From assembly GCA_000004985.1 (NCBI GenBank), contig GG738901.1: a stretch of 64,000 bases of DNA; one strand, given 5' to 3'. Shown here piece after piece: positions 1 through 64,000 of the stretch. Positions within the stretch are counted from its first letter, which is position 1, and every line of letters begins with the position of its first letter. The translations under genes and the position numbers were made by a program. The notes below the pieces were generated by a model, which was given only the letters and a program-made list of their open reading frames with translations, was not told the DNA's origin and ran no database searches. This DNA is from Naegleria gruberi (lineage: Eukaryota).

Positions 1-430
1 AAGGTTGGGTCTAAAAGGCATTAATCCAAGCAGCATACAAGTAAATATTTCCTCTCAGAGCAAGAATTTCGGCCGAAGTTTGAGCTTGTTGATTGAATGT
101 AATTAGTCCCAAAAGTATTAGTTAACACAACGGCAAAAATAATTGCAAATATTCTCAAATCTAACAAACCAATTTTACAACATGTTAAATCCATTCGAAG
201 TGCTCTCTTGGAAACTGAAATTTTCTTTACGGTTTTAGAAGAATTTGAACTGGTAGATCAGTTAAAAGGGTAGTGGATGGCTGTTGTCTTTTGTTATCTT
301 CATGGTGTTTGTTGTGATGTGTAATCAAGAGAAAAAATTTACAAGTTTATTAATATTGAATGAGACTATTGTAACGACAGGTTTCCCATAGAGTTAAGTC
401 TAATTCTAACAAGAATTATTCAACACACAT

Positions 431-1333
431 TTAAAATATGTTCTTATTCTTTTCAAGCCATTGCTTGATAGAAGTTGGTTGAACATTTGGATACTTGTTA
501 TTTTGAATATTCTTCAATTCACAAATTCCACTGTGAAGAGCGTATTGATATTGCATTCCAATGTAGGCCCAAACGTTATGAGTGGTATTTTTGGTAGTTT
601 CAATGAGTTTCTTAAGATCCTCAACATTTCCTTTTCTTTCCAATGTAATCTTATGTCCAGTGACTTGTTCAATTTGTTGAGCTAGTTGAGTATAGGTGAC
701 ACGATCACCAGAAACAGTAACAATCTTGTTCAATTGTTCTGGATCAAGAGCAGCTTCGACAACATAATTGGCAGCATCTTCGTAAGTAGTTGTATCAACA
801 AGAGTTTCAGCAGATCCATAATAAGTAATCTTGTGATTCTTGGTGTCAATTATGTTCAAGAATGGTCCAAAGAAAGTTTCCATGAAAACTCCATTCAAAA
901 AGATAGTGTAACCAATTCCTGACTGTTTCACTTGTTCAGCAACTTGCTTTCTCATATCAAAGTGATCATGATCACCAATGGAAGCTCTTAAATAATCAGC
1001 AGAATAATCAGAAGGAATGAAACGTTTAACGCCAGCCTTCTTGGCAGCTTCCAACAATCTTAGTTGACCATCCAAAATGGTGTCTTCAGAACCAATAACA
1101 GCACTAATAATAACATCAACATTTTGACATGCTTGTTGTAATTCCTCTACAGAATCATTCAATGCTCCACTAATCAATTGAACTCCCTTTTCTTTCAATT
1201 GTTCAGCTTTGGTTTCACTTCCCTTTCTGATCAATGCAGAAACTTGAACTGTTGGTTTGTTCAACAAGGCAGAGGTAATCAAGGATCCTAAACGACCAGT
1301 GGCACCTACAACGAGAACTTTGGTGGATGACAT
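431..1333 (-). CDS. NmrA-like / isoflavone-reductase-like NAD(P)-binding oxidoreductase, 300 aa, single exon
   Basis: Uninterrupted ORF, ATG to stop. N-terminal Rossmann motif KVLVVGATGRLGS and the overall NmrA/PCBER/IFR-family layout are seen in the translation. Confidence 0.8.
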   Translation of the reverse strand: MSSTKVLVVGATGRLGSLITSALLNKPTVQVSALIRKGSETKAEQLKEKGVQLISGALNDSVEELQQACQNVDVIISAVIGSEDTILDGQLRLLEAAKKAGVKRFIPSDYSADYLRASIGDHDHFDMRKQVAEQVKQSGIGYTIFLNGVFMETFFGPFLNIIDTKNHKITYYGSAETLVDTTTYEDAANYVVEAALDPEQLNKIVTVSGDRVTYTQLAQQIEQVTGHKITLERKGNVEDLKKLIETTKNTTHNVWAYIGMQYQYALHSGICELKNIQNNKYPNVQPTSIKQWLEKNKNIF

Positions 1334-2489
1334 TATTCAGAGATGATTGTTTTGATTCAATTTTTTGTATTGTTATTGTCAGTTCAGACAAGTATGTTCG
1401 CTATTTATGCAATCCACATCTATTGAACACACTTGCTTTTTCTTTGTCTCATTTCTTCCTCATTTCTTCTTTGGTGCAGTATTTTTAATTCATTCATGAA
1501 TCAATGGACGACTCGATTTCCTCCTCTTTTTCCGCATTTTCATCTTCAACCAATTCTACTCAGAACAATCTGAGAGATTGAACGGGATGGATGTGATTGC
1601 TAAACATCCTCTGAGCATAATAAAAGATGTTTCAAAGTTGTAAAAAGGCAGGAAATCTAGTTGAAACATGTTTGGGAGGATTTTCGAGTCCTACAACAAG
1701 ACCAAATTGGAAGCTGATTTAGATGGCTAGTAAGAAATTGAACAGCCATCCACGAAGAAAAAGTAAAAGGAAACTCCCAATATAAAGGAGTTACTTGTAG
1801 AGGATACTAGTTTTTCTCTGCTATCAAATTTTCACACAATGTTTCATTGTTCGAATCCAATCAGTGCAATGTTAATTTCAAATTATTGAGAGGATATTTT
1901 AACGACCAAGAAAAGAAAATCAACAAGACAGAGTATGTCTCAACCCTTAAAATAAGTAGCTCTACAACTTTCAATAGTGAAGCGAAGGGAATCTACAAAT
2001 TGATTTTCGAGCTGGAATTACTATTTGGATATCAAGTTGAGCTATCCATCACAACTTCATGCCATCAATCTCACCAAATTAAATAAATGTAATAAATTGT
2101 AAACATTTGATGAAAGAGATGTGCTTTTCATCTTTCTAAACTTTAAAAAGTCTTTCAATGTTTGTTCATTACCACTTAAATTAGGCTTTTGAATCAATTG
2201 ATCAAATGCACATCTCCATTCGGAAACGAGAGGATGTATTGTTGACTTGGTCACTTGATGATATCATTGTAAATAATAAACAGGTTCAATCAATTACTGA
2301 TAGTGAATTCTGCTGAGTTTTTGTATCTAGTCAAAATATTTCGTGAACCAATGAGAAGAATTTTTACGCCACGATACCTATTTTTACAAGTGCCTAATAA
2401 AACTGGATACACAAATTTTTTTGCCATTGATGGGCTTTAAATAACGTTCACCTTATTGTGATCAAACGATTTAAAAATATTCAAAAAAA

Positions 2490-3011
2490 ATGTCTGCAAC
2501 AACAACCTTGAAGAGAAGTTATGATTCATTCTCAGCTGAAGACGACAGCCAACTCGACTACAACATGTGCGGATCAAAACCATTCTGTTATGGTTCTTCA
2601 TCATCATCGATAGACTTTTCTAACTCAAGTATTGAATCTACACTCCCTGTCAGACAACCTATAAAGAAGAGAAGGGACACCCTCTTGCAAACCTCATCAG
2701 GCAAAAATAAAACGGCCTATGTGTCGAGAGAAGAAATTAAAAAGGCTCCTGTTGAAGAATTCATTGATTCCTATCTGAAGGAAAAACGTAAATATATCCA
2801 ACAATATTTCCCTGATCAAAATATTGATGCAACTTCATTCACTTACGAAGAGGTTAAACAATTATTACAAGTCAGAGATGAACAACATTTCCAAGAATTG
2901 AACAAGACCGTTCAAGAAAAATTGACAGAACAATTTGAACAATTTACCAAATTCAATCATGATTATATTTCCAAACAATTCAAAGAGTCTGACTTTAGTT
3001 ATACTTCCTAA
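2490..3011 (+). CDS. hypothetical protein, 173 aa, Ser-rich N-terminus with a basic KKRR patch
   Basis: ATG-initiated ORF with codon usage like neighbouring genes. No recognisable domain. Confidence 0.45.
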   Translation: MSATTTLKRSYDSFSAEDDSQLDYNMCGSKPFCYGSSSSSIDFSNSSIESTLPVRQPIKKRRDTLLQTSSGKNKTAYVSREEIKKAPVEEFIDSYLKEKRKYIQQYFPDQNIDATSFTYEEVKQLLQVRDEQHFQELNKTVQEKLTEQFEQFTKFNHDYISKQFKESDFSYTS

Positions 3012-3366
3012 TTATTCAATATATTATTTTCCAAGAGGAAAGCTAAATATTTGTACAACTCTTCGATCAACAACATTTAAAGTTTAGAAAACACTCTGAA
3101 CGTGTAGGGCAGAGTCATGAAAAAACCCAAAAACAAAACTTCTGTACAAAATTCTCTCCAACCTCTCCTTTTATCCCTTTAAAAAAACACTCTATCCTGT
3201 TAAATACCATTTTCCATCACCAATCCATCCAAACTTAACCAACTCCCAATAAATTGAACCAATATTAAAAACAACAACTTTCAGTTACTCATTCCACTTG
3301 TTTTGTTCGCCTTTCCTAATTAATTTGAGCGTTGTAAAAAATTTTAAAAATTAAAAACATAAAAAA

Positions 3367-4825
3367 ATGATTAGCGCTGTTCTTATTCTCAACTCTAGAG
3401 GACACACTCTGATCTCACGTGCCTACAGAGACGATGTTGAAACGTAAGTAATCCACTATCAAGGAATGTTATGGAGTACAAACTTGAAAATCTACAATAA
3501 CAATACAAAATTTAATATTTTTCGCTTCTCTCATCACATAATCAACAACAAAATTATACAAACAAATAATCATCATCAATAACAACAATATCAAATTATC
3601 TAACAATAGTCGTTCAATCTCTAGCGCTTTCAGATCACAAATTTTGGCTGCCAAGATTGCCGATAGATGTCCAGTTAAGACAATTGGAAGTGTTACTTTT
3701 ATGTTCATTCGTCATGAAGAAATGTACTTGCTCGCCGTAACAAAACAAAACGCTAGTGCTGCTCTTGTTTTTGAATTTTTGTATAAATTGATCTTTATTT
3801 TCCAATCTTACTTTGATGGAAAATTCACAGAAGATGCTTTGAAGGAAAACTTTTCACTTGTTTATGAATTGTTGGATGAAATCCTTGACTTTGGTTATCC
3901 ACAAAATTGTGAACCTCAAGTATTGAAGAATATTATTGTACAAGGTGGTATGAAGGATATCAAGCCACACGAACTTGAACAAAGATTGAAGGAAGTTACA
4001 GGAGCAGTTTCTTGGAGAAAGGCCGGAATTGTATATCGTAAGAATGAAGTATTTTTGGATGTTATTGAAGATGTGAATATGTTATTGAGTAACAAGGGTA
4101 CAGTTTTGAGCAGTGACGTCACTGGTCGTATTGTTATGAAGTGTTTGTTGAGTGGTATGCCAGAATGTAAATTTGGTTTGAATGACAAGCTTATGTTACA
4201 ACAAGAAAAGAGAACAGCCAACAAGAAGAGATATAAGGAAATTGATATTGATGACATTACTTTCCATCAATGTGTCAAATTGGGTAAATTTGATAGTGAT
4301 CGTACAATCAGCTTTGTTCCACCTGATGGTGAATTTGAATTGATGAGATATCGTATTACTGATGGTATTGTTCCACCATTCCGTTTACTTTCTCCTATTG
4401 TTCGTGAATTGAGTAAGACAAAGTTGGAAGTTAAGGTTACTATCAAGTCTGTTTTCCATGCTCGTTTGTTTGGTAAGAATGTTGTTGTCAAGATTCCATG
4501 TCCATCCAATACTGCTAAATGTAAGATTCACGTTGCTCAAGGTAAAGCTAAGTATAAGGCTGAAAAGGGTGCTATCGTCTGGACTGTTAAACGTTTCCCT
4601 GGTGATACTGAATTAACTTTGAGTGCCGAAGTTGATTTGATTTCTCAAACTGCTGAAAACAAGAAGTGGTCTAGACCACCTATTGGACTCACCTTCCAAG
4701 TGCCTATGTTCACTGCTTCAGGTTTGCACGTCAGATTCTTGAAAGTTTTCGAAAAATCTAACTATCAAGCTGTCAAATGGGTTAGATATATCACACAAGC
4801 TGGTGTTTATGAATCCAGAATTTAA
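3367..4825 (+). CDS. clathrin-adaptor AP complex mu subunit (AP-1/AP-2 mu family); join(3367..3443,3625..4825), about 426 aa
   Basis: Exon 1 encodes MISAVLILNSRGHTLISRAYRDDVET and ends at a GTAAGT donor at 3444. The acceptor CTAG at 3621-3624 gives the conserved ...DVETAFRSQILAAK continuation. Exon 2 carries mu-homology motifs CKFGLNDK, FHQCVKLGKFDSDRTISFVPPDGEFELMRYR and KWVRYITQAGVYESRI. Confidence 0.85.
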
Positions 4826-4921
4826 ATTAATTTTTTATTATATTTCTAATACTGAGATATTCTACTTTAACTTAAAACCTAAATAAAATTGTAAATCTAT
4901 CCAAAAAAAACAAATTGTGTA

Positions 4922-5731
4922 TTATTCATCTACCAAATTAGCATCCTCTTTACCCTTAATCAAATTATTTCTGAATTTCAAATGACTGACAAGTGCAAAA
5001 TTATAATGAGCACATCTCTTTGCAGTCTTTTCCAAATCGTCACACTCCGATTTAAACATACTATTCTTGAGACAGTCTTGTAATTTTTGTTGTTGTTCAG
5101 CACAAAATATATCTCCTACACAACTTAATGATTTCTTTTTAAAATCGTCACAGACAGCATAATATTTCTTAGATTCTTCTACTTCTTCATCAGCTCTTTC
5201 ACTGAAAGAAACTTCACTTTCTGTCTTTATACGTCTAGCCTTTAAAAACCTAGTACATAATCCATATTTATAAAACCATTCGGAACAATTTTTATCACAT
5301 TGTGAAATCTTGTCATCTAAATTATATTTTCTATTTTCCATTTGATAAACTTGATCCAAAACTTTAGATTCAACAAAGACCTTATTACGAAGAATTTCAT
5401 CTTTACATTTAAATATATGATCCTTTGATTCCAATGATTCTACACATGAAGCTAATTTTGCATTTCTAACAGGATCCAACAAGTGACTAGTTAAACAAGA
5501 ATAATAAATATATAAAGCACGTCTAACCATTGTCGGAGTCACTTCATAGTTACTCATCTCGGCAATTTCACTCAATCTATTTAAATATTCTTTACATGTT
5601 GCATATTTTCTTTCACGTGTATCATAAAGAAAATGTCCTAAATTATCATATTTACTATAGAAATGGAGCAACATGTAGTAATCCATCGATTTTTCCACTG
5701 GTACACTTTCCGAAGGTGATTTTTCAGTCAT
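4922..5731 (-). CDS. multi-Cx9C (CHCH-type) cysteine-motif protein, 269 aa
   Basis: ATG at 5731. Four C-x9-C pairs are read directly: CSEWFYKYGLC, CDDFKKKSLSC, CAEQQQKLQDC and CDDLEKTAKRC. Twin Cx9C is typical of mitochondrial intermembrane-space (Mia40 substrate) proteins. Confidence 0.6.
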   Translation of the reverse strand: MTEKSPSESVPVEKSMDYYMLLHFYSKYDNLGHFLYDTRERKYATCKEYLNRLSEIAEMSNYEVTPTMVRRALYIYYSCLTSHLLDPVRNAKLASCVESLESKDHIFKCKDEILRNKVFVESKVLDQVYQMENRKYNLDDKISQCDKNCSEWFYKYGLCTRFLKARRIKTESEVSFSERADEEVEESKKYYAVCDDFKKKSLSCVGDIFCAEQQQKLQDCLKNSMFKSECDDLEKTAKRCAHYNFALVSHLKFRNNLIKGKEDANLVDE

Positions 5732-5989
5732 TTTTTTAATTGAATTTTTTTAATTTGGTTAATTTTTCATAATGTCCTGATTTGGAAATTTATAAATCAT
5801 TTAATGTTGTTTTTTATTTTGTGTATCAATAATTTTAATTCTAAAATTACTTTGAAGAGTTCTGAAAAGATTTCATATCTGACTGCAAAAGCATCACTCT
5901 TGTTGGGATTTGTGTTGGATTATTAAAATTAAATATTTAACCAATCTGATAAGATAATAATCACGTGTAAAATAAATTAATTATTGGTT

Positions 5990-6979
5990 TTAATGACCAA
6001 TAGTTCTTCCTCCAGTAAGTTTACTCCAATAACTTCCATTATCTGATTGATAATTCTCATTCCAAATTGATTGTTGAGCAATTCCTCCACTTGCATTGTA
6101 TTGAGTTTCTCCATGATAGAAAGAATCCAACTTTTTGATAGATGAAGGTACCAAATTTTCAATCTTGGAAATAATAGCATTGAAATAATGAGAAATAAAT
6201 AAAGTTCTCTCAAATAACAATACAAAAATGTAACCAGAAATTATACCAAATAAATGTCCAACAAATGAGCTACTTGGAAAGAGAAAACTAGTTACCAATA
6301 AGAGAATCCAAGGATAATACTTAGATGGTACTGATATCATTCCAAATAATGAATTTGTAGTTTGTGAAGTGTCTGTAGATGCTATTGTCAAATAGCTGAA
6401 AATAACCCCTGAAAATCCAATAGAGCATTCATGAAGTCCAAAAAATTGAGCTAGGCCATCCATTATTCCAGAAATTGAGGCACTACCTTTTCCTTTATGC
6501 TCAAATTTAGAAAGTCTAACGTTATAACCGAATCCATAGTGTGAAATATTTGAAATTAGGAATGCAATAATTGCCTCCAAAATTGATTCCAAAAATACAA
6601 CAATAATTGTGCATACTATTAATTTTGTAGAGCTATTAAATCTTCCAGTTTCCAAAACAGCAGCAAATGAAACATGTGTCATCATATTAAATAAATAATG
6701 CATAATATCCGAATGAAAGAAAGCATATGCAAATAATCTATACAAATTCAATGGTGATGATTCATCTGTGAGAGAGTAATAATTCAAACACACTTGATCT
6801 ATTGTAGGCTGATTAAACACACATTGTACTATCAAGAATATGAAACTAATTATAATCATGATAGATAATGTTCCGAAAGGTATCTGAGAGAACCAACTCT
6901 TAGCTCGTGACCAAACATTTTGTTCCAACGATGCTGCTGACGATGACGATGCTGCTGAATATCCATCATTACCAAACAT
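5990..6979 (-). CDS. rhomboid-family intramembrane serine protease-like protein, 329 aa
   Basis: ATG at 6979 and multiple TM helices. TM2 carries an HxxxN-like FFHSDIMHYLFNMM, TM4 carries the GxSG motif GFSGVIF (catalytic Ser), and TM6 carries GHLFGIISG (catalytic His). Confidence 0.75.
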   Translation of the reverse strand: MFGNDGYSAASSSSAASLEQNVWSRAKSWFSQIPFGTLSIMIIISFIFLIVQCVFNQPTIDQVCLNYYSLTDESSPLNLYRLFAYAFFHSDIMHYLFNMMTHVSFAAVLETGRFNSSTKLIVCTIIVVFLESILEAIIAFLISNISHYGFGYNVRLSKFEHKGKGSASISGIMDGLAQFFGLHECSIGFSGVIFSYLTIASTDTSQTTNSLFGMISVPSKYYPWILLLVTSFLFPSSSFVGHLFGIISGYIFVLLFERTLFISHYFNAIISKIENLVPSSIKKLDSFYHGETQYNASGGIAQQSIWNENYQSDNGSYWSKLTGGRTIGH

Positions 6980-7058
6980 TTTTAGGCTTTTTTAAAATTT
7001 TAATTATCAATACAAAGTATTCAGTTACAATTATTTCAAATAATTATAATATTAAAAA

Positions 7059-7526
7059 ATGTCGTTTTTCAGGGAGGTTCAGGAAGGTAATGCTGATGAT
7101 GGTGGAGGAGAGAAAATAAAGACAAGTCTCGGAGTAAAGAAATCAATTAATATTCTCACCTCTCGATATATTAAAAATCATTTGAAGGAAAAGAAGGAAT
7201 TTGAAAAGGAAAAGAGGAAAATATTTAGATATTTATTGCAGTATCATTATATTTCTCTCCAATTAATGATGGAAACTAATTTATATAGAGGGAAGGAATT
7301 GAAATCAATTTATGAAATTGATTCTTCTAATTTATACTTATTGGCTCTTAAATATCAAAAACAAAGGCTTTATTTGAAACTCATGTACTTTATGACAGAG
7401 TTGAATTATTACTCGGATATATTACAATTGTTGGATTCTAATCATATCCATGCAGAGTCTACCTTGATGAGTCTTGTAGAAAGGAAAATTAAGGCACACG
7501 AAATTATGAGTCATACTAATGACTGA
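7059..7526 (+). CDS. hypothetical protein, 155 aa, Lys/Glu-rich
   Basis: ATG ORF in an otherwise gene-free gap. No domain recognised. Confidence 0.35.
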   Translation: MSFFREVQEGNADDGGGEKIKTSLGVKKSINILTSRYIKNHLKEKKEFEKEKRKIFRYLLQYHYISLQLMMETNLYRGKELKSIYEIDSSNLYLLALKYQKQRLYLKLMYFMTELNYYSDILQLLDSNHIHAESTLMSLVERKIKAHEIMSHTND

Positions 7527-8070
7527 GTCATTCATATATATGTATATTGGATACTATAGTAGTCATCATTGATATCAATTTGAATTATTAACTTATTTAC
7601 AAACTAACGAGTCATTAGGACACCCAATTGGGAACAATTGTTTACAATTCATGGTCAAATTACCAAAACAAGCTCAATTTCATTATGCCACAATCATTGG
7701 GACCTGAGAAATTTGCTGTATTAACTGACGAACACTCTTATATTGGGTGCATAATGCACCACCAAACTAAATAGACCACAAGGAAGATTAAGGTACTTTC
7801 AGTTTCTTCCTGTAAGCACATTGAAAAGATCTAAAACAATTAAGGGAAACCAAAATATTAAAGCCCAAAAACAATTGTCAGAGGAAACACAATAATTTAC
7901 CAATGGATGTATTAAATTCAAGAGAACTATCCTATCCTACAATCTACCAAATGCAAGTTTGAGAAATTTCATATTTATACAATATGAATACACGACTATT
8001 TCTCTCCTTCTCCACACCGTATTATCAATGGCGCCAAATGATCACCTACATCTTAATGCCTTTATAAAAA

Positions 8071-9294
8071 ATGAAACGAAAGCACGAAGAATCTCCTTCA
8101 CAATCCAACAAGCAAACAAAAAGAAAGAACGGAAAGGAAGAGGATGCTGAACGAAAGACCTGGAGTTACACTCCATTTGTTCCCTACTCGAGCAACAATT
8201 TGACCGTGTGTGAGAAAGGCGTTCTAGATGCTAAAAAGCACATTTATGTAGAGCAAACGAATTTTATTTCAGACCACTTTGTTAAGGCATTGCAGAAGAA
8301 ATCCTTCTTCTCCTTCCAGGGTTCTCCAAATAGTGGGAAGAGTTCAATGATATTGAACAGCATTATTCCAATGATTAGAGATAATAAGGAAAATAATAAT
8401 TATTTGCTTCTCTATGTTGATTTGGCTGTGGTCATGAAGGATTGGGTTATTAAAAAGACTGGTGGCAGTGTGAGTTTCCAACACTGCTTTATGGATTATG
8501 TGTTGAAGAAGTTGAGATCACAAGCAAGTGTTCCTCAATCCATTTTAACTCTCTTCTCCCTCAATTCTCCTTATTGTCAAGAATTGCGTAAGAGTATTAT
8601 TCTTTTCATGGATCACGCGGATGATATTCATAAACTTCCCTATGAAGAGAGAAGAACCTTTGTTGAAAGTTGGTTAAGAATATCAGAAACTAGAGTTCAG
8701 TTCAGCTTGTTTAGCATTGTTGTTATTGGAAACTCTGTCATTCGTCCATTTTCCATAAGAGATGAAGAAAAGAACATTATGGTTTCTCCATTCTGCAAGC
8801 ATGCCTTTGTTCCATACTTTTCCAGAGATGAGCTCGTGCATTTCACAAAGCAATTTCTAAACATTCCAATAACAATGGAAATTATTGACAGAATCTATGA
8901 AAGATACACCTATGGACACATTGGACAATCTATCATTATGCTCAAATACTATACCTATCTTTGGGAAGGTTGCAATCCACCATCTAACGTAGAAGAATGG
9001 GAATATGACATTCTTTCAGATAATTTTTGGGAATTCTTGAAAAATGATTCATTCCATGCCAAGATTTTCGAATCATTATCAAATGATAAATTGATGGAAC
9101 CTTTAATTCGTTGGTTAAAAGACGAAAGAGAAGGAAGAGGTTTGAATCTTGACTTGTCAATTGAAGATCAACTGGCACGAATTGGAGTAATTCAATTGAG
9201 TCAAAAAAGATTTCATTTGACTTCTCATTTGATGAGAGATTTGGTGGAAACTGCTTATACAGAACCTCCACAATTATCTACTAATGTGATTTAA
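8071..9294 (+). CDS. P-loop NTPase (AAA+/archaeal-ATPase-like) protein, 407 aa
   Basis: ATG at 8071. Walker A GSPNSGKSSM, and a Walker-B-like hydrophobic stretch followed by acidic residues (IILFMDHADD). Confidence 0.55.
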   Translation: MKRKHEESPSQSNKQTKRKNGKEEDAERKTWSYTPFVPYSSNNLTVCEKGVLDAKKHIYVEQTNFISDHFVKALQKKSFFSFQGSPNSGKSSMILNSIIPMIRDNKENNNYLLLYVDLAVVMKDWVIKKTGGSVSFQHCFMDYVLKKLRSQASVPQSILTLFSLNSPYCQELRKSIILFMDHADDIHKLPYEERRTFVESWLRISETRVQFSLFSIVVIGNSVIRPFSIRDEEKNIMVSPFCKHAFVPYFSRDELVHFTKQFLNIPITMEIIDRIYERYTYGHIGQSIIMLKYYTYLWEGCNPPSNVEEWEYDILSDNFWEFLKNDSFHAKIFESLSNDKLMEPLIRWLKDEREGRGLNLDLSIEDQLARIGVIQLSQKRFHLTSHLMRDLVETAYTEPPQLSTNVI

Positions 9295-9461
9295 AAGTGC
9301 TGTCTACGTTTTAATCGAATAAACATTTTATTTTCAAAGTTAGTGAGATTCGTATTTTGTTGATCATGTATTATCATTACATGAACGTTTAGTTAATGGA
9401 AGAGAGGAAAACTTTAACACATTCTTAATCTGACAGATTAGACAATCATCATTCAAATAGA

Positions 9462-9731
9462 TTATTCCTTCTTTTTAAGAATCTTTCCAATAATTTCTGA
9501 GCACTTTGATCTGAAACTGGACTTTTTCTTTGATAGCGAATCTAACGAATATGAAGATGATTGAGCAGACGAAACTTGACAATCTTCAAAATTCCATCCG
9601 AAATCTGCCATTGGTGCAATAGTCAAATTTGAGGTTGACTTGACATCTCTCTTGGTAATTTGCTGTTTAGTTAAAGAGGATGATCTTCTTTGAAGAATGT
9701 TTAAAGATTTTCTATTGTTATTCGAGGTCAT
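9462..9731 (-). CDS. small hypothetical protein, 89 aa
   Basis: ATG-initiated ORF only. Ser/Lys-rich with no recognised domain. Confidence 0.3.
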   Translation of the reverse strand: MTSNNNRKSLNILQRRSSSLTKQQITKRDVKSTSNLTIAPMADFGWNFEDCQVSSAQSSSYSLDSLSKKKSSFRSKCSEIIGKILKKKE

Positions 9732-10176
9732 TAGAAATTGGCTCTTAGTTATTCGATTCTGAACTAAAGTTGTTTTTTTTCAAAGTGTTGTGTAGATTTA
9801 TGACGTTGGGCATGGATTCTTATATCTTATTTCGGCAGGCGAAACATGCAATTGGGAACTGAAGCATGATATGTATGTTGAGAAAGGAAGGGTATTTCTA
9901 TGGCGTTGCGATATGAGTTCAGCTTTGGTAAACAATGTCCATGCATGTTGAGAGCGTTTCAACATCATTGACAAAGTTTAGGTAGAAATCGAATAATAAC
10001 GATGATAATTATTAGCTTGAGCTACTCGATTAGGGCCATGAAAAGCATGTGCTTGTCCAAGTAAAGAGTTTTATTGGAATTGTGGTTCACGAAAGTTAGA
10101 GAAACCAATAAATCAAGAAGAGTACTGTTTGAGAAATCAGGAGAAAAGAAACTAATGAATTTATTCGAAACTATGC

Positions 10177-10962
10177 TCATTTATTGTCATTTATCACAAA
10201 TTGCATTGGGTTCCTCAAGTAACTATCACAAAAATCTTGTACTTCTTGATTGAGTTTCGAATAACCTACCACCAATTGACAATGCTTTATATTTTGCCCA
10301 AATAACAATTCTAAATCTTCTCTAAAACCATATTCTAAAGTTAAATCCAAAAAATCCATTACAATCATTTTAACCTTTGAAAAATCAATCAAATTCTGGT
10401 TGACCAAATATGAAATATATCCAGCAGTTCCAACCAAAACTTTAGCTCCATAAATATGTCTAGCCATTTCAGTTAAACTCGATCCACTGACACAGGTGCA
10501 CACTTTCACACTCAAATCCTGAGAAATGTGATTCAACATGGATGAAATTGAAAGAGCTAGTTCTCTAACCGGAAGTATTACAATATATTCAATGGTCAAT
10601 TGAGTATTCTCTTGGGAAGGAGTTGAATTTTTTGATAATTTATCCAAAATGGCAATTGAGTAACAAAGATGTCTCAATATTGGTGTTTGAATAGACACAT
10701 CAATAGGTGGATCGGAGGAAATTAATGGCCAAATAACTTGTTTGTCAACTTGATTGAGCTCAAATTCTTTCAATGCCGAAAGTAATTCACTTGATAAATT
10801 CAATTCATTGAAGGAAGTAATAATTTTTGGTAAATACTTTGGTTTGGTATTGATCTTGGTTTTTAATAGATCATAGTGATGAGAACTGGTGCATAATTTA
10901 TCAATTGTCGCTACTTGGTCATCATTGGCAAAATCGAAAACTGCAACTCGAACTTGTTCCAT
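10177..10962 (-). CDS. DEAD-box helicase domain-1-only, degenerate protein, about 261 aa
   Basis: First ATG is at 10962 (MEQVRVAVFDF); the ORF-track start is a TTG. Motif I/Ia-like QTPILRHL..ILPVRELA, a motif Ib-like VLVGTAGYI, and a DEAD position reading MDFLD. It ends right after a domain-1-like NPMQFVINDN with no RecA domain 2. Confidence 0.55.
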   Translation of the reverse strand: MEQVRVAVFDFANDDQVATIDKLCTSSHHYDLLKTKINTKPKYLPKIITSFNELNLSSELLSALKEFELNQVDKQVIWPLISSDPPIDVSIQTPILRHLCYSIAILDKLSKNSTPSQENTQLTIEYIVILPVRELALSISSMLNHISQDLSVKVCTCVSGSSLTEMARHIYGAKVLVGTAGYISYLVNQNLIDFSKVKMIVMDFLDLTLEYGFREDLELLFGQNIKHCQLVVGYSKLNQEVQDFCDSYLRNPMQFVINDNK

Positions 10963-11164
10963 TTTTTCAACTTTGAAATGCAATTCAACAATTTTCTTCA
11001 ATTGCAATTCAACATTTGATCCAGAAAGACAATTGGATAATAATCATCGGTTGATCTGAACATGTTTTGTTAGAGAATTTGAATGTGATTTGGTGATCAA
11101 AAGATCTTGATGATTTATTTTACAATCAATTTAATAGTAGTACACAATGCAATATTGCAATTCT

Positions 11165-11323
11165 TTAATAATTGCTTCCGCACTTTCCACAAGCAGCTGA
11201 ATTACCTGACTTGACTGGAGTACCATCACCTAAATTTCTCTTACATTGCTTACACATGGCAGTACCACATGCCTTGCAGCTGATTTTATCTGAGGAACCA
11301 CATCCACTTGACCACTTGCACAT
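11165..11323 (-). CDS. small cysteine-rich protein, 52 aa (MCKWSSGCGSSDKISCKACGTAMCKQCKRNLGDGTPVKSGNSAACGKCGSNY), metallothionein or zinc-ribbon-like
   Basis: Hand translation of the minus strand: ATG at 11323, TAA at 11165-11167. Eight Cys including three CxxC pairs (CKAC, CKQC, CGKC). It is below the ORF-track size cutoff and overlaps a compositionally random plus-strand ORF (11172..11366). Confidence 0.4.
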   Translation of the reverse strand: MCKWSSGCGSSDKISCKACGTAMCKQCKRNLGDGTPVKSGNSAACGKCGSNY

Positions 11324-11377
11324 CTTATTGATTTGTTTTTTTGATTTTGTTGTTGAGTTGGTGTGAAATGTATTGGA

Positions 11378-11722
11378 TCACATGTTAAATAGGAAATTGT
11401 TAGTCGTTTCTTGATAATGAACGATCAAGGGGTGGTTAATAATTGGGTTGAAATTATTGGATTGGATGGAATTAACCGTGACTAAGTTGTGTAGCACATT
11501 AAAAACGTCCTTAATGAGGTGGAATTGTAAAGTGGTGAAAATCTGATCAGGTTTGGATGATACTAGAAATAGACTTGTTGGTTTATGTGAATTCAAACAG
11601 AGGCTTGATATCATTGTTGAGCTTTCGACAGAGGTTGCTCTTACCATCTTCAATAGTAAATCACGTTCTATGAAGTACAATGTCATATCTGAAATTATTT
11701 GACCACCTACAGAACTATCCAT
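11378..11722 (-). CDS. hypothetical protein, 114 aa, weak
   Basis: ATG ORF between two minus-strand genes. No domain; it could be non-coding. Confidence 0.25.
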   Translation of the reverse strand: MDSSVGGQIISDMTLYFIERDLLLKMVRATSVESSTMISSLCLNSHKPTSLFLVSSKPDQIFTTLQFHLIKDVFNVLHNLVTVNSIQSNNFNPIINHPLIVHYQETTNNFLFNM

Positions 11723-11763
11723 GAAGTAGCATGGCTAACTGATGAATTAATAGAGAAAAATAT

Positions 11764-12972
11764 TTACACTTTTAAAGTCTTGATATTGGAGAGTAATGCA
11801 ATTCCTTCCTCAGTAAGATTGGCTTCCTCCAGATCAAGCTCAATAAGAGTGGGAATGCTGGCGAGATGTTTTGCCCCTTCGTCACCAATGTTAGACGAGG
11901 CTAGTCCGAGAGATAGCCCATATTTTGTGTTTGGCATGATGTAATTGCCTGATAATGAAAGAATTCTCAAAAATTTCATACCACTCAAAGGTTTTACGTC
12001 CTTAATATGATTTCCACTCAATTTCAGACAATTTAGGGTTTCCAATTTTGAAATTTCATCGAGAGATGATATCCTATTTACATCCAATATCAAACTAGTC
12101 AGATTTTTCAACTTGCTAATATTTCTAATATGATTATCGAAAATATAATTTCTTGTGAGGTCTAGATGAGTTAAGTGTGGTAAAGAATCAATCAAATGTG
12201 AAGTTCCTCCTTCTATTGTATCGTATGTGATTGTAAGGGAATGCAAATTCGTCAATTTACATAATTTTCTTGCTCCCGATTCAGTGATACCACCAAATGA
12301 AATTTCCAAGTTGGTAAGACTTATCAATTTAGAAATGCACTCAGCACCCACCATTCCTATTATATGTTTTGAAATTTTTAATGTTGTTAAATTGCTACCG
12401 AACTTGGAAAGGAGCTGTATTTGATTGGTATCATAATGACATGGAGTATTCGATATAAATGCAACTTCTCTCAAATTGTTGAATAATGTCAGCTCATCCA
12501 AATGTCTGAATTTTCCTCTCTTAAATAATATTTTAGATAGTTTGGGCAATGTTTCCAATACTGAAATATTTCTAATAGATCCTGTCAACTCTAATAATTC
12601 CAAATTGTGTAAACTTTTTAACCATTCTGCATCAATTCGTTCCATTCCAAAAATTCTCAACTCTTTCAAATTCTTAAATCCAGCAAAATATTCATCATTA
12701 AAATACCTCAAATAGGTGTTCTCCATTCTCATGATCAACTCTTGCAAATTACAATACTTGTTCAATACCTTCACTTGGCCAATCTCGTAAGAAAAAGTTA
12801 ATGTCATTGGCGTTTTCAACACTGCTCGATACCACTCTCCACAAACCAATTCACAAACTCTCACCACAAACCAAGAGGGAAGGAACCTAAAAACGTGATG
12901 CTCCAATATTTCGGGAGGAAGAAAAAAACGAGAGACAAAATTCTCCCTCTCCTTTCTCAGAGTTCTCCTCAT
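11764..12972 (-). CDS. F-box / leucine-rich-repeat protein, 402 aa
   Basis: ATG at 12972. N-terminal F-box-like LPPEILEHHVFRFLPSWFVVRVCELVCGEWYRAV, followed by more than 10 LxxLxLxxN-type LRRs. Confidence 0.75.
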   Translation of the reverse strand: MRRTLRKERENFVSRFFLPPEILEHHVFRFLPSWFVVRVCELVCGEWYRAVLKTPMTLTFSYEIGQVKVLNKYCNLQELIMRMENTYLRYFNDEYFAGFKNLKELRIFGMERIDAEWLKSLHNLELLELTGSIRNISVLETLPKLSKILFKRGKFRHLDELTLFNNLREVAFISNTPCHYDTNQIQLLSKFGSNLTTLKISKHIIGMVGAECISKLISLTNLEISFGGITESGARKLCKLTNLHSLTITYDTIEGGTSHLIDSLPHLTHLDLTRNYIFDNHIRNISKLKNLTSLILDVNRISSLDEISKLETLNCLKLSGNHIKDVKPLSGMKFLRILSLSGNYIMPNTKYGLSLGLASSNIGDEGAKHLASIPTLIELDLEEANLTEEGIALLSNIKTLKV

Positions 12973-13139
12973 TATTGATCATTTTTTTCAAATATTATTT
13001 AAAATCAATAGAAAATAGAACCAATCAAAACAATTGATTGTTGTGTTCTACAATGCAAGTTGAAACAACCATATAGGAGAGGACATTAAAATGTGCTATC
13101 AGACCTTAGTTACTACTAAGAATTAAAAGTTTAAAAAAA

Positions 13140-14528
13140 ATGATTGAAAAGCCAACACTTAATGTTGTCTTCGTGGGACATGTTGATGCTGGAAAATCGA
13201 CACTGGCAGGGAGATTGTTGAATGCTCTCGGGACAATTAATAATGGAATTATTGATAGGCTTAGGAATGAATCCACGAGAGCGGGAATGGCATCGTTCCT
13301 TTATGCTAATGTGTTGAGTAGAACAAAGGATGAAATAAAGATAGGAAGAACCATTCAAATAGCCCACAGTAGAGCGGAAACTAAGCATTATTATTTGAAT
13401 ATTATTGATGCTCCAGGTAAATTTAACAGATTTAATTTTAATAATTATTCGAAATTTAATTATTGATGATCAAACTTTAATATTTAAATTTTGAATTGAT
13501 AAATAGTTGGATCTTTTATGAAAAGTTTGATTAGAGGAATATCACAAGCTGGAGTTGCCATAATAGTCTTGGATGCTGAAACTGGAGCATTTGAAGCTGG
13601 AATTCAATCAGTTAGACAGACATTAATTATGACAAAAAGTATGGGAGTGATTCAATTGATATTTTGTGTCAACAAGATGGATAGCAGGTTTTTTAATCAT
13701 TCAAAAGATAGGTTTGCAGAAATTAAAGATGAAATTACTAGAATAGCAAAGAGAGCTGGGTATATAGCAGAACCTTTATTCATTCCAGTTTCAGCTTGGA
13801 ATGGATGGAATATATTGGAGCCAGCAGACAAGTTCAGTTGGTTTAAAGGGCCTACACTTCTTGATGCTATTAATGCACTAAAACCACCAACCTATCATTC
13901 TGAAAAGCCTTTGAGAATACCTATTTTGGAGGTTTATAATTTGGAAGGTGTAGGAACTGTAGTTTTTGGAAAAATTGAATCAGGAACTTTAAAATTGGAT
14001 ACTAAACTGAGATTCACAAATGGAAAAAAGAAAATTACTGATGGAACTGTTGGCTCAATAGAGATTTTTAGAAAATCTGTCACTGAGGCAAAAGCTGGAG
14101 AAATGGTGTCAATCAAACTAGAAAATGTAAATTATCAAGATTTGAAAGCAGGTATTATAATATCAGATGCTGAAAATAATCCTGCTCGAGAGGTTGTTTC
14201 TTTTGAGGGTGAGATTGTAATTGTGAAATGCCCTGGTGTTATTAAGCCATCATACAAACCTACCTTCCATTGCTATACATTACAAACAAGATGTAAATTT
14301 AAACAGCTTTTAGAAACTTCCAAGATGCCTGATAGGTCTGAAAAGGAGGAAAATCCAACAGAGCTTAGAACAGGAAGGTTTGCAGTAGTTCTATTCGAAC
14401 CAGATCATCCTTTCTATATTGAGCCATTTGAAACTTTCCCTCCATTTGGAAGGTTTGTAATTAGAGATAATGGACATGTAACATGTGTTGGAATTGTTAA
14501 AAAGGTCAATTACGAGACAGAAAATTGA
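13140..14528 (+). CDS. divergent eEF1A/Hbs1/eRF3-family translational GTPase paralog; join(13140..13416,13507..14528), with an alternative acceptor at 13537
   Basis: G1 GHVDAGKST and ...NIIDAPG, then a GTAAAT donor at 13417. A downstream NKMD, and domains II/III (PLRIPILEVYNLEGVGTVVFGKIESG ... GRFVIRDNGHVTCVGIV). The His and the switch-II segment after DAPG are absent in either splice model. Confidence 0.7.
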
Positions 14529-14737
14529 AAGTACTAACTGCTTATTCAAACAAAATGAAACGCTTGATCCTACCACTTGTTTTTATTGATATTTTTGTTT
14601 TCTAATTTGAAAATACGAAACAAGATTCAGGAATGAATGATCATCTGTTGAAACACTATTGAAAATGGAAAACTATGGAGATTGCAAATTAGTTCACACA
14701 ATATCTTCTAATATTGAAACATTTCAACAAGAAAAAA

Positions 14738-16205
14738 ATGTTCAAACAAGCCAAACCATTAATTGTGCGTTGTGGAAAATCAGCAGCCCAATATAAAAAC
14801 TTTCATACATGTCTCTTCGGAAGAAATTCTTCTTCATCCACAGCTGTGGATCATCACAATTTTGAAGGAATGGAGGATCGGACAGCAAATTTAGCTGAAC
14901 AATTATTGCAAGGAAGTAGAGTTGCACTGAGTAAGTCGATTACTATGGTAGAATCCAAGCTGGTTAAACATCACGTTCAGGCTAGATATTTATTGGCTTA
15001 TCTATCAAAATTGAGACCAGCCAGTGAATTGAAACAATCATTTAGAGTGGGAATTTCGGGTAGGTATTTAAATCATCTGCTTCTTTTAGGATTTAAAATT
15101 AATAATTTAATTACTATTGAATATTATAAAATATTATAATGAAAAGGACCACCTGGAGCTGGTAAATCAACAATGATTGAAGGTTAGTTTGGATAATAAT
15201 AATATTAATCAATTTTGATTGACTGAATAATATGTTAATAGTATGTTTTTGAATATAAATTGATTTGTTTAGGAAAATAATATCAAAATAGGCTCTTGGA
15301 AAACATTTAATTAAAGAACGAGGTGAAAATGTTGCTGTTCTTGCAGTAGATCCAAGCAGCAGTAGAACAGGAGGAAGTATTTTAGGAGATAAAACAAGAA
15401 TGATTGAATTATCGAGAATGGAGGAAGCATTCATTAGACCATCACCATCCATGGGATTTTTGGGAGGTGTAACAGCTAATATGTATGAGATTATTAATTT
15501 ATGTGAATATGCTGGATATGATAATATTCTTGTGGAGACTGTTGGTGTTGGTCAATCTGAAATTCTTGTGGCAGATTTAACTGATATGGTTGTTCTGGTT
15601 GTGCCACCAGGTATGTAATTGTTTGAATTTACTGTGTTTTAATAATTGTGACATTGTGTGAAAAGCTGGAGGGTAAGTTTTTCAATTATTATTAGGATTA
15701 TTAAATATTCCTCAGTGATGAATTACAAGGTATGAAGAGAGGTATTGTGGAAGTAGCCGATTTGGTAGTTGTAAATAAGGCAGATGGTGATTTGGTTTTC
15801 ATTGCAAGAAGAGCCAGGGGTGAATATAGAAGTGCATTGCACTACATGAGACCTAAATATCCTGGAATTTACTATCCAGAAGTAATGTTATGCTCATCCA
15901 GAAGAGAAAATCCAATGGAAGACACCAAATATCCAATTTCTGGAGTTTGGGAGAAGGCCATCAATTATCGAACTGTCATGTTAGAACATGGACTTATTGA
16001 ACAAAAGAGACAAGAACAAAGAAAGACCTGGATGTGGAAACAAGTCAATGAAGAATTAATTACCAGACTCCTTCAAACAGATGAAAACACAAGCTTGTTC
16101 ATTAATAATGTACAAGATAGAGTTGAAAAGGGAGAAATGTCTCCTCGTATTGCTGCTGATGTCATTCTGCAAAAGTTTTTGAAAAACAACAAAGATTCTC
16201 ACTAA
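14738..16205 (+). CDS. MeaB/ArgK-type G3E GTPase (methylmalonyl-CoA mutase chaperone, MMAA-like), about 390 aa; exons about 14738..15059, 15147..15181/2, 15292..15610, (15666..15672), 15716..16205
   Basis: Conserved blocks across exons: [28 protein letters not shown]|[60 protein letters not shown] and [26 protein letters not shown]. The N-terminal [12 protein letters not shown] looks like a mitochondrial presequence. The exon 2/3 junction is non-canonical as read, and a 7-nt micro-exon is possible. Confidence 0.8.
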
Positions 16206-17053
16206 AGTTATTTACAATCTAGTATGTTTAATAATTCTGGTGGTGCTGTTAATGATTATTAAGGATATTCAGTGGATAAAATACGAAACGATTACAACCT
16301 CAATTGACCGAGCTATTCCTTTTACCGACTTAACAACCGAAAATCATAATACAATCAATTTGAGCGCATTAGGATGTCCACTCAATCGATTACTTCTCTT
16401 CCTTCTCCTCGTTCGTAAGATCATTCAATAGTAATACGAAAGCCTAAATGTGCGACTCACTCGTACGAAACTAAAAGGAGGACAAACTCTCAATAGTCGT
16501 AGTTGTCTTGTTTTCTAACTGTTTGTTGTGGATTTAATAAGAACCTGATTCCTCATTATTACAACAAGAAGATTTGGCGACGCAACAAATAATTGTTTGT
16601 CCAAAGCGTGCAAATTGTCAAAACTTTTTGAAAAAAACAAAACCATTCAAATCAGTGCTTGCTTGGTCTGCTACTATTTTGGGTATTCACCAAGAATTCT
16701 TTACTTTGCAATACAGTACAATACAAGTGAAACTCGAAATACCAAACAGAGAACAAATAAGAACATCTTCCATATTAATCAATTGTTCTGACCAATTTCA
16801 TTACTTTACTGCAGTCAGCATTCAATAATAATTTATCATCTCCTCTGAAACAAAAGAGAATATATTAAACAAAACAATAACAAATTATTGCATGCCGTTA
16901 ATAAGAGGAGAAACAACAAGTGAATTTCCCTGAATCATCTAAAACACACATCAATTAGAATCCAATTACCTCAATCAAAAGGAAGTCCACTCTCTTATTG
17001 TGAGTCCGCTCATCAAGACCATTCATATCTTCTAGATTCTTGTGCTACATGCA

Positions 17054-18659
17054 ATGAAATCCGACACTGAAATGGACCCTTTTCCTCAACAACAACAAGA
17101 ATTGAAAATCTTGTCTCCTCAAAGGAAGCTTCACCAACAACACAAGACAACAACAGAAACATCAACAAACAATCATGACCAGCAAATTGTTCTTGTTGAT
17201 AAGCAAGATAAAACCAACGTTAAAAATGGCAAAGAAAAATCAAAAAGAAAAGGCGCCAATCATCACAGTACACTACCAACAATAGTTGCTTCAGACGGAT
17301 TAATAGTAACTACAAGAACATCTTCGGTAGTTGTAAAAGATAATAGTAATACGGCTACGAAGGTTGTAATTCCACCATTGGATTTGCAAATTGTTACAGA
17401 GAAGAAAAAGAAGATAATAACCAATTTGAAGAATAGTCATCATCAACAACAACAACAGACTGCCATCATGTCTGACGATAATAATAATCTAAAAGATGAA
17501 ACAGCAAGTCCTGTTCTCGCTGTTCAAATATCAAAAAGCCTTGTAAATAATAACAATAATAATCTGATGAAGACTACATTTAGTAATATAATTGATCAGT
17601 CATCGTCGTCAGTAGTTAGGAGTGGAAGTGTGAGTAGTGGATTGGACAATGAGGATAATATGAATGAACAACAATATGAATCACCTGCTAGCACTCCGAG
17701 AATGTTTTCACCTTCATCTACTTTGAATTTTAATGCAATGTCCCCGAGAGAGTTTCCACTGGATAGTCCACATCAATTGCCTGGACAGTATAAGCAACCT
17801 CTTCCACAGAGTGTTGATATTCCAGCAGTGCAGCCACCTACCATTGAAATTACGCAACAACACAATGTTTCAGAACATGAAACAGCTGTGGATTTATCAT
17901 CTGTTGAAACTCATGAAACTCATGATAGCGAACACACTAAAACAGTAGCTCTTTCAACAAGTAGCAGTGTAAATAATTCATCTCCAGCTATTACTGATAT
18001 TGGAAATCATGAGGATAAACGTCACTCAACAAGATCTAGGTCAAATAGCACAAAAAGCTCACAATTCAATAGACCTTTGGAAAGAGCTCATACAGCTCCA
18101 AACATTATTACAAAGAAACAACCCGAGAAACATCATTCAAAGACTAGCTCACGATTTTCAAACAAGTATGGCCAATCAGAGTACAAGACATTTATTAAAC
18201 GTACACTTAAATTGAAAGAGGTTGGTGATATGAGAGTAAGAGGAATTTCATTGAAATATGAAACAAATTATCATGAATTCCTAGAAGAAGCTGTAAGTAC
18301 TTTATTATGAAATGAATGAATTAACGTTTTCAAAGATTCCACACAAGACATTTGTTACTGAAATGAATCTTCTAAACCAATTTTTGAAGAGCAATGAACC
18401 AGGTACCAAGTACTGTTGTCTTGGATTCACATTCTTTTGTTGTACTCTTGGATTATCAATGCTGCCTTTTGCCTATCAGCTTTCACATTTTGAAACTGTA
18501 GTAAGAAAATATTTGGATGAGTTAAACAAAAAGTATGCCAGTGTTCACGTAAGCTGGAAATTGGTTCCATCTACAACACCAAGTGATGACTCTTACATTG
18601 TTGTTTCTTTGGAAAAGGAAATTGATCCAAAAGATTTGGAAAAATTGGAAATCTCCTAA
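17054..18659 (+). CDS. Ser/Thr/Asn-rich low-complexity protein with a C-terminal GOLGA7/Erf4-like domain (palmitoyltransferase-complex subunit family); join(17054..18292,18336..18659), about 520 aa
   Basis: The first ATG is at 17054. A GTAAGT donor at 18293 and an acceptor ...TTTTCAAAG at 18335 join in frame. The C-terminal exon has a CCLGFTFFCC cysteine cluster followed by YLDELNKKYASVHVSWKL, matching the Erf4/GOLGA7 pattern. Two abutting genes remain an alternative. Confidence 0.55.
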
Positions 18660-18835
18660 ATTTCAAATTCTTAATGTTCAGTTTCAAAAGAACATTACAG
18701 AACTGGTTGATAGATCAATTGCTGTTGTCATCTTTCCACGAATGAAAATCTAGACATTACCTAATTGAAATCTTTCTCAGAGATTGAACGGACATAGTCT
18801 AGACCAATTGAAATAAAACAAGAACTTTACTTAAA

Positions 18836-20407
18836 TTAGTTGTCCAACAAGTAATAACTACTGCTAGATGAATTGGATGTTTCATGTTCATGACTATTTG
18901 TGGTTACTGATAGCTCCTGTTTAATTTCTTCAATTTTCCCATTAGCATCATTGGTTTGCTTTTTGAAAATCTTAAAGTCCTCATAATCAAAATCAAATAT
19001 TACAATCCTACAAAAAAGAATGCAATAAAGAACATCTGTTAATATTTGAGTGTATGCTAGGAATACTCTGTCATTAACCAGCTTTGCAAATACTCCATTC
19101 AGATCAATAAAAGAAATTACCAATACGAAAAGTATGGAAAAGTTAGAGAGCTTGATAAACGGAACAGTATTCGAAACAATGTCAGACAGCTTTTTCAATA
19201 CAGAATTCACTCTACGTGAAGTAATAATAAACATGGATAGGCATAATACCTCACTCAACCACGAAATCGCAACATAGGTATAGAGAAAATATTGATCTCC
19301 AATTAATAATGGAATGGCAACTGTCACAAAGCATACGAACAAGACAGCAATGAAGAATAAAATCACAGCAATGATATATACCTTCTTAATGGAATAGTTG
19401 TTTGGCTTCCCCTGTTGATTCTGATTAATCAGAGTGGCCATTCCATACCATCTCATTACAATTGGGAATAATGAATAAAACTGCATCAATTGTGCCATCA
19501 TGAGAAACGTAGTCGCTACTGCAAAACTAGGTGTGAAATAAAGGGAATAATTGACAATGTAACATAGGGAAGAGAAAGTTAGAGCAAGTGAGGGAATTAG
19601 TCTAAGGATTGTGAATCCTGGTACCTTTTTGAAATAATTGACTGATTTTGGGATGAGTAGCAAAGAGATTGTCACAATGAATAACAGAGAAAAAACAATC
19701 AGGCCTCCAAAATCCAATGACTCTTTAAGAATATTCTCCCATCCATGTTTTACACATTCAAATTCAAAACGATTATGTTTCTCGCAATAGCAAACTATTG
19801 CATAACTGTCCATTAATGGACCAACTACAAGAGGAATTCCTATATTTACCGTTCCACAATATCTAATATCATTTGGAATGGATTCAATAATGTCCACAAT
19901 CCTAGTTCGAGAATCTATTAGTTTCGTATTGTTACAAGAATGTCCAAGACGAAGTTGATGATACTTTTCAAATCCATTCGCATTTCTACAATATTGACAA
20001 TAATTAATCCAATCATATATCGAGGTCTTGTTATCCCAAACTCCAGACCCCGAATCAATACATAAATCCGAACAATTAAAATTCATTTCATTTTCTAATA
20101 TCTTATTAGAAGCACATAAATTCCTCGAGCTATCATATCTTAACTCATTGATTTGAAAGGTGTCTCCTACTGTCAAGTGTGAATAATATTTTGCACCTTG
20201 TGGGACTGTAATTGATTCGCATGCAATAGGAGAGGGTATTCGAATAGGTTTGTAGATATTAAAATGTGTTGATTTTAGTTGAGAAATAAATTGTGTTTGG
20301 GTACAGTTTTTCCACTTTCCAATATTATTAACAACTTGTTGTGTTGTGGGAGTACAAAACCAAAGAAGAACCAAGAGGTAAACAATCCTCCTGACTAGTG
20401 GTGACAT
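18836..20407 (-). CDS. 7-transmembrane receptor-like protein with signal peptide and about 200-aa Cys-rich ectodomain, 523 aa
   Basis: ATG at 20407. Signal peptide MSPLVRRIVYLLVLLWFCTPTT, a Cys-rich N-terminal domain, seven hydrophobic helices between about residues 229 and 470, and a cytoplasmic acidic/Ser-rich tail. Confidence 0.65.
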   Translation of the reverse strand: MSPLVRRIVYLLVLLWFCTPTTQQVVNNIGKWKNCTQTQFISQLKSTHFNIYKPIRIPSPIACESITVPQGAKYYSHLTVGDTFQINELRYDSSRNLCASNKILENEMNFNCSDLCIDSGSGVWDNKTSIYDWINYCQYCRNANGFEKYHQLRLGHSCNNTKLIDSRTRIVDIIESIPNDIRYCGTVNIGIPLVVGPLMDSYAIVCYCEKHNRFEFECVKHGWENILKESLDFGGLIVFSLLFIVTISLLLIPKSVNYFKKVPGFTILRLIPSLALTFSSLCYIVNYSLYFTPSFAVATTFLMMAQLMQFYSLFPIVMRWYGMATLINQNQQGKPNNYSIKKVYIIAVILFFIAVLFVCFVTVAIPLLIGDQYFLYTYVAISWLSEVLCLSMFIITSRRVNSVLKKLSDIVSNTVPFIKLSNFSILFVLVISFIDLNGVFAKLVNDRVFLAYTQILTDVLYCILFCRIVIFDFDYEDFKIFKKQTNDANGKIEEIKQELSVTTNSHEHETSNSSSSSYYLLDN

Positions 20408-21193
20408 TTTTTAGATAATGGTCAACTGGAATGTGTTAATTACAAAGTTTGTGATATGGAATGTTTAATCCAAACGCGAACCTCTACAGATAGTTGACAA
20501 TCCCAAACCAAAATATCACAATTTTTTACCTTCCGTTCCTGGTCATCACATTCCCATCTCGTTAATTTAATCACAACAAAACGACATGCATGCAAATAAG
20601 CAACGTATTACTTCCATTTCTGAATTAAATCTATTCCTTGATTGTAATAAGAGGAAGATTAAATTTCCTTCGAGGAAGGTGTCAACGAGCATTAAATTTC
20701 ATCATAAATTTCATTACAGCATTAGCGACACATTATCTTGATTATTAAAGCCTTGCTCATCATCTACTTTTCAATCAAACAACATTAGCCCAAAACCCAT
20801 CACGAATATTTTTTTCAAATTTTAAAAAAAAACAACGAATTGACCGCCAATTTGTAAACAACCGTAGATTTGAAAATTTTAGGTCATTTGCCGGCAATTA
20901 CAACATTATCATCATCATCTTTATTTTGTCGTTATAATATACACTCAATAAGAGAGAATAGAGTAGTTGAGAGCTGTGGAGGAAACTTTTTTTTGGAAAA
21001 TTCTTCGCTTTATACAACCACAGAAGAAACTTTGAACAAAATTTCATCACGTGTTATTGCCATCATCATCATCATTATTTGCTGAGAGTACTTTCGTATT
21101 AATTAATAGTAGATTTATTGAAGTTCTCTCTCTATTCGAAATATCATTAGAATTTGATATTGTATTATAAAAAAAAATCATCAACATATTAGA

Positions 21194-22411
21194 ATGGCAT
21201 GCTTTGGAAAGAAGGAATCTTCTTCATCGTCATCGAAAAAGTCGTCCCATGTCGTAAAGACACCACCAAAGAAAATATTATTGTTGGGAGCTGGTGATTC
21301 AGGAAAAAGTAAGTTTTCTATTATTCGAAAGCGTTGTTTACCAATCCACATATTATCATTTATCGGATGAACAACATAGGTACTATTTTCAAACAATTGC
21401 AAAGAATTTATAATAATGGTTTTCCTGAGGAAGAAAGAATTCTAAAGAAGAATATTATTTATGAAAATGTGTTGCGTAACATGATGAGTTTAATTAAAGC
21501 AACGCATACCTTTCAAATACCTATTCAAAATGAAGATAATAGAGAAAGGTAAGTTTTAATGGTGTGGACCCAATTTTAATATTATTCGAATAGAGCTCTT
21601 AAAATTGACCAACTTTCATCAAAGGTTTTATTGTCTATTGAACGAGTTTGGAGTTCGGAACTAGGTCAAGAAATAAAAGCTCTGTGGGAAGATCCAGGAG
21701 TGCAAGAAACATTCAAGAAGAAGAGTTCATTCCAAATTGAAGATTCTGCCCAGTACTATTTCGATAACTTAGATAGAATTTGCCAAAATGATTATATACC
21801 GACCGAAGAGGATATTGTCAGAGCTAGAATGAAAACAACGGGCTTAATTGAACAAAAATTCCATTCCCATGAGACAGATTTTGTAATGATTGATGTGGGT
21901 GGTCAAAGAAACGGTATGTTTTTCAAATCAGTATATTCTAAAATTCCCTATTATTAATTCAGAGAGAAAGAAGTGGATTCACCATTTTGAAGGTGTGGAC
22001 GTTGTTTTATTTGTGACAAGTATGAGTGAATTTGATCAAAAATGTTACGAAGACGATCAAACTAACAGAATGAAGGAGTCTTTACAATTATTTGAGGATC
22101 ATATCAATTCTAGATGGTTTACTGGAGCTCAAGTTTACTTGCTCTTCAACAAGTATGATTTATTTGAACAAAAAATTAATACCGGTGTCAAACTTTCTGA
22201 CACATTTGAAACTTATTCAGGCGAAAAGGATGTTACTCTTGCCAGAAACTTTATCATTAATATGTTTACATCAAAAGATATTAACTCTAAATTAGTGAAT
22301 GTGAGCTGTGTTACAGCTCTTGATATTACAGAGCTCGGAAAACAAATCGATTCGATAGTGAAATCCATCATTACTAGATGCAATCCACAAATGTCACAAT
22401 CACTAAACTAA
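21194..22411 (+). CDS. heterotrimeric G protein alpha subunit; join(21194..21308,21380..21548,21624..21913,21963..22411), 340 aa
   Basis: G1 LLLGAGDSGKST is split by a GTAAGT intron. Other conserved blocks are TIFKQLQRIY, RMKTTGLIEQKF, DVGGQRNERKKWIHHFEGV and a TCAT-like SCVTALD. The NKxD motif reads LLFNKYD (Tyr in place of the usual Lys), and the N-terminus is MACFGKK with no Gly2. Confidence 0.85.
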
Positions 22412-22430
22412 CAAGTATTAAAAATCCCAT

Positions 22431-25400
22431 TTATAATATCAAAGTTTCACTAGTTGCCCCAACACTCAAAGTACTGATTGACGCAACATGGACAGTTTCA
22501 CTGTCTTCCTGTTGAGGTATCAAATTATCCTTGCTTTCCATTTTGTCTTCCGTATTACTATCATTTTCACTAGGGTTTTTCTCAGTGAAATCTGCTGTTT
22601 CATTGACACCCTCTTGAACTTCTGAGGTAAGAATTTCATTCTCTGCAGTCTTTTCAATTGAGATTTCTTGTGTTGGGAAATTGGAAGCATTGTCCTCTGG
22701 TGTAGTTTCTTGATCTTGGGGAGCTGATTGGTCCACATCGGAAACAATTGCTTCCACTTCTCCAATCGTAATAGGAATATCCTCTACTTTAACTTGATCA
22801 TTTTCCTCCTTTTCATTGTTGGTGTCTTCTATTTTAGTAGATACTTCATTCTCTTGTAGATTTTCAATTTTTTCAATTGGAGAGGCTATGTCTGAAACTT
22901 CGTTTGGAGCTTCTGGGTTAATAACTTCCTGAGATAATGTGTTTTCAATTGAATCCATTTCTGCTGGTAAAGTCTCTGGTATTGTTTCACTGACTTCTTG
23001 ATGTTGAGTAACAATTACTGGATCTGATTTCATTTCTTCAACATCACTAAATGTTAGTTGGCTAACATCTTCCACCAGAGTGACCTTCTCTTCAATTTCT
23101 TCGCTTTTATCTTCAGTCGAATTTAATATCGTTGGAGATTCTAAAATATTAGATTTGTTATCATTTGAGGAGTCTTGTTCTGTTGGACCCTGGGTAATGG
23201 TTTCATTCTCAGTCTTCTCTGGAGCAGTGAAATCTGAAGCAACTTTAACATTTCTCAAACCGCTTCCTTTCTTTAAACTAGCTCTAGCCTTTAATAGTGG
23301 ACTAAGGCTATTCTCTTCATCCAAATCCGAATAACTTTTAGATCTGATTGAGAGTTGTCTCTTCTTGAGGAAATCAACACTTTTAGTTGAAATTGGAGGT
23401 GTGGATGGTGTGGTAGGGGTGGAAGGTGTTGAGGGACTGCTTAGTGGACTAGATGGGCTGCTTGGACTCGATGGAGAACTGAGTATTTTGCTCTCTGACT
23501 GAATTCTCTTCAAGGTCAATGTACGCTTGAGAGCTTGTTGATTTTTACGTTCTTCCTTATCAAGATCATCTTTTGCCTTCTTGAAATGGTTAATGAAATC
23601 CTTTACAATAATTAAAAGAGGATCTCCAGGTAAAGACAGTGCCTCATCTTCTGTAGGATTAAAGTGGAAAAAGTCGCATGCCATCTTGTAGCTATTGTTC
23701 AACTTTTCAAAAAGAGATTCTACTTGTGAGACAGATTCGTTACATTTTGATAGGAAACTACTAAAGTTTGCCTCAATCTTGTGATTCTTCTCCTTTTTCT
23801 TGATGGTATCAATGTCTGGTTTCTTTGATTGAAATAATTCTCTTACATCTTGAATTTCTTTCAAATCTTGTTGAATAATATCCAATTTTATATTGAATAT
23901 GTCTGAACTACAAACTCCATAAGATTCAAGTTCAACTTCAAAATTAAATAATTCACTCTTTTCATTCTTTAAGGTTTCTGCTAAAAAATGAACCAGGGTT
24001 GTTTTAGGATTAATACTTGACTTGGTATCGCTCAACTTGGGTAAAATGTTCAAGTGGAAACCCTGAGCTTCTTCCAGTTGTGCTTTACCTCTGTTCATAT
24101 AATTACCTACTTTCAGCAACATGTGCAAAAGTTTTACGAATGACTTTGAATTCTGCAAATTATCTACAGTGTTCAATTTTGCAGTAATGGTGTCACTAAT
24201 TCTTGTTGTGTCAAATGTTTTCATGTGTTGCATGAGTTGAAGTCTAGTTGGTAGTATTGAAATTTCAGCCAATTTCCATGTCCACAATAAAGAAGGTCTT
24301 AGATTGTCAAAATACTTCTCCACAACCTCTTTCTTCTTTACAATTTCCTCAGTAGCTGGAACAAATTGAGAAAGTCCCTTAATTTGATCAATCGTCAAAG
24401 ATTCAACATTCATAGTATTGATTGCATCCAACAATGTTTTCAACTCGCAATATTTAAAAAGACCATTCACCAAAATTTCTAAATTTCTTGCCAATGATGA
24501 ATCAATAATGGTGTTCAACTCATCATCAATGGCTTTCTTTGGATTTTTAACTTTGGTTGAAGGAGAAGAAGTCTTTTTTGCAGAAAACAAATTGTCCAAT
24601 TTTTCAAAGATGGCTTTTTGTTCTTCATCCATTTCTTCGTCCTCATCTTCCAAAACCCAAACTGATTTAACCTTGTCTTTAGTATTTCTAATTGGTTTCC
24701 AGTGGATGTTCTTGGTCTTGGAGACCTCTTTTTTGACTTTTGGTTTCAAGAACCCTCCTGGTGGAGGTGGAACACCAGGTGGTGGAGGAATTCCACCCAT
24801 CATTGGAGGTGGTGGAATGCCAAATGGTGGAGGTGGAATAGTTACCTCAACAGGAGGTGGAGGCAATGTTATGAGAATAGACTTGGGATCTATAATTTCG
24901 AATGGATATTTGGGCAGAGCATCTAAATAGTAAATGTCACCATCAAAGTAAAATTCAGGTCTAGTCTTGTTTGAGAAGAGATTCAAAATCACTTTGAGGT
25001 AGTCTGGTTCTTCTTTTTGGAGTGGATTTTCAACCAGAGTCAATGCCTCCAAATTATCGAAGTAGGTCAAGGGATAAATCTGATTCCACTCTAGAATGTT
25101 ATTTCCGTGAAGATAGACCTGCTTCAACTTATCCTTATCACATGCCTGTAGGAGACCTATTACATTTTCCAAGTAATTGTTAGAAACATCCGCTATTTCC
25201 AAGTTAGGTAATTTAACAACTGAAAAATAATCTAAATTTTCCAGTAAATTAAAGCTTAGATCCAATACTGTAAGATTTACGGTACATATTGAATTATTCT
25301 TTGAGAATTTGATGTTAGAGATTGAATTGTGTTGCAGACAAAGATCAGCCAAGTTTGGTACATTCACACCAGGTAGCAATATTTTGTCAACGTTTGTTTT

Positions 25401-26240
25401 GGTCAACTTGAAATTCTTTAAATTCTTCCATTCCCTATTTTCCTTAAATATGGAATTGTTAATCTCTGCAATTTCGCAATTTTCTATAGACAAGCCCTCT
25501 GTGTGTTCCAGAATTGATTTTCCGAAGCAATCATCATTCTCCATTTTCGAAATTAATTGTGGGCAATCAATGAATATTAACTTATTAGTTTGTGAGTTGA
25601 CAATTTTATCGAACGAGTCAACAATTACATTCCTGTAGAAGGTAATTTGTTTGAGCTCATTAGAGTTTAAAATTGATCCCAAATTAAAAGTACAAGTTGT
25701 AGATTTTCCAGTTATTCTAATCTCTTTCAAGTAGTGGAAATAACTCAAATCTAATGTAATCTTCTCGCTTTCAGTTAAATGTTCAAATCTCCTCACTTTT
25801 TTGTAAAATATTTCAATACTCGAAACTATAGTTTTAAACTTGTTCATTATTATCTCCAAGTCATTATTCGTCACTTGGATTGTATCATAGCTATTTACAA
25901 TATTATCTATAATCCACTTTAAAATTTTGTTCTGATTGGCCTCCCTTTTTTGGGTTACCTCGAAATCTGCCAATTTTTCATTTAACTTTTCCAAATGGTA
26001 TGTTGATAGTGAAACAATCGTTCCATTATCATATAACTCTTGTTCGCTATTCGCCTGTTGAAGGTAGAGTGCCAGTAATTTAATGACTTTATCAGAGGCA
26101 TGACAATGTTTTCTATTCGCAGATGTATTCATCACAGTTGTTGTTGTGATGAAGGAATTCATTGTTGACTCGGATGATAAATCATCAATATTGGCCCTAG
26201 AAGTGACACTCTTCCTTATAATTGCATCATTTATGTTCAT
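22431..26240 (-). CDS. formin with N-terminal leucine-rich repeats (LRR-FH1-FH2), 1269 aa, single exon
   Basis: ATG at 26240. N-terminal LRRs (LTVLDLSFNLLENLDYF, LPNLEIADVSNNYLENV ...), an FH1 proline tract (IPPPPFGIPPPPMMGGIPPPPGVPPPPGG) and an FH2 with the hallmark GNYMN plus KTTLVHFL. The C-terminus is Ser/Thr/Glu/Pro-rich low complexity. Confidence 0.85.
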   Translation of the reverse strand: MNINDAIIRKSVTSRANIDDLSSESTMNSFITTTTVMNTSANRKHCHASDKVIKLLALYLQQANSEQELYDNGTIVSLSTYHLEKLNEKLADFEVTQKREANQNKILKWIIDNIVNSYDTIQVTNNDLEIIMNKFKTIVSSIEIFYKKVRRFEHLTESEKITLDLSYFHYLKEIRITGKSTTCTFNLGSILNSNELKQITFYRNVIVDSFDKIVNSQTNKLIFIDCPQLISKMENDDCFGKSILEHTEGLSIENCEIAEINNSIFKENREWKNLKNFKLTKTNVDKILLPGVNVPNLADLCLQHNSISNIKFSKNNSICTVNLTVLDLSFNLLENLDYFSVVKLPNLEIADVSNNYLENVIGLLQACDKDKLKQVYLHGNNILEWNQIYPLTYFDNLEALTLVENPLQKEEPDYLKVILNLFSNKTRPEFYFDGDIYYLDALPKYPFEIIDPKSILITLPPPPVEVTIPPPPFGIPPPPMMGGIPPPPGVPPPPGGFLKPKVKKEVSKTKNIHWKPIRNTKDKVKSVWVLEDEDEEMDEEQKAIFEKLDNLFSAKKTSSPSTKVKNPKKAIDDELNTIIDSSLARNLEILVNGLFKYCELKTLLDAINTMNVESLTIDQIKGLSQFVPATEEIVKKKEVVEKYFDNLRPSLLWTWKLAEISILPTRLQLMQHMKTFDTTRISDTITAKLNTVDNLQNSKSFVKLLHMLLKVGNYMNRGKAQLEEAQGFHLNILPKLSDTKSSINPKTTLVHFLAETLKNEKSELFNFEVELESYGVCSSDIFNIKLDIIQQDLKEIQDVRELFQSKKPDIDTIKKKEKNHKIEANFSSFLSKCNESVSQVESLFEKLNNSYKMACDFFHFNPTEDEALSLPGDPLLIIVKDFINHFKKAKDDLDKEERKNQQALKRTLTLKRIQSESKILSSPSSPSSPSSPLSSPSTPSTPTTPSTPPISTKSVDFLKKRQLSIRSKSYSDLDEENSLSPLLKARASLKKGSGLRNVKVASDFTAPEKTENETITQGPTEQDSSNDNKSNILESPTILNSTEDKSEEIEEKVTLVEDVSQLTFSDVEEMKSDPVIVTQHQEVSETIPETLPAEMDSIENTLSQEVINPEAPNEVSDIASPIEKIENLQENEVSTKIEDTNNEKEENDQVKVEDIPITIGEVEAIVSDVDQSAPQDQETTPEDNASNFPTQEISIEKTAENEILTSEVQEGVNETADFTEKNPSENDSNTEDKMESKDNLIPQQEDSETVHVASISTLSVGATSETLIL

Positions 26241-26792
26241 TCAGTAATAATACTAGAAGAAAACTAATGTTATGATGATGATAGAGCACTCTCTGTGGTG
26301 TCAATATTATAATCAAGAAATGTCTTCCGAACCAACAAATGATTGACTGAAGTTAATTTCTTGATGTAATTGTGAAGTACTAGTAGAGACTATTTTTATG
26401 ATGAAGAATAAACAACTTGGTTTTTGATTATCATAACGAGATGATCGGCTTCCAGCATTATGATGATAATTGATGAGAACTCAACCGAACAGCCTTTTCG
26501 CTTGGAACCTCTCTCACACAAAGGAATATTAAATCCCTTCAATTCTGTGCAGACCTTCACCTTATTCCTCTCAAATCGTTCATTCAGCCTATTTATAAGT
26601 GTTAAGTGTTTTTCTTCCTTAGAGATGCTATTTTTAGAACATAGTTTCCCTCCTAAAGAATTCATGAGATGGCATTTGAAAATCCATCTTCCACTGAACT
26701 CTAAAGAATTCTGTGTTCTGGCTTGTAGTTAAACGGGCAGATATTCCCCTGTTTATATCAATCACAAGGCAGAAAAAAACAATATTATTGAA

Positions 26793-28367
26793 ATGTTTGG
26801 GAGAATCAATGAGCAAGGCTCTAATACAAGTGGATTCACCTTTTTATCAAATACTTCACAACCAACAACTACTCAACCATTTAGCTTCGGTTTTGCAGAT
26901 TCTGATGATGGGGACGAGTCACCACTATCAGCCACTACAGAAATAGACTTTGCAAGTAAGTAATAGTTTCACAATCCGCAAGCTCAACAACAGCACAATT
27001 GAGCATTAGATCAGTTAGCATCAAGTTATTCCAATGAAGCAACCAATGGAGCATCTAGTCAAACTGGTACTACTTCTGGTGGATTCAACTTTGGATTCAC
27101 TCCATCACAACCAGCAACCACTACTCAAACTGGATTCAATTTTGGAACAACTGCAGAAACATCCAATTCTACACAATCTTCACTTGTTGGCAATTCAACA
27201 ACTCAATCTCAAACAAGTAATTTCAGTTTTGGAGCAAAAACACAACCACCATCACAACTAGCCATTACTTCTACTGGATTTGCCTTTGGTACTACTCAAT
27301 CAAAACAAAGTGGATTAACCCCTTTTAGTACAGCAAATACTGAGCCAACAGTTCGTTTCTCTTTTGGACCCACCAATCTTTATGGCTTTATAACCATTCC
27401 AAAATATGGTGGTTATCAAAGTAATGATTTCCATGATTTAAATATTGAAATTTATGATGAAAATGGACTTTTTACTACAATCAAGACTCATAGAATCAAA
27501 GTTGGACTAAATGATGGATTATTATCTCAATTGGTAAGGGCTTGTACCAAGAAAAATGACATGTTTACCTTAGAATTAGCAACATCTTTCATTCCAGAAA
27601 CAAAGTTTGGAAGAATCAAAGCCATTGCTTTACAACATGCTATCAGTTCCTATATTGAATCATCCAAGGTAAAGGCAGAAGATATTTTCCAAGTTATGCT
27701 TGTTATGGATTACTTTGGCATTCCAACATTCCAACCCTTAGTCTCTCACCTTGAGTCAACCTTTAAAGATTCTGAATTCTGTGCTCGTGCTTATCTCGGA
27801 AGTTTCAACAATTTCTTTTCGACCTATTCGCTCCCTCAATCTTCTTCCTTCTTTTCCTTATTTAGAACTGCATTCAACATTTTAGTAAATGGAAAGGAGC
27901 TCGAAAATCGAACAGCTATCAAAGAATTGAACAGACAATTATTTGAAACTCAACTCAAAAAGTCGGTCACTGCAACAGAGTTACCACATATTTTGAGTGC
28001 TATTGAAGTTTGGATTTTACATAACTTTTCTTCGTTGAATGAGACACTGTCCTATCAAATTTGCAGTGTACTGGACAATCTCCAAATCAATCAAATCCAA
28101 ACCATTGTAATGATGATTCAGTTACTAACTTGTAATTCTCCACAATTTTATTTTATTAACTCAATTAGTCCAGAATGGAAATTGAAACTCATTAACAAGT
28201 ATGCTAGTTGCCAGCCAGTCCAACCACAAACTCAATCAACTCCAATACAACCACAACCACAACCACAACCACCAACTCAACAAACTCCACCAGTACAACC
28301 TCCGAAGCAAAATTTCAACCCTCCTCCACAACAATACATTCTACAAACCCCTGGCAAGGGATTTTAA
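26793..28367 (+). CDS. FxFG-repeat nucleoporin-like protein with an uncharacterised C-terminal helical domain; join(26793..26955,27010..28367), about 506 aa
   Basis: Exon 1 contains FSFGF. A GTAAGT donor at 26956 and a TAG acceptor at 27009 restore the frame. Exon 2 has repeated FNFGF, FNFGT, FSFGA, FAFGT and FSFGP motifs, then a structured C-terminal region and a PQ-rich tail. Confidence 0.6.
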
Positions 28368-28417
28368 TAAAAACTTCCTTGTTAGCAAAAATTGAACTAC
28401 ATTTATTCAGTAATCAC

Positions 28418-29497
28418 CTAGAGTTTTGATTTTCTATTTACGAATGCCTTGGCTCCCTTAACTGTTTCAATATTAAGAGCAGTAAGACCAAGCTCATATT
28501 CTCTTTGAAGCTTTTCCTTCATCGATTTTCCGCTATAAGCTGCTTCAAGGGCTGAAGTTTTATCATTTCTCATACAAAGTTGTGGGAATACACATAATTG
28601 GTTAGCCAACTTCACAGCACAATCCAATACATTTTCATCCTTAGAAATTATTCTATTGATAAGGCCAATTTTATGTGCTTCCTTTCCATCAATTTCTCTT
28701 CCTGTCAAAATCAAGTCCATAGCTCTGCTCAATCCAATTAAAGTTGGTAAACGAATTGAACCTCCATCAATTAATGGAACACCATAACGTCTACAATTGA
28801 CACCAAATATCGAATTGGTCTTACAAACTCGTAAATCACACCAACAAGCAAGTTCCAAACCACCTGCAACACAGTAACCTCCTCCAATGGCAGCAATAAC
28901 TGGCTTGGATAAGCTCATTCTAGTTGGGCCCAGAGGTCCTTTTGCTGTTTTAGTTACTGGCTCAACTTGATTCAAATTTCCTTCCGAAACAGCTTTAAGA
29001 TCTGCCCCTACACAAAAATCAGTCTCGGAACCATATAATATAGCAACACGTGCATTTACATCCTTTTCAAAATCAAAGAATGCTTGATAAAGTTCATCTG
29101 CTGTTCTTCTATCAATTGCATTCTTCACCTCTGGGCGTTGAATTTTAATAATTTGAATTGTTCTATCAGATAAAAACGACACTGAAATATTCTTATAATT
29201 ATTCTTCGGAGCAAGTGGATGTTGTTTATAAATACTTCCACTATTATGATATTTAGTATGATGGTGAGAAGTGAAAATATCTTCCGATGCTAAAAGGCTT
29301 TCATCTTGCATTGATGTTTTCATCTTGAAAATTGATGGTGTTGTTGAAGATGAATTATTTCTTCTTGTTGTTGTAGAATTTGCTGCAGCTGATGAAGATG
29401 AAGAAGATCCATTGCTGCTACACTCATTCACCGATACTAATAACATTGTTTCATCTTGTTGTTCTCCGAGTTTTTGTGGGAGAAACGAGAGACGCAT
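28418..29497 (-). CDS. enoyl-CoA hydratase/isomerase (crotonase) family protein, probably peroxisomal (C-terminal SKL), about 359 aa
   Basis: Crotonase core IKIQRPEVKNAID...AILYGSETDFCVGADLK...IAAIGGGYCVAGGLELACWCDLRV, and a C-terminal -SKL PTS1. The likely start is the ATG at 29497 (MRLSFLPQ...) with a Ser-rich N-terminal extension; the ORF-track start is a TTG. Confidence 0.8.
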   Translation of the reverse strand: MRLSFLPQKLGEQQDETMLLVSVNECSSNGSSSSSSAAANSTTTRRNNSSSTTPSIFKMKTSMQDESLLASEDIFTSHHHTKYHNSGSIYKQHPLAPKNNYKNISVSFLSDRTIQIIKIQRPEVKNAIDRRTADELYQAFFDFEKDVNARVAILYGSETDFCVGADLKAVSEGNLNQVEPVTKTAKGPLGPTRMSLSKPVIAAIGGGYCVAGGLELACWCDLRVCKTNSIFGVNCRRYGVPLIDGGSIRLPTLIGLSRAMDLILTGREIDGKEAHKIGLINRIISKDENVLDCAVKLANQLCVFPQLCMRNDKTSALEAAYSGKSMKEKLQREYELGLTALNIETVKGAKAFVNRKSKL

Positions 29498-29757
29498 TTT
29501 TTTTTCTTTTCTTTTTGACTTCCTATTTAGGACCTTGGGTAGATGGATTTGGAAAAATATTAAGGGAAGAAAAAGTTGAGAGAATTGAGGATTGTGGAAT
29601 GAGTGGATGGAAGTAGATGTGGTGAGGAAGATGTGGTGAAGAGAGGATTGTGAATGGTTCAGTAATTGATGAGATTTCCAAGCAATTTGGTCAATTAGAT
29701 TTTTTTTCAAAAGCTCAATTAAAGTATTTCCTTGTCAAATATCGTGAAAGATTTTTT

Positions 29758-31983
<2,226 letters not shown>

Positions 31984-32394
31984 TATGCTAGATTCTCACA
32001 ACAATAATTGCAATTAGTAATTCGAAAGTGGAAGAATGTCGAACCTAATCACCACTCTTTTTTTTAAAAATGATTTTTGACGGAATAAAAGAAAAGTCAA
32101 GATGTGCGATTGTTTTCGTTCTAAATGACGTTGACTTGACCGTTGGTGGATTGATATTTCCTGAATAATAAGTTTAGAATATTTTGTTCGAAACGTGGGA
32201 GAGAAGGTTTTTGAATAAGGTATGTTTATTATTTTTGAGGTTTTGATAAGGGTACTAGGACAAAGGCTATGTAAAAAGAAGGTGAATAGCGTTCGGGGCA
32301 ACATTATGCGAATGATTCGGTTTAGAATAAATGTTATTGTAAACACATTGTGAGCTTTGCAACTTTACAATGCACTCACTCCATCAATAAAAAA

Positions 32395-32640
32395 AGTGAC
32401 AGAAGTTTACAGGTTGACCTTTTTTCACAGCAATCCAATCTACCTAACTTCTGCCACCCAGTAATATCTATTATATTTCTAATTGTTTGTTTGCCGAATA
32501 GATTGCTGAACAAGTTTCACTGGATGTCATTTCCTATATATTTAAAAAGAATTGTGAGGGAAATATTTTGGTTTTTCTAATTTTTTGATCAGTTTCTTTC
32601 CAAATTGAACTTTCTTAATAACAAGTTTGTCATTCAATAC
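32395..32640 (+). repeat. dispersed ~250-300 bp repeat, copy A (divergent, with an internal replacement)
   Basis: Shares AAAAAAGTGACAGAAG..TTTTCACAGCAATCCAATCT..TTCTGCCACC..AATTGTTTGTTTGC(T/C)GAATAGATTGCTG..ATATTTTGGTTT..TTTCTTTCCAAATTGAACTTTC with copies at about 40365 and 45365, in the same orientation. It lies about 120 bp upstream of the first 5S gene. Confidence 0.6.
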
Positions 32641-32759
32641 AATAATAAGGATTGACATCTAACTAAAATTCATAAAGTAATGTTCATGAGGGCATTACAA
32701 TTTTTATTAAGGAATGTAGGGAGTCAATTATTTATAATGTGAATTTTAAGTAATGGAAT

Positions 32760-32879
32760 GGCTACGGCCATATCACGATGAATGCACCTCATCCAGTCCG
32801 ATTTGAGAAGTTAAGCATCGTCGAGCCACATCAGTACTGAGGTTGGAGACAACTTGGGAACCTGTGGTGCTGTAGTCTT
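32760..32879 (+). rRNA. 5S ribosomal RNA gene (copy 1)
   Basis: GGCTACGGCCATATCACGATGAATGCACCTCATCCAGTCCGATTTGAGAAGTTAAGCATCGTCGAGCCACATCAGTACTGAGGTTGGAGACAACTTGGGAACCTGTGGTGCTGTAGTC matches the universal 5S layout (GGCCATA..., CCGATCTG/AAGTTAAGC, GTACT..GGGAGA.., GGTGCTGTAG). It is followed by a T-run (CTTTT), a Pol III terminator. Confidence 0.9.
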
Positions 32880-33411
32880 TTGCATTTTACCATCCATCTT
32901 CTATTTTTTAACAGAACGAGAAATCATACCAGATGAATCCTCACAGTAAAAAATGGAGAAGGATGGCAATACTGGATTCTTACTAAAACAGAAACTCGTT
33001 AATAATTCAATAATGTTGAAATGAAGTTTCAATTTCGAATTATAAGAATATATGAAACCAAAATTTGCACCAAGCAATACAGCTTGCCAAATGTTCAATA
33101 AATACAATTGGTCCAACCTTTTCAATTCTTCAACAAAACCTTACTGAACCAACAAGATTCTGTCTTCGTTGCCTTCACTGTTCATACAGTCAAAGACTGT
33201 AGCGGGATTGTTGCCATATTCCTGGCAGGCTTCCCGTCCAAAATAATAATTGAAATGTTATATGGCCTTAATATTTATTTATCCAAGTGTGCAATTATAA
33301 ACTTAATCAAGGAACATATGAGGATACTAAGGAAGAATGTAACAGAAATAGTGACATGAAACTCATTTATTTCATAATGTTTCAAAAGAATTGTTTTCCC
33401 GAATTATTCCA

Positions 33412-34528
33412 TTAATTTAATTTAAACATTCCTTGAATTTCCTTGGCAGAGTAGGCTCCTTCTAAAATCTTCTTCTCCTCTTCAGTCAATTGAATTTCCA
33501 ATGCTTGAACATTGAGCTCAACATTAACAGCCTTTGTTGCACCAATTACTGGACTTACAACTCCAGGCTTGGAAAGCAACCAAGCAAGTGCAATTTGAGC
33601 TGGAGAAACGTTTCTCTTCTTGGCAATTTCTGAAACTTTTCTCAAAGTTTCCTTATCACCTTCAGTCAAATTGCCCTTAAATATGGTTTGAACAATATCA
33701 CTATTTTGTCTCTTGGAACCATTTTCAGCAGTTTCGGTTGCATTCTCCTCAGCATTGACAAAATCATGAGCGCGAGCTAACATTCCATTAGAAAGTGGTC
33801 CCCAAGGAGTGAGTGAAACTCCTTGATCAACACACAATGGATTCATTTCTCTCTCCTCTTCTCTATAGATGAGATTGTAGAGATTTTGCATGGAAATGAA
33901 TTTAGTCAATCCCTTCTTCTCAGCATAATGTTGAGCTTTGGCAAATTGCCAAGCAAACATAGTAGAGGCACCAATGTATCTGACCTTGCCAGATTTAACC
34001 AAATCATGGAGAGCTTCCATGGTTTCTTCAATTGGTGTTTGTTCATCCCAACGATGGACAATGTACAAATCAATGTCTGTTTCAATTATTCATTTCAAAT
34101 CACAAGAAGAAATTCAGAAAAAACTTACAATCAAGACCCAATCTTTGCAATGAATCATCAACTGCATGCATAATGTGCTTTCTGGAAAGACCCATGGTAT
34201 TTGGTTTGCCTTGATTACCAACCATAATGAGCTTTTGTTCACCAGAATGATCCAATGGTCCACAAACTTTGGTTGCAACCACAATTTCCTCTCTTGGAAT
34301 GTTGAATTCCTTAATGAACTTGCCCAAAATTCTCTCACTTTCACCATTAGAATACATATCAGCAGTATCAAAGAAATTAATGCCCAAATCCCATGCCTTC
34401 TTCAAAATTCTTAATGATTCCTCTTCTTCCAAAACCCAAGGAATCCACTTGGAAGATCCAAAGCTCATGCAACCCAAACAAAGTTGAGAAACCTTCAAAC
34501 CACTTTCACCCAAATTGACGTATTTCAT
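33412..34528 (-). CDS. aldo-keto reductase family protein; complement(join(33412..34076,34129..34528)), 354 aa
   Basis: MKYVNLGESGLKVSQLCLGCMSFG...FFDTADMYSNGESE, then QRLGLD|YIDLYIVHRWDEQTPIEETMEALHDLVKSGKVRYIGAS spanning a 52-nt GTAAGT..CAG intron. The nucleotide-binding block IGATKAVNVELNVQAL follows. Confidence 0.85.
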
Positions 34529-34892
34529 ATTGTATTGACTTGCTATTGAGAACTGTTAGTTGTGCAGATAGAATTAAATTCAAAAACTAGTTGTGAATTT
34601 GTTTTTTTGTGTTTGGAATGAGAGTTTGGTTTCAAAGCCAAAATTTAAACAGAAAATTTATACTTTTAATTCTGCGCGCATGATTCTGGTTGATTTGTGC
34701 TTATATTTGAACGAGCAGAATTATGATCATTATTGAAAGAAGTGGAACTACAAACACGATTCAAAAGATCCTAATAATCACGAATCTTGAGCTTGGAAAG
34801 ATCATCCATCCAAATGATATTTACACCATGTTGACTTTTTGATGCTGATACCATTACATTTGAAAGTAGTTCACTTTCCAGTTCAAAAAAAA

Positions 34893-36194
34893 ATGAAACC
34901 ACTACTCTTGTTAATTTTATTTTTTACAATATTTTCCACAACAGGCGCAGCAAACTTTGTGATAACTTCCCCACCTTCCTCTCGTCAAGTGTTGAAATGG
35001 CCATTTGCTGCCTGGTCAATTTGGAATTTACCTATAGGAAATAATGCAAGTTATGAATTTGGAAATATTTACTTGCCCAACACTGCAACCATAGAGGCAG
35101 ATCCTGATATTATTGTATTAAATTCATCAAATCCGTTAACACCAATCTATTATTCATCAGCAGCTTGGACTGGGGCTTCACGTTGTCAGGCATCAAGTTC
35201 AACAATTATCACAAAAGTTCCCTTCCCAAGTGATTTTATAGTTGCATCAGATGGAAGTAATTATTCTGGTGCTTTTTTAATGCCAGATAATGTGACAATC
35301 GTACAGACTCAACCAATTTGTCATTGTACTAATAGCACACAAACTTCAAATGTCACAACACTTACAAAAACTATCAGTGTCAGTATTTATGGAGATGGCG
35401 CTTATGGATCCCATGGAGGTTCTGGATTATCATCCATTGGTGGTACACTTAGATTGGGAGAATTAATTCCAGACTCCAATGGAACTGTTCATCCAGTACG
35501 TCATGCTTTGAAAGGTAATCTTTGGGCTGTTTACAATTACTACAGAAATGGAAGTGCTGTTTCGAGCTGTTTCAGGTGGCCAGCAACTGGTTGTGATGGA
35601 TATTTTGCTGATGGTAAATCAGATCAATATGGAGGTACTAATCCATATGTTCGTCCTGGTTCATTGCTCGCTCTTAACACCAGTATTAATATTAACAATT
35701 TGGGATTAAAAACAATTCCAGGATTGGCCATAGCTTGGACATTACAAAATTATGGAATGTATTTGGCAGATGATAGTTATTGGAATGCAGCTGCTTTAGA
35801 AACAGAGATATCTCCAGAGGGAAATTATGTAACACAATTTAAAAAAGCATGGAATATGGATTTTACTTCAAGTACTAATGCTTGGGCAGTTGACGTTCGT
35901 TCCTTATTTAGAATGTTATCAGTTGTTAATAGCTGGAATAAGAATATGTGGTTGAATGTATCATCTTCCAATGGTACATTGGGCGCTGGTGGAGGATTTC
36001 CATTACAGAGCTGGGCACCACCATTTGCAAATGATTCTAATATTGCTACACCTGTTAGTAGCAGTTTCATCCATACGAGCTCTAATTCTCCAAAGAATTC
36101 AACCCTTGCAAACAATCAAAGAAGTATTAATGCATGTAATTTAACAACAATAATATTGGCTATAGTTTTAATTATTTTGTGCATTCAATGGTAA
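34893..36194 (+). CDS. secreted or GPI-anchored-type glycoprotein, hypothetical; signal peptide plus a C-terminal hydrophobic tail
   Basis: The preferred start is the ATG at 34893 (MKPLLLLILFFTIFSTTGAANF); the ORF-track start is an upstream TTG. Many NxS/T sequons, a Gly/Ser-rich core and a C-terminal hydrophobic segment LTTIILAIVLIILCIQW are seen. No family assigned. Confidence 0.6.
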   Translation: MKPLLLLILFFTIFSTTGAANFVITSPPSSRQVLKWPFAAWSIWNLPIGNNASYEFGNIYLPNTATIEADPDIIVLNSSNPLTPIYYSSAAWTGASRCQASSSTIITKVPFPSDFIVASDGSNYSGAFLMPDNVTIVQTQPICHCTNSTQTSNVTTLTKTISVSIYGDGAYGSHGGSGLSSIGGTLRLGELIPDSNGTVHPVRHALKGNLWAVYNYYRNGSAVSSCFRWPATGCDGYFADGKSDQYGGTNPYVRPGSLLALNTSININNLGLKTIPGLAIAWTLQNYGMYLADDSYWNAAALETEISPEGNYVTQFKKAWNMDFTSSTNAWAVDVRSLFRMLSVVNSWNKNMWLNVSSSNGTLGAGGGFPLQSWAPPFANDSNIATPVSSSFIHTSSNSPKNSTLANNQRSINACNLTTIILAIVLIILCIQW

Positions 36195-36328
36195 CTAAAC
36201 AATAAATTGAATGAGCAATGGTTGTTTTGAACAATGTTTTTAGGCGACCTAACTACTAATCTTTCACAGTAGATTAAGATTGCAGAACGATTTATATGAT
36301 TTATATTACGAAACTTACTTACATGGAT

Positions 36329-36448
36329 GGCTACGGCCATATCACGATGAATGCACCTCATCCCGTCCGATTTGAGAAGTTAAGCATCGTCGAGCCACAT
36401 CAGTACTGAGGTTGGAGACAACTTGGGAACCTGTGGTGCTGTAGTCTT
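36329..36448 (+). rRNA. 5S ribosomal RNA gene (copy 2)
   Basis: Identical to copy 1 except for one substitution (CATCCCGTCC vs CATCCAGTCC). Same orientation, 3569 bp downstream, followed by a TTTTCTTTTT terminator-like run. Confidence 0.9.
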
Positions 36449-36671
36449 TTCTTTTTGATCCTTTTCATTGTTTTTTATAAATTGTGAATTAGTATGAATT
36501 AACTTCCAATTTATTCACCACCAATTAGCATTTCTGTGGCACAGATATTTCATACGATAATTACACGCCATAGGTGTTCTAAATCGTGACTATGCCTTTG
36601 TGTCCATATTTCATTTCCGATTTATCAAAACCACAAGCAAAATTCATGGAAATTCTTTTATTCTCTATTGT

Positions 36672-36900
36672 TTATGGCAAACCTGGCCAATTATCAACAT
36701 ATTGAATTTTAAAATCTGGCCAATTATCAACAATTTGAATCTTATAATCAGGCCAATTATCAACAATTTGCCATTTTCCAACACTATCAGGCCAATTATT
36801 GACCTTTTGAACCTTGAGATCTGGCCAATTATCAACAATTTGGACTTTGTAATCTGGCCAATTATCTACGAATTGAATCTTACCATAAATTTTGGCAATT
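36672..36900. repeat. 33-bp tandem repeat array (about 6-7 units)
   Basis: Units TGGCCAATTATCAACAATTTGAAT(C/T)TT(A/T)TAATC(A/T)GGCC... repeat head to tail. The period is 33 nt, equal to 11 codons. Confidence 0.7.
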
Positions 36901-36920
36901 TGATCTTTGGAAAGTGTCAT
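36672..36920 (-). CDS. putative 82-aa tandem-repeat micro-protein with six [IFY]VDNWPD[YLF]K[VI]Q repeats
   Basis: Minus-strand ATG at 36920 in an A-rich context. The translation MTLSKDQIAKIYGKIQFVDNWPDYKVQIVDNWPDLKVQ...YVDNWPGLP is hydrophilic and repeat-structured. The overlapping plus ORF has no ATG and reads as a hydrophobic mirror translation. Confidence 0.35.
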   Translation of the reverse strand: MTLSKDQIAKIYGKIQFVDNWPDYKVQIVDNWPDLKVQKVNNWPDSVGKWQIVDNWPDYKIQIVDNWPDFKIQYVDNWPGLP

Positions 36921-37214
36921 TTCTTGTTTTTTTATTCTGTTGTTTTGATCAACACGGATATCACACCATGTGATGATTTTAAAGGAAAATTAGAAGTGTT
37001 ACATAGCTGTTCGATTTCACAATAGTTCCTGGTTGATCTTCGAGGATTTTCTGACAATTGTAAAACGTATTTGCTTGTTGGAATTGAAGTTACATATTAC
37101 ATTGTAAAATTGGTTCAATCTGATTGTTCATGAATTGCTGCACTGTACAGAATCTAACACCAAAAGTTTTCATTTCAGGGCTGCAAAATAATTTCCTTGA
37201 TCATCTGTAAAAAA

Positions 37215-40200
37215 ATGAACGAATTGCTAACTACTACCAACAACCACAAGAACATTCTCACCTATTTTTATGCACCCATCAATGATTGTACAAATATTAA
37301 TTCATCATCATCAGCATCGGAACCATTTTCCAACAAACATGAAAAACATGAGGATGATGATCTTAATTTAATTGCTAATAAATCGACAAAAGTAGTACGA
37401 GATATTTTCCTATTTGAAGAATGGAGATTAATTGCAAGTTTTTTGACGAGGAAAAATTGTTTTGGAGGCTTGGCAAGTGTAAACAAAACTTCAAGATTGG
37501 CAGTTTTAAGTGTACATTTTATTAGAAATAGTGCAGTGATTAAATCATTTGCACTTCGTTGGATTTGGGCACAAACTATTGATAGTTATTCCGATAAATT
37601 ACCAAATAATAGATTTATTGAAATATTAAAACCACTTCAGGAGGAATATTATGATTTGCACCAATTTATACAAGATCCAAATCAAGAAAAGAGTGAAAAT
37701 TACTTTCCAATACCAAATTATTATTCACGTAATCTTGTAAAGGCAGCATGCAGTGTTGGAAATAACGAAATTATTTTACAATTAATTGAAAAATCATTTT
37801 TATTTGATTTGAGCACAGTAACACCATCAAAGTATTATGATTTGGCATTCTTGAATGGACATTATGATACAGCTGTTGCTTTTGCTAAAACTTTACTTTT
37901 AAGAAATGGAGAATTGGATATTTCCAAATGTATTCCTCAAATAATTTCTCCATTCATTGCACCAATTGAATTTGAAAATCAATATCAAATAGTCTATCAA
38001 TTATTTAACAGATCTCAAACACATTATCAATTGGGAATTAGTAGAATAATTTATGAATTATTACATTCACAACTTTTACAAACATGCCATGAGGAAGCTT
38101 CTAAAATTGGTTGGACTAATTTATTAGATATTGCTCTTTTTAATTTGCATTTCCCACAACTATTAATGCGAAATGATATTGAGTCAGTTCAATTTATTGT
38201 TGGACGTTTATATCAAAATAGAAAAGAAAACAATACTCTTCCATTATTTTCAAATGATTTGGAAAGAATCCTCATACAAATACAATCACTGGATCAAGTT
38301 GATTTTCTTGTATGGTTCTTTGAATATATAGGAAGTTTGGGAGAGTTGACATTATTATCGGATTTAATATTTAACAATTTGAATACTATTTTAACTATTA
38401 ATACTAAATTTTTAGATATTTATTTGAATCAATTTCATGGAAGACATGTTGAAAATGATGAAAAAAGACTCTATGAATATATGGATGGTTTGGATACCAA
38501 CTATCTTAATTTGATATCTCTTTTGGGAATTACTAAAATACCATACGAGAGGATTGCAAAACATTTAAACTCATGTGCACAGTACTATTTGGTTAATTAT
38601 GGTAATGTAATTGTTCAATATTATGAACCAGAAATTGCAACAATCATCTTTAATAACATTCAACTCTTCCTTGATGATACAAAGATTCATCCAAAGAAAC
38701 GTTCGCTCTGTTTAACACCAAGAGTACAAACAGATCTTGTTAATTTATTTCTCAAACAGGAGATTGTAGATTGGAAACTAATTGTAGAATTTATTGAAAA
38801 GAATCCATTCATGTCCAATTTTATGGAAATTATAATTTCAAATGCCTATGATTCGTTTACAAGAACAATATTGGATAGAATTTACTCAACTTCAGACTCT
38901 GAGAATTATTCATCCAGAAGAAGATTTATATTCAAATCCTTTACTAGATATATTGAGAAGGATGTTTATGACTTTTGTGCCTTGTTAATGTTTGCATGCA
39001 CAGTTGAAAAGAGTTTTATGAAAGCTTTGATAGAAAGGAATGAATTTTTAATATCAAAGATTCATGCCTCATTTGAACCATTTCAAAATGTTAGTCAAAT
39101 GATTGAAAGATGGAACGATGGTTCATTTGAATTAATTTCACATGATTTGCCTGTTTTGGACTGTCTTTGTAATAGTTCGTTGAAGGTATTTGTAAATGCT
39201 ATTGGTTCTCTATGGCCACTTTCTAATAATTTCCTCAGTTTGACATTTAAAATTCTCGATGAGTCATATGAACCTATCGTAAGAAATAACATTAATGATA
39301 TTAGAAACATTATCCGACATTTCATTACATCAAGTCATGATATTGATATTATAACATCATACTTCAAAACGACAATTCATCAGGAGGAAATTTTAAATGT
39401 TCTAATGGGATTACCACTATTTACGAAAGATAATTTGTTAAATATTTCAACATCGGTTTTAGCAAGAACAAAATTAACACTTTCAAGTTTAGATACGATT
39501 GTTAACATTATTCACGATCATTTTGATGATGTTCTAGAACAAAAATTCAAAGATTACATTACCATTCCACAAGATAATTTATCACAACTCATTTCTATCA
39601 AATACCATCCAAAATCAATATCATTACTTGAAAGAATTTCATATAGACATTTATTTGAACCTTCATATTTGTCATTCTTTGAACAAATTGAAAGTGTATG
39701 TGGAAGAGGAAGTATGGTTTCATCTGATAGTGCACAAGCCTATTGGAATGCATCCAGTGACCCTTATCTCTTGTTAAATGATAGAGATACTATTATGAAT
39801 CTACTTTCAAAATATGAAACTATTCCTAAAACAAGCAAGTGGAGATCAATTCTTACAGGTCTAGTTAATCATGGATTTATTGATGAACTATTGGAAAGAT
39901 TAGCGGAAAAAGAACATCGTAAACCAATTCTTTTTGAAAATTCTCCTCTTTTCACTTTAACAAGTTCATTTGGAAATATTTCTACTTCTTCTGAATTTCT
40001 ACAAGAAAATAGAAAGAAGGAACAACAATCAGAAAGAGAAAAACAACTCTCCTATGTTCAAGCTCCTCCTCTATTTAATTTTACTTTTGATTTTGGAAAT
40101 TCCAATAATAATAATAATAATAATGGAAACTCATTTATTTTCCTTTCTAAGAATGAATCAAACAGTGGAAATAGTAGTAGTGATGGTTTGGAATTACACT

Positions 40201-40274
40201 CATCTAAAGCACCCCCAACTAATTATTCACACACAACATTACCATTTAATCAATACCTACAGTTCAAGCAATAA
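37215..40274 (+). CDS. large F-box-like hypothetical protein, about 1019 aa
   Basis: The first ATG is at 37215 (MNELLTTT...). An N-terminal F-box-like VVRDIFLFEEWRLIASFLTRKNCFGGLASVNKTSRLAV, a long helical body and a C-terminal Asn/Ser-rich tail. Confidence 0.6.
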   Translation: MNELLTTTNNHKNILTYFYAPINDCTNINSSSSASEPFSNKHEKHEDDDLNLIANKSTKVVRDIFLFEEWRLIASFLTRKNCFGGLASVNKTSRLAVLSVHFIRNSAVIKSFALRWIWAQTIDSYSDKLPNNRFIEILKPLQEEYYDLHQFIQDPNQEKSENYFPIPNYYSRNLVKAACSVGNNEIILQLIEKSFLFDLSTVTPSKYYDLAFLNGHYDTAVAFAKTLLLRNGELDISKCIPQIISPFIAPIEFENQYQIVYQLFNRSQTHYQLGISRIIYELLHSQLLQTCHEEASKIGWTNLLDIALFNLHFPQLLMRNDIESVQFIVGRLYQNRKENNTLPLFSNDLERILIQIQSLDQVDFLVWFFEYIGSLGELTLLSDLIFNNLNTILTINTKFLDIYLNQFHGRHVENDEKRLYEYMDGLDTNYLNLISLLGITKIPYERIAKHLNSCAQYYLVNYGNVIVQYYEPEIATIIFNNIQLFLDDTKIHPKKRSLCLTPRVQTDLVNLFLKQEIVDWKLIVEFIEKNPFMSNFMEIIISNAYDSFTRTILDRIYSTSDSENYSSRRRFIFKSFTRYIEKDVYDFCALLMFACTVEKSFMKALIERNEFLISKIHASFEPFQNVSQMIERWNDGSFELISHDLPVLDCLCNSSLKVFVNAIGSLWPLSNNFLSLTFKILDESYEPIVRNNINDIRNIIRHFITSSHDIDIITSYFKTTIHQEEILNVLMGLPLFTKDNLLNISTSVLARTKLTLSSLDTIVNIIHDHFDDVLEQKFKDYITIPQDNLSQLISIKYHPKSISLLERISYRHLFEPSYLSFFEQIESVCGRGSMVSSDSAQAYWNASSDPYLLLNDRDTIMNLLSKYETIPKTSKWRSILTGLVNHGFIDELLERLAEKEHRKPILFENSPLFTLTSSFGNISTSSEFLQENRKKEQQSEREKQLSYVQAPPLFNFTFDFGNSNNNNNNNGNSFIFLSKNESNSGNSSSDGLELHSSKAPPTNYSHTTLPFNQYLQFKQ

Positions 40275-40364
40275 ATGAATTTATTTTACAAGAGAATAAA
40301 ATGTTGAAGCAACGTATTGCGAATTCTTTTTCCTTCACCATAAAGATAATAGCCGTATTGAGAA

Positions 40365-40612
40365 AAAAGTGACAGAAGGTTCAGGCAGATCTTTTCACAG
40401 CAATCCAATCTTCCTGATTTCTGCCACCCATAGAATACTTGGTATATTTCTTAATTGTTTGTTTGCTGAATAGATTGCTGGTATTATTAGTAAGGATAAC
40501 AGTTCCAATATGTTTTAAAAGAAATGCGAGAGATATATTTTGGTTTATCTTTAATTTTTTTGATCGTTTTCTTTCCAAATTGAACTTTCATTAAGGCTGC
40601 AAAGTTGGTATG
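40365..40612 (+). repeat. dispersed ~250-300 bp repeat, copy B
   Basis: About 90% identical to copy C over about 245 bp. Its 5' portion contains the B-box-like GAAGGTTCAGGCAG. The ORF-track ORF 40381..40578 lies inside it. Confidence 0.65.
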
Positions 40613-40642
40613 CTAAATGGTTTTATTAAATCAATTAAATAC

Positions 40643-41736
40643 TTAGAATAGAAAGGTAATATCAGAAAATTTACCAGATAAACATATACTCCAAAGGTTG
40701 TTGAAATATCTAGTTAATTGATAACCTTTCGAATAGATAAGCAAGCACGCTGTATGTGCAACAATACCTATTGACTGGTAAGTATGGTGTGGGAAATATT
40801 CGGTAATATCAAACTTAGTACTTTTGGATACCATATCGAAGAGCAGGACATTGGGATGATTCTTTGGTACAATGATAAGTGGCTCCTTAAATAACATTAC
40901 ACTCTCAACCTCTGTCCCATCGAATGGATAGATTGAATCTATTGTCCTATTTCCATACAGTTTAAACGTACCATCTTGAGCAGCCACAAGTGTCTTATTC
41001 GAAGAGCAAGAGAATGATCTAATTGGATAATCTAGCGAAACATAAGTAAATGATCCAGGAATTTGACGATCCGACAAGGTTTGTCCACAACTTGATGAGC
41101 CAGCAACCAAAAATCGATGATCTTTCAAATAGGCAACAATGTGAAAATTTCTCCCTTGATATCAACTATATCCTCATCTGATATGAATTGAGAAGTATTC
41201 CAATCTAAACGCGTAATGGTGGCATTTGAAGAGAGCCAATTCTGTCCACTGATTCTAATATTTCTCCTATTTATCACACAACAAGAAAATGAAAAGCAAC
41301 ATGCAATATGAGTAATTTTCTCTTCATCTTTTGGCTCAAAAATCATTCTGACATCCACTCCATTACTATTCCCCAAACAATCATAATCGTTTGTACCCTC
41401 TCCATAGAGCAATGTCTTGCCACCTCTTTTCAAATCCTTCACCAAATAAATACTACAAGATGTATAGCTATCAATAAATGTTACCAGTAACCCCTGATCA
41501 ACTCCAAATTGTTTAATAAATTCACCAGAGAGTTCTTGTTCAAAACCTGCTGGACGATCCTCTGAAGATTTCCAAACTCTTCCCGAATTAAATAAAAGTC
41601 TAATTTTTGGTGTTGGGACTCCATAGGCTATTCCTTGAATAATATGCTCATTCGGAAGATGATCTTGTATTAGGTAGGATTTTAATTTTTCTCCAGCGAG
41701 ATCATCATTAGGTTTGTATGCATAGTAAATGATCAT
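40643..41736 (-). CDS. beta-propeller-like (RCC1-like?) repeat protein with an apparent +1 frameshift near 41125, about 364 aa if corrected
   Basis: Two abutting minus ORFs (41125..41736 and 40643..41128) overlap by 4 nt, with the frame change inside GAAATTTTCACATTG. Both halves have Gly-rich beta-strand repeats (LLYGEGTNDYDCLGNSNGVDV; FLVAGSSSCGQTL). Confidence 0.5.
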
Positions 41737-42123
41737 TTTTTTTGTAATGACTTTTGATTTAATTCTAAGAATGATATAAAGTGCAAAGAGCTAATTGAAA
41801 TTCAATGTTAGAATTAGCATGTGGGATCATCAATAATCATCATATTCATAAGACTTTTCTATTCCAACAGAAAAAGGTCAAAGTTTAGAATAAGTCAAAT
41901 TCCTACTGGAATGGTTCATAATTTTATTACAAAGATCCTCCCTTTTAAAAGGCCGTTCTAGTTCACATTTAAAACATACGTCCTAAACTTGCATTTCTTC
42001 CTCAACAAAATAGTACGCACGCTCAAAAAACAATATTTCAACTCTCATGATAGTACACAATAACAAACCATTAAACAAAAAACACATTACTCTAAAACAC
42101 ATAAAAACAAACACATCAGAACA

Positions 42124-42759
42124 ATGGCTATTAAAGTTTATGGATATGCTGCAGCACTTTGCACTCAACGTGTTTTGGCAACATTGAAGGAAAAACAATT
42201 GGATTACGAATTGATTGTTGTTAATTTGGCCTCTGGAGAACAAAAGCAAGCTCCTTACATTGAAAAACAACCTTTTGGAGTGATTCCAGTTCTTGAAGAT
42301 GGTGAATTCACTATTTATGAATCACGTGCTATCTGTAGATATTTGGAAAACAAGTACAAGACCAGTGGAAATCAACTCATTCCAACCAATCCTGAAGAAT
42401 TGGGTTTGTTCGAACAAGGTGCTTCTATTGAAACTTCCTATTGGGATCCAAATGCTTCTGCTATTTTATTTGAAAAAATTTTCAAGGCCATGAAGGGTTT
42501 AGGTGAAGCCGATGAATCAAGAGTTAAGGTTGCAAGTGAAAAATTAGCTCAATATTTGGATGTTTACGAAAAGATTTTGAGCAAACAAGAATATATTGGT
42601 GGAAATCAATTTACTCTTGCTGATTTGTTCCATCTTCCTTATGGAAGTCTCTTGTTCGTGCCTCAAGTTAATTTTGGTCATTTGTTATTGGAACGTCCAC
42701 ATGTTAAAACTTGGTGGGAAAAGATTACTTCTAGACCTGCATGGCAAGAAGTTGCTTAA
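42124..42759 (+). CDS. glutathione S-transferase (phi/theta-like cytosolic class), 211 aa
   Basis: ATG at 42124. N-terminal thioredoxin-fold motifs IKVYGYAAALCTQRVLATLKEK, FGVIPVLEDGEFTIYESRAICRYL and a C-terminal alpha domain. Single exon. Confidence 0.9.
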   Translation: MAIKVYGYAAALCTQRVLATLKEKQLDYELIVVNLASGEQKQAPYIEKQPFGVIPVLEDGEFTIYESRAICRYLENKYKTSGNQLIPTNPEELGLFEQGASIETSYWDPNASAILFEKIFKAMKGLGEADESRVKVASEKLAQYLDVYEKILSKQEYIGGNQFTLADLFHLPYGSLLFVPQVNFGHLLLERPHVKTWWEKITSRPAWQEVA

Positions 42760-43093
42760 TTGCGTTAAATTTGTAAATTAAAAATATTTTTTGTAAACTT
42801 TACAAAATTTACTCATCGAAAAGTTCCTACACTATACGTAAACATTCAAATCAATTGTTTCTTGAATGCGTCAGTATTTCTCTTTCAAAAAGAACTTGAG
42901 AAATAGGAGAGCACTATCAATTAATTTGTGAATCTTTAAACACCTCTCTGAGTATATTTTCAGCAGAGTATCTCAATGATTCATTTCTCTCTTTTGAAAT
43001 CAAATTGCTAACTGATGAATTTGTAAATTTTCAAAATATCTATAATTTACAAACATTTCCAACTTATTATAATCTTTCAGAATTTTTTGTATC

Positions 43094-45120
43094 TTAATAA
43101 TGTCTTTGTTGACCACTCCAAAAGGTACAACTAGGTCTGAAATCTTCTTGTTGTGCATACATTTGACATCCCTTAAATGCCTCCTTTTCCATAGCTGTAA
43201 TTATTGAAGTATTTGGTAAGACTTTTGTAATTGTTGTAATCCAATTTTCTTCCGGCTTAACAACTATCACAGGAGTATTCGTGGAAACTAGCAATTGGTT
43301 AAGAGATTTTTTAAGCTCCTTTTCTAATGAATTCACAATGCAACTATCTCCATCAAATGATTGATAGTTGGCAACCTTACTAATGGTGATATGTACATCC
43401 TTCTCTATAACAACACAATTTGGAATGTTATGGTAATAAGCTATCATTACATGTCTTGATATGAAGCAAACAGCTGGTACTTGAGTATTGAGAGTCACAT
43501 TAATGAACTGTGCAAAGTTCCTCTTTTTGAGAAGGTAGGGTGGGATTGAAATTAACAGTGGATGCCTTGGTGAGATAACTATTTGATCACAAATTTTGGA
43601 AAAGAATGTTCCAACATTAAGTTCATGGATATGTCGATAATCGTCATCAGGATCATTTAGATAATCAAATACAGACCCTTGATGGGATCCTATTTTACCA
43701 ATCATAGCATCAGAGTAACTGTAAAAATTAAAGCTATAATTGAGGTGTTAATATTAGTGAATGAAATTAAGATTACTTACTGAACACCACTGTTTCTGCC
43801 AACGTATGGTTCCACTGTGTTTGGTGTTTCAACATTGAAAAGGCCATAGGTTGCCATCTCACTTGTAAAATCGATGCAAATAGCTTTGAAAGAATGTTCT
43901 GTGAAATTTCGAACTCTGACATGATGATACCAATCAATAGGTATGCCACTTTCACATAATTTACGGAAAGTGGTGCCATTCCAATATTTTTGATAGACTG
44001 ATTTCCAAATAATTGGTGATCGTGCAAGTTGATTCAAATATCTATTCAATGGTAAAACTATTGAGCATATTTCACTCTCCTTAAGAAAAGAAAATACGGT
44101 GAAGATAATCTCTTCTGGAAGAATTGTCAAATTGTTTTGCTCGATATTCTCTACAAGACCCTCTGGAATAAAGTAGTGTCTATTCAAAAGATATTCAAAG
44201 GTCTTTCCACTATCAACTAGCATCTGTTGTCCAGCTAAATAACTTTCTGAAGCAGCATAAACATCTCCATTCTTTTCCAATCTTTCGCTCTCTTTGAATA
44301 ATTGGCCAATTTTTTGATATGCCTCTGATTGCTCGAATTTTTCATCTCTTGGAATTGATAAAGAATCAACTCTGAGATACATAATTTCAGTTCTCAAAAT
44401 ATACTTGGTTCCTTTTGTTACAGGACAACCTTCATGATAAAAATCCTGATTGAAAAGAGCCAATTGACCCAATGATGGTTTTAAGGTATGCAAGAGACTG
44501 TATTCTTCAAAGTCAGAGTCTGTCTTTGTTGGATCATTGTAAAATCTTGTTTCTCCCCCTTTAAAATCCTGATTCAGATAGATCAGTAATGTGTAAATAC
44601 TTCTCTCATGCTCACTCCTTCTGAATTGACCATCAGTGTGTATTTTGAAATACTCTCCTGGTTCATACTTGCTTAATCTCATCATTTCATTAATTCCACA
44701 AGCTTTCCATTCACCTCTGCTATCCAAACCATAAGGAGTAATCAATTTTCCAATAGCATCTAAATCAATCGTCTCTTTGAGACGTTCAAATATTAGTTTT
44801 GCAAACTCCTTATCAGTAATCAGCTCCCTAGAAGCATTTCTATACTCCTTCGGATATTCATCTTCCAGGTTCTTAAAATCATTACACCTCTTGATCATAT
44901 CATTACACTCTTCACTGGTAAAAAAGTTCGGAATGGCCATCAATCTGTTCATACAAGTCTGATGGATTGGATGTTTTACTTTCGACAGCTTGGTCTCAAA
45001 TGATCGGGATGAAAATTGAACAATTTCATGGACTGGCAAAAGATCGCCTGGCTCAATAATAGAAAACTTTGTCTTGTGGCGAATATCGCGTTCCTTTCCC
45101 CTCGCATGTTTGTTTCCCAT
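43094..45120 (-). CDS. prolyl-4-hydroxylase-like 2OG-Fe(II) oxygenase domain fused to an F-box; complement(join(43094..43718,43781..45120)), about 654 aa
   Basis: ATG at 45120 (MGNKHARG). P4Hc-type motifs SKYEPGEYFKIHTDGQF (HxD), SIYTLLIYLNQDFKGGETRFYN, a distal FYHEG (His) and KYILRTEIMY. A downstream F-box, LTILPEEIIFTVFSFLKESEICSIVLPLNRYLNQLARSPIIWK. One 62-nt GTAAGT..CAG intron near the 3' end. Confidence 0.75.
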
Positions 45121-45364
45121 CTCAAAAAATTTGCGTGGTTTTTACAAGGTGAATTGTTGCTGAATTTTTTTGTTTTGGAAAAAAGTGCGCAAGTGATATG
45201 TGAAGGAACTTTAAAGTACATGATACGGCTAACATTTGTTCAACTAAATACATGTTCTTATCAACATACACTGTTGGTGTTCCGAGTTGAAATCAGATTC
45301 AATAAAATGAGGAAACAGCTGTCCTGTAAAACATTGTAACAACACATTGATTCATGAATAAGAA

Positions 45365-45612
45365 AAAAGTGAGAAAAAAGTGACAGAAGGTTCAGGCAGA
45401 GCTTTTTTCACAGCAATCCAATCTTCCTGATTTCTGCCACCTATAGAATATTTGGTATATTTCTTAATAGTTTGTTTGCTGAATAGATTGCTGGTAATGT
45501 TAGTAAGGATAACATTTCCAATATGTTGTAAAAGAAATATGAGGGATATATTTTGGTTTATCTTTAATTTTTTGGATCGTTTTCTTTCCAAATTGAACTT
45601 TCATTAAGGCTC
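45365..45612 (+). repeat. dispersed ~250-300 bp repeat, copy C
   Basis: About 90% identical to copy B, in the same orientation. It has a short 5' tandem duplication AAAAAAGTGAG/AAAAAAGTGACAG. ORF 45352..45591 lies inside it. Confidence 0.65.
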
Positions 45613-45883
45613 CAAAATTAAACAATTTTCACAATTCAATACTTTCTTCTTAAATTCTAACAAAACATAAAAAATTTATTGATTGTGAACGCAAGTTAAG
45701 ATACACTCTCTTATGTGGACTGTTCAACAACACGGGTGTGGATTGGAATTGCTTTCTATGTGTGAAAAATTCAAGTATTAACCAATACAGACACATATTG
45801 TTGAATACAGCAAAATTTGTTGGACTATTTACAATTGTTTGGGTTGATTAGTTGATAAATTGTTGAGAGTACTACTCTGAATA

Positions 45884-48187
45884 TTATTGATTAGCAAAGA
45901 ATTTGTAGTACTTTTGATTTGGATTCTTTGATTTAAATTTGTACTCATCATAAATGTTGTGTCTCAAAACATATTGAGGCATGTAGTTCTTCTTACTAAA
46001 CAAAGCTTGTTGTTGTTGAAGAGATAATTCACCAGTATTGGTTGCATCGATGAATGTGAAATTGCCAGAGGATTGTTCCATATTTTGCATTTGCATTGGT
46101 TGTTGCATATTTTGCATTGTGTCATTAGTTTGAGGTGACATGGAGGCAATTGGAGAAGATTTCTTTCTAGCTTGTTTTTCAAATGCAACTTGAATATTAC
46201 CATCACTTTGACTTCTCTTCTTTCTATTTTCAACATTTGTAATCTTGGCAATGTTTGGTGAAACAACAGTTGCGTTTTGTTTAACATTTCCTTCATCATC
46301 ACAAGAGTAGGTATGGAATTGAAGTGAATTAGTTCTCTTATTTGAGGCTGCCATTTGCTTTCCAATGAGTACATTAGCAGATCCAGATCTAGATCTTGAA
46401 TTACTCCTAGTAGATGATGCAGTTGACATTGCATTAGAAATATAGGAAGTTGTAGGACTTCCATATGCAGTATTGTTAAAAGTATTTGGAGAGGATGAAT
46501 TTGACATGGATGGTGAAGGAATCATCATTCCCATAACAGGAGATGATGGTTCTGACATGGTATACAAATTTCCAACTCCATTTCCTCTATTAAATTGTTG
46601 TTGTTGTTGTTGTTGGATAACAATACCATTATTATTCATCATTTGATTATTAGTTGTCGCGCCATTAAACATGATTTGATTATTATTAGGGAAATTAACC
46701 ATAGTAGTGTTGGTATTTGGTGAATTATTACCACTGCCACTACCACCATTATTGTTAAACATGATATTTCCACCACCCATCAAATTACTGTTATTTGAAC
46801 TACTTCTGACATGAATATGTTTTTGTAAATTAATTGAACCTGATTGAGTAGAATCAATACTCATAACAGAAGAGGTAGAATTTGAACGCTTTTGTCTACC
46901 TGCCATTCTAATCAAGTTATTTTCAACCTTCTTAACTGGGAATTGATTATTGACAACCATTGAAGGTGATTGTGGAGTACCAACACTCATACTCATATTT
47001 TGGAATGGATTGATAAAAGTAGTTGGTGAGTTATTACCACTATTTGGAGTTGAAATCATATTATTATTATTAGTAGAAATAGCCATATTATGTTGTTGGG
47101 TATTCACCATCATGTTTTGTTGTTGCAATTGTTGCTGAATGGATAATTGATTCATAGATTGCATCATCATTAACATATCAACAGAATTATTAGAAGCAGT
47201 ATTATTAGCAGCATTATTAAAACCAACCAATTGTTGTGGTTGATGATAATTAGTTGCCTGTTGATGATTTACCATCATATTAGCAGCTGCATTATTAAAA
47301 CCATTATTATTATTAATATTAATATTATTCATATTATTATTCTGTTGTTGTTGTTGATCAAAGCCTTGAATTGGTAACATGACCAATTGGCCATTATTAT
47401 TATTACCATTGTTATTCGTACCAACTAGATGATTCTCTTGCTTGACTACAAAGTTTGTTTGCAAATTTCCAATCACTTGATGTCCGAGTGGACCAAACGA
47501 AATAACGCCATTATTATTATTATTATTAATAATATTGCTGTGTTGTGCGCCTACTACAGTGTTGTTTGCGTTATTGTTGTTGATAATATTATTGCGTTGT
47601 TGTTGTTGTGCTTGTTGATGATGATGAACGTTGGAAACTTGCAAACCGAGAGAGGAATCATAATCACTCAAGGCTTGATCAATTTCCTTATAGTAGAAAT
47701 CATTAGGGTTTTCATGTTGTTGTTGTTGTTGGTGGTGATGAGAAGCAATATTGAAATTATTGGCAGAGCCTTCATCGAGCAAGGAAGTAGTACTACTACC
47801 TTGTTGTGAATCGAATGGATGAGCAGAATTTCCCACCTGTTGTTGTTGTTGTTGACTTGCTGTGGAGGTTGAATAGAGTGAATGTTGTTGTGGTTGATTG
47901 TGTGAAGTATTGCTATAATTATTATTAACATGAGTTGGTTGGTCAAAGGAACCGAAAGTGTTGGAATCCAAATAGGAAACACCATTACCAGTGGCAGATT
48001 GTGAAAATTGAGAGTTTGTTGGATTATTAATGAAAGAATTCATGAGGTCATGTGTGGAAGTTTGTGAGAGGAGTAATTCAAAGTCATCAGTGTCAATAAA
48101 GTCATCTTCAATATTGTTGTTATCATTGAGAGAGGAAACAACCGACGAAGAAACACCAAGAGAACGATAAGGATCTTCGTTAGACAT
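45884..48187 (-). CDS. Gln/Asn-rich low-complexity (prion-like) protein, 767 aa
   Basis: ATG at 48187 in a continuous ORF, with poly-N and poly-Q tracts throughout. The C-terminal roughly 60 residues are ordered and basic (KNYMPQYVLRHNIYDEYKFKSK). Confidence 0.7.
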   Translation of the reverse strand: MSNEDPYRSLGVSSSVVSSLNDNNNIEDDFIDTDDFELLLSQTSTHDLMNSFINNPTNSQFSQSATGNGVSYLDSNTFGSFDQPTHVNNNYSNTSHNQPQQHSLYSTSTASQQQQQQVGNSAHPFDSQQGSSTTSLLDEGSANNFNIASHHHQQQQQHENPNDFYYKEIDQALSDYDSSLGLQVSNVHHHQQAQQQQRNNIINNNNANNTVVGAQHSNIINNNNNNGVISFGPLGHQVIGNLQTNFVVKQENHLVGTNNNGNNNNGQLVMLPIQGFDQQQQQNNNMNNININNNNGFNNAAANMMVNHQQATNYHQPQQLVGFNNAANNTASNNSVDMLMMMQSMNQLSIQQQLQQQNMMVNTQQHNMAISTNNNNMISTPNSGNNSPTTFINPFQNMSMSVGTPQSPSMVVNNQFPVKKVENNLIRMAGRQKRSNSTSSVMSIDSTQSGSINLQKHIHVRSSSNNSNLMGGGNIMFNNNGGSGSGNNSPNTNTTMVNFPNNNQIMFNGATTNNQMMNNNGIVIQQQQQQQFNRGNGVGNLYTMSEPSSPVMGMMIPSPSMSNSSSPNTFNNTAYGSPTTSYISNAMSTASSTRSNSRSRSGSANVLIGKQMAASNKRTNSLQFHTYSCDDEGNVKQNATVVSPNIAKITNVENRKKRSQSDGNIQVAFEKQARKKSSPIASMSPQTNDTMQNMQQPMQMQNMEQSSGNFTFIDATNTGELSLQQQQALFSKKNYMPQYVLRHNIYDEYKFKSKNPNQKYYKFFANQ

Positions 48188-48703
48188 TTTATTTTGAATA
48201 TTTTTTAACTGACAGCTGTCTGAATTGAGTCTTGACTTTACAGGAAATTACCTTAGGATATCATCGGCAGTTTAGTTGAGATTACGCAGGTTGCTAAAAC
48301 TACTCTGTTATCCCAATACCCTCACAAGATTTCAAGGTATAATAATAATCTTTAAAAAACCATTCATTGTTAAAATTTAATTATCAACTTGGTCAACTAT
48401 AATTCTTGTAAACAAAAACGAATCGTTGGAAGAATCCAAGTGATCGGGGCCAAAACTCGTCGAAGAGGCAGCGCCAATATAACCCTTTCGATTTGGATAT
48501 GCCTGTTGCTTTTCACAGATGGCACAAAAGAACTAGAATTGAAATTGTAAACGCGCTCGGTTGGTCTATTAGACATTCGCATAAATTTTCATTGAAACTC
48601 TTTATCCTTGAGAATCAGGACTACCTAACAGAGTAACCATTCAACCAATAAGATTGATTCAATGGAGAACACTAAGGTGTTATTCAACACAGTTGTTTGA
48701 TTT

Positions 48704-49570
48704 CTACTGTAGATTCAAGCCCGTAGTTGATTGTTGGTTTAGTGCTGGATAATAAAGTAAATGTCTAAAGGTTAGGGAAATTCTTCTTGGAAACCTCTTT
48801 TTTCTTTTAATTCCATGTTTCCAGTCATATCTTCCTTCCTTAGACATAATCAATAAAGAGTTTGGTTCCAATGTTAATTTAAATTTCATATCTGGATTGT
48901 TTGCACTCTCAAAATCCATTTGGCATTCGTTCACCAATGAAAGACAAACTATTTCCTTTCCAAATACCTTTACATTATCTACATGTTTGGCAATTGACTG
49001 CTCATAATATTCCTGAACTAAACATTGATTAATTCTATCATCTATGACTTGTTCTAGAGATGGTGCTTCCCATTCAAAAGAGGAAGGATCATTTGAATTT
49101 TCATAATACTCATCCAACCCTTTAATTTCCTCATCTTTCATAAAGTTAATTCCGAAATCCCTTTCAACAGGCTTTGAAACAAACGACAATTCATCAAGCA
49201 AGAGTGGTGATTTTCTCATTGGTTGCAAGCCTGGATGAAATAATTTAGTAAAATAGTAGTGAATTCCATAGCATTGAATTCTTCGGGAAAGTAGTGAATC
49301 ATACCACGAATGATTATCGAGAGTACTTAATAATTTACTTCCCTCATCATGGGAAAGATAATTCGGAACATAAATTAATCCTTCAATTTCTTCACCAGTA
49401 ATTGGATTCTTCACATAACCTGATGAATTACCAGAGGCAGTTGGTACATGTTGATCCGACACATCACTAGTTGAATAACAAGCTTTTTGTACTATTGATA
49501 ATAGAGAAGGAAGGCTTTGAAAATTATTTCTCTTGTTGTGCATGAGAGCGGGAAGGAATTTTTTGAGCAT
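48704..49570 (-). CDS. AlkB-like 2OG-Fe(II) dioxygenase (ALKBH7-like, probably mitochondrial), 288 aa
   Basis: ATG at 49570. An N-terminal basic/hydroxylated presequence MLKKFLPALMHNKRNNFQSL, an HxD (KHVDN), a downstream His (DWKHGI) and the AlkB-family 2OG-binding motif RISLTFR. Confidence 0.7.
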   Translation of the reverse strand: MLKKFLPALMHNKRNNFQSLPSLLSIVQKACYSTSDVSDQHVPTASGNSSGYVKNPITGEEIEGLIYVPNYLSHDEGSKLLSTLDNHSWYDSLLSRRIQCYGIHYYFTKLFHPGLQPMRKSPLLLDELSFVSKPVERDFGINFMKDEEIKGLDEYYENSNDPSSFEWEAPSLEQVIDDRINQCLVQEYYEQSIAKHVDNVKVFGKEIVCLSLVNECQMDFESANNPDMKFKLTLEPNSLLIMSKEGRYDWKHGIKRKKRFPRRISLTFRHLLYYPALNQQSTTGLNLQ

Positions 49571-49786
49571 TCTTTTGAAATTATTTCTGAATATTACATT
49601 TGTTTATTAATTTAATATTTTCAATTAAATAGCAGGGTAAAATTTTGAAATATTTGTTTTAATGAGTCCTTCTCTTGGTCGTTCATTAATATCTTCCTTG
49701 TTTATTCATGGAGTTGATTACTGTATTCCGATTTGCCAACTTTTAGTGGAATTGTAATGTTAGCAATTTAAAATAAACCAAAAAAA

Positions 49787-52135
49787 ATGGCGCGTACACG
49801 AGGTAGCATTAGAAATAATGGCTATCCAGATGTTACTAGAATGGCTCCTCGTAAATTATATTTAGAAGAAAAACCACCAATAAAAGAATATTTGAGAAGG
49901 TTTGAAAAAGCACTCAGTAGTAATCCTGATGAATTTGATATGACTGTGTATGAGGCTTGTCCCGATATTACCAAACTTTGGATTATTCAAGATCAGAGAA
50001 AGCCAAAAGTAGTTGATCAAGAAATCTCGTGGGAGGGTTCATTTGAATTGTTGGAACATTTACCAAATGAATTAAAATTGGAAATTATTGATTTTATTCC
50101 AACCCGTAGTTTGCATCAAATGCATAGAAGAAGACTTGAAAAATTGGGAGAAGATATTTTAATGGAGTCTGTGAATGAGAAATGTTTATATTATTTGGAT
50201 AAACCTTTTGTGACCTATCACAAGATGAGAATAATTAACAAGGAGTGTGCCAGAAGAATGAATTTAAAGATTTTAGCAACTGACAGCTTTGATCTGTCAT
50301 CTTTTCACGATGAGATTTCAGTTGATAGAAAAAGGTCATTGTACTATTTTTTAGAGTTCATACGAGTACAATCTTTATTGGAACGAAAAGAAATTTCCTT
50401 AGATAATCCGTTTATATATGAAGGAGTTGAAAATATCAAAAAGTTGGACAAGAAAATATTCATTTCCGAACCAGAATTATTTCCTAAAAACACGGATATT
50501 CCTTCTACAGATCAAAATGAGCCAATAAGCTCGGAAACTTTTCAAACAATCACTACTGAACTTGAAGATGAAAAATTGGAAGACTTGCTTTCTGAAAAAC
50601 TATCCATCTACGTAACTCCTACAAGAAGAAGACGTAAACCACAATTTGTAGAAAAAAGGGACACAAAAGCTATTGAAAAGGCTCAATTTTATCAAGAACT
50701 AGTTCCAGCAGATAACATTCCGACAAAAATTACTTTAGACCATCTGAATGCTAATTTTCTTGAGGAGGTATCACAATATTTAGGAGAAAATAATACTATC
50801 AAGCACATAGTATTTAGTGGAATGGATTCGGCATTTCTTACTTGGATATTGAAATCACTCAAAGGGTTGAAAACAGTTGACATGGTATCTTGTGTTGTAC
50901 CGCCTTACTTTGTGACCGATCAAGGCAATTTGCACAATATTGAAAGGATATCTTTTTTCAATTGTGCAAATGTTTTTATAGACGAGTTTGAAAATCTTGC
51001 AAACTCTCTTTCAAGATCTTGTATAATAGAAAGCTTTCTTAATGATGAGGAGGAGCATTGTGACTTTGATGGCCAGTTCAAATACTTTGTCAATGATGAA
51101 CTCCAAACTGAATCAATTGGTGATGATAATGAGAAGCTCGTGATTCATTCCCACTCAAACGACACTTTCATCTTGAACGAGAGAATGAAGACTTTTTTTT
51201 CGTATGATTATTTCAGATGCACAGGTGCAAATCATCCTTTAAATTTCTTACAATTCCAAGATGCCCTCCCAATCAAACAAAAGAAAAATATTTCTGAATT
51301 CATGTTTAAGGAGAAAAGGATTCCAATAGAATTCTCCATAGCAATGATAGCAAATAATGAGCCAAATCTCATTTACTGTTATATTATTTATTTGGCTAAT
51401 ACCTATCAGAATGGTAGATTGCAAACGCCTACCGTTGATGGAACAATTTCTAGCTTAAAATATGGATGGATACCAACAAAAATGATGCAAGAACTCACTC
51501 TCAACACCCTAACATCAGATTACCTACCTTTAGCACTGAACTATATGAAAAACAAACTATCTGTAAGAATATTTGCCCAATTTTTGAGAGATTTATTGCT
51601 TGAGAGGATTTTTGGACACAACACTAACGATAATGAATTATTTGCCATTTATACAGTTATTAAGAAGGTTTTACCCACAGAAGAGAAACATGTATTATAT
51701 GAACATGTTAAATGCATTTCAAACAAAAATGCTGAAAAGTATTTGCCTTCTGTTACCGTTCCTATCCTGGGTCTAATTTTCAACAATTTCCAACTTGGTG
51801 TTGCATTGTTGAATGAAATGAGTGACTATGAGTTGCTTTTTCAAAATGAGTTGGGAGACACAATTTTACATTTTCCATTGGCTCATGATAATTTACTTAT
51901 CAATATGATTTTAGAAAAACAACCCAAATTAGCTAAAATTGTAAATAATTACAATAGCACAATTCTTCATAACTTTACAGCAGATAATTACTATCGTATT
52001 CCAGTAATTTACAACCTGATTCACAAATTTGATGCAGATCCAAATCATAGAGACATATTTGGCAACACACCATTTGATGAAGGCAATTTCAATTTTGATT
52101 ACGAGACAGGTATTATATCTCATAGATTCAACTAA
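49787..52135 (+). CDS. F-box plus ankyrin-repeat hypothetical protein, 782 aa
   Basis: ATG at 49787. An F-box-like FELLEHLPNELKLEIIDFIPTRSLHQMHRRR and C-terminal ankyrin-like repeats (GDTILHFPLAHDNLLINMIL...). Its stop overlaps the stop of the convergent gene below by 2 nt. Confidence 0.6.
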   Translation: MARTRGSIRNNGYPDVTRMAPRKLYLEEKPPIKEYLRRFEKALSSNPDEFDMTVYEACPDITKLWIIQDQRKPKVVDQEISWEGSFELLEHLPNELKLEIIDFIPTRSLHQMHRRRLEKLGEDILMESVNEKCLYYLDKPFVTYHKMRIINKECARRMNLKILATDSFDLSSFHDEISVDRKRSLYYFLEFIRVQSLLERKEISLDNPFIYEGVENIKKLDKKIFISEPELFPKNTDIPSTDQNEPISSETFQTITTELEDEKLEDLLSEKLSIYVTPTRRRRKPQFVEKRDTKAIEKAQFYQELVPADNIPTKITLDHLNANFLEEVSQYLGENNTIKHIVFSGMDSAFLTWILKSLKGLKTVDMVSCVVPPYFVTDQGNLHNIERISFFNCANVFIDEFENLANSLSRSCIIESFLNDEEEHCDFDGQFKYFVNDELQTESIGDDNEKLVIHSHSNDTFILNERMKTFFSYDYFRCTGANHPLNFLQFQDALPIKQKKNISEFMFKEKRIPIEFSIAMIANNEPNLIYCYIIYLANTYQNGRLQTPTVDGTISSLKYGWIPTKMMQELTLNTLTSDYLPLALNYMKNKLSVRIFAQFLRDLLLERIFGHNTNDNELFAIYTVIKKVLPTEEKHVLYEHVKCISNKNAEKYLPSVTVPILGLIFNNFQLGVALLNEMSDYELLFQNELGDTILHFPLAHDNLLINMILEKQPKLAKIVNNYNSTILHNFTADNYYRIPVIYNLIHKFDADPNHRDIFGNTPFDEGNFNFDYETGIISHRFN

Positions 52136-53490
52136 AATAGCATTACTTTTGAAATATCTTCATCATTAATAAAATAGCTCATCTTCAGTCTAGGAACTGA
52201 ATTAGCTTGAATTGCATGCTCCACTTTTTCAATACATGCAGCTACTGTTTTGGAGGCACATCTAATAATTATCTTCTCCACTTGATTTGGATAGGCAGTA
52301 TGAATCTTTGCGTAAATATCAGGATCTTGCTCTGCACTGTCTCCTAAAAAAAGAAACTTTCTTTTTGGATAAGATCTAATAATTTGGTGAATACTTTCAG
52401 GTTTGGATATCTTGCTTGATTTTAGCATGGTAAAAAATGTGTAATTATCTAGGTGAGAAACACGTAAGTGGAAACTTCCAATTGGAAATCTATTATCTAA
52501 AATAAACGATTCCAATTTGTTGTATAATACGAATGGGCTACTGCTAACATAGTGGAAATTTGTTGATGGATAGGTTGTTTTGAGTTTTACAAATGTTTCG
52601 TTAATGTAAGGTACAGCCCTGAATGGGTTGAAGGTTCTTTTCATCATTTCAGATAAACCTGATGTTACATTAGTGATTTTAATACTATCATCGATATCAC
52701 TAATAACAGAGTAAAGAGAGCTTTCTTCCAAAAATGCATCACAGTTAAAGAGTATTTGTCCATTCTTGATATGATCCAATATTTGTACCGTATAATTCAT
52801 CCATTCCACCTTGTTATCACAAAATAGTTCCTTATATCTATTTTTTTCCATTGCAATTTCATGATAAAAATATCCATACTCATCACTTTTGAGAGTAAAA
52901 TTTCTATTCAATAGAGGAATGAAAACATTAATTTTCATTTGAGATGGTGCAGCAAATCTCAAAAAGAACAATTCCAATTCCTTGAAAATTGAATACTCAA
53001 TATTGAATGCAAATTGCATGACATTGAATAAAAATTTCAAATACAACTTGTAGGTCAAATGCACCAAATGATGAAATTCTGAGAGGTAACTTGTCTTGGA
53101 ATCCTCCACTTTGAATCTAAATAATTGGTGATAATAAAACTCCAAATCAGTATTATAATAAATGTATCCAAATATTGGCAATTGAAAATGTGTTGAATTA
53201 GTCTTTGTAAATGTCCTAAACGTGTCAACATGCAAAGGATCATTAACCACTGAATCATTACTCAATGAGACAGATGATAATAAAACATCATCAAACCTAA
53301 CCTGGTCAATAGTCCCATCTCCATCCAAATCAATTTCTTCTCCTTTCCATTTGAATGGAACCACATAACTCGTATAGAATGAATAAACAAACAACATTCC
53401 GATCATCATCATGTAGATTAGTGTCGAATACTTGAGCGAAAATTTAATCAAAGCTCGCAAGCAGTGAAAGGTTTTCCTTGTTCGAGACAT
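52132..53490 (-). CDS. type-II membrane protein with App1-like (DUF2183) phosphatidate-phosphatase-type C-terminal domain, 452 aa
   Basis: ATG at 53490. An N-terminal TM helix LIYMMMIGMLFVYSFYTSYV, an EF-hand-like DLDGDGTID, and a C-terminal FLFLGDSAEQDPDIYAKIHTAYPNQVEKIIIR resembling the GDSGxxDxEIY core of App1/DUF2183. Confidence 0.5.
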   Translation of the reverse strand: MSRTRKTFHCLRALIKFSLKYSTLIYMMMIGMLFVYSFYTSYVVPFKWKGEEIDLDGDGTIDQVRFDDVLLSSVSLSNDSVVNDPLHVDTFRTFTKTNSTHFQLPIFGYIYYNTDLEFYYHQLFRFKVEDSKTSYLSEFHHLVHLTYKLYLKFLFNVMQFAFNIEYSIFKELELFFLRFAAPSQMKINVFIPLLNRNFTLKSDEYGYFYHEIAMEKNRYKELFCDNKVEWMNYTVQILDHIKNGQILFNCDAFLEESSLYSVISDIDDSIKITNVTSGLSEMMKRTFNPFRAVPYINETFVKLKTTYPSTNFHYVSSSPFVLYNKLESFILDNRFPIGSFHLRVSHLDNYTFFTMLKSSKISKPESIHQIIRSYPKRKFLFLGDSAEQDPDIYAKIHTAYPNQVEKIIIRCASKTVAACIEKVEHAIQANSVPRLKMSYFINDEDISKVMLF

Positions 53491-54066
53491 TTTTTCAAAG
53501 GCTTGTTTTATAATTTTCCAATATCCCTCCTCCTTTTAAAACCCCACCAACAATTGAATTATTTTCATTGTGATAGGATACATGTTCTTCTTATTGACTT
53601 GAGCGGAAAATTCTTTTTTAAATGATGAATTGAATATATATTTGTTTAATTGTGCCTCCTAGCTAGACTACTTTCGATTTGATTATTTTCCAAATGGTGG
53701 AATCATTATTGGAGGATTTCCTAATAATTTCCTCTTCCATTATGGAGCCAGTAACATTTGTTTGTTTTTTCCACTTAGCAAAAATCTTAAATTGAGTTCA
53801 ATTTTCCATAAGAAAGCAAGAACAATGAGCTTATCATGAACTCTCAATATCTGGCTTGGGAATTAAGCATGATGAGAAGGAAATGAATTGTTGTTTGATC
53901 CTTAATGAGTGATACAATAATTCCCTCCCTTCTCCCTTTTTACAACCTTCGTTGCGCATGTTCAAACCTATAACTTGCTTCCATTTTCTTGTTATTGCCA
54001 TTTTCAAATGAATTCAGAGTCTGTGTAATTCCATTCTTTTCCGTTCTATCCTCCCTTAATTAAAAT

Positions 54067-55008
54067 TTATTCTTGTTCTTCTTGTTCACTCGCTTCTTGT
54101 TCAACTTCAGATTCTTCCTCTTCATGTTGTGTTGCGTTATGTGTTGGAGCAGACGAGTTATTGTAACTTTGTGCAAAACCTTGACTTACACTAGTCTTGT
54201 TGGTTTGTTTTGAGGTATTACCTATCCTTGGTTGTTTTGGAATGCTCCACGAGGCCTCTTTGACAGGAATAAAAGTACTGACCTTTTTATCGAAAACTAC
54301 CACAAAAACAGAACCAATATTAGGATCGAAATTTTCTCCATACTGTACAGATTTTAGGTCAACATCTTTCGGGAGATGATATTCTGTTATTGAGAATGTT
54401 TCTAACGAATGTTGTGTGTTCTCTGTTAGTCCAGCTAGGTCGAAAAAAGAAGAAAAACAGTATTCCAAGTTTTCCGTTGTAAACAATGCACGAACTGTCA
54501 CAGTAATTGTGAACGTTCTTTCAGTGGTGGAAACACCTTTAAATTCGAACAGTAGGTGATCGTTTGGATAGCGGAACACAAAGAAACGTTGTTTGTGAGT
54601 CTCAAATCTAAACGGCTTCAAATAGGATACCTCAGATTGCTCAACAACTTTGGACGCTTTGATTGGACTTTTAAATACTGGAGGTTCTTTATCTTCCTCA
54701 AAGTCTGACTCCTCTTCAAAGCGTTCGTCATCTTGTGTACCTTCTGCAGCTTTGTCCACGTTTTTTTGTTCATCCCTTAATGCCGGAACTATAACATCGT
54801 ACCAATTATGTTTTACCTGGGAAAAAGTAAATCCGTGTTCTTTAGCAAAATTGGTAAGGTTTGTTGTTTTTGTTTCGTTCTGATGTTTGTCCATAAAGTT
54901 CTTCAACATATCACGAAACTTGACAGTGAATCTTTTGGATTTCTTCTCCTCGGCATCTTCATCCACACGTTTTCTCTTATTGTTTGAGCGTTGTTTCTTT
55001 GGTGCCAT
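54067..55008 (-). CDS. basic/acidic nuclear-type hypothetical protein, about 313 aa
   Basis: The preferred start is MAPKKQRSNNKRKRVDE (a classic NLS-like N-terminus); an upstream in-frame ATG at 55053 would add MFLFMFTELFRSNEK. Acidic tracts and a C-terminal EEEESEVEQEASEQEEQE. Confidence 0.5.
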   Translation of the reverse strand: MAPKKQRSNNKRKRVDEDAEEKKSKRFTVKFRDMLKNFMDKHQNETKTTNLTNFAKEHGFTFSQVKHNWYDVIVPALRDEQKNVDKAAEGTQDDERFEEESDFEEDKEPPVFKSPIKASKVVEQSEVSYLKPFRFETHKQRFFVFRYPNDHLLFEFKGVSTTERTFTITVTVRALFTTENLEYCFSSFFDLAGLTENTQHSLETFSITEYHLPKDVDLKSVQYGENFDPNIGSVFVVVFDKKVSTFIPVKEASWSIPKQPRIGNTSKQTNKTSVSQGFAQSYNNSSAPTHNATQHEEEESEVEQEASEQEEQE

Positions 55009-55422
55009 TTTTTCATTTGACCGGAACAGTTCAGTAAACATGAACAAAAACATGTGCTACCCACTACGTAGATTCAAATGGTTCATGTTAATTGTTATTC
55101 TGTGAGAGGTTTGAATTTCTTAATATTGCCAATCAATTCATATAATAACCTTGAGAGTGAAGCAACCTTCTTAGTAAATTCAATTAATTTTGAAGGTTTC
55201 TTCATAATCGGATATGTTGATGAAAATTAACTTAAAAAATCTTTTTTTAATCAAATTTTCAAAAAAAAAGCCCAACAACCACCACTGTTGCCCTTTGTGT
55301 TTTAAAAACATTGGAAGATAAATAGATTATTTGGAACACTTGGAATTTAATATAGTTTTTTTAAGGAGTTGTTGTTATCATTGGGTTTTTTGGAAATAAT
55401 TAATATATAAATCATCATCAAA

Positions 55423-58400
55423 ATGTCTTTCTTTGGATTTGGTAGAAGTAGTAGTAGCAGCAATGTTACATCTCCTTCTTCTTCTTCGGGACAATCTGGT
55501 GATTCATCCCAATTATCTTCTCCAACTTATGACACTGGTAGAAATATTGATGGTATGTAAATTGATGATCATCAATTCAAATAATATTTAAAATTAATTT
55601 AGATATTGTGAAAGGATTATTGATTGCTTTGGATGATAGTGATATTAACGTACACAAGAATATTCACCAATCTCTTCTAAAAATTGGTAATGAATGCGAA
55701 TTGCTCTTACTGAGTAAATCACTCTACTTTTTAAATAATACTTGCCCGAAATCAAACAAGAAACACAGAGTATTTGTTATGAATATTCTTACTGAACTTT
55801 TAAATAAGAAACCATCTAGCAATGATTATGCTGTTGTTCGTACTTCTCTCAGTTCTCAAATTGATACAACACAACAATTATTTAAACTTCCGGATGATCT
55901 TTCTCGTGCATTGATTAATATGGCTGTATTAGAAATGGTACAAGAAAAATCTGTGAATTCCGATTGGCAAGCCAGTGCTTGTAATTTATTAATTGCATTA
56001 TCTAGATTCTCACCAGATATGGTTTCTGGACAATTATTGGAAAGATTCCCTGTTAGTAGTACAAATCCACCACATTATTTTGTTATCAAAGCTTTGAGTG
56101 ACATTGCTTTTTATTATCCATTATTATTTATTAGTAATTTGAAGGAAGTACTTTCAAGAACTTTACCTTTATTGGCTATGATTAAACACGATAACTTGAG
56201 ATGGGTTTTTTGTGCAGCCCTTGGTAGATGGTCGGAAGCAGCTATTTATTGTTTGGAATTATCTGAAAAATCAACTCAACATTCAAATCCTATTGATAAG
56301 ACAACAATTTCACAATATCACTCTTCAGTATTAACTGCTATGAAACATATCTTGTTGGAATGGTTGAACTTGAGAGAACCTAAAATCAGACTTGCTGCTG
56401 CTCAATCAATTGGTTACATGTGTCATATTATTGAAACAGATCAACTCAATCAATTACTTCCAAAATTAATGCCAAACTATATTCAATCACTCAGAAAAGA
56501 AATCAAGGATGACCCATTGCCAGTTACAGTTGGTCTTCAATATATTGTCAAGGTTGTTGTAAGAGATTGTCCAACCTCTTTGAATGAACATTTACAAGCA
56601 ACTTTGGGAACTTTGTACTCTGTATTGCTCACAACAATTGCCAGAAAGGGTTCTTATAAGAATGGTCAAAGAAATATTGCTGAAACTTTGAAGACATTCC
56701 ACTATTTGACTAGAGGATTTACTGACCAAGTAGTTTCATTCCTCCAAGCTCAATTGGAACAACCAACTGGTACTACTATTACACGTGTTAGTGCTCTCAA
56801 AATTTTAAGATATTTAGTTGTAAATAATGATGAAGATTTGATTTCTTACAGAGATGTAATTGTCAGTGGTTTGATGAAAATTCTCAAAGACCCAAGTGGT
56901 AATATGATTGTTATTGCTGATGACTCAGAAGTTCACTACGAATTCAGTGTTCTCATCCATACCATGGCACAAAAATCTGGATATATGATTTCACAAGGTG
57001 GTACTGAATTGGTTCATGTCATTTTGAGAGGTTGCTCTATTTCAGAAAGAAAAATTGCCGATGACCTTAAAGCCAAAATACCACCTTCCTTGTTGAATGG
57101 AAATGATCAAGAAAAAGTTGCTCAATCAATGATTGCCAGATATGAAAAGGAAGATGCTAGTGTTTTCGTAGATACCACCATAATTTCTGCCCAACAAACT
57201 GCTGAAGATGAGGAATTAAGCAGTGAAGATTCCGAAGGTAGCAAAACAACCAATCCACAAGACTCATTGGATTCATCAACAAATGTTCCACTTGTTGTAA
57301 CTTGGTACCAAGTTAGAGAAGGATGTGATCGTGTTTTATTGAGTTTCACAACTAAACTTGGTGAAGAAATGGATAAGGTTTTGTGGCCATTCTTACTTGA
57401 ATCTTTTGTTATTCCAAGTTATGATATCGCCTTCCCAGTTTTGTGTAGAGCTATTGCCGATATCAGCAAACGTAAGAAGAACGATGATGATTTCATTATT
57501 GATTTCGATGCTCAAGTCAACATTCCAAAGCAAAACTTTATCTTTGCTCGTTTATTGTTGAAGCTTACCTCTCCTTTTGGAAGAAATCAACCTGCTGTTA
57601 ACATTCTTCGTGCTCTCTATTGTCTTTCACCAAATATTCACCCAGATGTTGTTCAATTGTGGGGTAAGAAATTACCAAATTTGAAGAAGTATATTGATAC
57701 ATGTGACTCACTTACTTCCTTCAACCAAGACGAATGGGATAATCAATTATTGAACCTTGTTCGTGACAGTATTGACAGCGTTCAAGATGATAGATGGGCT
57801 GTTGCTCTTGGTGAAGCTTTGCTTGATCATGCTGACATTTTCTATAAGAACAATAGATTGTTGAAAAAGGCCTTGTTATCAATTGTTGGTCTCATTATTC
57901 AAAAGAGTCAACTTAAGCAATTTATTCACTCTGCTGTTGAAAGATGCTTCAAGATTACTGATCACACCAGTGATGAAGAAAGATTGGGATGCGCTCGTGG
58001 TCTAGGTCAAGCTGCTGTTAATCATTGTGATAGTGTTTTAACACAATTGCAAAATGTTATGAAGGCTCCAGAAAAGAAAACTGGTTTCTTCGCCAGAAAT
58101 ACTGGTAAGGAAGTTGGTCCAGAAGAAAGAGCTACTGCTATTCTTTCATATGGTTATGTATCTATGCTCACTCCTTTGAATCTCATTACATCTCGTGTCG
58201 AAGTTCACGTTGTTAAAAACATGACTCCAATTTTGAAACCTCAACCACCTCAACCAATTCCATATGAATTGAAAGAAAATGGATTGAAGGCTATTGATTT
58301 GATTGGTAAATCAGTCCATCCAAGTAGATTGAGTGATTTTATTTTGAAATCCAGAGATGAACTTGTTAGACTTGTTATTCAAATTATGACTCCATCTGCT

Positions 58401-60974
58401 CAATTATTGCAACAAGTTAATACTGTCCCTCAATACTTGTCTATTAACAAGTTAAGAGCTTTGGGTCTTGATGCCATTTCTACTTTGATTAAATTGCCAC
58501 CAAAGATTGAAGTTGACGTACAAAACGAGGTTCTTAACACCGTTTTAGGATTAATCAAAATTAAAAGTGCTATCAAACCAACAGATGCAAAACAACCACT
58601 TGGTATTGAAGAACTTCAAACTTCTGATGATTCAATTTTGGAAGGCGTTAGTAATGTCTTATTCTCACTTCTCCATACTGATAATAGCCAAGGTACTCTT
58701 GATGATATTTTAAAGGCATTGGAAACTGATCACCTCAACTCTCAAAATTCTTTGGAAAGAGACAGATCTGCCAACATTTATGTTTCCCTTTTGAAAGATT
58801 TTGCCAAGCTTATTTCTGCATATGACTCAGAATCTCAATCAGCTAACGTATTTGGTACATCCATGATTAGTTTGGGCCGTATTATTGGTCAACTTATTCC
58901 TCGAGTCACTGAATCTACAATTGGTGTTAGAAAATCTGGTCTTGATGGAATTTATCTTGTTTTGAGAATTCAACACTTCTTGCAAAACATTAAATCCCAA
59001 GATGATGAAGACCTTCCAGAATATCTTCAACAAATTGGTCCACTCAGAAACCAACTTTTTGAAGCTAGTAACATTAAGGAATTATTTGAAGTTACCAAAG
59101 AACTTTCACAAATCCTCTGCGAAGCCATCAAGGACAAGTCTCACTTGATGAATCTTATCGATACTTTGATTGATACCTTGGTCGATCCTGAAGTTGATGG
59201 TGCCAATAGCTCATGTATTGTCTTGAGTGCTTTGATTAGACTTAGAGGTAAAGAACTCGAACAAGAAGCTGCTAACTATGTCAAGAAGATGATCAAGCTA
59301 ATTCCTCAATTCATTTCCAATCAAAGAGAACAAATTGTTAGTGGTTTGCTCCATGGTATTAGAGGTTTCACTAGACATTTCCCACTTTTGATTATGAACA
59401 CCTTGATTGCTTATCCAGTCCCTCATACCATTGAAGTTACCAAGAGCTTCCAAATTATCTCTACCGATCCAATGTTGAATCAACAATTGTTAGATCACTT
59501 ACTTGACATTATCAATAATGCTCAACTCTATGAAGAAAAGAGATCATCAGAAGTTGATATGGACTTGATTCCAACACACAATACAGTCTCCTGTACACAA
59601 GCCCTTTATGAAATCTTGGCTGTTGAAGACTTTGCCCAAATTGCCATGAAGAATTATGCCTCAATCATAATTACTGCACTCGTTAGAGTTGGTACTGCTA
59701 ACGAAATGACTGTAAATCCTCCAACTAAGTATGCTCAACAATGTATCATTAACTTCTACAAGCTCACACAAGAAACAATTCGTAATGCTAAATTGGAAGA
59801 ATTGGAAGAAACACACGATTCTAGCCATGAAGATCACAAACAAACCTTTGAAGAACGTAAGGAAGCCATTATTTCTAGTACTCCTCTCGAGTTTGAAGCT
59901 ACTATCTTGGAAGGTCTTCTCCAAAAGAAGATTTATGGTGACTCTGTCCAAGAAGTTTTGAGTAAGATTTGTAAAGCTTATCCACAACATGTTAGAGCCA
60001 TGTTTGATTTTGTAAAGCCATTCATTAGCAGAACCTTCATTGGTCAAAGAGTTATTGCTACTTGTATTATTTCTGTATTACTTAACTTTATCCAAAATGA
60101 TAGAGAATTAGTCCACAATTGCATCAATGCCTTACTCAGCAGAAGTGGTACTGATGAAGTTGTCGTTGTGAAATTGTATGCCTTGCGTGGTTTGTCTAGT
60201 TTGTCCATCCATCCAAAGGATATTCTTCATCAATATGTTACTCCTGTTATTGGTGCTCTTCTTTCCAATTTGGAAGATTTGAATCAAGCTGTTATTCTGG
60301 AAGCTATGACAAGTGTAAAGAATATTTTCAAGATTGCTGAAGACGCCTACATTTCACCACTTTTAATGAACTTGTGTGTTAGATTGAAGCCATCATTTGA
60401 AAAGAAAGATCCACTCATTAGAGAAGCATCAATCAAATTATTTGGTGCTTTGCATCGTTTCTGTGATGGTGTTATGAGAGATACCCTCATTTCAACAATT
60501 TTCAATAATTTGCCAATTTTGTTATGTCACGTTCAAGATCCTGAAGAAAATGTCAGTATTGCATGCAGACTTGCTTTAAGACAACTTGTTCCAACACTTA
60601 AGAGTGAAGCATTTACTGAAATTTTCCAAATTGATGCCTTTAAGGTTGAAGATACCACTGCTCCTCAAGCTGTACAACCATTGAAATTTGATGAATTTTC
60701 TGAAATTTTCGCCAAAACTTGGATTCAAGAGTTCCCAGACAGAATTAGTGATTTGGTCATGAATTTGGTTGTGTTCTATAAGAGTGAATGGTCAAATTGT
60801 TGCGCCTCAGCTTGTTTGATTCTTGGTTATTTGCTTGCTAATTTAAGTAAGGAGCAAAAGACAAGAGTCAATCTTAGACACACTACACAAGGCCTCACTG
60901 ACTTGTTAAAATCACCTTCTCCTCTCATTAGAGAAAAGGTTTCCAAGATGTTAGGTTTATTATTCGAAGCTTAA
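55423..60974 (+). CDS. large HEAT/ARM-repeat protein (MROH1/HEATR7-like?); join(55423..55552,55603..60974), about 1833 aa
   Basis: Exon 1 encodes MSFFGFGRSSSSSNVTSPSSSSGQSGDSSQLSSPTYDTGRNID and ends at a GTATGT donor. A 50-nt intron with a TTTAG acceptor joins in frame to a 5.4-kb exon of alpha-helical repeats. Confidence 0.8.
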
Positions 60975-60991
60975 AATAAAAAAGTAAATAT

Positions 60992-62129
60992 TTATAAAAT
61001 TTCACATGATTTGAGCATGGAAAGAAGTGCAATGAAAGGATACCACATGTTATGATCTGGTTGTTGTTGAACTACCACTGTTGCTGCTCCCTCATTTGCT
61101 TCTTCTCCTTGTCCTTCATCAGAAGAAGATTCTGGACTAGTTGGTGTGGTGGAATTATTTGATGGTTGAGTTGTTTCTTCCTTAACTTCCTCTGCAACTA
61201 CTTCTTGAGTAACACTCTCCTCAGCATTTGGTGTAGAAGCAACACTGCTACTCTTACTACCTGTTGTGGCCACAGATGAAACTTCAACCACTTGTTTGAA
61301 TTTTGATTCAATACCAGTCATGATAACTTCCTCAATTCCTTCCCTAGTCAATGCACTACATTCTCTATAGGCATAAAATCCATTTTCCTTTGCAAACTCT
61401 TGAGCTTGTTCAAATGAAACTGGTTCTTCACCAATTTCCTTCAAATCATTTAAGGTTCTTTCATCCTGTCTCAAATCAGATTTTGTTCCAACGAGAATGC
61501 ATGGAACTTTTGGAGTAAAGGCCTTTCCAGTACCTGAAATTTCTCTCATCCAAAGTCTTTTCACACTTTTCAAACTTGATGGAGAAACTACTGAAAAACA
61601 AACAAAGAATAAATCAGTTTCTGGATAACTCAATAATCTCAAATTATCAAAATCTACATTAAATATGATCAATTCGTCCAAATAATAATATTCGAATCAA
61701 TGTAGAACACATTTTAAAAACTCACCTTCCTGCCCAGCTATTTTCCACAAACAACAAACAATACACAAACGAAAATGATGTTAACACATTGTAAATATCG
61801 TAAATAACTATTCGAATCTCTTACCTGTATCCCACAAATTCAAAATTACTTGCTCCTCCTGATAATTAACTTTTTGAATTCTATTATCAATTACAGTAGG
61901 TACGTGATCTTCATCAAATTCATTTTCTACAATTGATTCCGATTTTAATCTAAGTTTCGAATAAAATTCTTCTTCTTCTTACCTGTGAAAGAAATTAAAA
62001 GACAAGTTTTTCCTACGGCGCAATCACCTGCATAATAATATTATTTATAACTTTAATGTGAGAATGAAATGTAAACGCACCTACAAAAACAACCTTGTAT
62101 CTTCTGGTGTCAATTGTCGTTTCTGACAT
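60992..62129 (-). CDS. Rho/Rac-family small GTPase with CAAX box; complement(join(60992..61653,61726..61737,61825..61926,61983..62027,62081..62129)), 289 aa
   Basis: MSETTIDTRRYKVVFVG|GDCAVGKTCLLISFT|ENEFDEDHVPTVIDNRIQKVNYQEEQVILNLWDT|AGQE|DFDNLRLLSYPETDLFFVCFSVVSP...LVGTKSDLR...ECSALT, then a roughly 90-aa acidic/Ser/Thr-rich insert and a C-terminal CEIL (geranylgeranyl-type CAAX). It includes a 12-nt micro-exon flanked by AAAATAG and GTGAGT. Confidence 0.85.
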
Positions 62130-62406
62130 TTTTTTATTTTGGTTTCCAAACATCAATTTGACAAATATGGAATGTTGACTCTACAATTTTTATGAAATAT
62201 ATTTTTCATCGAACTCTTTTTAATACAACATTAAATACTCTTTTACAATATTCTCTATTTAACCTAAATATATTTAAAAACGCAAATTTTTGTAATTTTG
62301 TAGAAACTTGAAAAAAAAATATTAAAAAAAAATACAACAAAACCATCAGAGAGAGGTTTTTAATTTTCTTCACAACACCACCACAACAAATCAACAACAA
62401 CAAAAA

Positions 62407-63342
62407 ATGAGTAATGAAAACTCTTGGAAATCCGTTCAAAATAAGCCAAGAAGCGGAAGAAAGCAACAGCAACAACAATCTCCTACCACTACCCCTGCAA
62501 CAACCACCACTACTACTACCAATTCTAATAGTAACACATCCGGTGCTTCCATCTCCTCCAATAATATCAATATTTCATCTCCAACTAATCCTACTACTTC
62601 CACTAGTTTAAATCATTCACAAACAATAACAAATTCACCATCTGTAGCCTTGGGTGGAAATCAACAAAATAATGCTACAACATCAAATACTTCATCAGCA
62701 AAGAAAAAGACAAATAATGTAGAAACAAATGAAAAGGTTCATCCTCTTGGTGATACTTTCACATTTTCATATTTCAGAAAGGAAAAGGGTATTGATTATG
62801 AAGATTGTATGAAAAATGTTGGTGATTTTTCAACTGTAGAGCAATTCTGGGCACTTTACACTCACATGAAGAGACCGTATGAACTTAAAGTTTCTATGGA
62901 TTATCATCTTTTTAAACAAGGCATTAAACCAATGTGGGAAGATGATAAAAACAAAACTGGTGGAAGATTAATGTTAAGATGTAAGAGTGGCTACTCTGCT
63001 CGTATTTGGGAGGATTTACTTTTGGCATTCATTGGACAACAATTCAAGAATACTAATGATGTTAATGGAGTTGTGATTTCCATCAGAGAAAACCATGACA
63101 TTATTTCTATCTGGAATGCAGATGGAGAAAAGGAAGAAATTCAAGAAGCATTAAAACAAGACGCTATGAAGTTATTGAATTTACCTTCACAAACTAAATT
63201 GGAATACAAACCACATCAAGAATCAATCAATAATCACACTAAGATGTTAGAAATGATAGGAAATAATGCCACAAGTCAAGGTTTTGATGAAGATGCAGTG
63301 ACTGAATTAGATCAAGAACTTGAAGTCTATTTGAAACGATAA
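62407..63342 (+). CDS. eIF4E-family cap-binding protein with an N-terminal Gln/Thr/Ser-rich extension, 311 aa
   Basis: ATG at 62407. The eIF4E core HPLGDTFTFSYFRK, FSTVEQFWALYTHMKRP and LFKQGIKPMWEDDKNKTGGRLMLR carries the cap-binding Trp residues. The domain is followed by a short acidic tail. Confidence 0.85.
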   Translation: MSNENSWKSVQNKPRSGRKQQQQQSPTTTPATTTTTTTNSNSNTSGASISSNNINISSPTNPTTSTSLNHSQTITNSPSVALGGNQQNNATTSNTSSAKKKTNNVETNEKVHPLGDTFTFSYFRKEKGIDYEDCMKNVGDFSTVEQFWALYTHMKRPYELKVSMDYHLFKQGIKPMWEDDKNKTGGRLMLRCKSGYSARIWEDLLLAFIGQQFKNTNDVNGVVISIRENHDIISIWNADGEKEEIQEALKQDAMKLLNLPSQTKLEYKPHQESINNHTKMLEMIGNNATSQGFDEDAVTELDQELEVYLKR

Positions 63343-63554
63343 ATTAATTTCAATCTTTTTCCTTTTTTGATATTTAAAAGTTTCATCACCTTTTGCTTTT
63401 CACATATTAACCCTTTAAACAATTTAATAATATTTAAAAATATTAATATTATAATTTAATTTTTTATTTATTATGTGTCAGTTATTGGCCGACAAAAATT
63501 GCGTCTGTGGAAATGAAAAACACCCTAATCTTTACAAAATACAAGTTAATTAAC

Positions 63555-64000
63555 TTATTTAAGTCTTTCAGTCTTGAAGAAAGCTTCTTCGGCTCTTTGT
63601 CTCTCCTTTTCACCACCTTCTTCCCAAGCTCTTGCAGCTTCTTCACTCTTGAAGTGAGCAAAGTCTCTCTTGGTCTTAGCGCCCTTACCAACACCGAATG
63701 ATGACAAGAATGACCACCATTCTTCGTCAGACAAAGCAAGCTTGTCTTCCTTCTTTTCCTTCTTTTCACCGTCCTTCTTACCTTCTTCAGCAGCAGATTC
63801 AGATGATGATCTCAAAGAAGCAACTTCAGATTCCAATTCCTTAACACGACGAGCACCATCGATAACACCATGGTACAAGTTTTGTTCTTCTCTCTTCTTG
63901 GCAGACAAAGTAGCAGCCTTGGAGGAGATTGATCTGTATTCATCTTCTTCAATCTTGGATGATTCCTTGGTAATCCATTCCTTATTACGGACGAGGATTT
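63555..64000 (-). CDS. partial (5'-truncated by the window edge) Lys/Glu-rich hypothetical protein
   Basis: The minus-strand ORF runs off the window end (...RNKEWITKESSKIEEDEYRSISSKAATLSAKKREEQNLYHGVIDGARRVKELE...FFKTERLK*). Its codon usage is distinctly GC3-richer (GGT/GCT/AAG/GAA, CGT Arg) than its neighbours. Confidence 0.55.
   Translation of the reverse strand, partial: ILVRNKEWITKESSKIEEDEYRSISSKAATLSAKKREEQNLYHGVIDGARRVKELESEVASLRSSSESAAEEGKKDGEKKEKKEDKLALSDEEWWSFLSSFGVGKGAKTKRDFAHFKSEEAARAWEEGGEKERQRAEEAFFKTERLK

Follow-up and report, generated by a model that had tools for sequence, protein, structure and literature searches.

The 64,000-nucleotide stretch of Naegleria gruberi contig GG738901.1 analysed here (the window) carries a complete single-exon coding sequence at 22431..26240 on the minus strand, which the list of open reading frames gives as 1269 amino acids plus a stop codon (22431-22433). 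It encodes a formin in which the FH1-FH2 core is preceded by a helical head and a leucine-rich-repeat (LRR) solenoid and followed by a basic segment and an acidic tail. The assignment of the window to N. gruberi is backed by proteins identical to XP_002672009, XP_002671934 and XP_002671927. A TGA lies immediately 5' of the first ATG. At this base composition, a stop-free run has a chance of about 2e-42 over all 1269 codons and of about 2e-10 over just the final 295. By coordinate arithmetic and the flanking JGI identifiers, the gene is N. gruberi Naegr15, JGI protein 52512: Naegr15 is listed in supplement 1 of Grunt et al. 2008 (PMC2386819) as a single-exon JGI model at scaffold_57:54431-58162, which equals window positions 22431-26162 with an offset of exactly 32000. 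No N-terminal or extra domain is recorded for it in that inventory. The JGI model begins at M27 (window 26162) and yields a 1243-residue product, and the start codon is ambiguous between M1 and M27. An exact look-up of the 1269- and 1243-residue products in the protein collection gave no match.

Two collinear orthologues were found, one in N. lovaniensis and the other on an environmental contig. The three proteins are 43-47% identical overall, and the canonical LRRs with their cap are conserved as strongly as the FH2 domain (48-54% identity), which suggests that the formin is under selection as a single unit. The orthologues also bear on the integrity of the gene model. The first-pass annotation had raised the possibility that the gene model merges two genes, here one for an LRR protein and one for a formin, and the missing exact match for either product could be taken in the same sense. 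However, the gene consists of a single frame with no stop and of a single exon in the JGI model, at most 20 residues separate the LRR cap from FH1, and N. lovaniensis and the independently assembled environmental contig share the order LRR-FH1-FH2. Given the continuous frame, the single-exon model and the same order in two orthologues, a merger of two genes is very unlikely, and an artefactual origin of the architecture is hardly credible.

The family appears to be small. A word-index search with the N-terminus alone returned no match, which was a false negative, since an exhaustive HMMER search with the N-terminus found protein P0124 at E=2.4e-74. A repeated search with a three-sequence profile left the family as it was and missed even P0124. 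Among the approximately 135 proteins retrieved in the FH2 search, which include one non-formin LRR protein (P0195), the LRR part was matched only by the N. lovaniensis orthologue, and scanning JGI metagenome contigs gave just one weak, generic LRR match. As far as the searched collections show, the formin seems restricted to the Naegleria lineage. With its three sequences, the family is too small for analyses of co-variation or surface conservation.

FH1 and FH2 are as unambiguous as the first-pass annotation, which counted four or more poly-proline stretches, had held. FH1 (residues 456-500; 24741..24875, minus strand), delimited by its poly-proline positions, is 47% proline and contains five PPPP tracks at 460-494, which are presumed binding sites for profilin-actin. 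The segment is kept in both orthologues and adjoins FH2 on the N-terminal side. The FH2 domain (residues 502-887; 23580..24737, minus strand), delimited by Pfam and by alignment to mDia1, matches PF02181 over profile positions 4-372 of 372 (E=1.9e-51; 175.8 bits, with the cut-off at 34.8) and contains the motifs GNYMN (712-716) and KTTLVHFL (746-753). Its closest solved structure is the FH2 domain of mDia1 (E=2.6e-30), and among database matches outside the orthologues it is likewise closest to Dia. The lasso tryptophan is retained (W514), as are both actin-binding residues, the knob isoleucine I589 (mDia1 I845) and the post lysine K740 (mDia1 K994); this mapping was checked by spacing, the mDia1 Ile-Lys gap being 149 residues (994-845). 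We take the isoleucine to correspond also to Bni1 I1431 and the lysine to Bni1 K1601, and both to be functionally essential. Judging from its sequence, an FH2 dimer would nucleate actin filaments and ride their barbed ends, and the short FH1 would supply it with profilin-actin.

The shortness of FH1 might also be expected of a formin paralogue in decay or without catalytic activity that is kept only as a scaffold, and so might the rate of change: a neighbouring G-alpha gene is 87-90% identical between species, against 43-47% for the formin, which thus evolves much faster. This pace is compatible with a dispensable role or with a fast-adapting one. However, the reading frame is intact in three species, and FH2 is, together with the LRR, the most conserved part of the protein. 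Moreover, it keeps the lasso tryptophan, GNYMN and the very isoleucine and lysine whose mutation inactivates Bni1 and mDia1. We regard an inactive paralogue as highly improbable.

The part of the protein upstream of FH1 had been described as some 450 residues of canonical LRRs. An LRR solenoid is indeed present, but it spans only residues 139-440 (about 300 residues) and leaves out the first 138. Of these, residues 1-47 (26100..26240, minus strand) form an unconserved low-complexity N-terminus rich in Ser, Thr and Asn, with 13-17% identity to the orthologues, whose own N-termini are longer and unrelated extensions. Residues 48-138 (25827..26099, minus strand) form a conserved helical head ahead of the solenoid, recognized from the AF2 model (helices at model residues 2-93) and from 35-42% identity among the orthologues. 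No homologues of this head were found outside the three orthologues, the exhaustive HMMER search matching it only in P0124, and hhalign detected no similarity between the head and GBD/FH3.

The solenoid itself (residues 139-440; 24921..25826, minus strand) comprises approximately 12 rungs and an SDS22/U2A'-type C-terminal cap (PDYLKVILNLFSNKTRPEFYFDG). Its rungs are degenerate at 139-294, where further LxxLxLxxNxI(L) repeats of degenerate form begin at 196, 255 and 274, and canonical LRRs begin at 297, 323, 347, 372 and 397; tandem repeats of this type, 22-26 residues in length, characterize the SDS22-like class. With conservative substitutions allowed, LxxLxLxxNxL occurs eight times in 139-440, compared with a mean of 1.45 in shuffled sequences, and 0 of 20,000 shuffles reached eight. 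The label 'canonical' is thus apt for the 5-8 of about 12 rungs that fit the consensus, but not for the remaining, degenerate ones. Against the Pfam gathering scores, the N. gruberi protein falls below for LRR_9 (16.8 vs 30.5) and LRR_8 (16.5 vs 27), and both orthologues lie above for LRR_4 (45.7 and 27.9) and LRR_8 (28.2 and 30.4; each vs 27). A single-sequence AlphaFold2 prediction of residues 1-455 was unusable, with a pLDDT of 39. The usable AF2 model, which shows a curved beta-solenoid with a C-terminal cap, was built from an alignment seeded with LRR fragments at about 245-440 that had been chosen by unbiased search, and it is consequently biased to LRR in that part; at residues 45-245, it draws on three sequences only.

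Homology of the N-terminus to GBD/FH3 was considered and rejected. Aligned with hhalign against GBD/FH3, the N-terminal region obtains a probability of 0.5%, compared with 98.7% for the control, and neither Drf_GBD nor Drf_FH3 of Pfam has a match at E<=1 anywhere in the protein. The AF2 model and the fold searches return LRR only, not an armadillo or FH3 fold. We conclude that the N-terminal domain is an SDS22-like LRR fold. The earlier view that a solenoid takes the place of the usual Rho-GTPase-binding module agrees with these results: no GBD/FH3 is detectable, and LRRs occupy residues 139-440.

On the C-terminal side of FH2, residues 900-975 (23316..23543, minus strand), delimited by aligning the C-termini, form a basic (+6) segment rich in Ser and Pro, with net charges of +6, +7 and +7 in the three proteins. 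Two motifs are kept in all three orthologues, namely [KR]R[IV]QSE at about 911-917 and RRKxSLKSKSFSDL at 958-972 (KKRQLSIRSKSYSDL in N. gruberi). Drf_DAD of Pfam has no match at E<=1 in the whole protein, and no MDxLL-type motif occurs after residue 887. We consider the segment a candidate phospho-regulatory element and not a DAD. Beyond it, residues 976-1269 (22434..23315, minus strand) constitute an acidic tail, assigned from its net charge and from the ends of the orthologues, which stop 21-37 residues past the SKSFS motif and have no such tail. Residues 975-1269 carry a net charge of -52 (17% E, 11% S and 9.5% T), are probably disordered and contain no tandem DNA repeats of note. The reported 300-residue acidic tail in place of a DAD can accordingly be retained as an approximately 295-residue tail in a protein with no DAD found, but it is specific to N. 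gruberi rather than a feature of the family.

Comparison with known systems sets this architecture apart. With the Diaphanous-related formins, such as mDia1 and Drosophila Diaphanous, the Naegleria formin has in common the FH1-FH2 core, a Dia-like FH2 and the actin-binding isoleucine and lysine; a basic stretch lies next to their DAD, and likewise after FH2 in the Naegleria protein. Unlike them, it possesses no GBD, DID/FH3, dimerisation or coiled-coil region, or DAD, and has the helical head and the LRRs instead. In this respect, it resembles formins with swapped N-termini, such as the plant class II PTEN-FH1-FH2 proteins and the TPR-, PDZ-, PH- or transmembrane-bearing formins of protists, plants and animals, whose common theme is the joining of FH1-FH2 to a different targeting module. 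PTEN- and TPR-bearing formins are also among its database matches. Grunt et al. 2008 (PMC2386819) catalogued many formins with swapped N-terminal modules, and their list of partner domains does not include LRR. In the literature searched, we found no description of an LRR-FH2 formin, in agreement with the statement of the first-pass annotation that this combination is not among the well-described classes. The transmembrane formins, similar to plant class I, have a signal peptide, a transmembrane segment and an extracellular N-terminus, which the Naegleria formin does not. It is predicted to be cytosolic, because its highest 19-residue Kyte-Doolittle mean is 1.12 and because a signal peptide and a transmembrane segment were scored absent in Naegr15 (Grunt et al. 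2008, PMC2386819).

The closest relatives of the solenoid in kind are cytosolic LRR proteins of the SDS22 class that have an LRR cap, namely SDS22 (PPP1R7), U2A', dynein light chain 1, DRC3, TBCE and Nischarin. Many members of this class act near microtubules and basal bodies. Their identity to the Naegleria formin is just 15-24%, and they are therefore not orthologues. None of them has FH1-FH2 or a detectable counterpart of the helical head at 48-138.

An LRR domain also accompanies an actin-regulating module in leiomodin, tropomodulin, Flightless-I and CARMIL. In tropomodulin and leiomodin, the LRRs precede a proline-rich region, which in turn precedes WH2; in leiomodin, this proline-rich region after the LRRs is a further point of similarity with the Naegleria formin. 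These parallels raise the idea that its LRRs contact actin directly and assist nucleation. However, the four proteins differ from it in both parts, having LRRs of other classes and other actin modules (WH2, gelsolin, capping-protein-binding). Pfam WH2 and Tropomodulin have no match in the formin, and no tropomodulin or leiomodin chains are among the PDB sequence matches or the top fold matches. We consider direct actin contact very improbable. Flightless-I is reported to regulate Diaphanous-related formins in trans (PMC2871490).

On balance, the protein is most likely an active formin whose targeting or regulation goes through a partner bound to its LRRs, rather than through DID-DAD autoinhibition relieved by Rho. 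The concave face of the solenoid would bind this protein partner, which would determine the place or time of formin action. Of possible second control points, the RRKxSLKSKSFSDL motif after FH2 would be the most likely, and it could work via phosphorylation by a basophilic kinase and possibly via contact with the acidic-to-neutral LRR. Charge complementarity between the LRR and the basic tail is weak evidence for such a contact, because the net charge of the LRR varies among the orthologues (-10, -1 and -7). Like the first-pass annotation, we infer that autoinhibition or recruitment works differently in this formin.

The same features might be read more specifically, with the LRR as a direct substitute for GBD/DID that holds FH2 or the basic C-terminal motif in an autoinhibited state until a small GTPase of the Ras/Rho family or a G-alpha protein binds. 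LRR proteins such as SHOC2, yeast Cyr1 and Rsu1 bind small GTPases, and the LRRs of Rsu1 and Roco are among the fold matches. In addition, the basic motif is conserved in a protein devoid of GBD/FH3 and DAD, two of the three orthologues have an acidic LRR, and the convergent G-alpha neighbour is kept in all three species. On the other hand, the charge of the LRR is not consistently acidic, and the adjacency of the G-alpha gene is explained by plain synteny, since it falls within a stretch of loose collinearity between species and the stop codons lie 18-29 nucleotides apart; a functional link to this gene was set aside as unsupported. We view such a substitution as unlikely, and slightly more so in the form of an independently evolved replacement that clamps the basic motif or FH2 and is released by a GTP-bound small GTPase or G-alpha. 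Regulation through an LRR-bound partner, in the general sense above, is the reading we prefer.

N. gruberi has 14-15 formins, and formin-dependent actin networks serve the directional persistence of its crawling (PMC7594500). The practical value of the present finding is limited, as the family is small (three sequences, known so far only from the Naegleria lineage) and evolves fast; as a small practical matter, the 2008 inventory of formins leaves the N-terminal domain of Naegr15 without annotation. Current models of how formins are regulated are based almost entirely on the DID-DAD/Rho scheme known from animals, fungi and amoebozoans. A Dia-like FH2 coupled to LRRs in N. gruberi may be seen as a natural experiment in other ways to switch or place an FH2 domain.

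The formin is encoded on the minus strand (22431–26240) by a single 1269-codon open frame, with a TGA directly 5' of its first ATG. The G+C content of the window is about 33%, at which a stop is expected roughly once per 14 codons; from the window's base composition, a run of 1269 codons free of stops would arise by chance with a probability of about 2e-42, and the last 295 codons alone with one of about 2e-10. The formin inventory of Grunt et al. 2008 (PMC2386819, supplementary file 1) lists Naegr15, JGI protein 52512, at scaffold_57:54431-58162, with a one-exon model of 3732 nt. Subtracting 32000 from these coordinates gives window positions 22431–26162, which share the stop codon with our frame and start at Met27, and 52512 falls between 52509 and 52520, the JGI identifiers of the flanking genes; the gene is therefore Naegr15. 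Three other ORFs in the window exactly match N. gruberi XP_002672009, XP_002671934 and XP_002671927, which all map to one 309-kb scaffold. Neither the 1269-aa nor the 1243-aa formin product had an exact match in the protein collection. The JGI start (26162) differs from the frame's earliest ATG (26240). The two positions fall within an unconserved low-complexity N-terminus, and the orthologues carry far longer N-terminal extensions (~130–165 residues) that are unrelated in sequence.

A multi-exon G-alpha subunit gene (21194–22411, plus strand) faces the formin tail to tail, the two stop codons lying 19 nt apart. This convergent arrangement recurs in N. lovaniensis and on an environmental contig (G-alpha at 11468–13121 and 3514–4270 of the respective loci, L005 and L004, both minus strand), with gaps of 18–29 nt. 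Between species, G-alpha is ~87–90% identical, versus 43–47% for the formin. As the wider region is loosely collinear, plain synteny may account for the pairing, with overlapping 3' ends favouring it. Beside the 5' end of the formin, an ORF on the plus strand (27531–28367) has a Gln/Pro-rich C-terminus and no Pfam match, and the preceding stretch (26790–27500) could, by eye, encode Gly/Phe-rich repeats; the product of 26790–28367 may be a nucleoporin-like or other low-complexity protein. Likewise without a Pfam match, a 523-aa ORF (18836–20407, minus strand) begins with a hydrophobic stretch, is Cys-rich over its N-terminal half and, on reading the translation by eye, seems to contain several hydrophobic segments; it could be a membrane protein specific to the lineage.

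The FH1 and FH2 domains, which the first-pass annotation had called unambiguous, are indeed so: a short FH1 with five PPPP tracks between residues 460 and 494 precedes an FH2 domain at 502–887 (Pfam E=1.9e-51, nearly the whole profile covered). Its nearest solved structures in a PDB sequence search are the FH2 of mDia1 (E=2.6e-30), then DAAM1, FMNL3 and INF2, and animal Diaphanous formins are the nearest database proteins once orthologues are set aside. The lasso Trp (W514, within NIHWKP) and GNYMN (712–716) are kept. In an alignment with mDia1, I589 pairs with the Ile of NLSIFL and K740 with the Lys of LRDTK, which lie 149 residues apart in mDia1, exactly the spacing of I845 and K994. In Bni1 and mDia1, actin assembly is lost when these two residues are mutated. 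That Naegr15 is an inactive paralogue is improbable, as these catalytic residues are retained, and nothing in its sequence suggests an inactive FH2.

N-terminal to this core, the motif LxxLxLxxNxL occurs five times in its strict form within residues 139–440 (0.43 expected) and eight times in a relaxed form (1.45 expected), counts reached in none of 20,000 shuffles. Pfam LRR models match residues 295–420 below their gathering thresholds in N. gruberi, and LRR_4 and LRR_8 exceed the curated cut-offs in both orthologues. A PDB sequence search aligned residues 271–422 to decorin, dynein light chain 1, U2A', TBCE and others (E 1e-5 to 1e-2). AlphaFold2 gave no usable model from the single sequence (pLDDT 39); from a 25-row alignment of the query, both orthologues and 22 LRR fragments from search matches, it predicted (pLDDT 84.2, pTM 0.84) a helical head (45–137), a beta-solenoid of about twelve rungs reaching residue 401 and a closing cap hairpin (429–438). 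The fragments bias the model towards LRR over 245–440; three sequences underlie region 139–245 (pLDDT 72–92). The LRR assignment made for the first ~450 residues thus holds for the solenoid, capped by ~438, but not for the helical head. The top Foldseek matches were the Nischarin PX-LRR, SDS22, internalins and LRRC8, with no armadillo or FH3 structures among them; an actin-binding, leiomodin-like role of the LRR is improbable too, as tropomodulin and leiomodin were absent from the PDB sequence matches and from the top-ranked fold matches. A degenerate GBD/FH3 is ruled out: the N-terminal profile of the three orthologues matched a profile of eleven GBD/FH3 regions with a probability of 0.5%, against 98.7% for P0120, another Naegleria formin, whose N-terminus served as control. 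The replacement of GBD/FH3 by LRRs, as first proposed, is supported. A membrane-protein reading is likewise ruled out, with a maximal 19-residue Kyte-Doolittle mean of 1.12; the LRR is therefore predicted to be cytosolic, in contrast to the extracellular N-terminal part of plant class I formins.

When residues 45–455 were run exhaustively with HMMER against 1.84 billion representative proteins, one true relative emerged, the environmental-contig orthologue (P0124, 1071 aa, on 4.9 kb; E=2.4e-74). The other matches examined were generic LRR proteins (by Pfam for seven, by sequence inspection for about forty more) that aligned to ~245–435 only, and all 58 other proteins lack FH2. Word-index negatives on such LRR-rich queries are unreliable: the N-terminal query gave nothing, and a profile query missed P0124. 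A JGI metagenome scan yielded no further family members. Together with the N. lovaniensis orthologue (P0001, XP_044545994, 1145 aa), the three proteins are 43–47% identical and collinear from helical head through C-terminal motif. Identity is 35–42% in both the helical head and the degenerate LRR, while the low-complexity N-terminus and the tail are essentially unalignable. The canonical LRR plus cap (48–54%) is held as tightly as the catalytic FH2 (48–53%), which argues that the LRR is functional and that both were selected as one protein. A gene-fusion artefact is improbable, since the frame is continuous and three independent assemblies agree on the architecture.

At the C-terminus, Naegr15 has neither a Pfam DAD match nor an MDxLL-type motif. 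The acidic tail noted in place of a DAD is real (~295 residues, net charge −52) but confined to N. gruberi among the three orthologues. Instead, all three retain two short motifs after FH2, [KR]R[IV]QSE and RRKxSLKSKSFSDL (KKRQLSIRSKSYSDL in N. gruberi), within a stretch whose net charge is +6 to +7; the other two proteins end 21–37 residues past the latter. This basic Ser-rich motif resembles the polybasic stretch adjoining the DADs of Diaphanous-related formins and looks like a target of a basophilic kinase.

The architecture appears to lie outside the well-described Diaphanous-related formin classes, as first supposed: in the literature searched, neither an LRR-FH1-FH2 protein, within Naegleria or elsewhere, nor the locus tag NAEGRDRAFT_52512 turned up, and LRRs go unmentioned in the formin papers Grunt 2008 (PMC2386819), Pruyne 2017 and Velle & Fritz-Laylin 2020. 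The combination is nevertheless visible in databases, as automated Pfam annotation of the N. lovaniensis protein already shows LRR plus FH2. Formins with other N-terminal modules (PTEN, TPR, PDZ, transmembrane) make the swap a well-known theme, to which Naegr15 adds an LRR. The domain order, the fold, the lack of GBD/FH3 and DAD, the retained catalytic residues and the conservation are established here; we infer that Rho-relieved DID-DAD autoinhibition is not its route of control. The LRR might instead act as a clamp that keeps the formin autoinhibited until a GTPase or G-alpha frees it, which we consider unlikely, though less so than the inactive-paralogue, actin-binding and fusion-artefact readings. 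We rather favour, as the probable reading, an active formin recruited or regulated by an LRR-bound partner: the FH1-FH2 core would be expected to nucleate actin filaments and extend them from profilin-actin, the solenoid would offer the protein-binding surface, and the strongest candidate for a second point of control is the basic Ser-rich motif.

Follow-up and report, generated by a model that had tools for sequence, protein, structure and literature searches.

The 64-kb stretch of DNA analysed here (the window) belongs to Naegleria gruberi NEG-M, three of its ORFs being identical to NCBI proteins of this species. It carries three copies of a short repeat, all in plus orientation: copy A at 32388-32633 (246 bp), copy B at 40359-40606 (248 bp) and copy C at 45370-45619 (250 bp). 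The number and orientation given in the earlier note were borne out by three search methods (seed-and-extend, blastn with word size 7 and an nhmmer profile); copy A is documented by blastn, alignments and nhmmer (E value 6e-70), and copies B and C by repeat finding, blastn and nhmmer. B and C are 93.6% identical over 250 nt (blastn), while A is a diverged copy (A/B 80.2%, A/C 81.7%, over about 235 nt, blastn). The three known copies span 13 kb, with none in the remaining 51 kb of the window, and the invariant cores of 20-22 nt are unmatched elsewhere in the window even at 3 mismatches (chance expectation 0.00-0.04).

Copy A lies upstream of two genes, a minus-strand kinase gene on one side, with its ATG (about 31983) about 400 nt away, and 5S rRNA gene 1 (32760-32878) on the other, 126 nt away, confirming the proximity to a 5S gene remarked upon previously. 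Each of the window's two 5S genes ends at a T4 run and has a TATA-like box at about -30, and these genes near the repeats are themselves locally duplicated. Copy B occupies most of the 368-bp gap between the convergent genes NAEGRDRAFT_81341 and an RCC1-like propeller (85 nt past the stop of the former and 36 nt past that of the latter), and must therefore overlap at least one 3′ UTR. Copy C lies 250 nt upstream of the ATG (45120) of a 2OG-oxygenase/F-box (P4H) gene and 265 nt downstream of the NAEGRDRAFT_81344 stop. B and C do bracket a gene block, as had been claimed: the 4.76 kb in question (40607-45369) hold the propeller (minus strand), a GST gene (plus strand) and, on the minus strand, the P4H gene with a downstream 203-aa exon, the last two together representing XP_002672008.1. 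These are ordinary host genes in mixed orientation, and the block is devoid of domains typical of gag, RT, integrase or transposase.

The repeat is a discrete unit with defined boundaries. The 300-nt flanks of the copies align no better than shuffled sequence, so the similarity said to extend into the flanks of A and C was not recovered and the unit measures about 245 bp rather than 300 bp. The internal replacement ascribed to copy A is real: at 32509-32521 (B counterpart 40481-40493), 11/13 positions differ from B and C, a density of 11 differences per 13-nt window reached in 0/20000 random placements. This block aside, the substitutions between A and B/C are spread as under neutral decay (runs of at least 20, P=0.06; longest run, P=0.22). 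The left edge of copy C carries an 11-nt tandem duplication (GAAAAAAGTGA x2) that is missing from a sister strain. Towards the 5′ end of the unit, as read on the minus strand, sits an invariant 22-nt block, GAAAGTTCAATTTGGAAAGAAA (minus strand; A 32593-32614, B 40568-40589, C 45581-45602), and a conserved stretch that we read as TATA-like, AAACCAAAATATATCT (minus strand; A 32559-32574, B 40531-40546, C 45544-45559), precedes by about 30 nt a 150-nt body free of T-runs.

The unit is non-coding. As the earlier note had argued, no reading frame is conserved: substitutions show no codon periodicity and the stop-free frames vary by copy. A six-frame chimeric query of the repeat returned zero proteins at E<=1 among 5.8 billion, and searches of two N. 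fowleri loci, of metagenome and viral contigs and of predicted proteins turned up no homologue. The Rfam and RNA-folding checks that had been suggested gave a divided answer. For the unit as a whole they were negative, with every family scoring below half of its gathering threshold on both strands and with folding on par with shuffles (z +1.29 to -0.75); a hairpin at the left end, in contrast, stood out (z about -4) as the sole significant structural feature, and covariation among the copies (RNAalifold) was essentially absent outside it.

This hairpin forms on the minus strand in copies A (32396-32458, 63 nt; -21.6 kcal/mol, z -4.21), B (40368-40428, 61 nt; -23.4 kcal/mol, z -4.03) and C (45379-45441, 63 nt; -23.3 kcal/mol, z -4.17), its stability being matched by none of 200 shuffles in any of the three. 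The plus-strand versions are weaker by 5-7 kcal/mol (B -16.5, z -2.03; C -17.3, z -2.20) because several G.U pairs turn into A.C mismatches on that strand. The hairpins of A and B differ by 7 substitutions and 3 inserted bases, yet are of equivalent stability (-21.6 versus -21.8 kcal/mol, the latter being the value for B in this comparison), whereas an equal number of random changes gave -14.0 +/- 3.6 kcal/mol; the retention in A has P=0.03, in one among several tests tried and on a set of just three or four related sequences. Two of the changes, C-G to U.G and U-A to U.G, keep pairing on the minus strand only. Within the loop of about 19-20 nt, the core AGATTGGATTGCTGTGAAAA (minus strand; A 32422-32441, B 40392-40411, C 45405-45424) is identical in all four known copies, that of the sister strain included, and the loop holds GATTGG, an inverted CCAAT motif. 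The hairpin is followed on the minus strand by a run of six or seven T (A, T7 at 32389-32395; B, T6 at 40363-40368; C, T6 at 45374-45379), placed exactly at the boundary of the unit in every copy.

The fourth copy is found in a 5.4-kb metagenome contig (L001) from a strain 96-99% identical, in which the gene order is X-GST-203aa-P4H-single repeat-propeller. The contig fuses the left flank of C to the right flank of B, making it a circular permutation of the B-C block; the gap from the propeller stop to the start of its single repeat is 37 nt, and 226 nt separate the end of this repeat from the P4H ATG. The right 85 columns of this repeat are identical to B, and its left part is slightly closer to C. 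A segment at 41738-41923, flanked by the propeller ATG and the region upstream of GST, has no counterpart in the contig and marks the novel joint of the permuted order. Indels between the strains take up 2 columns of 246 in the repeat, versus 91 across some 800 nt of intergenic DNA nearby, a sign of constraint, while the substitution divergence of the repeat (2.4-4.4%) falls inside the intergenic range (2.1-5.1%).

We tentatively favour, as a possible rather than a probable reading, that the repeat is a lineage-specific small-RNA or structured unit read from the minus strand and locally duplicated. In minus-strand order, the 22-nt block, the TATA-like stretch, the body of about 150 nt, the hairpin and the T6-7 run would together form a small stand-alone transcription unit, either an orphan gene for a structured small RNA or such a gene copy in decay, with a putative transcript that would end at the hairpin plus oligo-U. 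Besides the T6-7 run, the minus strand contains a single stretch of four or more T, near position 87, which precedes the proposed start. We propose GAAAGTTCAATTTGGAAAGAAA as an upstream promoter-type element, and AAACCAAAATATATCT may act in the promoter by its likeness to the 5S TATA-like box at about -30; this promoter reading leans on short AT-rich motifs. The unit would have multiplied locally by DNA-level duplication. Its recurrence with the same boundaries in three unrelated contexts, in the neighbourhood of two Pol III genes (the 5S pair), supports this reading, under which the repeat would be transcribed. Type-3 Pol III genes such as U6 and 7SK likewise have upstream external promoters and an oligo-T end, an arrangement that the minus strand of the repeat resembles from upstream block to T6-7; unlike them, the repeat has no Rfam sequence or structure match and differs by 20% between paralogues. 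We know of no Naegleria PSE for comparison. Of the interpretation offered earlier, the discrete, non-coding and dispersed nature of the unit is supported and the small-RNA gene is a possible reading, but its plus-strand Pol III orientation is not supported.

The repeat could instead be a passive low-copy repeat, functionless intergenic DNA produced by segmental duplication or rearrangement and now only a substrate for non-allelic recombination, which we consider somewhat unlikely. Nearly neutral divergence, the confinement of all known copies to 13 kb of the window in one orientation and the tie of the B/C pair to the rearrangement in the sister-strain contig would fit such an origin, as would the reported extreme poverty of Naegleria genomes in transposable elements (0.13-0.28%; bioRxiv 10.64898/2026.06.24.734286). 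However, two duplications (A versus the B/C ancestor, and B versus C) share their left and right boundaries within 4 and 12 nt, which is unexpected for random segmental breakpoints in independent events; moreover, the boundary falls at the hairpin plus T-run, and hairpin stability is kept in a copy 20% diverged. Sharp ends between unrelated flanks and the near-neutral divergence are also what a decayed non-autonomous mobile element would leave (an old MITE, a hairpin-bearing rolling-circle type or a solo LTR), its hallmarks eroded or scrambled by recombination. A terminal or subterminal hairpin without terminal inverted repeats or duplications recalls hairpin-dependent elements, of which the architecture of the repeat is reminiscent, and copies B and C begin with TG and end with CA. 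We nonetheless judge this origin rather unlikely, as none of the SINE, LTR or MITE hallmarks tested on the repeat was found. Reading the flanks directly revealed no target-site duplication at any copy or across the recombinant pairs B-left/C-right and C-left/B-right; by eye there are no Helitron-type 5′-TC or 3′-CTRR ends; and the inverted repeat near the ends is a single 8/9 match (GAAGGTTCA/TGAACTTTC) set 10-12 nt in from each boundary. The DNA between and next to the copies encodes no transposase, RT or integrase, and the copies are clustered, not scattered, in a host very poor in transposable elements. A solo LTR, as suggested in the earlier note, or an LTR pair would share with B and C the length of about 250 bp, the direct repetition about 5 kb apart and the TG...CA termini; these termini fit the B/C alignment only and are lacking in A, the interval holds host genes (RCC1-like, GST and 2OG-oxygenase/F-box) without gag/pol, the edges lack duplications, and the sister strain has the same genes with one repeat.

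Copy B overlaps a 3′ UTR by necessity, 36 nt past the propeller stop, C and A lie 250 and about 400 nt upstream of ATGs, and the sister-strain copy stands between the propeller stop (37 nt) and the P4H ATG (226 nt). These positions, with the inverted CCAAT motif of the loop, would suit a cis-acting module of minus-strand Pol II genes, i.e. a shared 3′-UTR/terminator and/or upstream promoter that travelled or was co-opted. The contexts differ, though, with B lying 3′ of two convergent genes and having no downstream minus-strand gene, and with a 5S gene separating A from the closest minus-strand gene upstream; the genes that it would serve are not related to one another, and CCAAT and TATA-like motifs are so short that they count for little. 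We regard this role as improbable. Least credible, to the point of being very improbable, is a plus-strand Pol III product (a small RNA, SINE, SL-RNA or Class-I-like RNA). Its appeal lay in the nearby 5S gene, the T-rich right end, a weak Rfam match to Dicty_Class_I_RNA (15.1 bits) and the B-box-like GGTTCAGGCAG; this last motif occurs only in B and C, A having AGTTTACAGGTTG, and an A box is missing. Furthermore, a T4-T6 run lies at position 33-34 of all three copies and, since the local 5S genes end at T4, a Pol III stop would be expected after about 35 nt; the most conserved block, of 22 nt, falls beyond a plus-strand T7 run. The repeat is short, non-coding and multi-copy like tRNA-derived SINEs, with a B-box-like GGTTC in two copies, but only three clustered copies are known, and neither 3′ end has a poly(A), A-rich or simple-repeat tail, which, like the missing target-site duplications, speaks against the SINE reading. 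The SL-RNA idea is not supported by the 5′ 40 nt, where A is unlike B/C, variation that a spliced-leader exon would not be expected to tolerate. As for dictyostelid Class I RNAs (RF01414), a hairpin of about 60 nt and a conserved ACAGCAA-containing single-stranded motif are points of resemblance; yet the match (E=6) falls short of the family's gathering score (41.5), the repeat is conserved over 245 nt where Class I RNAs span 42-65 nt, and there is no DUSE-like element at about -60, where Class I genes require one (PMC7919456). These RNAs are reported to be restricted to Dictyostelia (PMC7919456), and Naegleria is a heterolobosean.

The circularly permuted block in L001 points to recombination between repeat copies, for which the copies would serve as homologous substrates; the block may have arisen through a circular intermediate inserted via the repeat, or by unequal exchange between repeats. 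The arrangement resembles low-copy-repeat NAHR or Campbell-type integration, in that direct repeats of ~250 bp (93.6%) bracket a 4.8-kb block and a single repeat in the related strain joins both inner flanks. The permuted order is known from one 5.4-kb metagenome contig, which could be a mis-assembly at the repeat. Neither a circular form nor an empty site (NAEGRDRAFT_81341-repeat-NAEGRDRAFT_81344) was observed, and neighbour X beside GST differs from the arrangement in the window. The propeller gene of the window also differs from that of the sister strain in carrying a 1-nt frameshift.

Three copies of the repeat were recovered from the 64-kb window, all in one orientation, by seed-and-extend matching, blastn (word size 7) and an nhmmer profile alike, which confirms the three-copy, same-orientation element described in the earlier note. 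Copies B (40359–40606) and C (45370–45619) are 93.6 % identical over 250 nt, where about 90 % had been estimated, while copy A (32388–32633) shares 80.2 % identity with B and 81.7 % with C over about 235 nt. According to the nhmmer profile, the three copies fall within 13 kb of the window, against none in the other 51 kb, and the invariant 20–22-nt blocks have no other match in the window even at three mismatches (approximately zero expected by chance). Similarity flanking A and C had suggested a unit of about 300 bp; however, alignments of the 300-nt flanks score no higher than those of shuffles, indicating a unit of about 245 bp with sharp ends. The internal replacement noticed in A was also recovered, with 11 of 13 positions differing at 32509–32521 (none of 20000 random placements was equally dense), and the substitutions elsewhere seem evenly distributed. 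Copy C has an 11-nt tandem duplication, GAAAAAAGTGA GAAAAAAGTGA, at its left edge (45352–45379); the duplication is not present in copy A, copy B or the sister strain discussed below.

Copy A is flanked on one side by the 5′ end (ATG at about 31983) of a kinase gene on the minus strand and on the other by the first 5S gene, 126 nt away, in keeping with the proximity already reported. Two convergent genes are separated by 368 bp, most of which is taken up by copy B, and copy C is positioned between the stop of NAEGRDRAFT_81344 (a 767-aa ORF in the window) and the start of the 2OG-oxygenase/F-box gene. A 1019-aa ORF of the window has 100 % identity to NAEGRDRAFT_81341, which precedes copy B. The block between B and C codes for an RCC1-like propeller, a GST and a 2OG-oxygenase/F-box protein. 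The last of these is XP_002672008.1 (659 aa; 43094–45120, minus strand), a model in which a 447-aa 2OG-oxygenase/F-box ORF is spliced through a short intron to a 203-aa downstream ORF. As this model merges two ORFs, B and C do bracket a gene block as claimed, but one of three gene models rather than four genes. A 65 %-identical paralogue of XP_002672008.1 is found on another N. gruberi scaffold (P0002). The matches to XP_002672008.1, NAEGRDRAFT_81341 and NAEGRDRAFT_81344 assign the window to N. gruberi NEG-M or to a strain identical with it.

The repeat is non-coding. Open frames are not the same among the copies, substitutions counted by alignment position modulo 3 (15/11/15 and 11/15/14) reveal no codon periodicity, and a chimeric six-frame ORF query of the repeat had no match at E≤1 in a set of 5.8 billion proteins. 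A protein-coding gene or pseudogene fragment was rejected on these grounds, upholding the earlier non-coding call. Membership of a known RNA family was judged by whether a score reached the family gathering threshold (Rfam 15; snRNA, snoRNA, SRP, RNase P/MRP, miRNA and others). At this threshold the window yielded nothing beyond its two 5S genes, and scanning each copy by E value gave a best score of 21.7 bits against the 43 needed (E values 0.8–9), the best match being a Drosophila C/D snoRNA model whose C box is unmatched; known Rfam families were therefore rejected. Class I RNAs are dictyostelid RNAs defined by a 6-bp terminal stem, an 11-nt motif and a DUSE about 60 nt upstream (PMC7919456). 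The Dictyostelid Class I RNA model (RF01414) scored 15.1 bits against a gathering threshold of 41.5, with two non-canonical stem pairs; no DUSE is common to the copies and the host is Naegleria, and this class was rejected as well. Base composition, poly-N/Q proteins and this weak hit had pointed to a dictyostelid origin, which was discarded when protein matches placed the window in N. gruberi NEG-M. By eye, no U5 loop, Sm site, H/ACA or C/D box, RNase P CR-I or telomerase template motif is conserved in all three copies.

We then compared the unit with the main classes of mobile element. The copies of a SINE would be expected to share an internal promoter for Pol III (A plus B boxes, or a head derived from 5S or 7SL), to end 3′ in an A-rich stretch or a simple repeat, to lie between target-site duplications, and to be numerous and scattered across the genome. 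The B-box-like motif reported previously is present in B and C (GGTTCAGGCAG) but missing in A, where its counterpart is AGTTTACAGGTTG; there is no A box upstream of it within the unit, no similarity to the 5S genes (blastn) and no tRNA-like sequence (ARAGORN). The 3′ end of the unit reads ...GAACTTTCATTAAGG on the plus strand and consists of oligo-T, not poly(A), on the minus strand, and none of the three copies is flanked by direct repeats. A SINE was rejected given the absence of the motif in A and of an A box, tail or target-site duplication, and is further disfavoured by a plus-strand T4–T6 run at position 33–34 in all three copies, which should terminate Pol III transcription, given that T4 is where the 5S genes of this region end. 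LTRs would be expected as a pair enclosing gag/pol (reverse transcriptase, integrase) or its remnants, with a PBS and PPT beside them, TG...CA termini and a 4–6-bp target-site duplication. Pfam detected only RCC1-like, GST, 2OG-FeII oxygenase and F-box domains between B and C, with no transposon-type domain, and the enclosed genes, which do not all point the same way, encode proteins identical to annotated host proteins. The TG...CA ends hold at the B/C alignment ends but not in copy A, and neither the flanks of B (CGTAT/AAGTT) nor those of C (AAAAG/AAATT) match within the pair. With host genes inside, no edge duplications and no TG/CA in A, an LTR pair or solo LTR was rejected. MITEs and other DNA transposon derivatives, recognized by inverted repeats at their extreme termini and by target-site duplications, were rejected because neither is seen; the sole inverted match near the ends (GAAGGTTCA/TGAACTTTC, 8/9) lies 10–12 nt inside both boundaries and is at chance level for AT-rich DNA. 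Inspection by eye revealed no Helitron-type ends.

The clearest internal structure is a hairpin formed by the leftmost 61–63 nt of each copy. On the minus strand the three copies reach −21.6 to −23.4 kcal/mol with z of −4.0 to −4.2, a stability matched by none of 200 shuffles; the plus-strand hairpin is weaker by 5–7 kcal/mol (z −2.0 to −4.2), several minus-strand G.U pairs becoming A.C mismatches. Copies A and B differ here by seven substitutions and three inserted bases, yet stability is kept, whereas an equal number of random changes gives −14.0±3.6 kcal/mol (P=0.03 for the minus strand, 0.10 for the plus strand). Two of these changes, C-G to U.G and U-A to U.G, retain pairing on the minus strand only, and the loop core, AGATTGGATTGCTGTGAAAA, is invariant in four of four known copies. 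Read on the minus strand, the hairpin is directly followed by T6–7, exactly where similarity between the copies stops. The only further minus-strand run of at least four T residues is at about position 87, upstream of which are a conserved AAACCAAAATAT(A/T)T stretch and an invariant 22-nt block, GAAAGTTCAATTTGGAAAGAAA; the GAAAGTTCAATTTGG block of the unit is a candidate promoter-type element. Combined, these features give a minus-strand order in which the conserved block comes first, followed by the TATA-like stretch, some 150 nt of body, the hairpin and oligo-T, the layout that a small gene with an external promoter would be predicted to have. Within the hairpin loop, CAGCAATC (40399–40406, plus strand) is the exact reverse complement of GATTGCTG (40474–40481, plus strand), about 75 nt downstream, and this 8-bp internal inverted repeat is conserved at the equivalent positions of A and C; it is about chance level for 250 nt, but the two halves could form a long-range helix or be bound as a paired site.

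The repeat itself is confirmed. Our preferred reading, though held at less than even confidence, is a lineage-specific minus-strand small-RNA or structured unit, as the hairpin and the order of minus-strand features suggest, which may have been locally duplicated and would now serve as a recombination substrate. Counting against a small gene of this kind, folding of the whole unit is no better than that of shuffles, an alignment of only four sequences displays no covariation outside the hairpin, substitutions other than those of the replaced block seem evenly distributed, and the substitution rate between strains (below) is that of intergenic DNA. A low-copy repeat with no function, to which the stability retained in the diverged hairpin runs counter, has perhaps one chance in a handful or slightly better. 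An eroded mobile element would fit a discrete unit with TG...CA at the B/C ends, but the lack of target-site duplications and transposon domains makes it somewhat less probable again. It is improbable that the unit is a UTR or promoter module: all copies adjoin genes, B filling most of a convergent gap, while their neighbours are gene starts in one case and gene ends in another. Least credible by far is a plus-strand Pol III, SINE, SL-RNA or Class-I-like RNA. The SINE, LTR and plus-strand Pol III identities raised earlier are not supported.

Evidence that the repeats may have taken part in rearrangement came from the single related sequence recovered, L001, a 5358-bp ENA metagenome contig (ERZ929261) from a strain 96–99 % identical to the window. 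Positions 1–1380 of L001 match window 41737–40361 (98.8 % identity) and positions 1133–4819 match window 45619–41942 (95.6 % identity), the two matches overlapping in the repeat only. In window orientation, L001 reads X (about 480 nt of unrelated sequence) – GST – 203-aa exon – 2OG-oxygenase/F-box ORF – one repeat – propeller, against 81341 – B – propeller – GST – 203-aa exon – 2OG-oxygenase/F-box ORF – C – 81344 in the window. The left flank of C is thus joined to the right flank of B, meaning that the bracketed block is circularly permuted. Window 41738–41923 has no counterpart in L001, and X, which adjoins the GST gene, looks coding, with an 83-aa ORF for which no homologue was found. A Logan contig from the same run (ERR1078381; L024, 1010 bp) covers the 203-aa exon only. 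Between strains, the substitution rate of the repeat (2.4–4.4 %) lies in the intergenic range (2.1–5.1 %), with indels in 2 of 246 columns of the repeat versus 91 in about 800 intergenic columns.

An alternative arrangement with its breakpoints inside repeats is the mark of recombination between low-copy repeats, here observed in one metagenome contig, and homologous recombination between pre-existing copies would be the simplest history. Mis-assembly of L001 at the repeat could produce the same junction, but is less likely because B and C have no identical stretch near the assembler k-mer of 127. In the L001 repeat, the right 85 alignment columns are identical to B and the left is marginally nearer C; B-like and C-like sites form 6 runs where 6.1 are expected (runs test), and a left/right 2×2 table gives a Fisher P of about 0.06. 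This pattern fits a B/C crossover without proving it, and is also compatible with an ancestral-like single copy. As candidate routes, a circle bearing the block may have inserted by a Campbell-type event at a repeat lying between 81341 and 81344, the opposite event may have excised it, or unequal exchange may have occurred. A homologue search with 81341, aimed at an empty site in the sister strain, brought up the reference protein and one distant homologue from N. fowleri, and nothing else.

Naegleria keeps its rDNA on an extrachromosomal circle. It is conceivable, if doubtful, that both ideas hold jointly, i.e. that the unit is an undescribed Naegleria small-RNA gene and that its copies act as att-like sites cycling the 4.8-kb cassette as a circle. 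The RNA would then be about 150 nt, transcribed from the minus strand under an external TATA-type promoter and ending with the invariant-loop hairpin followed by oligo-U, and a cassette of ordinary host genes could exit and re-enter the chromosome.

Further copies were sought more widely. No metagenome contig contains an exact 20-mer from the repeat; a 19-mer gave 22 metagenome-contig matches, all attributable to chance, with similarity that runs no further than about 25 nt, or 41 nt at 80 %. Two scans of viral contigs gave no matches, and the nhmmer profile and a hairpin covariance model, run on the window, L001 and two N. fowleri loci, recovered known copies only; the N. fowleri loci, which are not syntenic, hold no homologue of the repeat. 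Literature searches on Naegleria repeats and small RNAs turned up nothing specific. Naegleria genomes are reported to be almost repeat-free, so any discrete dispersed unit is worth a look. If transcribed, this one would be an orphan structured RNA in a lineage for which the catalogue of non-coding RNAs is still very thin. The structural point is clearer: two 250-bp direct repeats lie on either side of a host block of four ORFs, and this block appears in circularly permuted order in a 96–99 % identical strain, a concrete case of repeat-mediated gene-order change in the N. gruberi species complex, possibly via a circular intermediate. Should neither idea be true, the unit would be an ordinary low-copy repeat of little consequence.

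Several other features of the region were recorded. The propeller gene (40643–41736, minus strand) is split in the window into two overlapping ORFs of 203 and 161 aa (site 41125–41128), while L001 encodes a single 364-aa ORF owing to one additional base, implying that the reference copy has either a frameshift (pseudogene) or a sequencing error. ARAGORN predicted no tRNA genes in the window. The two chromosomal 5S rRNA genes identified with Rfam (32760–32878 and 36329–36447) are 3.6 kb apart in the same orientation, with 118 of 119 positions identical; both have a TATA-like box (TTTATAAT/TTTATATT) at about −30 and a T4 terminator, and their remaining flanks are not alignable with each other. 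The pair is a local duplication with conservation limited to the functional parts. Just downstream of the second 5S gene is a small 82-aa ORF (36672–36920, minus strand) with no Pfam match, within which a 33-nt tandem repeat of six to seven units (36652–36908) encodes an 11-residue repeat resembling QIVDNWPDYKV.

Follow-up and report, generated by a model that had tools for sequence, protein, structure and literature searches.

Two intact 5S rRNA genes from the scattered 5S family on the chromosomes of Naegleria gruberi

In Neurospora crassa, Schizosaccharomyces pombe and Acanthamoeba castellanii the 5S rRNA genes are single and scattered, and lie outside arrays and outside the rDNA. The Neurospora copies, roughly 100 in number, are conserved genes set in unrelated flanks, and both these genes and the roughly 30 copies of S. 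pombe have an upstream TATA element near -30. The rDNA of Naegleria resides on an extrachromosomal plasmid that is present in thousands of copies. A scattered organisation of 5S genes has been described as rare (PMC1635290). The Naegleria plasmids contain single copies of the 18S, 5.8S and 28S genes (PMC12482156) and lack a 5S gene, so that the 5S rRNA must come from chromosomal genes. A 2012 study reported the N. gruberi 5S genes, gave their copy number and found them to be separate from the rDNA unit (PMC3369914).

The window, which is the whole 64-kb stretch of DNA that was analysed, contains two such genes, here called copy A and copy B. They are the only matches to the Rfam family RF00001 (5S_rRNA) above its gathering score of 38 bits when the window is searched with cmscan and Rfam 15, and no Rfam match at E ≤ 1 was found in the window beyond the two. 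The covariance model thus confirms the two 5S genes of the preliminary description, which had also placed them correctly in the same orientation and had both of them ending in T-runs. The features of the locus are listed in Table 1.

Table 1. Features of the two 5S rRNA gene units and of the genes between them (window coordinates)
Feature	Position	Strand	Remarks
TATA-like element of copy A, ATTTATAAT	32730-32738	+	-30 to -22; candidate upstream Pol III promoter element
ATGGAAT directly 5' of copy A	32753-32759	+	similarity close to the start site; putative function
5S rRNA gene, copy A	32760-32878	+	RF00001, 100.2 bits, E 1e-20, model 1-120, untruncated
T-runs after copy A, TTTT GCA TTTT	32878-32888	+	Pol III terminator-type; T4 at 32878-32881, second run at 32885-32888
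Aldo-keto reductase (AKR) gene	33412-34528	-	two exons; Pfam PF00248, E 2.4e-79
433-aa secreted-type ORF	34893-36194	+	intronless; signal-like hydrophobic N-terminus, hydrophobic C-terminal tail
TATA-like element of copy B, ATTTATATT	36299-36307	+	-30 to -22; candidate; kept in metagenome contig L002
ATGGAT directly 5' of copy B	36323-36328	+	similarity close to the start site
5S rRNA gene, copy B	36329-36447	+	RF00001, 105.4 bits, E 4.4e-22, model 1-120, untruncated
T-runs after copy B, TTTT C TTTTT	36447-36456	+	Pol III terminator-type; T4 at 36447-36450, second run at 36452-36456

Both genes are already catalogued in Table S1 of PMC3369914, and the observation is therefore correct, though not new. 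Copy A corresponds to R33728 (scaffold_57, 64763-64879, similarity 0.7417) and copy B to R33443 (scaffold_57, 68332-68448, similarity 0.75). Scaffold_57 has exactly two entries in that table. Their spacing, 3569 bp, is equal to that in the window, and for both copies the published and Rfam coordinates are related by an offset of 32000 (+3/+1). The first scaffold_57 copy is given one more mismatch in Table S1, which agrees with the window.

Each copy is 119 nt long, and the two differ, as had been noted, at a single base. Gene position 36, which belongs to loop C, is A in copy A (window position 32795) and C in copy B (36364). Among the aligned 5S sequences the A is unique to copy A, and C occupies this position in all 10 others and in the Rfam consensus. 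The consensus of the loop C region is CCCAUCCCG; copy B has CCCGUCCG, the same as all nine other aligned sequences, and copy A has CCAGUCCG, which amounts to a C36A change at a nearly invariant position. Copy A scores 5 bits below copy B against RF00001 and may represent a weaker variant or a silent one. Copy B is probably the majority variant, given that it falls in the commonest similarity class of Table S1.

The fold of the RNA is well supported by comparison. Imposing the Rfam structure on 11 related 5S sequences leaves 98.4% of the cells paired, compared with 29-43% in slid-partner controls on the same sequences, and double or compensatory changes are found in 16 of the 34 pairs. The minimum free energy fold is alike for the two copies and has the canonical three-way junction (-41.5 kcal/mol). 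Copies A and B are genuine, full-length, intact 5S rRNA genes. They look functional and, judging from their sequence, are presumably transcribed.

The similarity between the copies ends at about -7 upstream and just after the T-run downstream. Outside the gene the flanks have only three short strings in common, namely the TATA-like ATTTATA, ATGGA(A)T and the T-run; the remainder is unrelated. The 85% ungapped identity of a 185-nt block around the copies is carried by the gene itself. The 5S copy of a second Naegleria-like locus, metagenome contig L011, has flanks that are likewise unrelated. The sequence shared outside the gene would correspond to the needs of a promoter and a terminator.

The ATTTATA string is positioned at exactly -30 in both copies, and a 7-nt identity at the same offset has a probability of ~0.006. 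In metagenome contig L002, which comes from a related strain and is ~97% identical, the TATA-like element of copy B is conserved, and the rest of the spacer contains indels. TATA-like elements start at -28/-23 in every Naegleria-type locus examined and occur in 6 of 14 loci overall, compared with a null expectation of 6.4% (P ~1e-4). A TATA box has also been reported for the N. gruberi 5S genes (PMC3369914). The preliminary description had instead drawn attention to a motif TGGA(A)TGG just upstream of both copies. The motif is indeed present (32754-32761 and 36324-36330), but its final two G already belong to the gene, of which they form the 5' end. The string just upstream of the gene is ATGGAT in copy B and in contig L002, and GTAGAT in contig L011. 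ATTTATA at -30 is the better promoter candidate of the two.

Within the gene, the patterns given in PMC3369914 match at +50 (box A) and, with 2 mismatches, at +80 (box C), although both are degenerate and coincide with parts of the RNA that are under structural constraint. An internal control region has been reported for the N. gruberi 5S genes, and TFIIIA was not found in this organism by BLAST or PSI-BLAST (PMC3369914). The classic type-1 mechanism may therefore not apply as such. A run of at least four T, as used for termination, directly follows the gene in both copies.

An AKR gene and a gene for a secreted-type protein lie between the copies, as had been described. The AKR gene has a single 52-nt intron (34077-34128, GT..AG). 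Its exon 1 is 100% identical to an N. gruberi protein (P0002), and the gene is 93-95% identical to N. gruberi cluster representatives and has several Naegleria paralogs. The 433-aa ORF contains 14 N-X-S/T sequons; no Pfam family was found for it. Its homologs are mostly unnamed bacterial or metagenome proteins, and there is no named Naegleria homolog among the best 120 matches. The ORF seems to be absent from the deposited N. gruberi protein set.

Further downstream, a 1020-aa ORF (37212-40271) matches NAEGRDRAFT_81341 of N. gruberi with 100% identity, and no homolog of it was detected outside N. gruberi. The organism is N. gruberi NEG-M, a member of the Heterolobosea (Discoba), and the amoebozoan and fungal frame in which the locus was first placed does not apply. 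A scan for sigma-70 promoters and intrinsic terminators, which is inapplicable to a eukaryote, gave counts that equalled those of shuffled sequences.

The order of AKR gene, 433-aa ORF and 5S gene is also present in contig L002, which has the first 44 nt of copy B at the same place. In 85 kb around AKR paralogs of N. lovaniensis (L001, L004), N. fowleri (L003) and Willaertia magna (L005) no 5S gene was found, and there was no synteny with the AKR-paralog loci L001 (tblastn) and L003-L005 (listings of neighboring genes). A metagenome scan with a 29-mer from the 5' half of the 5S gene gave no match. With a 20-mer, 15 contigs were obtained, 14 of which carry a 5S gene, one per contig; L011 is the only Naegleria-like contig among them.

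The two copies are separated by 3.45 kb of unique DNA with two unrelated protein-coding genes. No 18S, 5.8S or 28S gene was detected by Rfam in the 64-kb window. The copies are thus single genes dispersed among protein-coding genes and not part of an array, in keeping with the preliminary description. Neither ARAGORN nor Rfam detected a tRNA gene in the window, and a dicistronic tRNA-5S unit of the Yarrowia type was rejected on the same searches.

The genome-wide layout was taken from the coordinates in Table S1 of PMC3369914, not from sequence. That table has 279 putative 5S entries, of which 264 reach a length of 110 nt or more. The 264 are spread over ~113 scaffolds, and the smallest start-to-start distance among them is 1104 bp. 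When copies no more than 6 kb apart are joined, 229 clusters result, comprising 198 singletons, 27 pairs and 4 triplets. This minimum spacing and the predominance of singletons show that the family is scattered, despite the label 'tandem' in the paper. Neighbors 1-6 kb apart are nevertheless in ~3.5-fold excess: 35 adjacent gaps are 6 kb or shorter, compared with a random expectation of ~10, and 1000 simulations never gave more than 22. The similarity scores cluster tightly, with 161 of the 279 copies, copy B included, in the modal class of 0.75.

Taken together, copies A and B are very probably independent intact Pol III units of the scattered chromosomal 5S family of N. gruberi. The family, with ~264 full-length copies, would supply the cytoplasmic 5S rRNA. 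Each unit would begin with the TATA-like element at -30, followed by a short conserved stretch before the start site. The 119-nt gene with its box-A-like and box-C-like internal elements would come next, and the unit would end with the T4 terminator and a back-up T-run. The two copies would then be nearly identical because the whole family appears to be uniform, and not because of a recent local duplication. Purifying selection on the RNA is the most likely cause of this uniformity, and short-tract gene conversion among dispersed copies probably helps to maintain it.

It is unlikely, though the least so of the alternatives, that one or both copies are non-functional, being RNA-mediated retro-copies, 5S-derived SINE-like elements or decaying pseudogenes. 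The identity is confined almost exactly to the transcribed region, as an RNA-mediated copy would give, and copy A has the C36A change in loop C. Against this, both copies match the full model, and each is preceded, at an equal distance, by a TATA-like element, which would not accompany a retro-copy. No poly-A (a run of at least 5 A) occurs within 30 nt 3' of either copy. No target-site duplication was found, the longest direct repeat between the 40-nt flanks being 6 nt (P = 0.42). Moreover, copy B belongs to the modal similarity class and is retained at its site in L002, a relative with ~3% divergence. A covariance score below threshold, or poly-A tails or truncated ends as evidence of pseudogenes or retro-copies, had been named beforehand as grounds against the two genes; none was seen at either copy.

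A distinctly unlikely reading, which bears on the family at large, is that 5S genes spread to nearby intergenic sites or recombine with them, and that the resulting direct repeats sometimes bracket new gene cassettes. If true, it would explain the excess of neighbors 1-6 kb apart, and the candidate cassette in the window would consist of the AKR paralog and the gene for the bacterial-type secreted protein. In a related and more cautious version, the N. gruberi 5S genes would be transcribed from the TATA-like element upstream and would not need TFIIIA.

The near-identity of the copies had been taken to suggest recent gene conversion or duplication. It is very unlikely that a recent segmental or tandem duplication produced the pair, or that conversion specific to these two neighbors keeps it alike. 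One difference in 119 bases between copies 3569 bp apart in the same orientation would favor such an event, and the genome-wide excess of close gaps implies that some local process creates or retains neighboring copies. However, outside the gene only the short promoter-like and terminator-like strings are shared, and the two intervening genes are mutually unrelated. The abrupt limits of similarity and the unrelated flanks speak against recent duplication, and a duplication larger than the gene is already largely refuted. Nor is a pair-specific conversion indicated. For neighbors within 6 kb, a shared similarity class is no commoner than it is for pairs taken at random (13 observed, 14.2 expected), although the similarity column is a crude proxy for sequence identity. 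The near-identity of copies A and B accords with the uniform scores of the family as a whole. Minor variants are not significantly enriched in clustered copies either (31 of 66, compared with 72 of 198 singletons, P = 0.15).

It is highly unlikely that the copies are direct repeats bracketing an inserted cassette, composed of the AKR gene and the bacterial-type secreted gene, which arrived when a 5S gene carried by a circular DNA recombined with one in the chromosome. Homologous recombination of this kind would leave one 5S copy on each side. The geometry is suitable, with direct repeats limited to the gene and 3.45 kb between them, as are the genome-wide excess of close pairs and the intronless ORF with its mostly bacterial and metagenome homologs. 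On the other hand, the AKR gene has a spliceosomal intron and several Naegleria paralogs, the gene order is already found in the related-strain contig L002, and any two scattered copies in neighboring intergenic regions would give the same picture. That the copies belong to a tandem 5S array is extremely unlikely: Table 1 of PMC3369914 has the entry 'Tandem arrangement: Y*' for N. gruberi, and collapsed repeats of a draft assembly might in principle account for the many 5S mini-scaffolds (1-2 kb) of Table S1, but the spacer here is unique and holds two different protein-coding genes, which refutes an array at this locus, and no full-length copies in Table S1 are closer than the 1104 bp given above, most clusters being singletons.

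As independent units of a scattered family, the two genes make the window a clean example of the Naegleria layout, in which the rDNA is on a plasmid and the 5S genes are scattered over the chromosomes. A multicopy rDNA plasmid combined with a few hundred chromosomal 5S genes obliges the cell to keep gene-dosage systems of two very different kinds in balance. Two loose statements are corrected by re-reading the published coordinates: the description of the N. gruberi 5S genes as 'tandem' in PMC3369914, and the placing of the Naegleria rRNA genes 'exclusively' on the plasmid in PMC12482156. The locus is otherwise ordinary, scattered 5S genes being a known, if uncommon, arrangement.

The closest described system is the N. 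gruberi catalog itself, where the genes are called 'tandem', whereas its own coordinates and the window show them to be scattered, with some neighbors 1-6 kb apart (PMC3369914). Compared to Neurospora and S. pombe, N. gruberi has more copies (~264) and a measurable excess of neighbor pairs. Its large rRNA genes are on an extrachromosomal plasmid and not in a chromosomal array. TFIIIA, not found in N. gruberi (PMC3369914), is used by Acanthamoeba, according to a title cited in PMC1635290. Yarrowia lipolytica likewise has more than 100 full-length 5S genes dispersed outside the rDNA, but in nearly half of them a tRNA gene lies immediately 5' and transcription runs through it (PMC2566860), whereas no tRNA gene was detected in the N. 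gruberi window. Finally, the rDNA-linked 5S genes of Saccharomyces cerevisiae and of the extrachromosomal palindrome of Dictyostelium discoideum encode the same RNA with the same fold; unlike these, the 5S genes of N. gruberi are chromosomal and unlinked to the rDNA.

Both 5S genes match the Rfam covariance model over its full length and above the gathering score. They are the only such matches in a scan of the entire 64-kb window; no further Rfam matches were added at E<=1, and ARAGORN found no tRNA gene in the same 64 kb. The two copies, 119 nt each and on the same strand, differ at a single site, gene position 36, which is A in copy A (32795) and C in copy B (36364). TTTT closes both genes and another T-run follows 3-4 nt further on. 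The near-identical pair of the preliminary description is thus genuine.

Coordinates of the two 5S genes and their neighbors in the window
Feature	Position	Strand	Description
Protein-kinase exon	31365-31655	-	Pfam Pkinase
5S rRNA copy A	32760-32878	+	Rfam RF00001 5S_rRNA, 100.2 bits, model 1-120, not truncated
Aldo-keto reductase (AKR) gene	33412-34528	-	two exons, 354 aa
Secreted-type ORF	34893-36194	+	433 aa
5S rRNA copy B	36329-36447	+	Rfam RF00001 5S_rRNA, 105.4 bits, model 1-120, not truncated
33-nt tandem repeat	36652-36908		six copies
Repeat ORF	36672-36920	-	82 aa
NAEGRDRAFT_81341	37212-40271	+	1020 aa, 100% identity

The computed fold of each copy is the canonical three-way junction (-41.5 kcal/mol); the variant base sits in loop C and leaves it unaffected. 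The two copies were aligned with nine 5S genes taken from metagenome contigs, and the Rfam consensus structure was projected on this alignment. In these 11 sequences 98.4% of the cells are paired and 16 of the 34 pairs have changed on both sides, compared to only 29-43% pairing when the partners were slid by 1-3 columns. All ten other aligned sequences, copy B among them, share the C of the Rfam consensus at position 36, a nearly invariant site at which copy A has a rare change.

The G+C content of the window is 29-36% and the introns are short and of the GT..AG type. The spliced AKR shares 93-95% identity with two cluster representatives of Naegleria gruberi, which rank above N. lovaniensis, Willaertia and N. 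fowleri, and its exon 1 is 100% identical to the N. gruberi AKR protein P0002. Together with NAEGRDRAFT_81341, this identifies the host as N. gruberi NEG-M, a heterolobosean, and the amoebozoan and fungal framing given earlier does not apply. Both genes turn out to be catalogued. Table S1 of PMC3369914, the only paper on N. gruberi 5S genes found in the open-access literature, gives scaffold coordinates for 279 putative copies, exactly two of which are on scaffold_57: 64763-64879 (similarity 0.7417) and 68332-68448 (similarity 0.75). These entries are separated by 3569 bp, as are 32760 and 36329 in the window. For both copies, subtracting 32000 leaves the published start 3 nt after the Rfam start and the published end 1 nt after the Rfam end; that study begins the gene at the T that is the 4th base matched by the Rfam model. 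Compared with the second entry, the first has an additional mismatch, as does copy A. It follows that the window spans positions ~32001-96000 of scaffold_57. The genes, their copy number and the fact that they lie apart from the rDNA were already published in 2012 (PMC3369914).

Several features of the surrounding genes deserve mention. In the second exon here, 16 residues read in frame that are missing from the deposited P0002 model (338 aa), whereas the two-exon model has the same length as the paralogue P0001; the deposited model probably contains an over-predicted intron. Copy A lies in an intergenic region (31979-33412) that at ~1.4 kb is long for so compact a genome. It is bounded by the 3' end of the AKR gene and by the protein-kinase gene, whose likely start is near 31979, and no other features were recognized in it. 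The tandem repeat just downstream of copy B encodes 11-residue units, VDNWPDxKxQI, in an ORF with no Pfam match. NAEGRDRAFT_81341 (37212-40274) looks like an orphan gene: it contains no Pfam domain, and a comparison with 5.8 billion proteins detected no homologue beyond itself.

In an alignment that included 100-nt flanks, the identity of the two copies stops at the gene edges. The TGGA(A)TGG string reported upstream is present in both, but its final two bases are the first two of the gene; what is shared directly upstream is ATGGAAT in copy A and ATGGAT in copy B, and downstream TTTT. A better upstream candidate, judged from sequence, is the TATA-like element ATTTATA at exactly -30 to -24, within AT.ATTTATA.T at -33 to -22. 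A same-offset run of seven identities between -60 and -7 occurs in 0.6% of random pairs taken from the window. Inside the gene, the box A pattern of PMC3369914 is found at +50, and the box C pattern at +80 with two mismatches. For the 5S genes of N. gruberi, that study describes a TATA box as well as an internal control region, and it did not find TFIIIA.

By analogy with established 5S genes, each copy would be a self-contained Pol III unit, with the TATA-like element upstream, the stretch close to the start, elements resembling box A and box C inside the gene, and a run of T as terminator. Naegleria carries its large rRNA genes on an extrachromosomal plasmid with single copies of 18S, 5.8S and 28S (PMC12482156), so that chromosomal genes like these must provide the 5S rRNA.

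The origin of the pair can be viewed in several ways. Insertion of a cassette through recombination between 5S genes agrees with the geometry and with the unusual character of one of the genes in between, and is nevertheless unlikely. It is also unlikely that the copies are retro-copies or pseudogenes. The one point in favor is C36A in copy A, against which stand the full-length matches, the absence of a poly-A run downstream of either copy and the absence of a target-site duplication in the 40-nt flanks, where the longest direct repeat is only 6 nt (P = 0.42). Segmental duplication is an improbable source, because the flanks are unrelated. The near-identity itself is nothing special to this pair. 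Copy B's similarity class in Table S1 contains 161 of the 279 entries and copy A's contains 40. Neighbors within 6 kb share a class 13 times, compared to 14.2 expected for random pairs, and minor classes are not significantly enriched in clustered copies (P = 0.15). With the flanks unrelated as well, a recent local duplication and neighbor-specific conversion are both disfavored, and the initial suggestion of recent duplication or conversion does not hold. The data favor a constraint on the whole family through purifying selection on the RNA, to which short-tract conversion among dispersed copies possibly contributes.

The genome-wide layout was computed from the published Table S1 coordinates, not from sequence, and reflects a draft assembly in which tandem arrays could have been collapsed. 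Copies of at least 110 nt make up 264 of the 279 rows and occupy 113 scaffolds. The smallest start-to-start distance between full-length copies is 1104 bp. Linked at 6 kb, the copies fall into 198 singletons, 27 pairs (copies A and B being one) and 4 triplets, and 35 adjacent gaps are no longer than 6 kb, compared to ~10 under random placement in 41 Mb (maximum 22 in 1000 trials). Thus the family is scattered, with a real excess in neighboring intergenic regions. In Table 1 of PMC3369914 N. gruberi is entered as 'tandem arrangement: Y*', but the paper's own coordinates, with this minimum spacing and mostly single copies, do not support head-to-tail arrays, and copies A and B are unlikely to be members of one. 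The total of 279 is an upper bound, because there are signs of redundancy among the mini-scaffolds. A copy at 6695-6811 is present on both scaffold_382 and scaffold_248, which suggests that the count is inflated.

Related loci were found in metagenome contigs. A 2226-bp ENA contig (L002), ~97% identical to 34209-36217 of the window, contains the secreted-type ORF and, at the same place, a 5S gene whose first 44 nt, up to the contig end, are identical to copy B. Its spacer has indels, yet retains ATTTATATT at -30 and ATGGAT at -6. A JGI contig (L011) has one 5S gene, a single base apart from copy B (T24A), with unrelated flanks and a TATA-like start at -23. Ten more contigs (VFQM/VFQO), with one gene each, carry a more distant family with 26-29 differences from N. 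gruberi, which looks like another scattered one. These contigs are 2-7 kb long and AT-rich (33-38% G+C), and several of their variants are separated by compensatory helix II changes (GCG/CGC, GTG/CAC, GCA/TGC). Six of the 14 loci, among them all Naegleria-type ones, show a TATA-like start in the -34 to -20 interval (null 6.4% per locus; P about 1e-4).

Scattered 5S genes have been described as rare, with Neurospora crassa, S. pombe and Acanthamoeba castellanii as examples (PMC1635290). N. gruberi shares this arrangement with them at a higher copy number. In Yarrowia lipolytica 108 copies are dispersed, and half of these are fused to tRNA genes (PMC2566860); the N. gruberi genes are likewise dispersed, but more numerous, and copies A and B have no tRNA fusion.

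Follow-up and report, generated by a model that had tools for sequence, protein, structure and literature searches.

A Naegleria gruberi member of an old eukaryotic protein family that carries a prolyl-4-hydroxylase-like oxygenase, a helical hairpin, an F-box, and an actin-like domain in one chain

INTRODUCTION

Hydroxylases that sense oxygen are known to meet ubiquitin ligases in two ways: in animals, PHD enzymes work with a separate ligase, VHL, and in protists, PhyA modifies a subunit of the ligase, Skp1. PHD-type enzymes bind 2-oxoglutarate (2OG) through an Arg. An oxygenase may also share a polypeptide with an F-box, as in KDM2A/B, where the oxygenase lies N-terminal to the F-box and leucine-rich repeats (LRRs) follow at the C terminus. 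Likewise, the JmjD6-like dioxygenase F-box proteins JcdI/JcdH (Fbxo13) occur in protists, plants, and fungi (PMC9485057), and "sporadic fusions to F-box" have been described for JmjD6-like dioxygenases (PMC2938197). Hence, a 2OG oxygenase inside an F-box protein is already known in kind.

Here, we analyze a gene in a 64,000-nucleotide stretch of Naegleria gruberi contig GG738901.1 (the window), which a preliminary description had read as a prolyl-4-hydroxylase (P4H)-like oxygenase fused to an F-box. The gene is the Naegleria member of an old and uncharacterized eukaryotic oxygenase/hairpin/F-box/actin-fold family. The third, actin-like domain at the C terminus was missing from the preliminary description and alters the functional picture. 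The protein probably couples SCF ubiquitin ligases to a hydroxylation of proteins that depends on oxygen.

RESULTS

Gene structure

The gene lies on the minus strand (45120..43094) in two exons, and splicing yields an in-frame coding sequence of 1965 nt that specifies 654 amino acids (aa).

43094..45120, minus strand: whole gene, two exons, 654-aa product, stop codon at 43094-43096
43781..45120, minus strand: exon 1, coding for aa 1-446 and contributing 2 nt to the His447 codon
43719..43780, minus strand: intron of 62 nt, GTAAGT...TTTTTACAG, phase 2, inside the actin-like domain
43094..43718, minus strand: exon 2, aa 447-654 plus stop

The MGNKH start is also kept in the N. gruberi ortholog P0002. 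The splice model is supported by homology to the C terminus, as the spliced product can be aligned with N. lovaniensis and N. fowleri relatives up to the motif DFRxxCTFWxG, common to the exon 2 product, P0003, and P0004. It is further supported by the annotated N. lovaniensis relative P0003, in which a 67-nt intron interrupts the same codon in the same phase as the 43780..43719 intron; by shortened database models that finish in "...Q," the mark of reading through CA/GTAAG; and by metagenome contig L001 (99% identical), which contains both exons without indels and has 33 gap openings in the flanks. The intron sequence is identical in L001, and the two genes differ by 9 synonymous and 9 nonsynonymous changes, a distance too small for a selection test. 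The single two-exon gene with its 43719-43780 intron, as originally proposed, is thereby upheld. In public databases, the models of such genes from N. gruberi and from metagenomes stop early at this conserved intron, which has hidden the actin-like domain; database protein P0001, for instance, corresponds to exon 1 (98% identity) and reads on into the intron.

The surroundings of the gene are less rich in F-boxes than the three further F-box genes of the preliminary description suggested. The one at 11764-12972 receives weak support (F-box-like, E 0.0053, under the cut-off) and has clear LRRs, and those at 37215-40274 and 49787-52135 gave no Pfam F-box match even at E<=5. The idea of tandem paralogs or of clustered F-box genes can be dismissed, as no second open reading frame (ORF) in the window has the oxygenase/F-box/actin-like architecture. 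Close by, at 48704-49570, lies an unrelated 2OG oxygenase, an AlkB-like enzyme.

A widespread three-domain family

From N to C terminus, the 654-aa protein consists of an oxygenase, a helical hairpin, an F-box, and an actin-like domain, an order that recurs in a large family whose members are annotated merely as "hypothetical protein." Word-indexed homology searches returned 6 and then 39 proteins, and the family emerged from an exhaustive, sensitive profile search with 7629 matches at E<=1e-3 (543 at E<=1e-30), many of them proteins of 600 to 900 aa that align to the oxygenase-to-F-box stretch in one piece. The search for the P4H plus F-box architecture in other organisms thus uncovered a widespread conserved family, with an actin-like domain in addition. 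Of 61 aligned family sequences, all match 2OG-FeII_Oxy_3 in Pfam, 40 match F-box-like, and 30 match Actin, with a best E of 9e-36. Local family HMMs were applied to 100 sequences that are 550 aa or longer (the 654-aa protein counted); 65 contained all three domains, and a further 27 had the oxygenase and F-box; among the sequences with coordinates listed, the order oxygenase, F-box, actin-like domain holds without exception.

The 654-aa protein itself scores 9e-75 (oxygenase), 6e-22 (F-box), and 3e-23 (actin-like) against these HMMs, with its own exons being part of the training alignment. Independent support for its membership comes from phmmer matches to P0003, P0004, and P0012 and from the multiple alignment. 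We are very confident of the domain identities and of the family membership.

Named sources include Naegleria (N. fowleri among them), Willaertia, Dictyostelia including Dictyostelium discoideum, Physarum, the Arcellinida Arcella and Pyxidicula, two chytrids, Choanoeca, and a single dinoflagellate transcriptome. D. discoideum has two paralogs, P0198 and a P0047-like protein. Since Physarum and Dracoamoeba transcripts carry the architecture as single ORFs, an annotation artefact is ruled out for the architecture. As a separate observation, crawling or amoeboid cells occur in all lineages among the named sources in Heterolobosea, Amoebozoa, chytrids, and the choanoflagellate. A giant-virus origin of the fusion was considered and rejected, as the oxygenase stands alone in viral MAG contigs, accompanied by the hairpin in L003, and the viruses do not carry the fusion. 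A protein that combines P4H, F-box, and actin-like domains did not turn up in our literature search.

Oxygenase domain

44362..44955, minus strand: P4H-like 2OG/Fe(II) oxygenase domain, aa ~56-253
44632..44640, minus strand: iron ligands H161-T-D163 (CAC ACT GAT, read from the sequence)
44404..44436, minus strand: distal iron ligand H229 (44434-44436) to 2OG-binding K239 (44404-44406)

Pfam PF13640 (2OG-FeII_Oxy_3) matches aa 148-242 with E 8.4e-14 and 52.8 bits (cut-off 27). The complete 2OG-Fe(II) core claimed earlier (HxD...H plus Lys) is borne out, with H161, D163, H229, and K239 all intact. All four align with Bacillus anthracis P4H, in which K239, the P4H-type 2OG-binding Lys at His+10, has an equivalent Lys. 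In the family alignment of 154 sequences, these residues are found in 152 (H161), 152 (D163), 150 (H229), and 147 (K239) entries, the nonmatching ones being gaps except for one Gly in the H229 column.

The fold is a double-stranded beta-helix nearest to prolyl hydroxylases. Foldseek matched it to PhyA/PHD-type prolyl hydroxylases at 1e-4 to 1e-5, with an identity over the structural alignment of only about 16 to 18%. The family sequence profile matched collagen-type P4Hs at 1e-9 to 3e-4, and at E<=1 it matched neither Dictyostelium PhyA (DdPhyA; 6t8m) nor PHD2. By these sequence comparisons, the oxygenase is collagen-type (P4Hc-like) and not PhyA/PHD-type. The hydroxylated residue would most likely be a proline, though by sequence it might also be Lys, Asp, or another residue.

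Helical hairpin and F-box

44143..44355, minus strand: conserved helical-hairpin linker, aa ~256-326, two long helices in AF2 models
43975..44142, minus strand: F-box, aa 327-382 (Pfam match 333-377), LPEEIIFTVFSFL...IWKSVY

In the hairpin, Y268, S278, E282, G285, Y294, Q298, L301, and G305 are invariant in six Naegleria sequences. The giant-virus homolog L003 also has a helical hairpin.

The presence of an F-box in the same protein is confirmed by Pfam PF12937 (F-box-like), which matches aa 333-377 above its curated cut-off (E 6.9e-6, 26.2 bits; cut-off 24.3) and whose sequence here reads LPEEII..VFSFL...W. It begins ~104 residues past H229 and ~170 past the HxD motif, which replaces the earlier figure of about 150 residues downstream. 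Compared with solved structures, a profile of the family F-box matches almost only F-box proteins, namely, FBXL5 (1.6e-11) and, among others, FBXO4, Skp2, Cdc4, FBXW7, and KDM2A/B.

Actin-like domain

43097..43911, minus strand: degenerate actin-fold domain, aa ~404-654, split by the intron

The actin identity of this domain is drawn from the wider family and from structure. Pfam Actin (cut-off 27 bits) gave no match in the C-terminal region of the 654-aa protein, and its nearest relatives also stay under the cut-off (P0003, 24.8 bits; P0004, 19.9 bits), while other family members exceed it with up to 123.8 bits. A PDB profile search from three sequences gave only weak matches to actin-related proteins (Arps; E 0.06 to 0.4).

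The nucleotide-binding motifs are degenerate family-wide, with TGG often kept. In the 654-aa protein they are lost, with DFTSE for DNGSG (phosphate-1), EKD for DSGDG (phosphate-2), and STN in place of GGT in the adenosine motif. Subdomain 4 is almost wholly deleted, with about 15 residues remaining. Loss of the ATP-binding motifs of actin marks the family, and in this Naegleria subclade the loss of subdomain 4 comes in addition. The domain is the most reduced in the family and, in this protein, may be a structural remnant instead of a receptor.

A good structural model was obtained with P0003, the closest full-length relative (35 to 40% identical), using a 39-sequence alignment. Its interdomain arrangement is predicted with confidence (pTM 0.77). 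The model of the exon 1 product alone was poor (pLDDT 57.5, with the F-box region below 50).

DISCUSSION

The domains suggest the following mode of action. The F-box would dock the protein on Skp1 and thereby on Cul1-Rbx1. The actin-like domain occupies the position of the substrate receptor in F-box proteins and might recruit a partner protein. With O2 and 2OG, the oxygenase could then hydroxylate a residue, most likely a proline, on this partner or on a neighboring SCF-bound protein, so that hydroxylation and ubiquitination would be coupled and would depend on O2 and 2OG. Such a reading, in which a substrate receptor of SCF brings its own hydroxylase activity, had been put forward in the preliminary description and is still the most plausible one; the domains it calls for are present, and we infer the activity and the receptor role. 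Taken as a whole, the account that combines family membership with an SCF-associated hydroxylase seems evenly poised between right and wrong. Its mechanistic part, in which catalysis, Skp1 binding, receptor role, and substrate are all putative, we advance tentatively, with a probability somewhat short of even.

The strongest competitor sees the F-box as nothing more than a handle for turnover or regulation, as in JcdI, that would merely put the abundance of the enzyme under Skp1/SCF control. The protein would then be a free-standing hydroxylase, and its own SCF complex would not ubiquitinate its targets. In Dictyostelium, the effects of JcdI overexpression on O2 sensing required catalysis and not the F-box, JcdI levels were lower where Skp1 association was higher (a correlation), and some F-box proteins may have F-boxes purely for regulating their own turnover (PMC9485057). 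Since the oxygen-related function of JcdI is independent of its F-box, F-box-dependent coupling is not a given for the three-domain family. However, an F-box followed by a C-terminal domain is the classical receptor layout, its order is fixed in most of the family across distant eukaryotes, and the confident P0003 model suggests an integrated machine. We consider a mere handle rather unlikely, though clearly worth keeping in mind.

The preliminary description also raised a hard-wired PhyA-Skp1 oxygen sensor, in which the enzyme hydroxylates Skp1 while tethered to it through the F-box. The F-box would indeed place the active site near Skp1, and Skp1 prolyl hydroxylation is present in many protists (PMC11570480). 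Against this, the oxygenase is of the collagen type by sequence, and the target proline lies within the Skp1 region that contacts the F-box (PMC11570480) and may, as we infer, be hidden upon F-box binding. Moreover, Dictyostelia possess both PhyA and the three-domain family, and yet Skp1 is reported to be unmodified in phyA- cells (PMC9485057). Because the two coexist, the family is no replacement for PhyA, and a Skp1 hydroxylase of the hard-wired kind is improbable, given that Skp1 stays unmodified when PhyA is absent. Our literature search found no statement on PhyA or on the Skp1 target proline in Naegleria.

Conceivably, the protein could be a catalytically dead scaffold that merely bridges Skp1 and an actin-related partner, as the plainly degenerate actin-like domain demonstrates that domains of this family can lose their ancestral chemistry. 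However, this protein retains all four Fe- and 2OG-binding residues, and they are essentially invariant in the 154 family sequences, which is unexpected for a dead enzyme and makes a pseudoenzyme very improbable indeed. Finally, the N. gruberi annotation and prokaryote-style gene callers give only a first ORF of 447 to 451 aa, as if an oxygenase plus F-box gene and a small downstream ORF had been falsely joined, but this is scarcely credible given that the actin-like domain starts in exon 1 and runs on in exon 2, that the annotated relative keeps the intron site and phase with homology reaching the common C-terminal motif, and that relatives derived from transcripts are single ORFs.

Returning to an SCF-associated hydroxylase, one may ask what it would act on. 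Possibly, the family constitutes an oxygen-gated SCF ligase acting on the actin cytoskeleton, a proposal that we regard as doubtful. In such a scheme, the actin-fold domain would mimic an actin or Arp subunit and dock on actin or actin-binding proteins, the fused hydroxylase would mark the docked proteins, and SCF would ubiquitinate them. If so, amoeboid motility, aerotaxis, or the switch between amoeba and flagellate would be tuned directly by ambient O2. For human cells, there is a report of prolyl hydroxylation of actin by PHD3 (PMC4161513), which is disputed (PMC6739866).

More generally, a conserved single polypeptide that combines a hydroxylase of the P4H type with an SCF docking motif and a candidate receptor domain would amount to a third and more direct arrangement, and would hint at hydroxylation substrates of a so far unknown class. 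The question lends itself to direct tests, since the family occurs in the pathogen Naegleria fowleri and in D. discoideum, a genetic model in which Skp1 and O2 are already studied.

Comparison with known systems

Among described proteins, animal KDM2A/KDM2B (FBXL11/FBXL10) likewise consist of a 2OG/Fe(II) oxygenase, then an F-box, and then a C-terminal binding domain, and their F-boxes are among those matched by the F-box profile of the three-domain family. Their oxygenase, however, is not a P4H-type hydroxylase but a JmjC histone demethylase, CXXC/PHD chromatin modules are present, and their C-terminal domain is an LRR instead of an actin fold. JcdI/JcdH are likewise O2-dependent nonheme dioxygenases, conserved across protists and proven to be Skp1-binding F-box proteins in an amoeba (PMC9485057). 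They differ in that the F-box is N-terminal, the oxygenase is JmjC-type, from another branch of the superfamily, and an actin-like domain is lacking.

The PhyA/PHD-type enzymes, i.e., the Skp1 hydroxylase of Dictyostelium and Toxoplasma and animal PHD2, have the same double-stranded beta-helix fold and HxD...H triad. PhyA is functionally tied to Skp1/SCF, as is proposed here, but is itself without an F-box or actin domain, and the PHD-type Arg for 2OG binding contrasts with the collagen-type Lys at His+10 in the present protein. Collagen-type P4Hs (B. anthracis P4H, Chlamydomonas P4H-1, PBCV-1 vCPH, human P4H-TM) also have neither F-box nor actin fold; they are stand-alone enzymes, secreted or ER located, or bacterial, whereas the three-domain family has its own signature (EEC, EYPxEYRN, and PYGFDxxGxW). 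The 654-aa protein also passes the cut-off for poxvirus C4/C10 (Pfam PF03336; 27 versus 25 bits), though over part of the model, with only about 70 of 322 positions matching. PF03336 matches 14 of the 61 aligned family sequences, and the solved C10 structure is weakly matched by the family profile (E 0.08); the viral proteins are without an F-box or actin domain. Finally, compared with the actin-related proteins (Arp1-11 and axonemal actin-like proteins), the domain described here has degenerate motifs and a reduced subdomain 4 and is fused behind an F-box.

RESULTS

A single two-exon gene encodes a three-domain protein

An ORF reading of the window placed the gene in two minus-strand ORFs, 45120 to 43777 and then 43705 to 43094. 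Excision of the 62-nt interval 43780..43719 (GTAAGTAATC...TTTTTACAG) joins them in frame into a 1965-nt CDS for a 654-aa product (the window protein), whose top database matches are Naegleria proteins. Four lines of evidence bear out the single-gene model of the preliminary description: homology up to the C terminus, a conserved intron, database models that stop at the intron, and an indel-free copy on a metagenome contig. The spliced product aligns over 97% of its length with two full-length relatives, P0003 of N. lovaniensis (743 aa) and P0004 of N. fowleri (744 aa), and the alignment reaches a C-terminal motif, DFRxxCTFWxG, common to all three. In N. lovaniensis, the annotated gene is interrupted by a 67-nt intron at the identical His codon and phase (GG|H-Y-S), and by a second intron that is absent from the window gene. 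The models of the N. gruberi ortholog P0002 and of the metagenome proteins P0001 and P0005 end precisely at the intron point with a terminal Q, because CA|GTAAG is read through. In the 99%-identical metagenome contig L001, the gene carries 19 substitutions and no indels over 2027 nt, with indel-rich flanks. A reading as two separate genes is very unlikely; the intron falls within the actin-like domain, which by itself counts against it.

The public models of P0002 and P0006 (N. gruberi) and of P0001 and P0005 (ENA metagenome) all stop, with a final '...Q', at this conserved phase-2 intron. As a consequence, these database entries lack the actin-like domain, and N. gruberi seems to have 'P4Hc domain' proteins only.

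The G+C content of the window is 30-36%, and the neighbours of the fusion gene are ordinary eukaryotic genes.

Other genes and features in the window
3644-4825, plus strand, AP mu subunit
11764-12972, minus strand, LRR protein (Pfam LRRs and F-box-like at E 0.0053, under the cut-off)
13518-14528, plus strand, eEF1A/HBS1-like GTPase fragment
22431-26240, minus strand, formin FH2 protein
28418-29710, minus strand, enoyl-CoA hydratase
37215-40274, plus strand, large ORF without any Pfam domain; LPxE-like stretch by eye
42124-42759, plus strand, GST, a neighbour also kept in L001
48704-49570, minus strand, AlkB-like 2OG-FeII_Oxy_2 ORF (288 aa, E 4.6e-16), 3.6 kb upstream of the fusion gene
49787-52135, plus strand, large ORF without any Pfam domain; LPxE-like stretch by eye
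52132-53490, minus strand, APP1 phosphatidate phosphatase
55608-60974, plus strand, Maestro-type HEAT protein

The AlkB-like enzyme is a second 2OG oxygenase, unrelated to that of the fusion gene. Three further F-box genes had been proposed in the window; the LRR protein has a sub-threshold match, and the ORFs at 37215-40274 and 49787-52135 lack a Pfam F-box match even at E<=5.

The oxygenase and the F-box

The proposed fusion of an oxygenase to an F-box proved correct, far beyond chance, with Pfam support for both domains. 2OG-FeII_Oxy_3 matches aa 148-242 (E 8.4e-14; 52.8 bits versus a cut-off of 27). The iron ligands H161-x-D163 and H229 are intact, K239 lies ten residues past the distal His, and all four align with their counterparts in the Bacillus anthracis P4H. 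A profile of the family oxygenase domain built from 12 sequences was searched against solved structures and matched B. anthracis P4H (E 1e-9), Chlamydomonas P4H-1 (2e-6), PBCV-1 P4H (2e-4), human P4H-TM (3e-4), Pseudomonas PPHD (0.03), and, weakly, poxvirus C10 (structure 8ag3; 0.08). These E-values, together with the Lys at His+10, place the domain by homology in the collagen-type (P4Hc) branch and not in the PhyA/PHD branch. Across 154 family sequences, all four active-site residues are practically invariant, which argues that the family has been selected to stay an active enzyme. The Pfam model Pox_C4_C10 partially matches aa 107-200 (44520-44802, minus strand; 27 bits versus a cut-off of 25) and also matches 14 of the 61 aligned family sequences; with the weak C10 structure match, this suggests that poxvirus C4/C10 derived from this oxygenase subfamily.

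F-box-like matches aa 333-377 (E 6.9e-6; 26.2 bits versus a cut-off of 24.3), and the sequence LPEEIIFTVFSFLKESEICSIVLPLNRYLNQLARSPIIWKSVY agrees with the canonical pattern. Searched against solved structures, the family F-box profile matches hardly anything but F-box proteins, including FBXL5 (1.6e-11), FBXO4, FBXL2, GID2, Skp2, Cdc4, FBXW7, and KDM2A/B. Taken together, we strongly infer that the window protein binds Skp1.

The N terminus, MGNKHA (aa 1-6; 45103-45120, minus strand), reads MGNKHS in the N. gruberi ortholog and is limited to this pair, being absent from the paralogs. It looks like an N-myristoylation signal, which hints at membrane association.

A degenerate actin-like domain

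Both domains named in the preliminary description stand; a C-terminal actin-like domain (aa ~404-654; 43097-43911, minus strand) had been missed. The resemblance is visible by eye (ICIDFTSEMATYG versus actin VVDNGSGMCKAG; RHPLLISIPP versus EHPVLLTEAP), although the window protein itself has no Pfam actin match. The Pfam actin match of P0003 and P0004 is slightly under the cut-off, and more distant family members match strongly (best E 9e-36). The C-terminal region matches P0003 (5e-27) and the relative P0012 (7e-7), which itself matches residues 11-169 of human actin (8e-8), and a three-sequence profile is collinear with residues 3-160 of actin (hhalign E 0.0014). The nucleotide-binding motifs of the window protein are degenerate (DNGSG to DFTSE, DSGDG to EKD, GGT to STN). 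In the clade that it forms with P0003 and P0004, subdomain 4 is almost entirely lost, at 15-22 residues. Actin has 89 residues there and the rest of the family 71-119, and most of those other members retain a fold of four subdomains as well as the TGG adenosine motif. The structural model of good confidence is that of a relative 35-40% identical to the window protein, not its own.

A widespread family

With the oxygenase-to-F-box region as the profile, an exhaustive search yielded 7629 matches at E<=1e-3, of which 543 reach E<=1e-30, and many proteins of 600-900 aa match the whole stretch in one piece. Pfam detects the oxygenase in all 61 aligned family sequences, F-box-like in 40 of them, F-box in 26, and Actin in 30. 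Family HMMs were run on 100 sequences with a length of 550 aa or more: 65, counting the window protein, carry all three domains, and 27 further ones carry the oxygenase and F-box. Wherever coordinates were printed, the order is constant (oxygenase, F-box, actin-like), also in sequences outside the HMM training. The P4H and F-box architecture was recovered in other taxa, across Heterolobosea, Amoebozoa, and opisthokonts; the range is drawn from named entries, a minority of the database entries.

Taxa with family members
Heterolobosea: Naegleria gruberi, N. fowleri, N. lovaniensis (at least 4 paralogs), Willaertia magna
Dictyostelia: Cavenderia, Acytostelium, Heterostelium, Tieghemostelium, Polysphondylium, several Dictyostelium species including D. 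discoideum
Other Amoebozoa: Physarum polycephalum, Dracoamoeba, Arcella, Pyxidicula
Opisthokonts: choanoflagellate Choanoeca flexa; chytrids Rhizophlyctis and Nowakowskiella
Dinoflagellate: one transcriptome, possibly contamination

The Physarum and Dracoamoeba entries are single ORFs from transcripts, so that in these relatives the fusion exists as mRNA. In a quick neighbour-joining distance tree without support values, the heterolobosean sequences cluster and the window protein adjoins P0002. Relatives with the oxygenase alone come from diatoms, agaricomycete fungi, and giant-virus MAGs. Two giant-virus MAG contigs (L003, 3139-3771; L004, 2869-3624) encode stand-alone oxygenases of this subfamily at 25-26% identity; that on L003 also has the helical hairpin, and neither has the F-box or the actin-like domain. 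P0023 of Dictyostelium purpureum (2127 aa) has lipase-like, STAND NTPase-like, and TPR regions beyond the actin domain, and may result from a merged gene model or be a truly extended variant.

DISCUSSION

The substrate-receptor domain of F-box proteins sits behind the F-box, the position taken in the window protein by the actin-like domain, with the oxygenase before the F-box. KDM2A/B, which are 2OG oxygenases in F-box proteins, likewise carry their JmjC domain ahead of the F-box. This arrangement leads us to propose that the window protein may be an SCF-associated hydroxylase: the actin-like domain would recruit a partner protein, the oxygenase would hydroxylate that partner or a neighbouring protein in dependence on O2 and 2OG, and SCF would then ubiquitinate the hydroxylated protein.

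The main rival takes JcdI as its model, in which the F-box influences the level of the enzyme and is not required for the O2-related effect (PMC9485057); by analogy, the F-box of the window protein might act on the enzyme's own level and be unneeded for any O2-related function. The suggestion in the preliminary description of a hard-wired PhyA variant hydroxylating Skp1 is weakened by the collagen-type oxygenase, by the coexistence of PhyA and this family in Dictyostelia, and by the report that Skp1 is unmodified in phyA- cells (PMC9485057).

The family sequences are already public but unstudied, all named entries being annotated as 'hypothetical protein' or with an automatic domain name only. 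In the literature searched, we found neither a P4H-type oxygenase in an F-box protein nor an actin-fold domain behind an F-box. JcdI and JcdH are 2OG oxygenases in F-box proteins (PMC9485057), and 'sporadic fusions to F-box' are described for JMJD6 (PMC2938197). Thus, a 2OG oxygenase in an F-box protein is known as such; what is different here is that the oxygenase is of the P4H type and that an actin fold follows the F-box.
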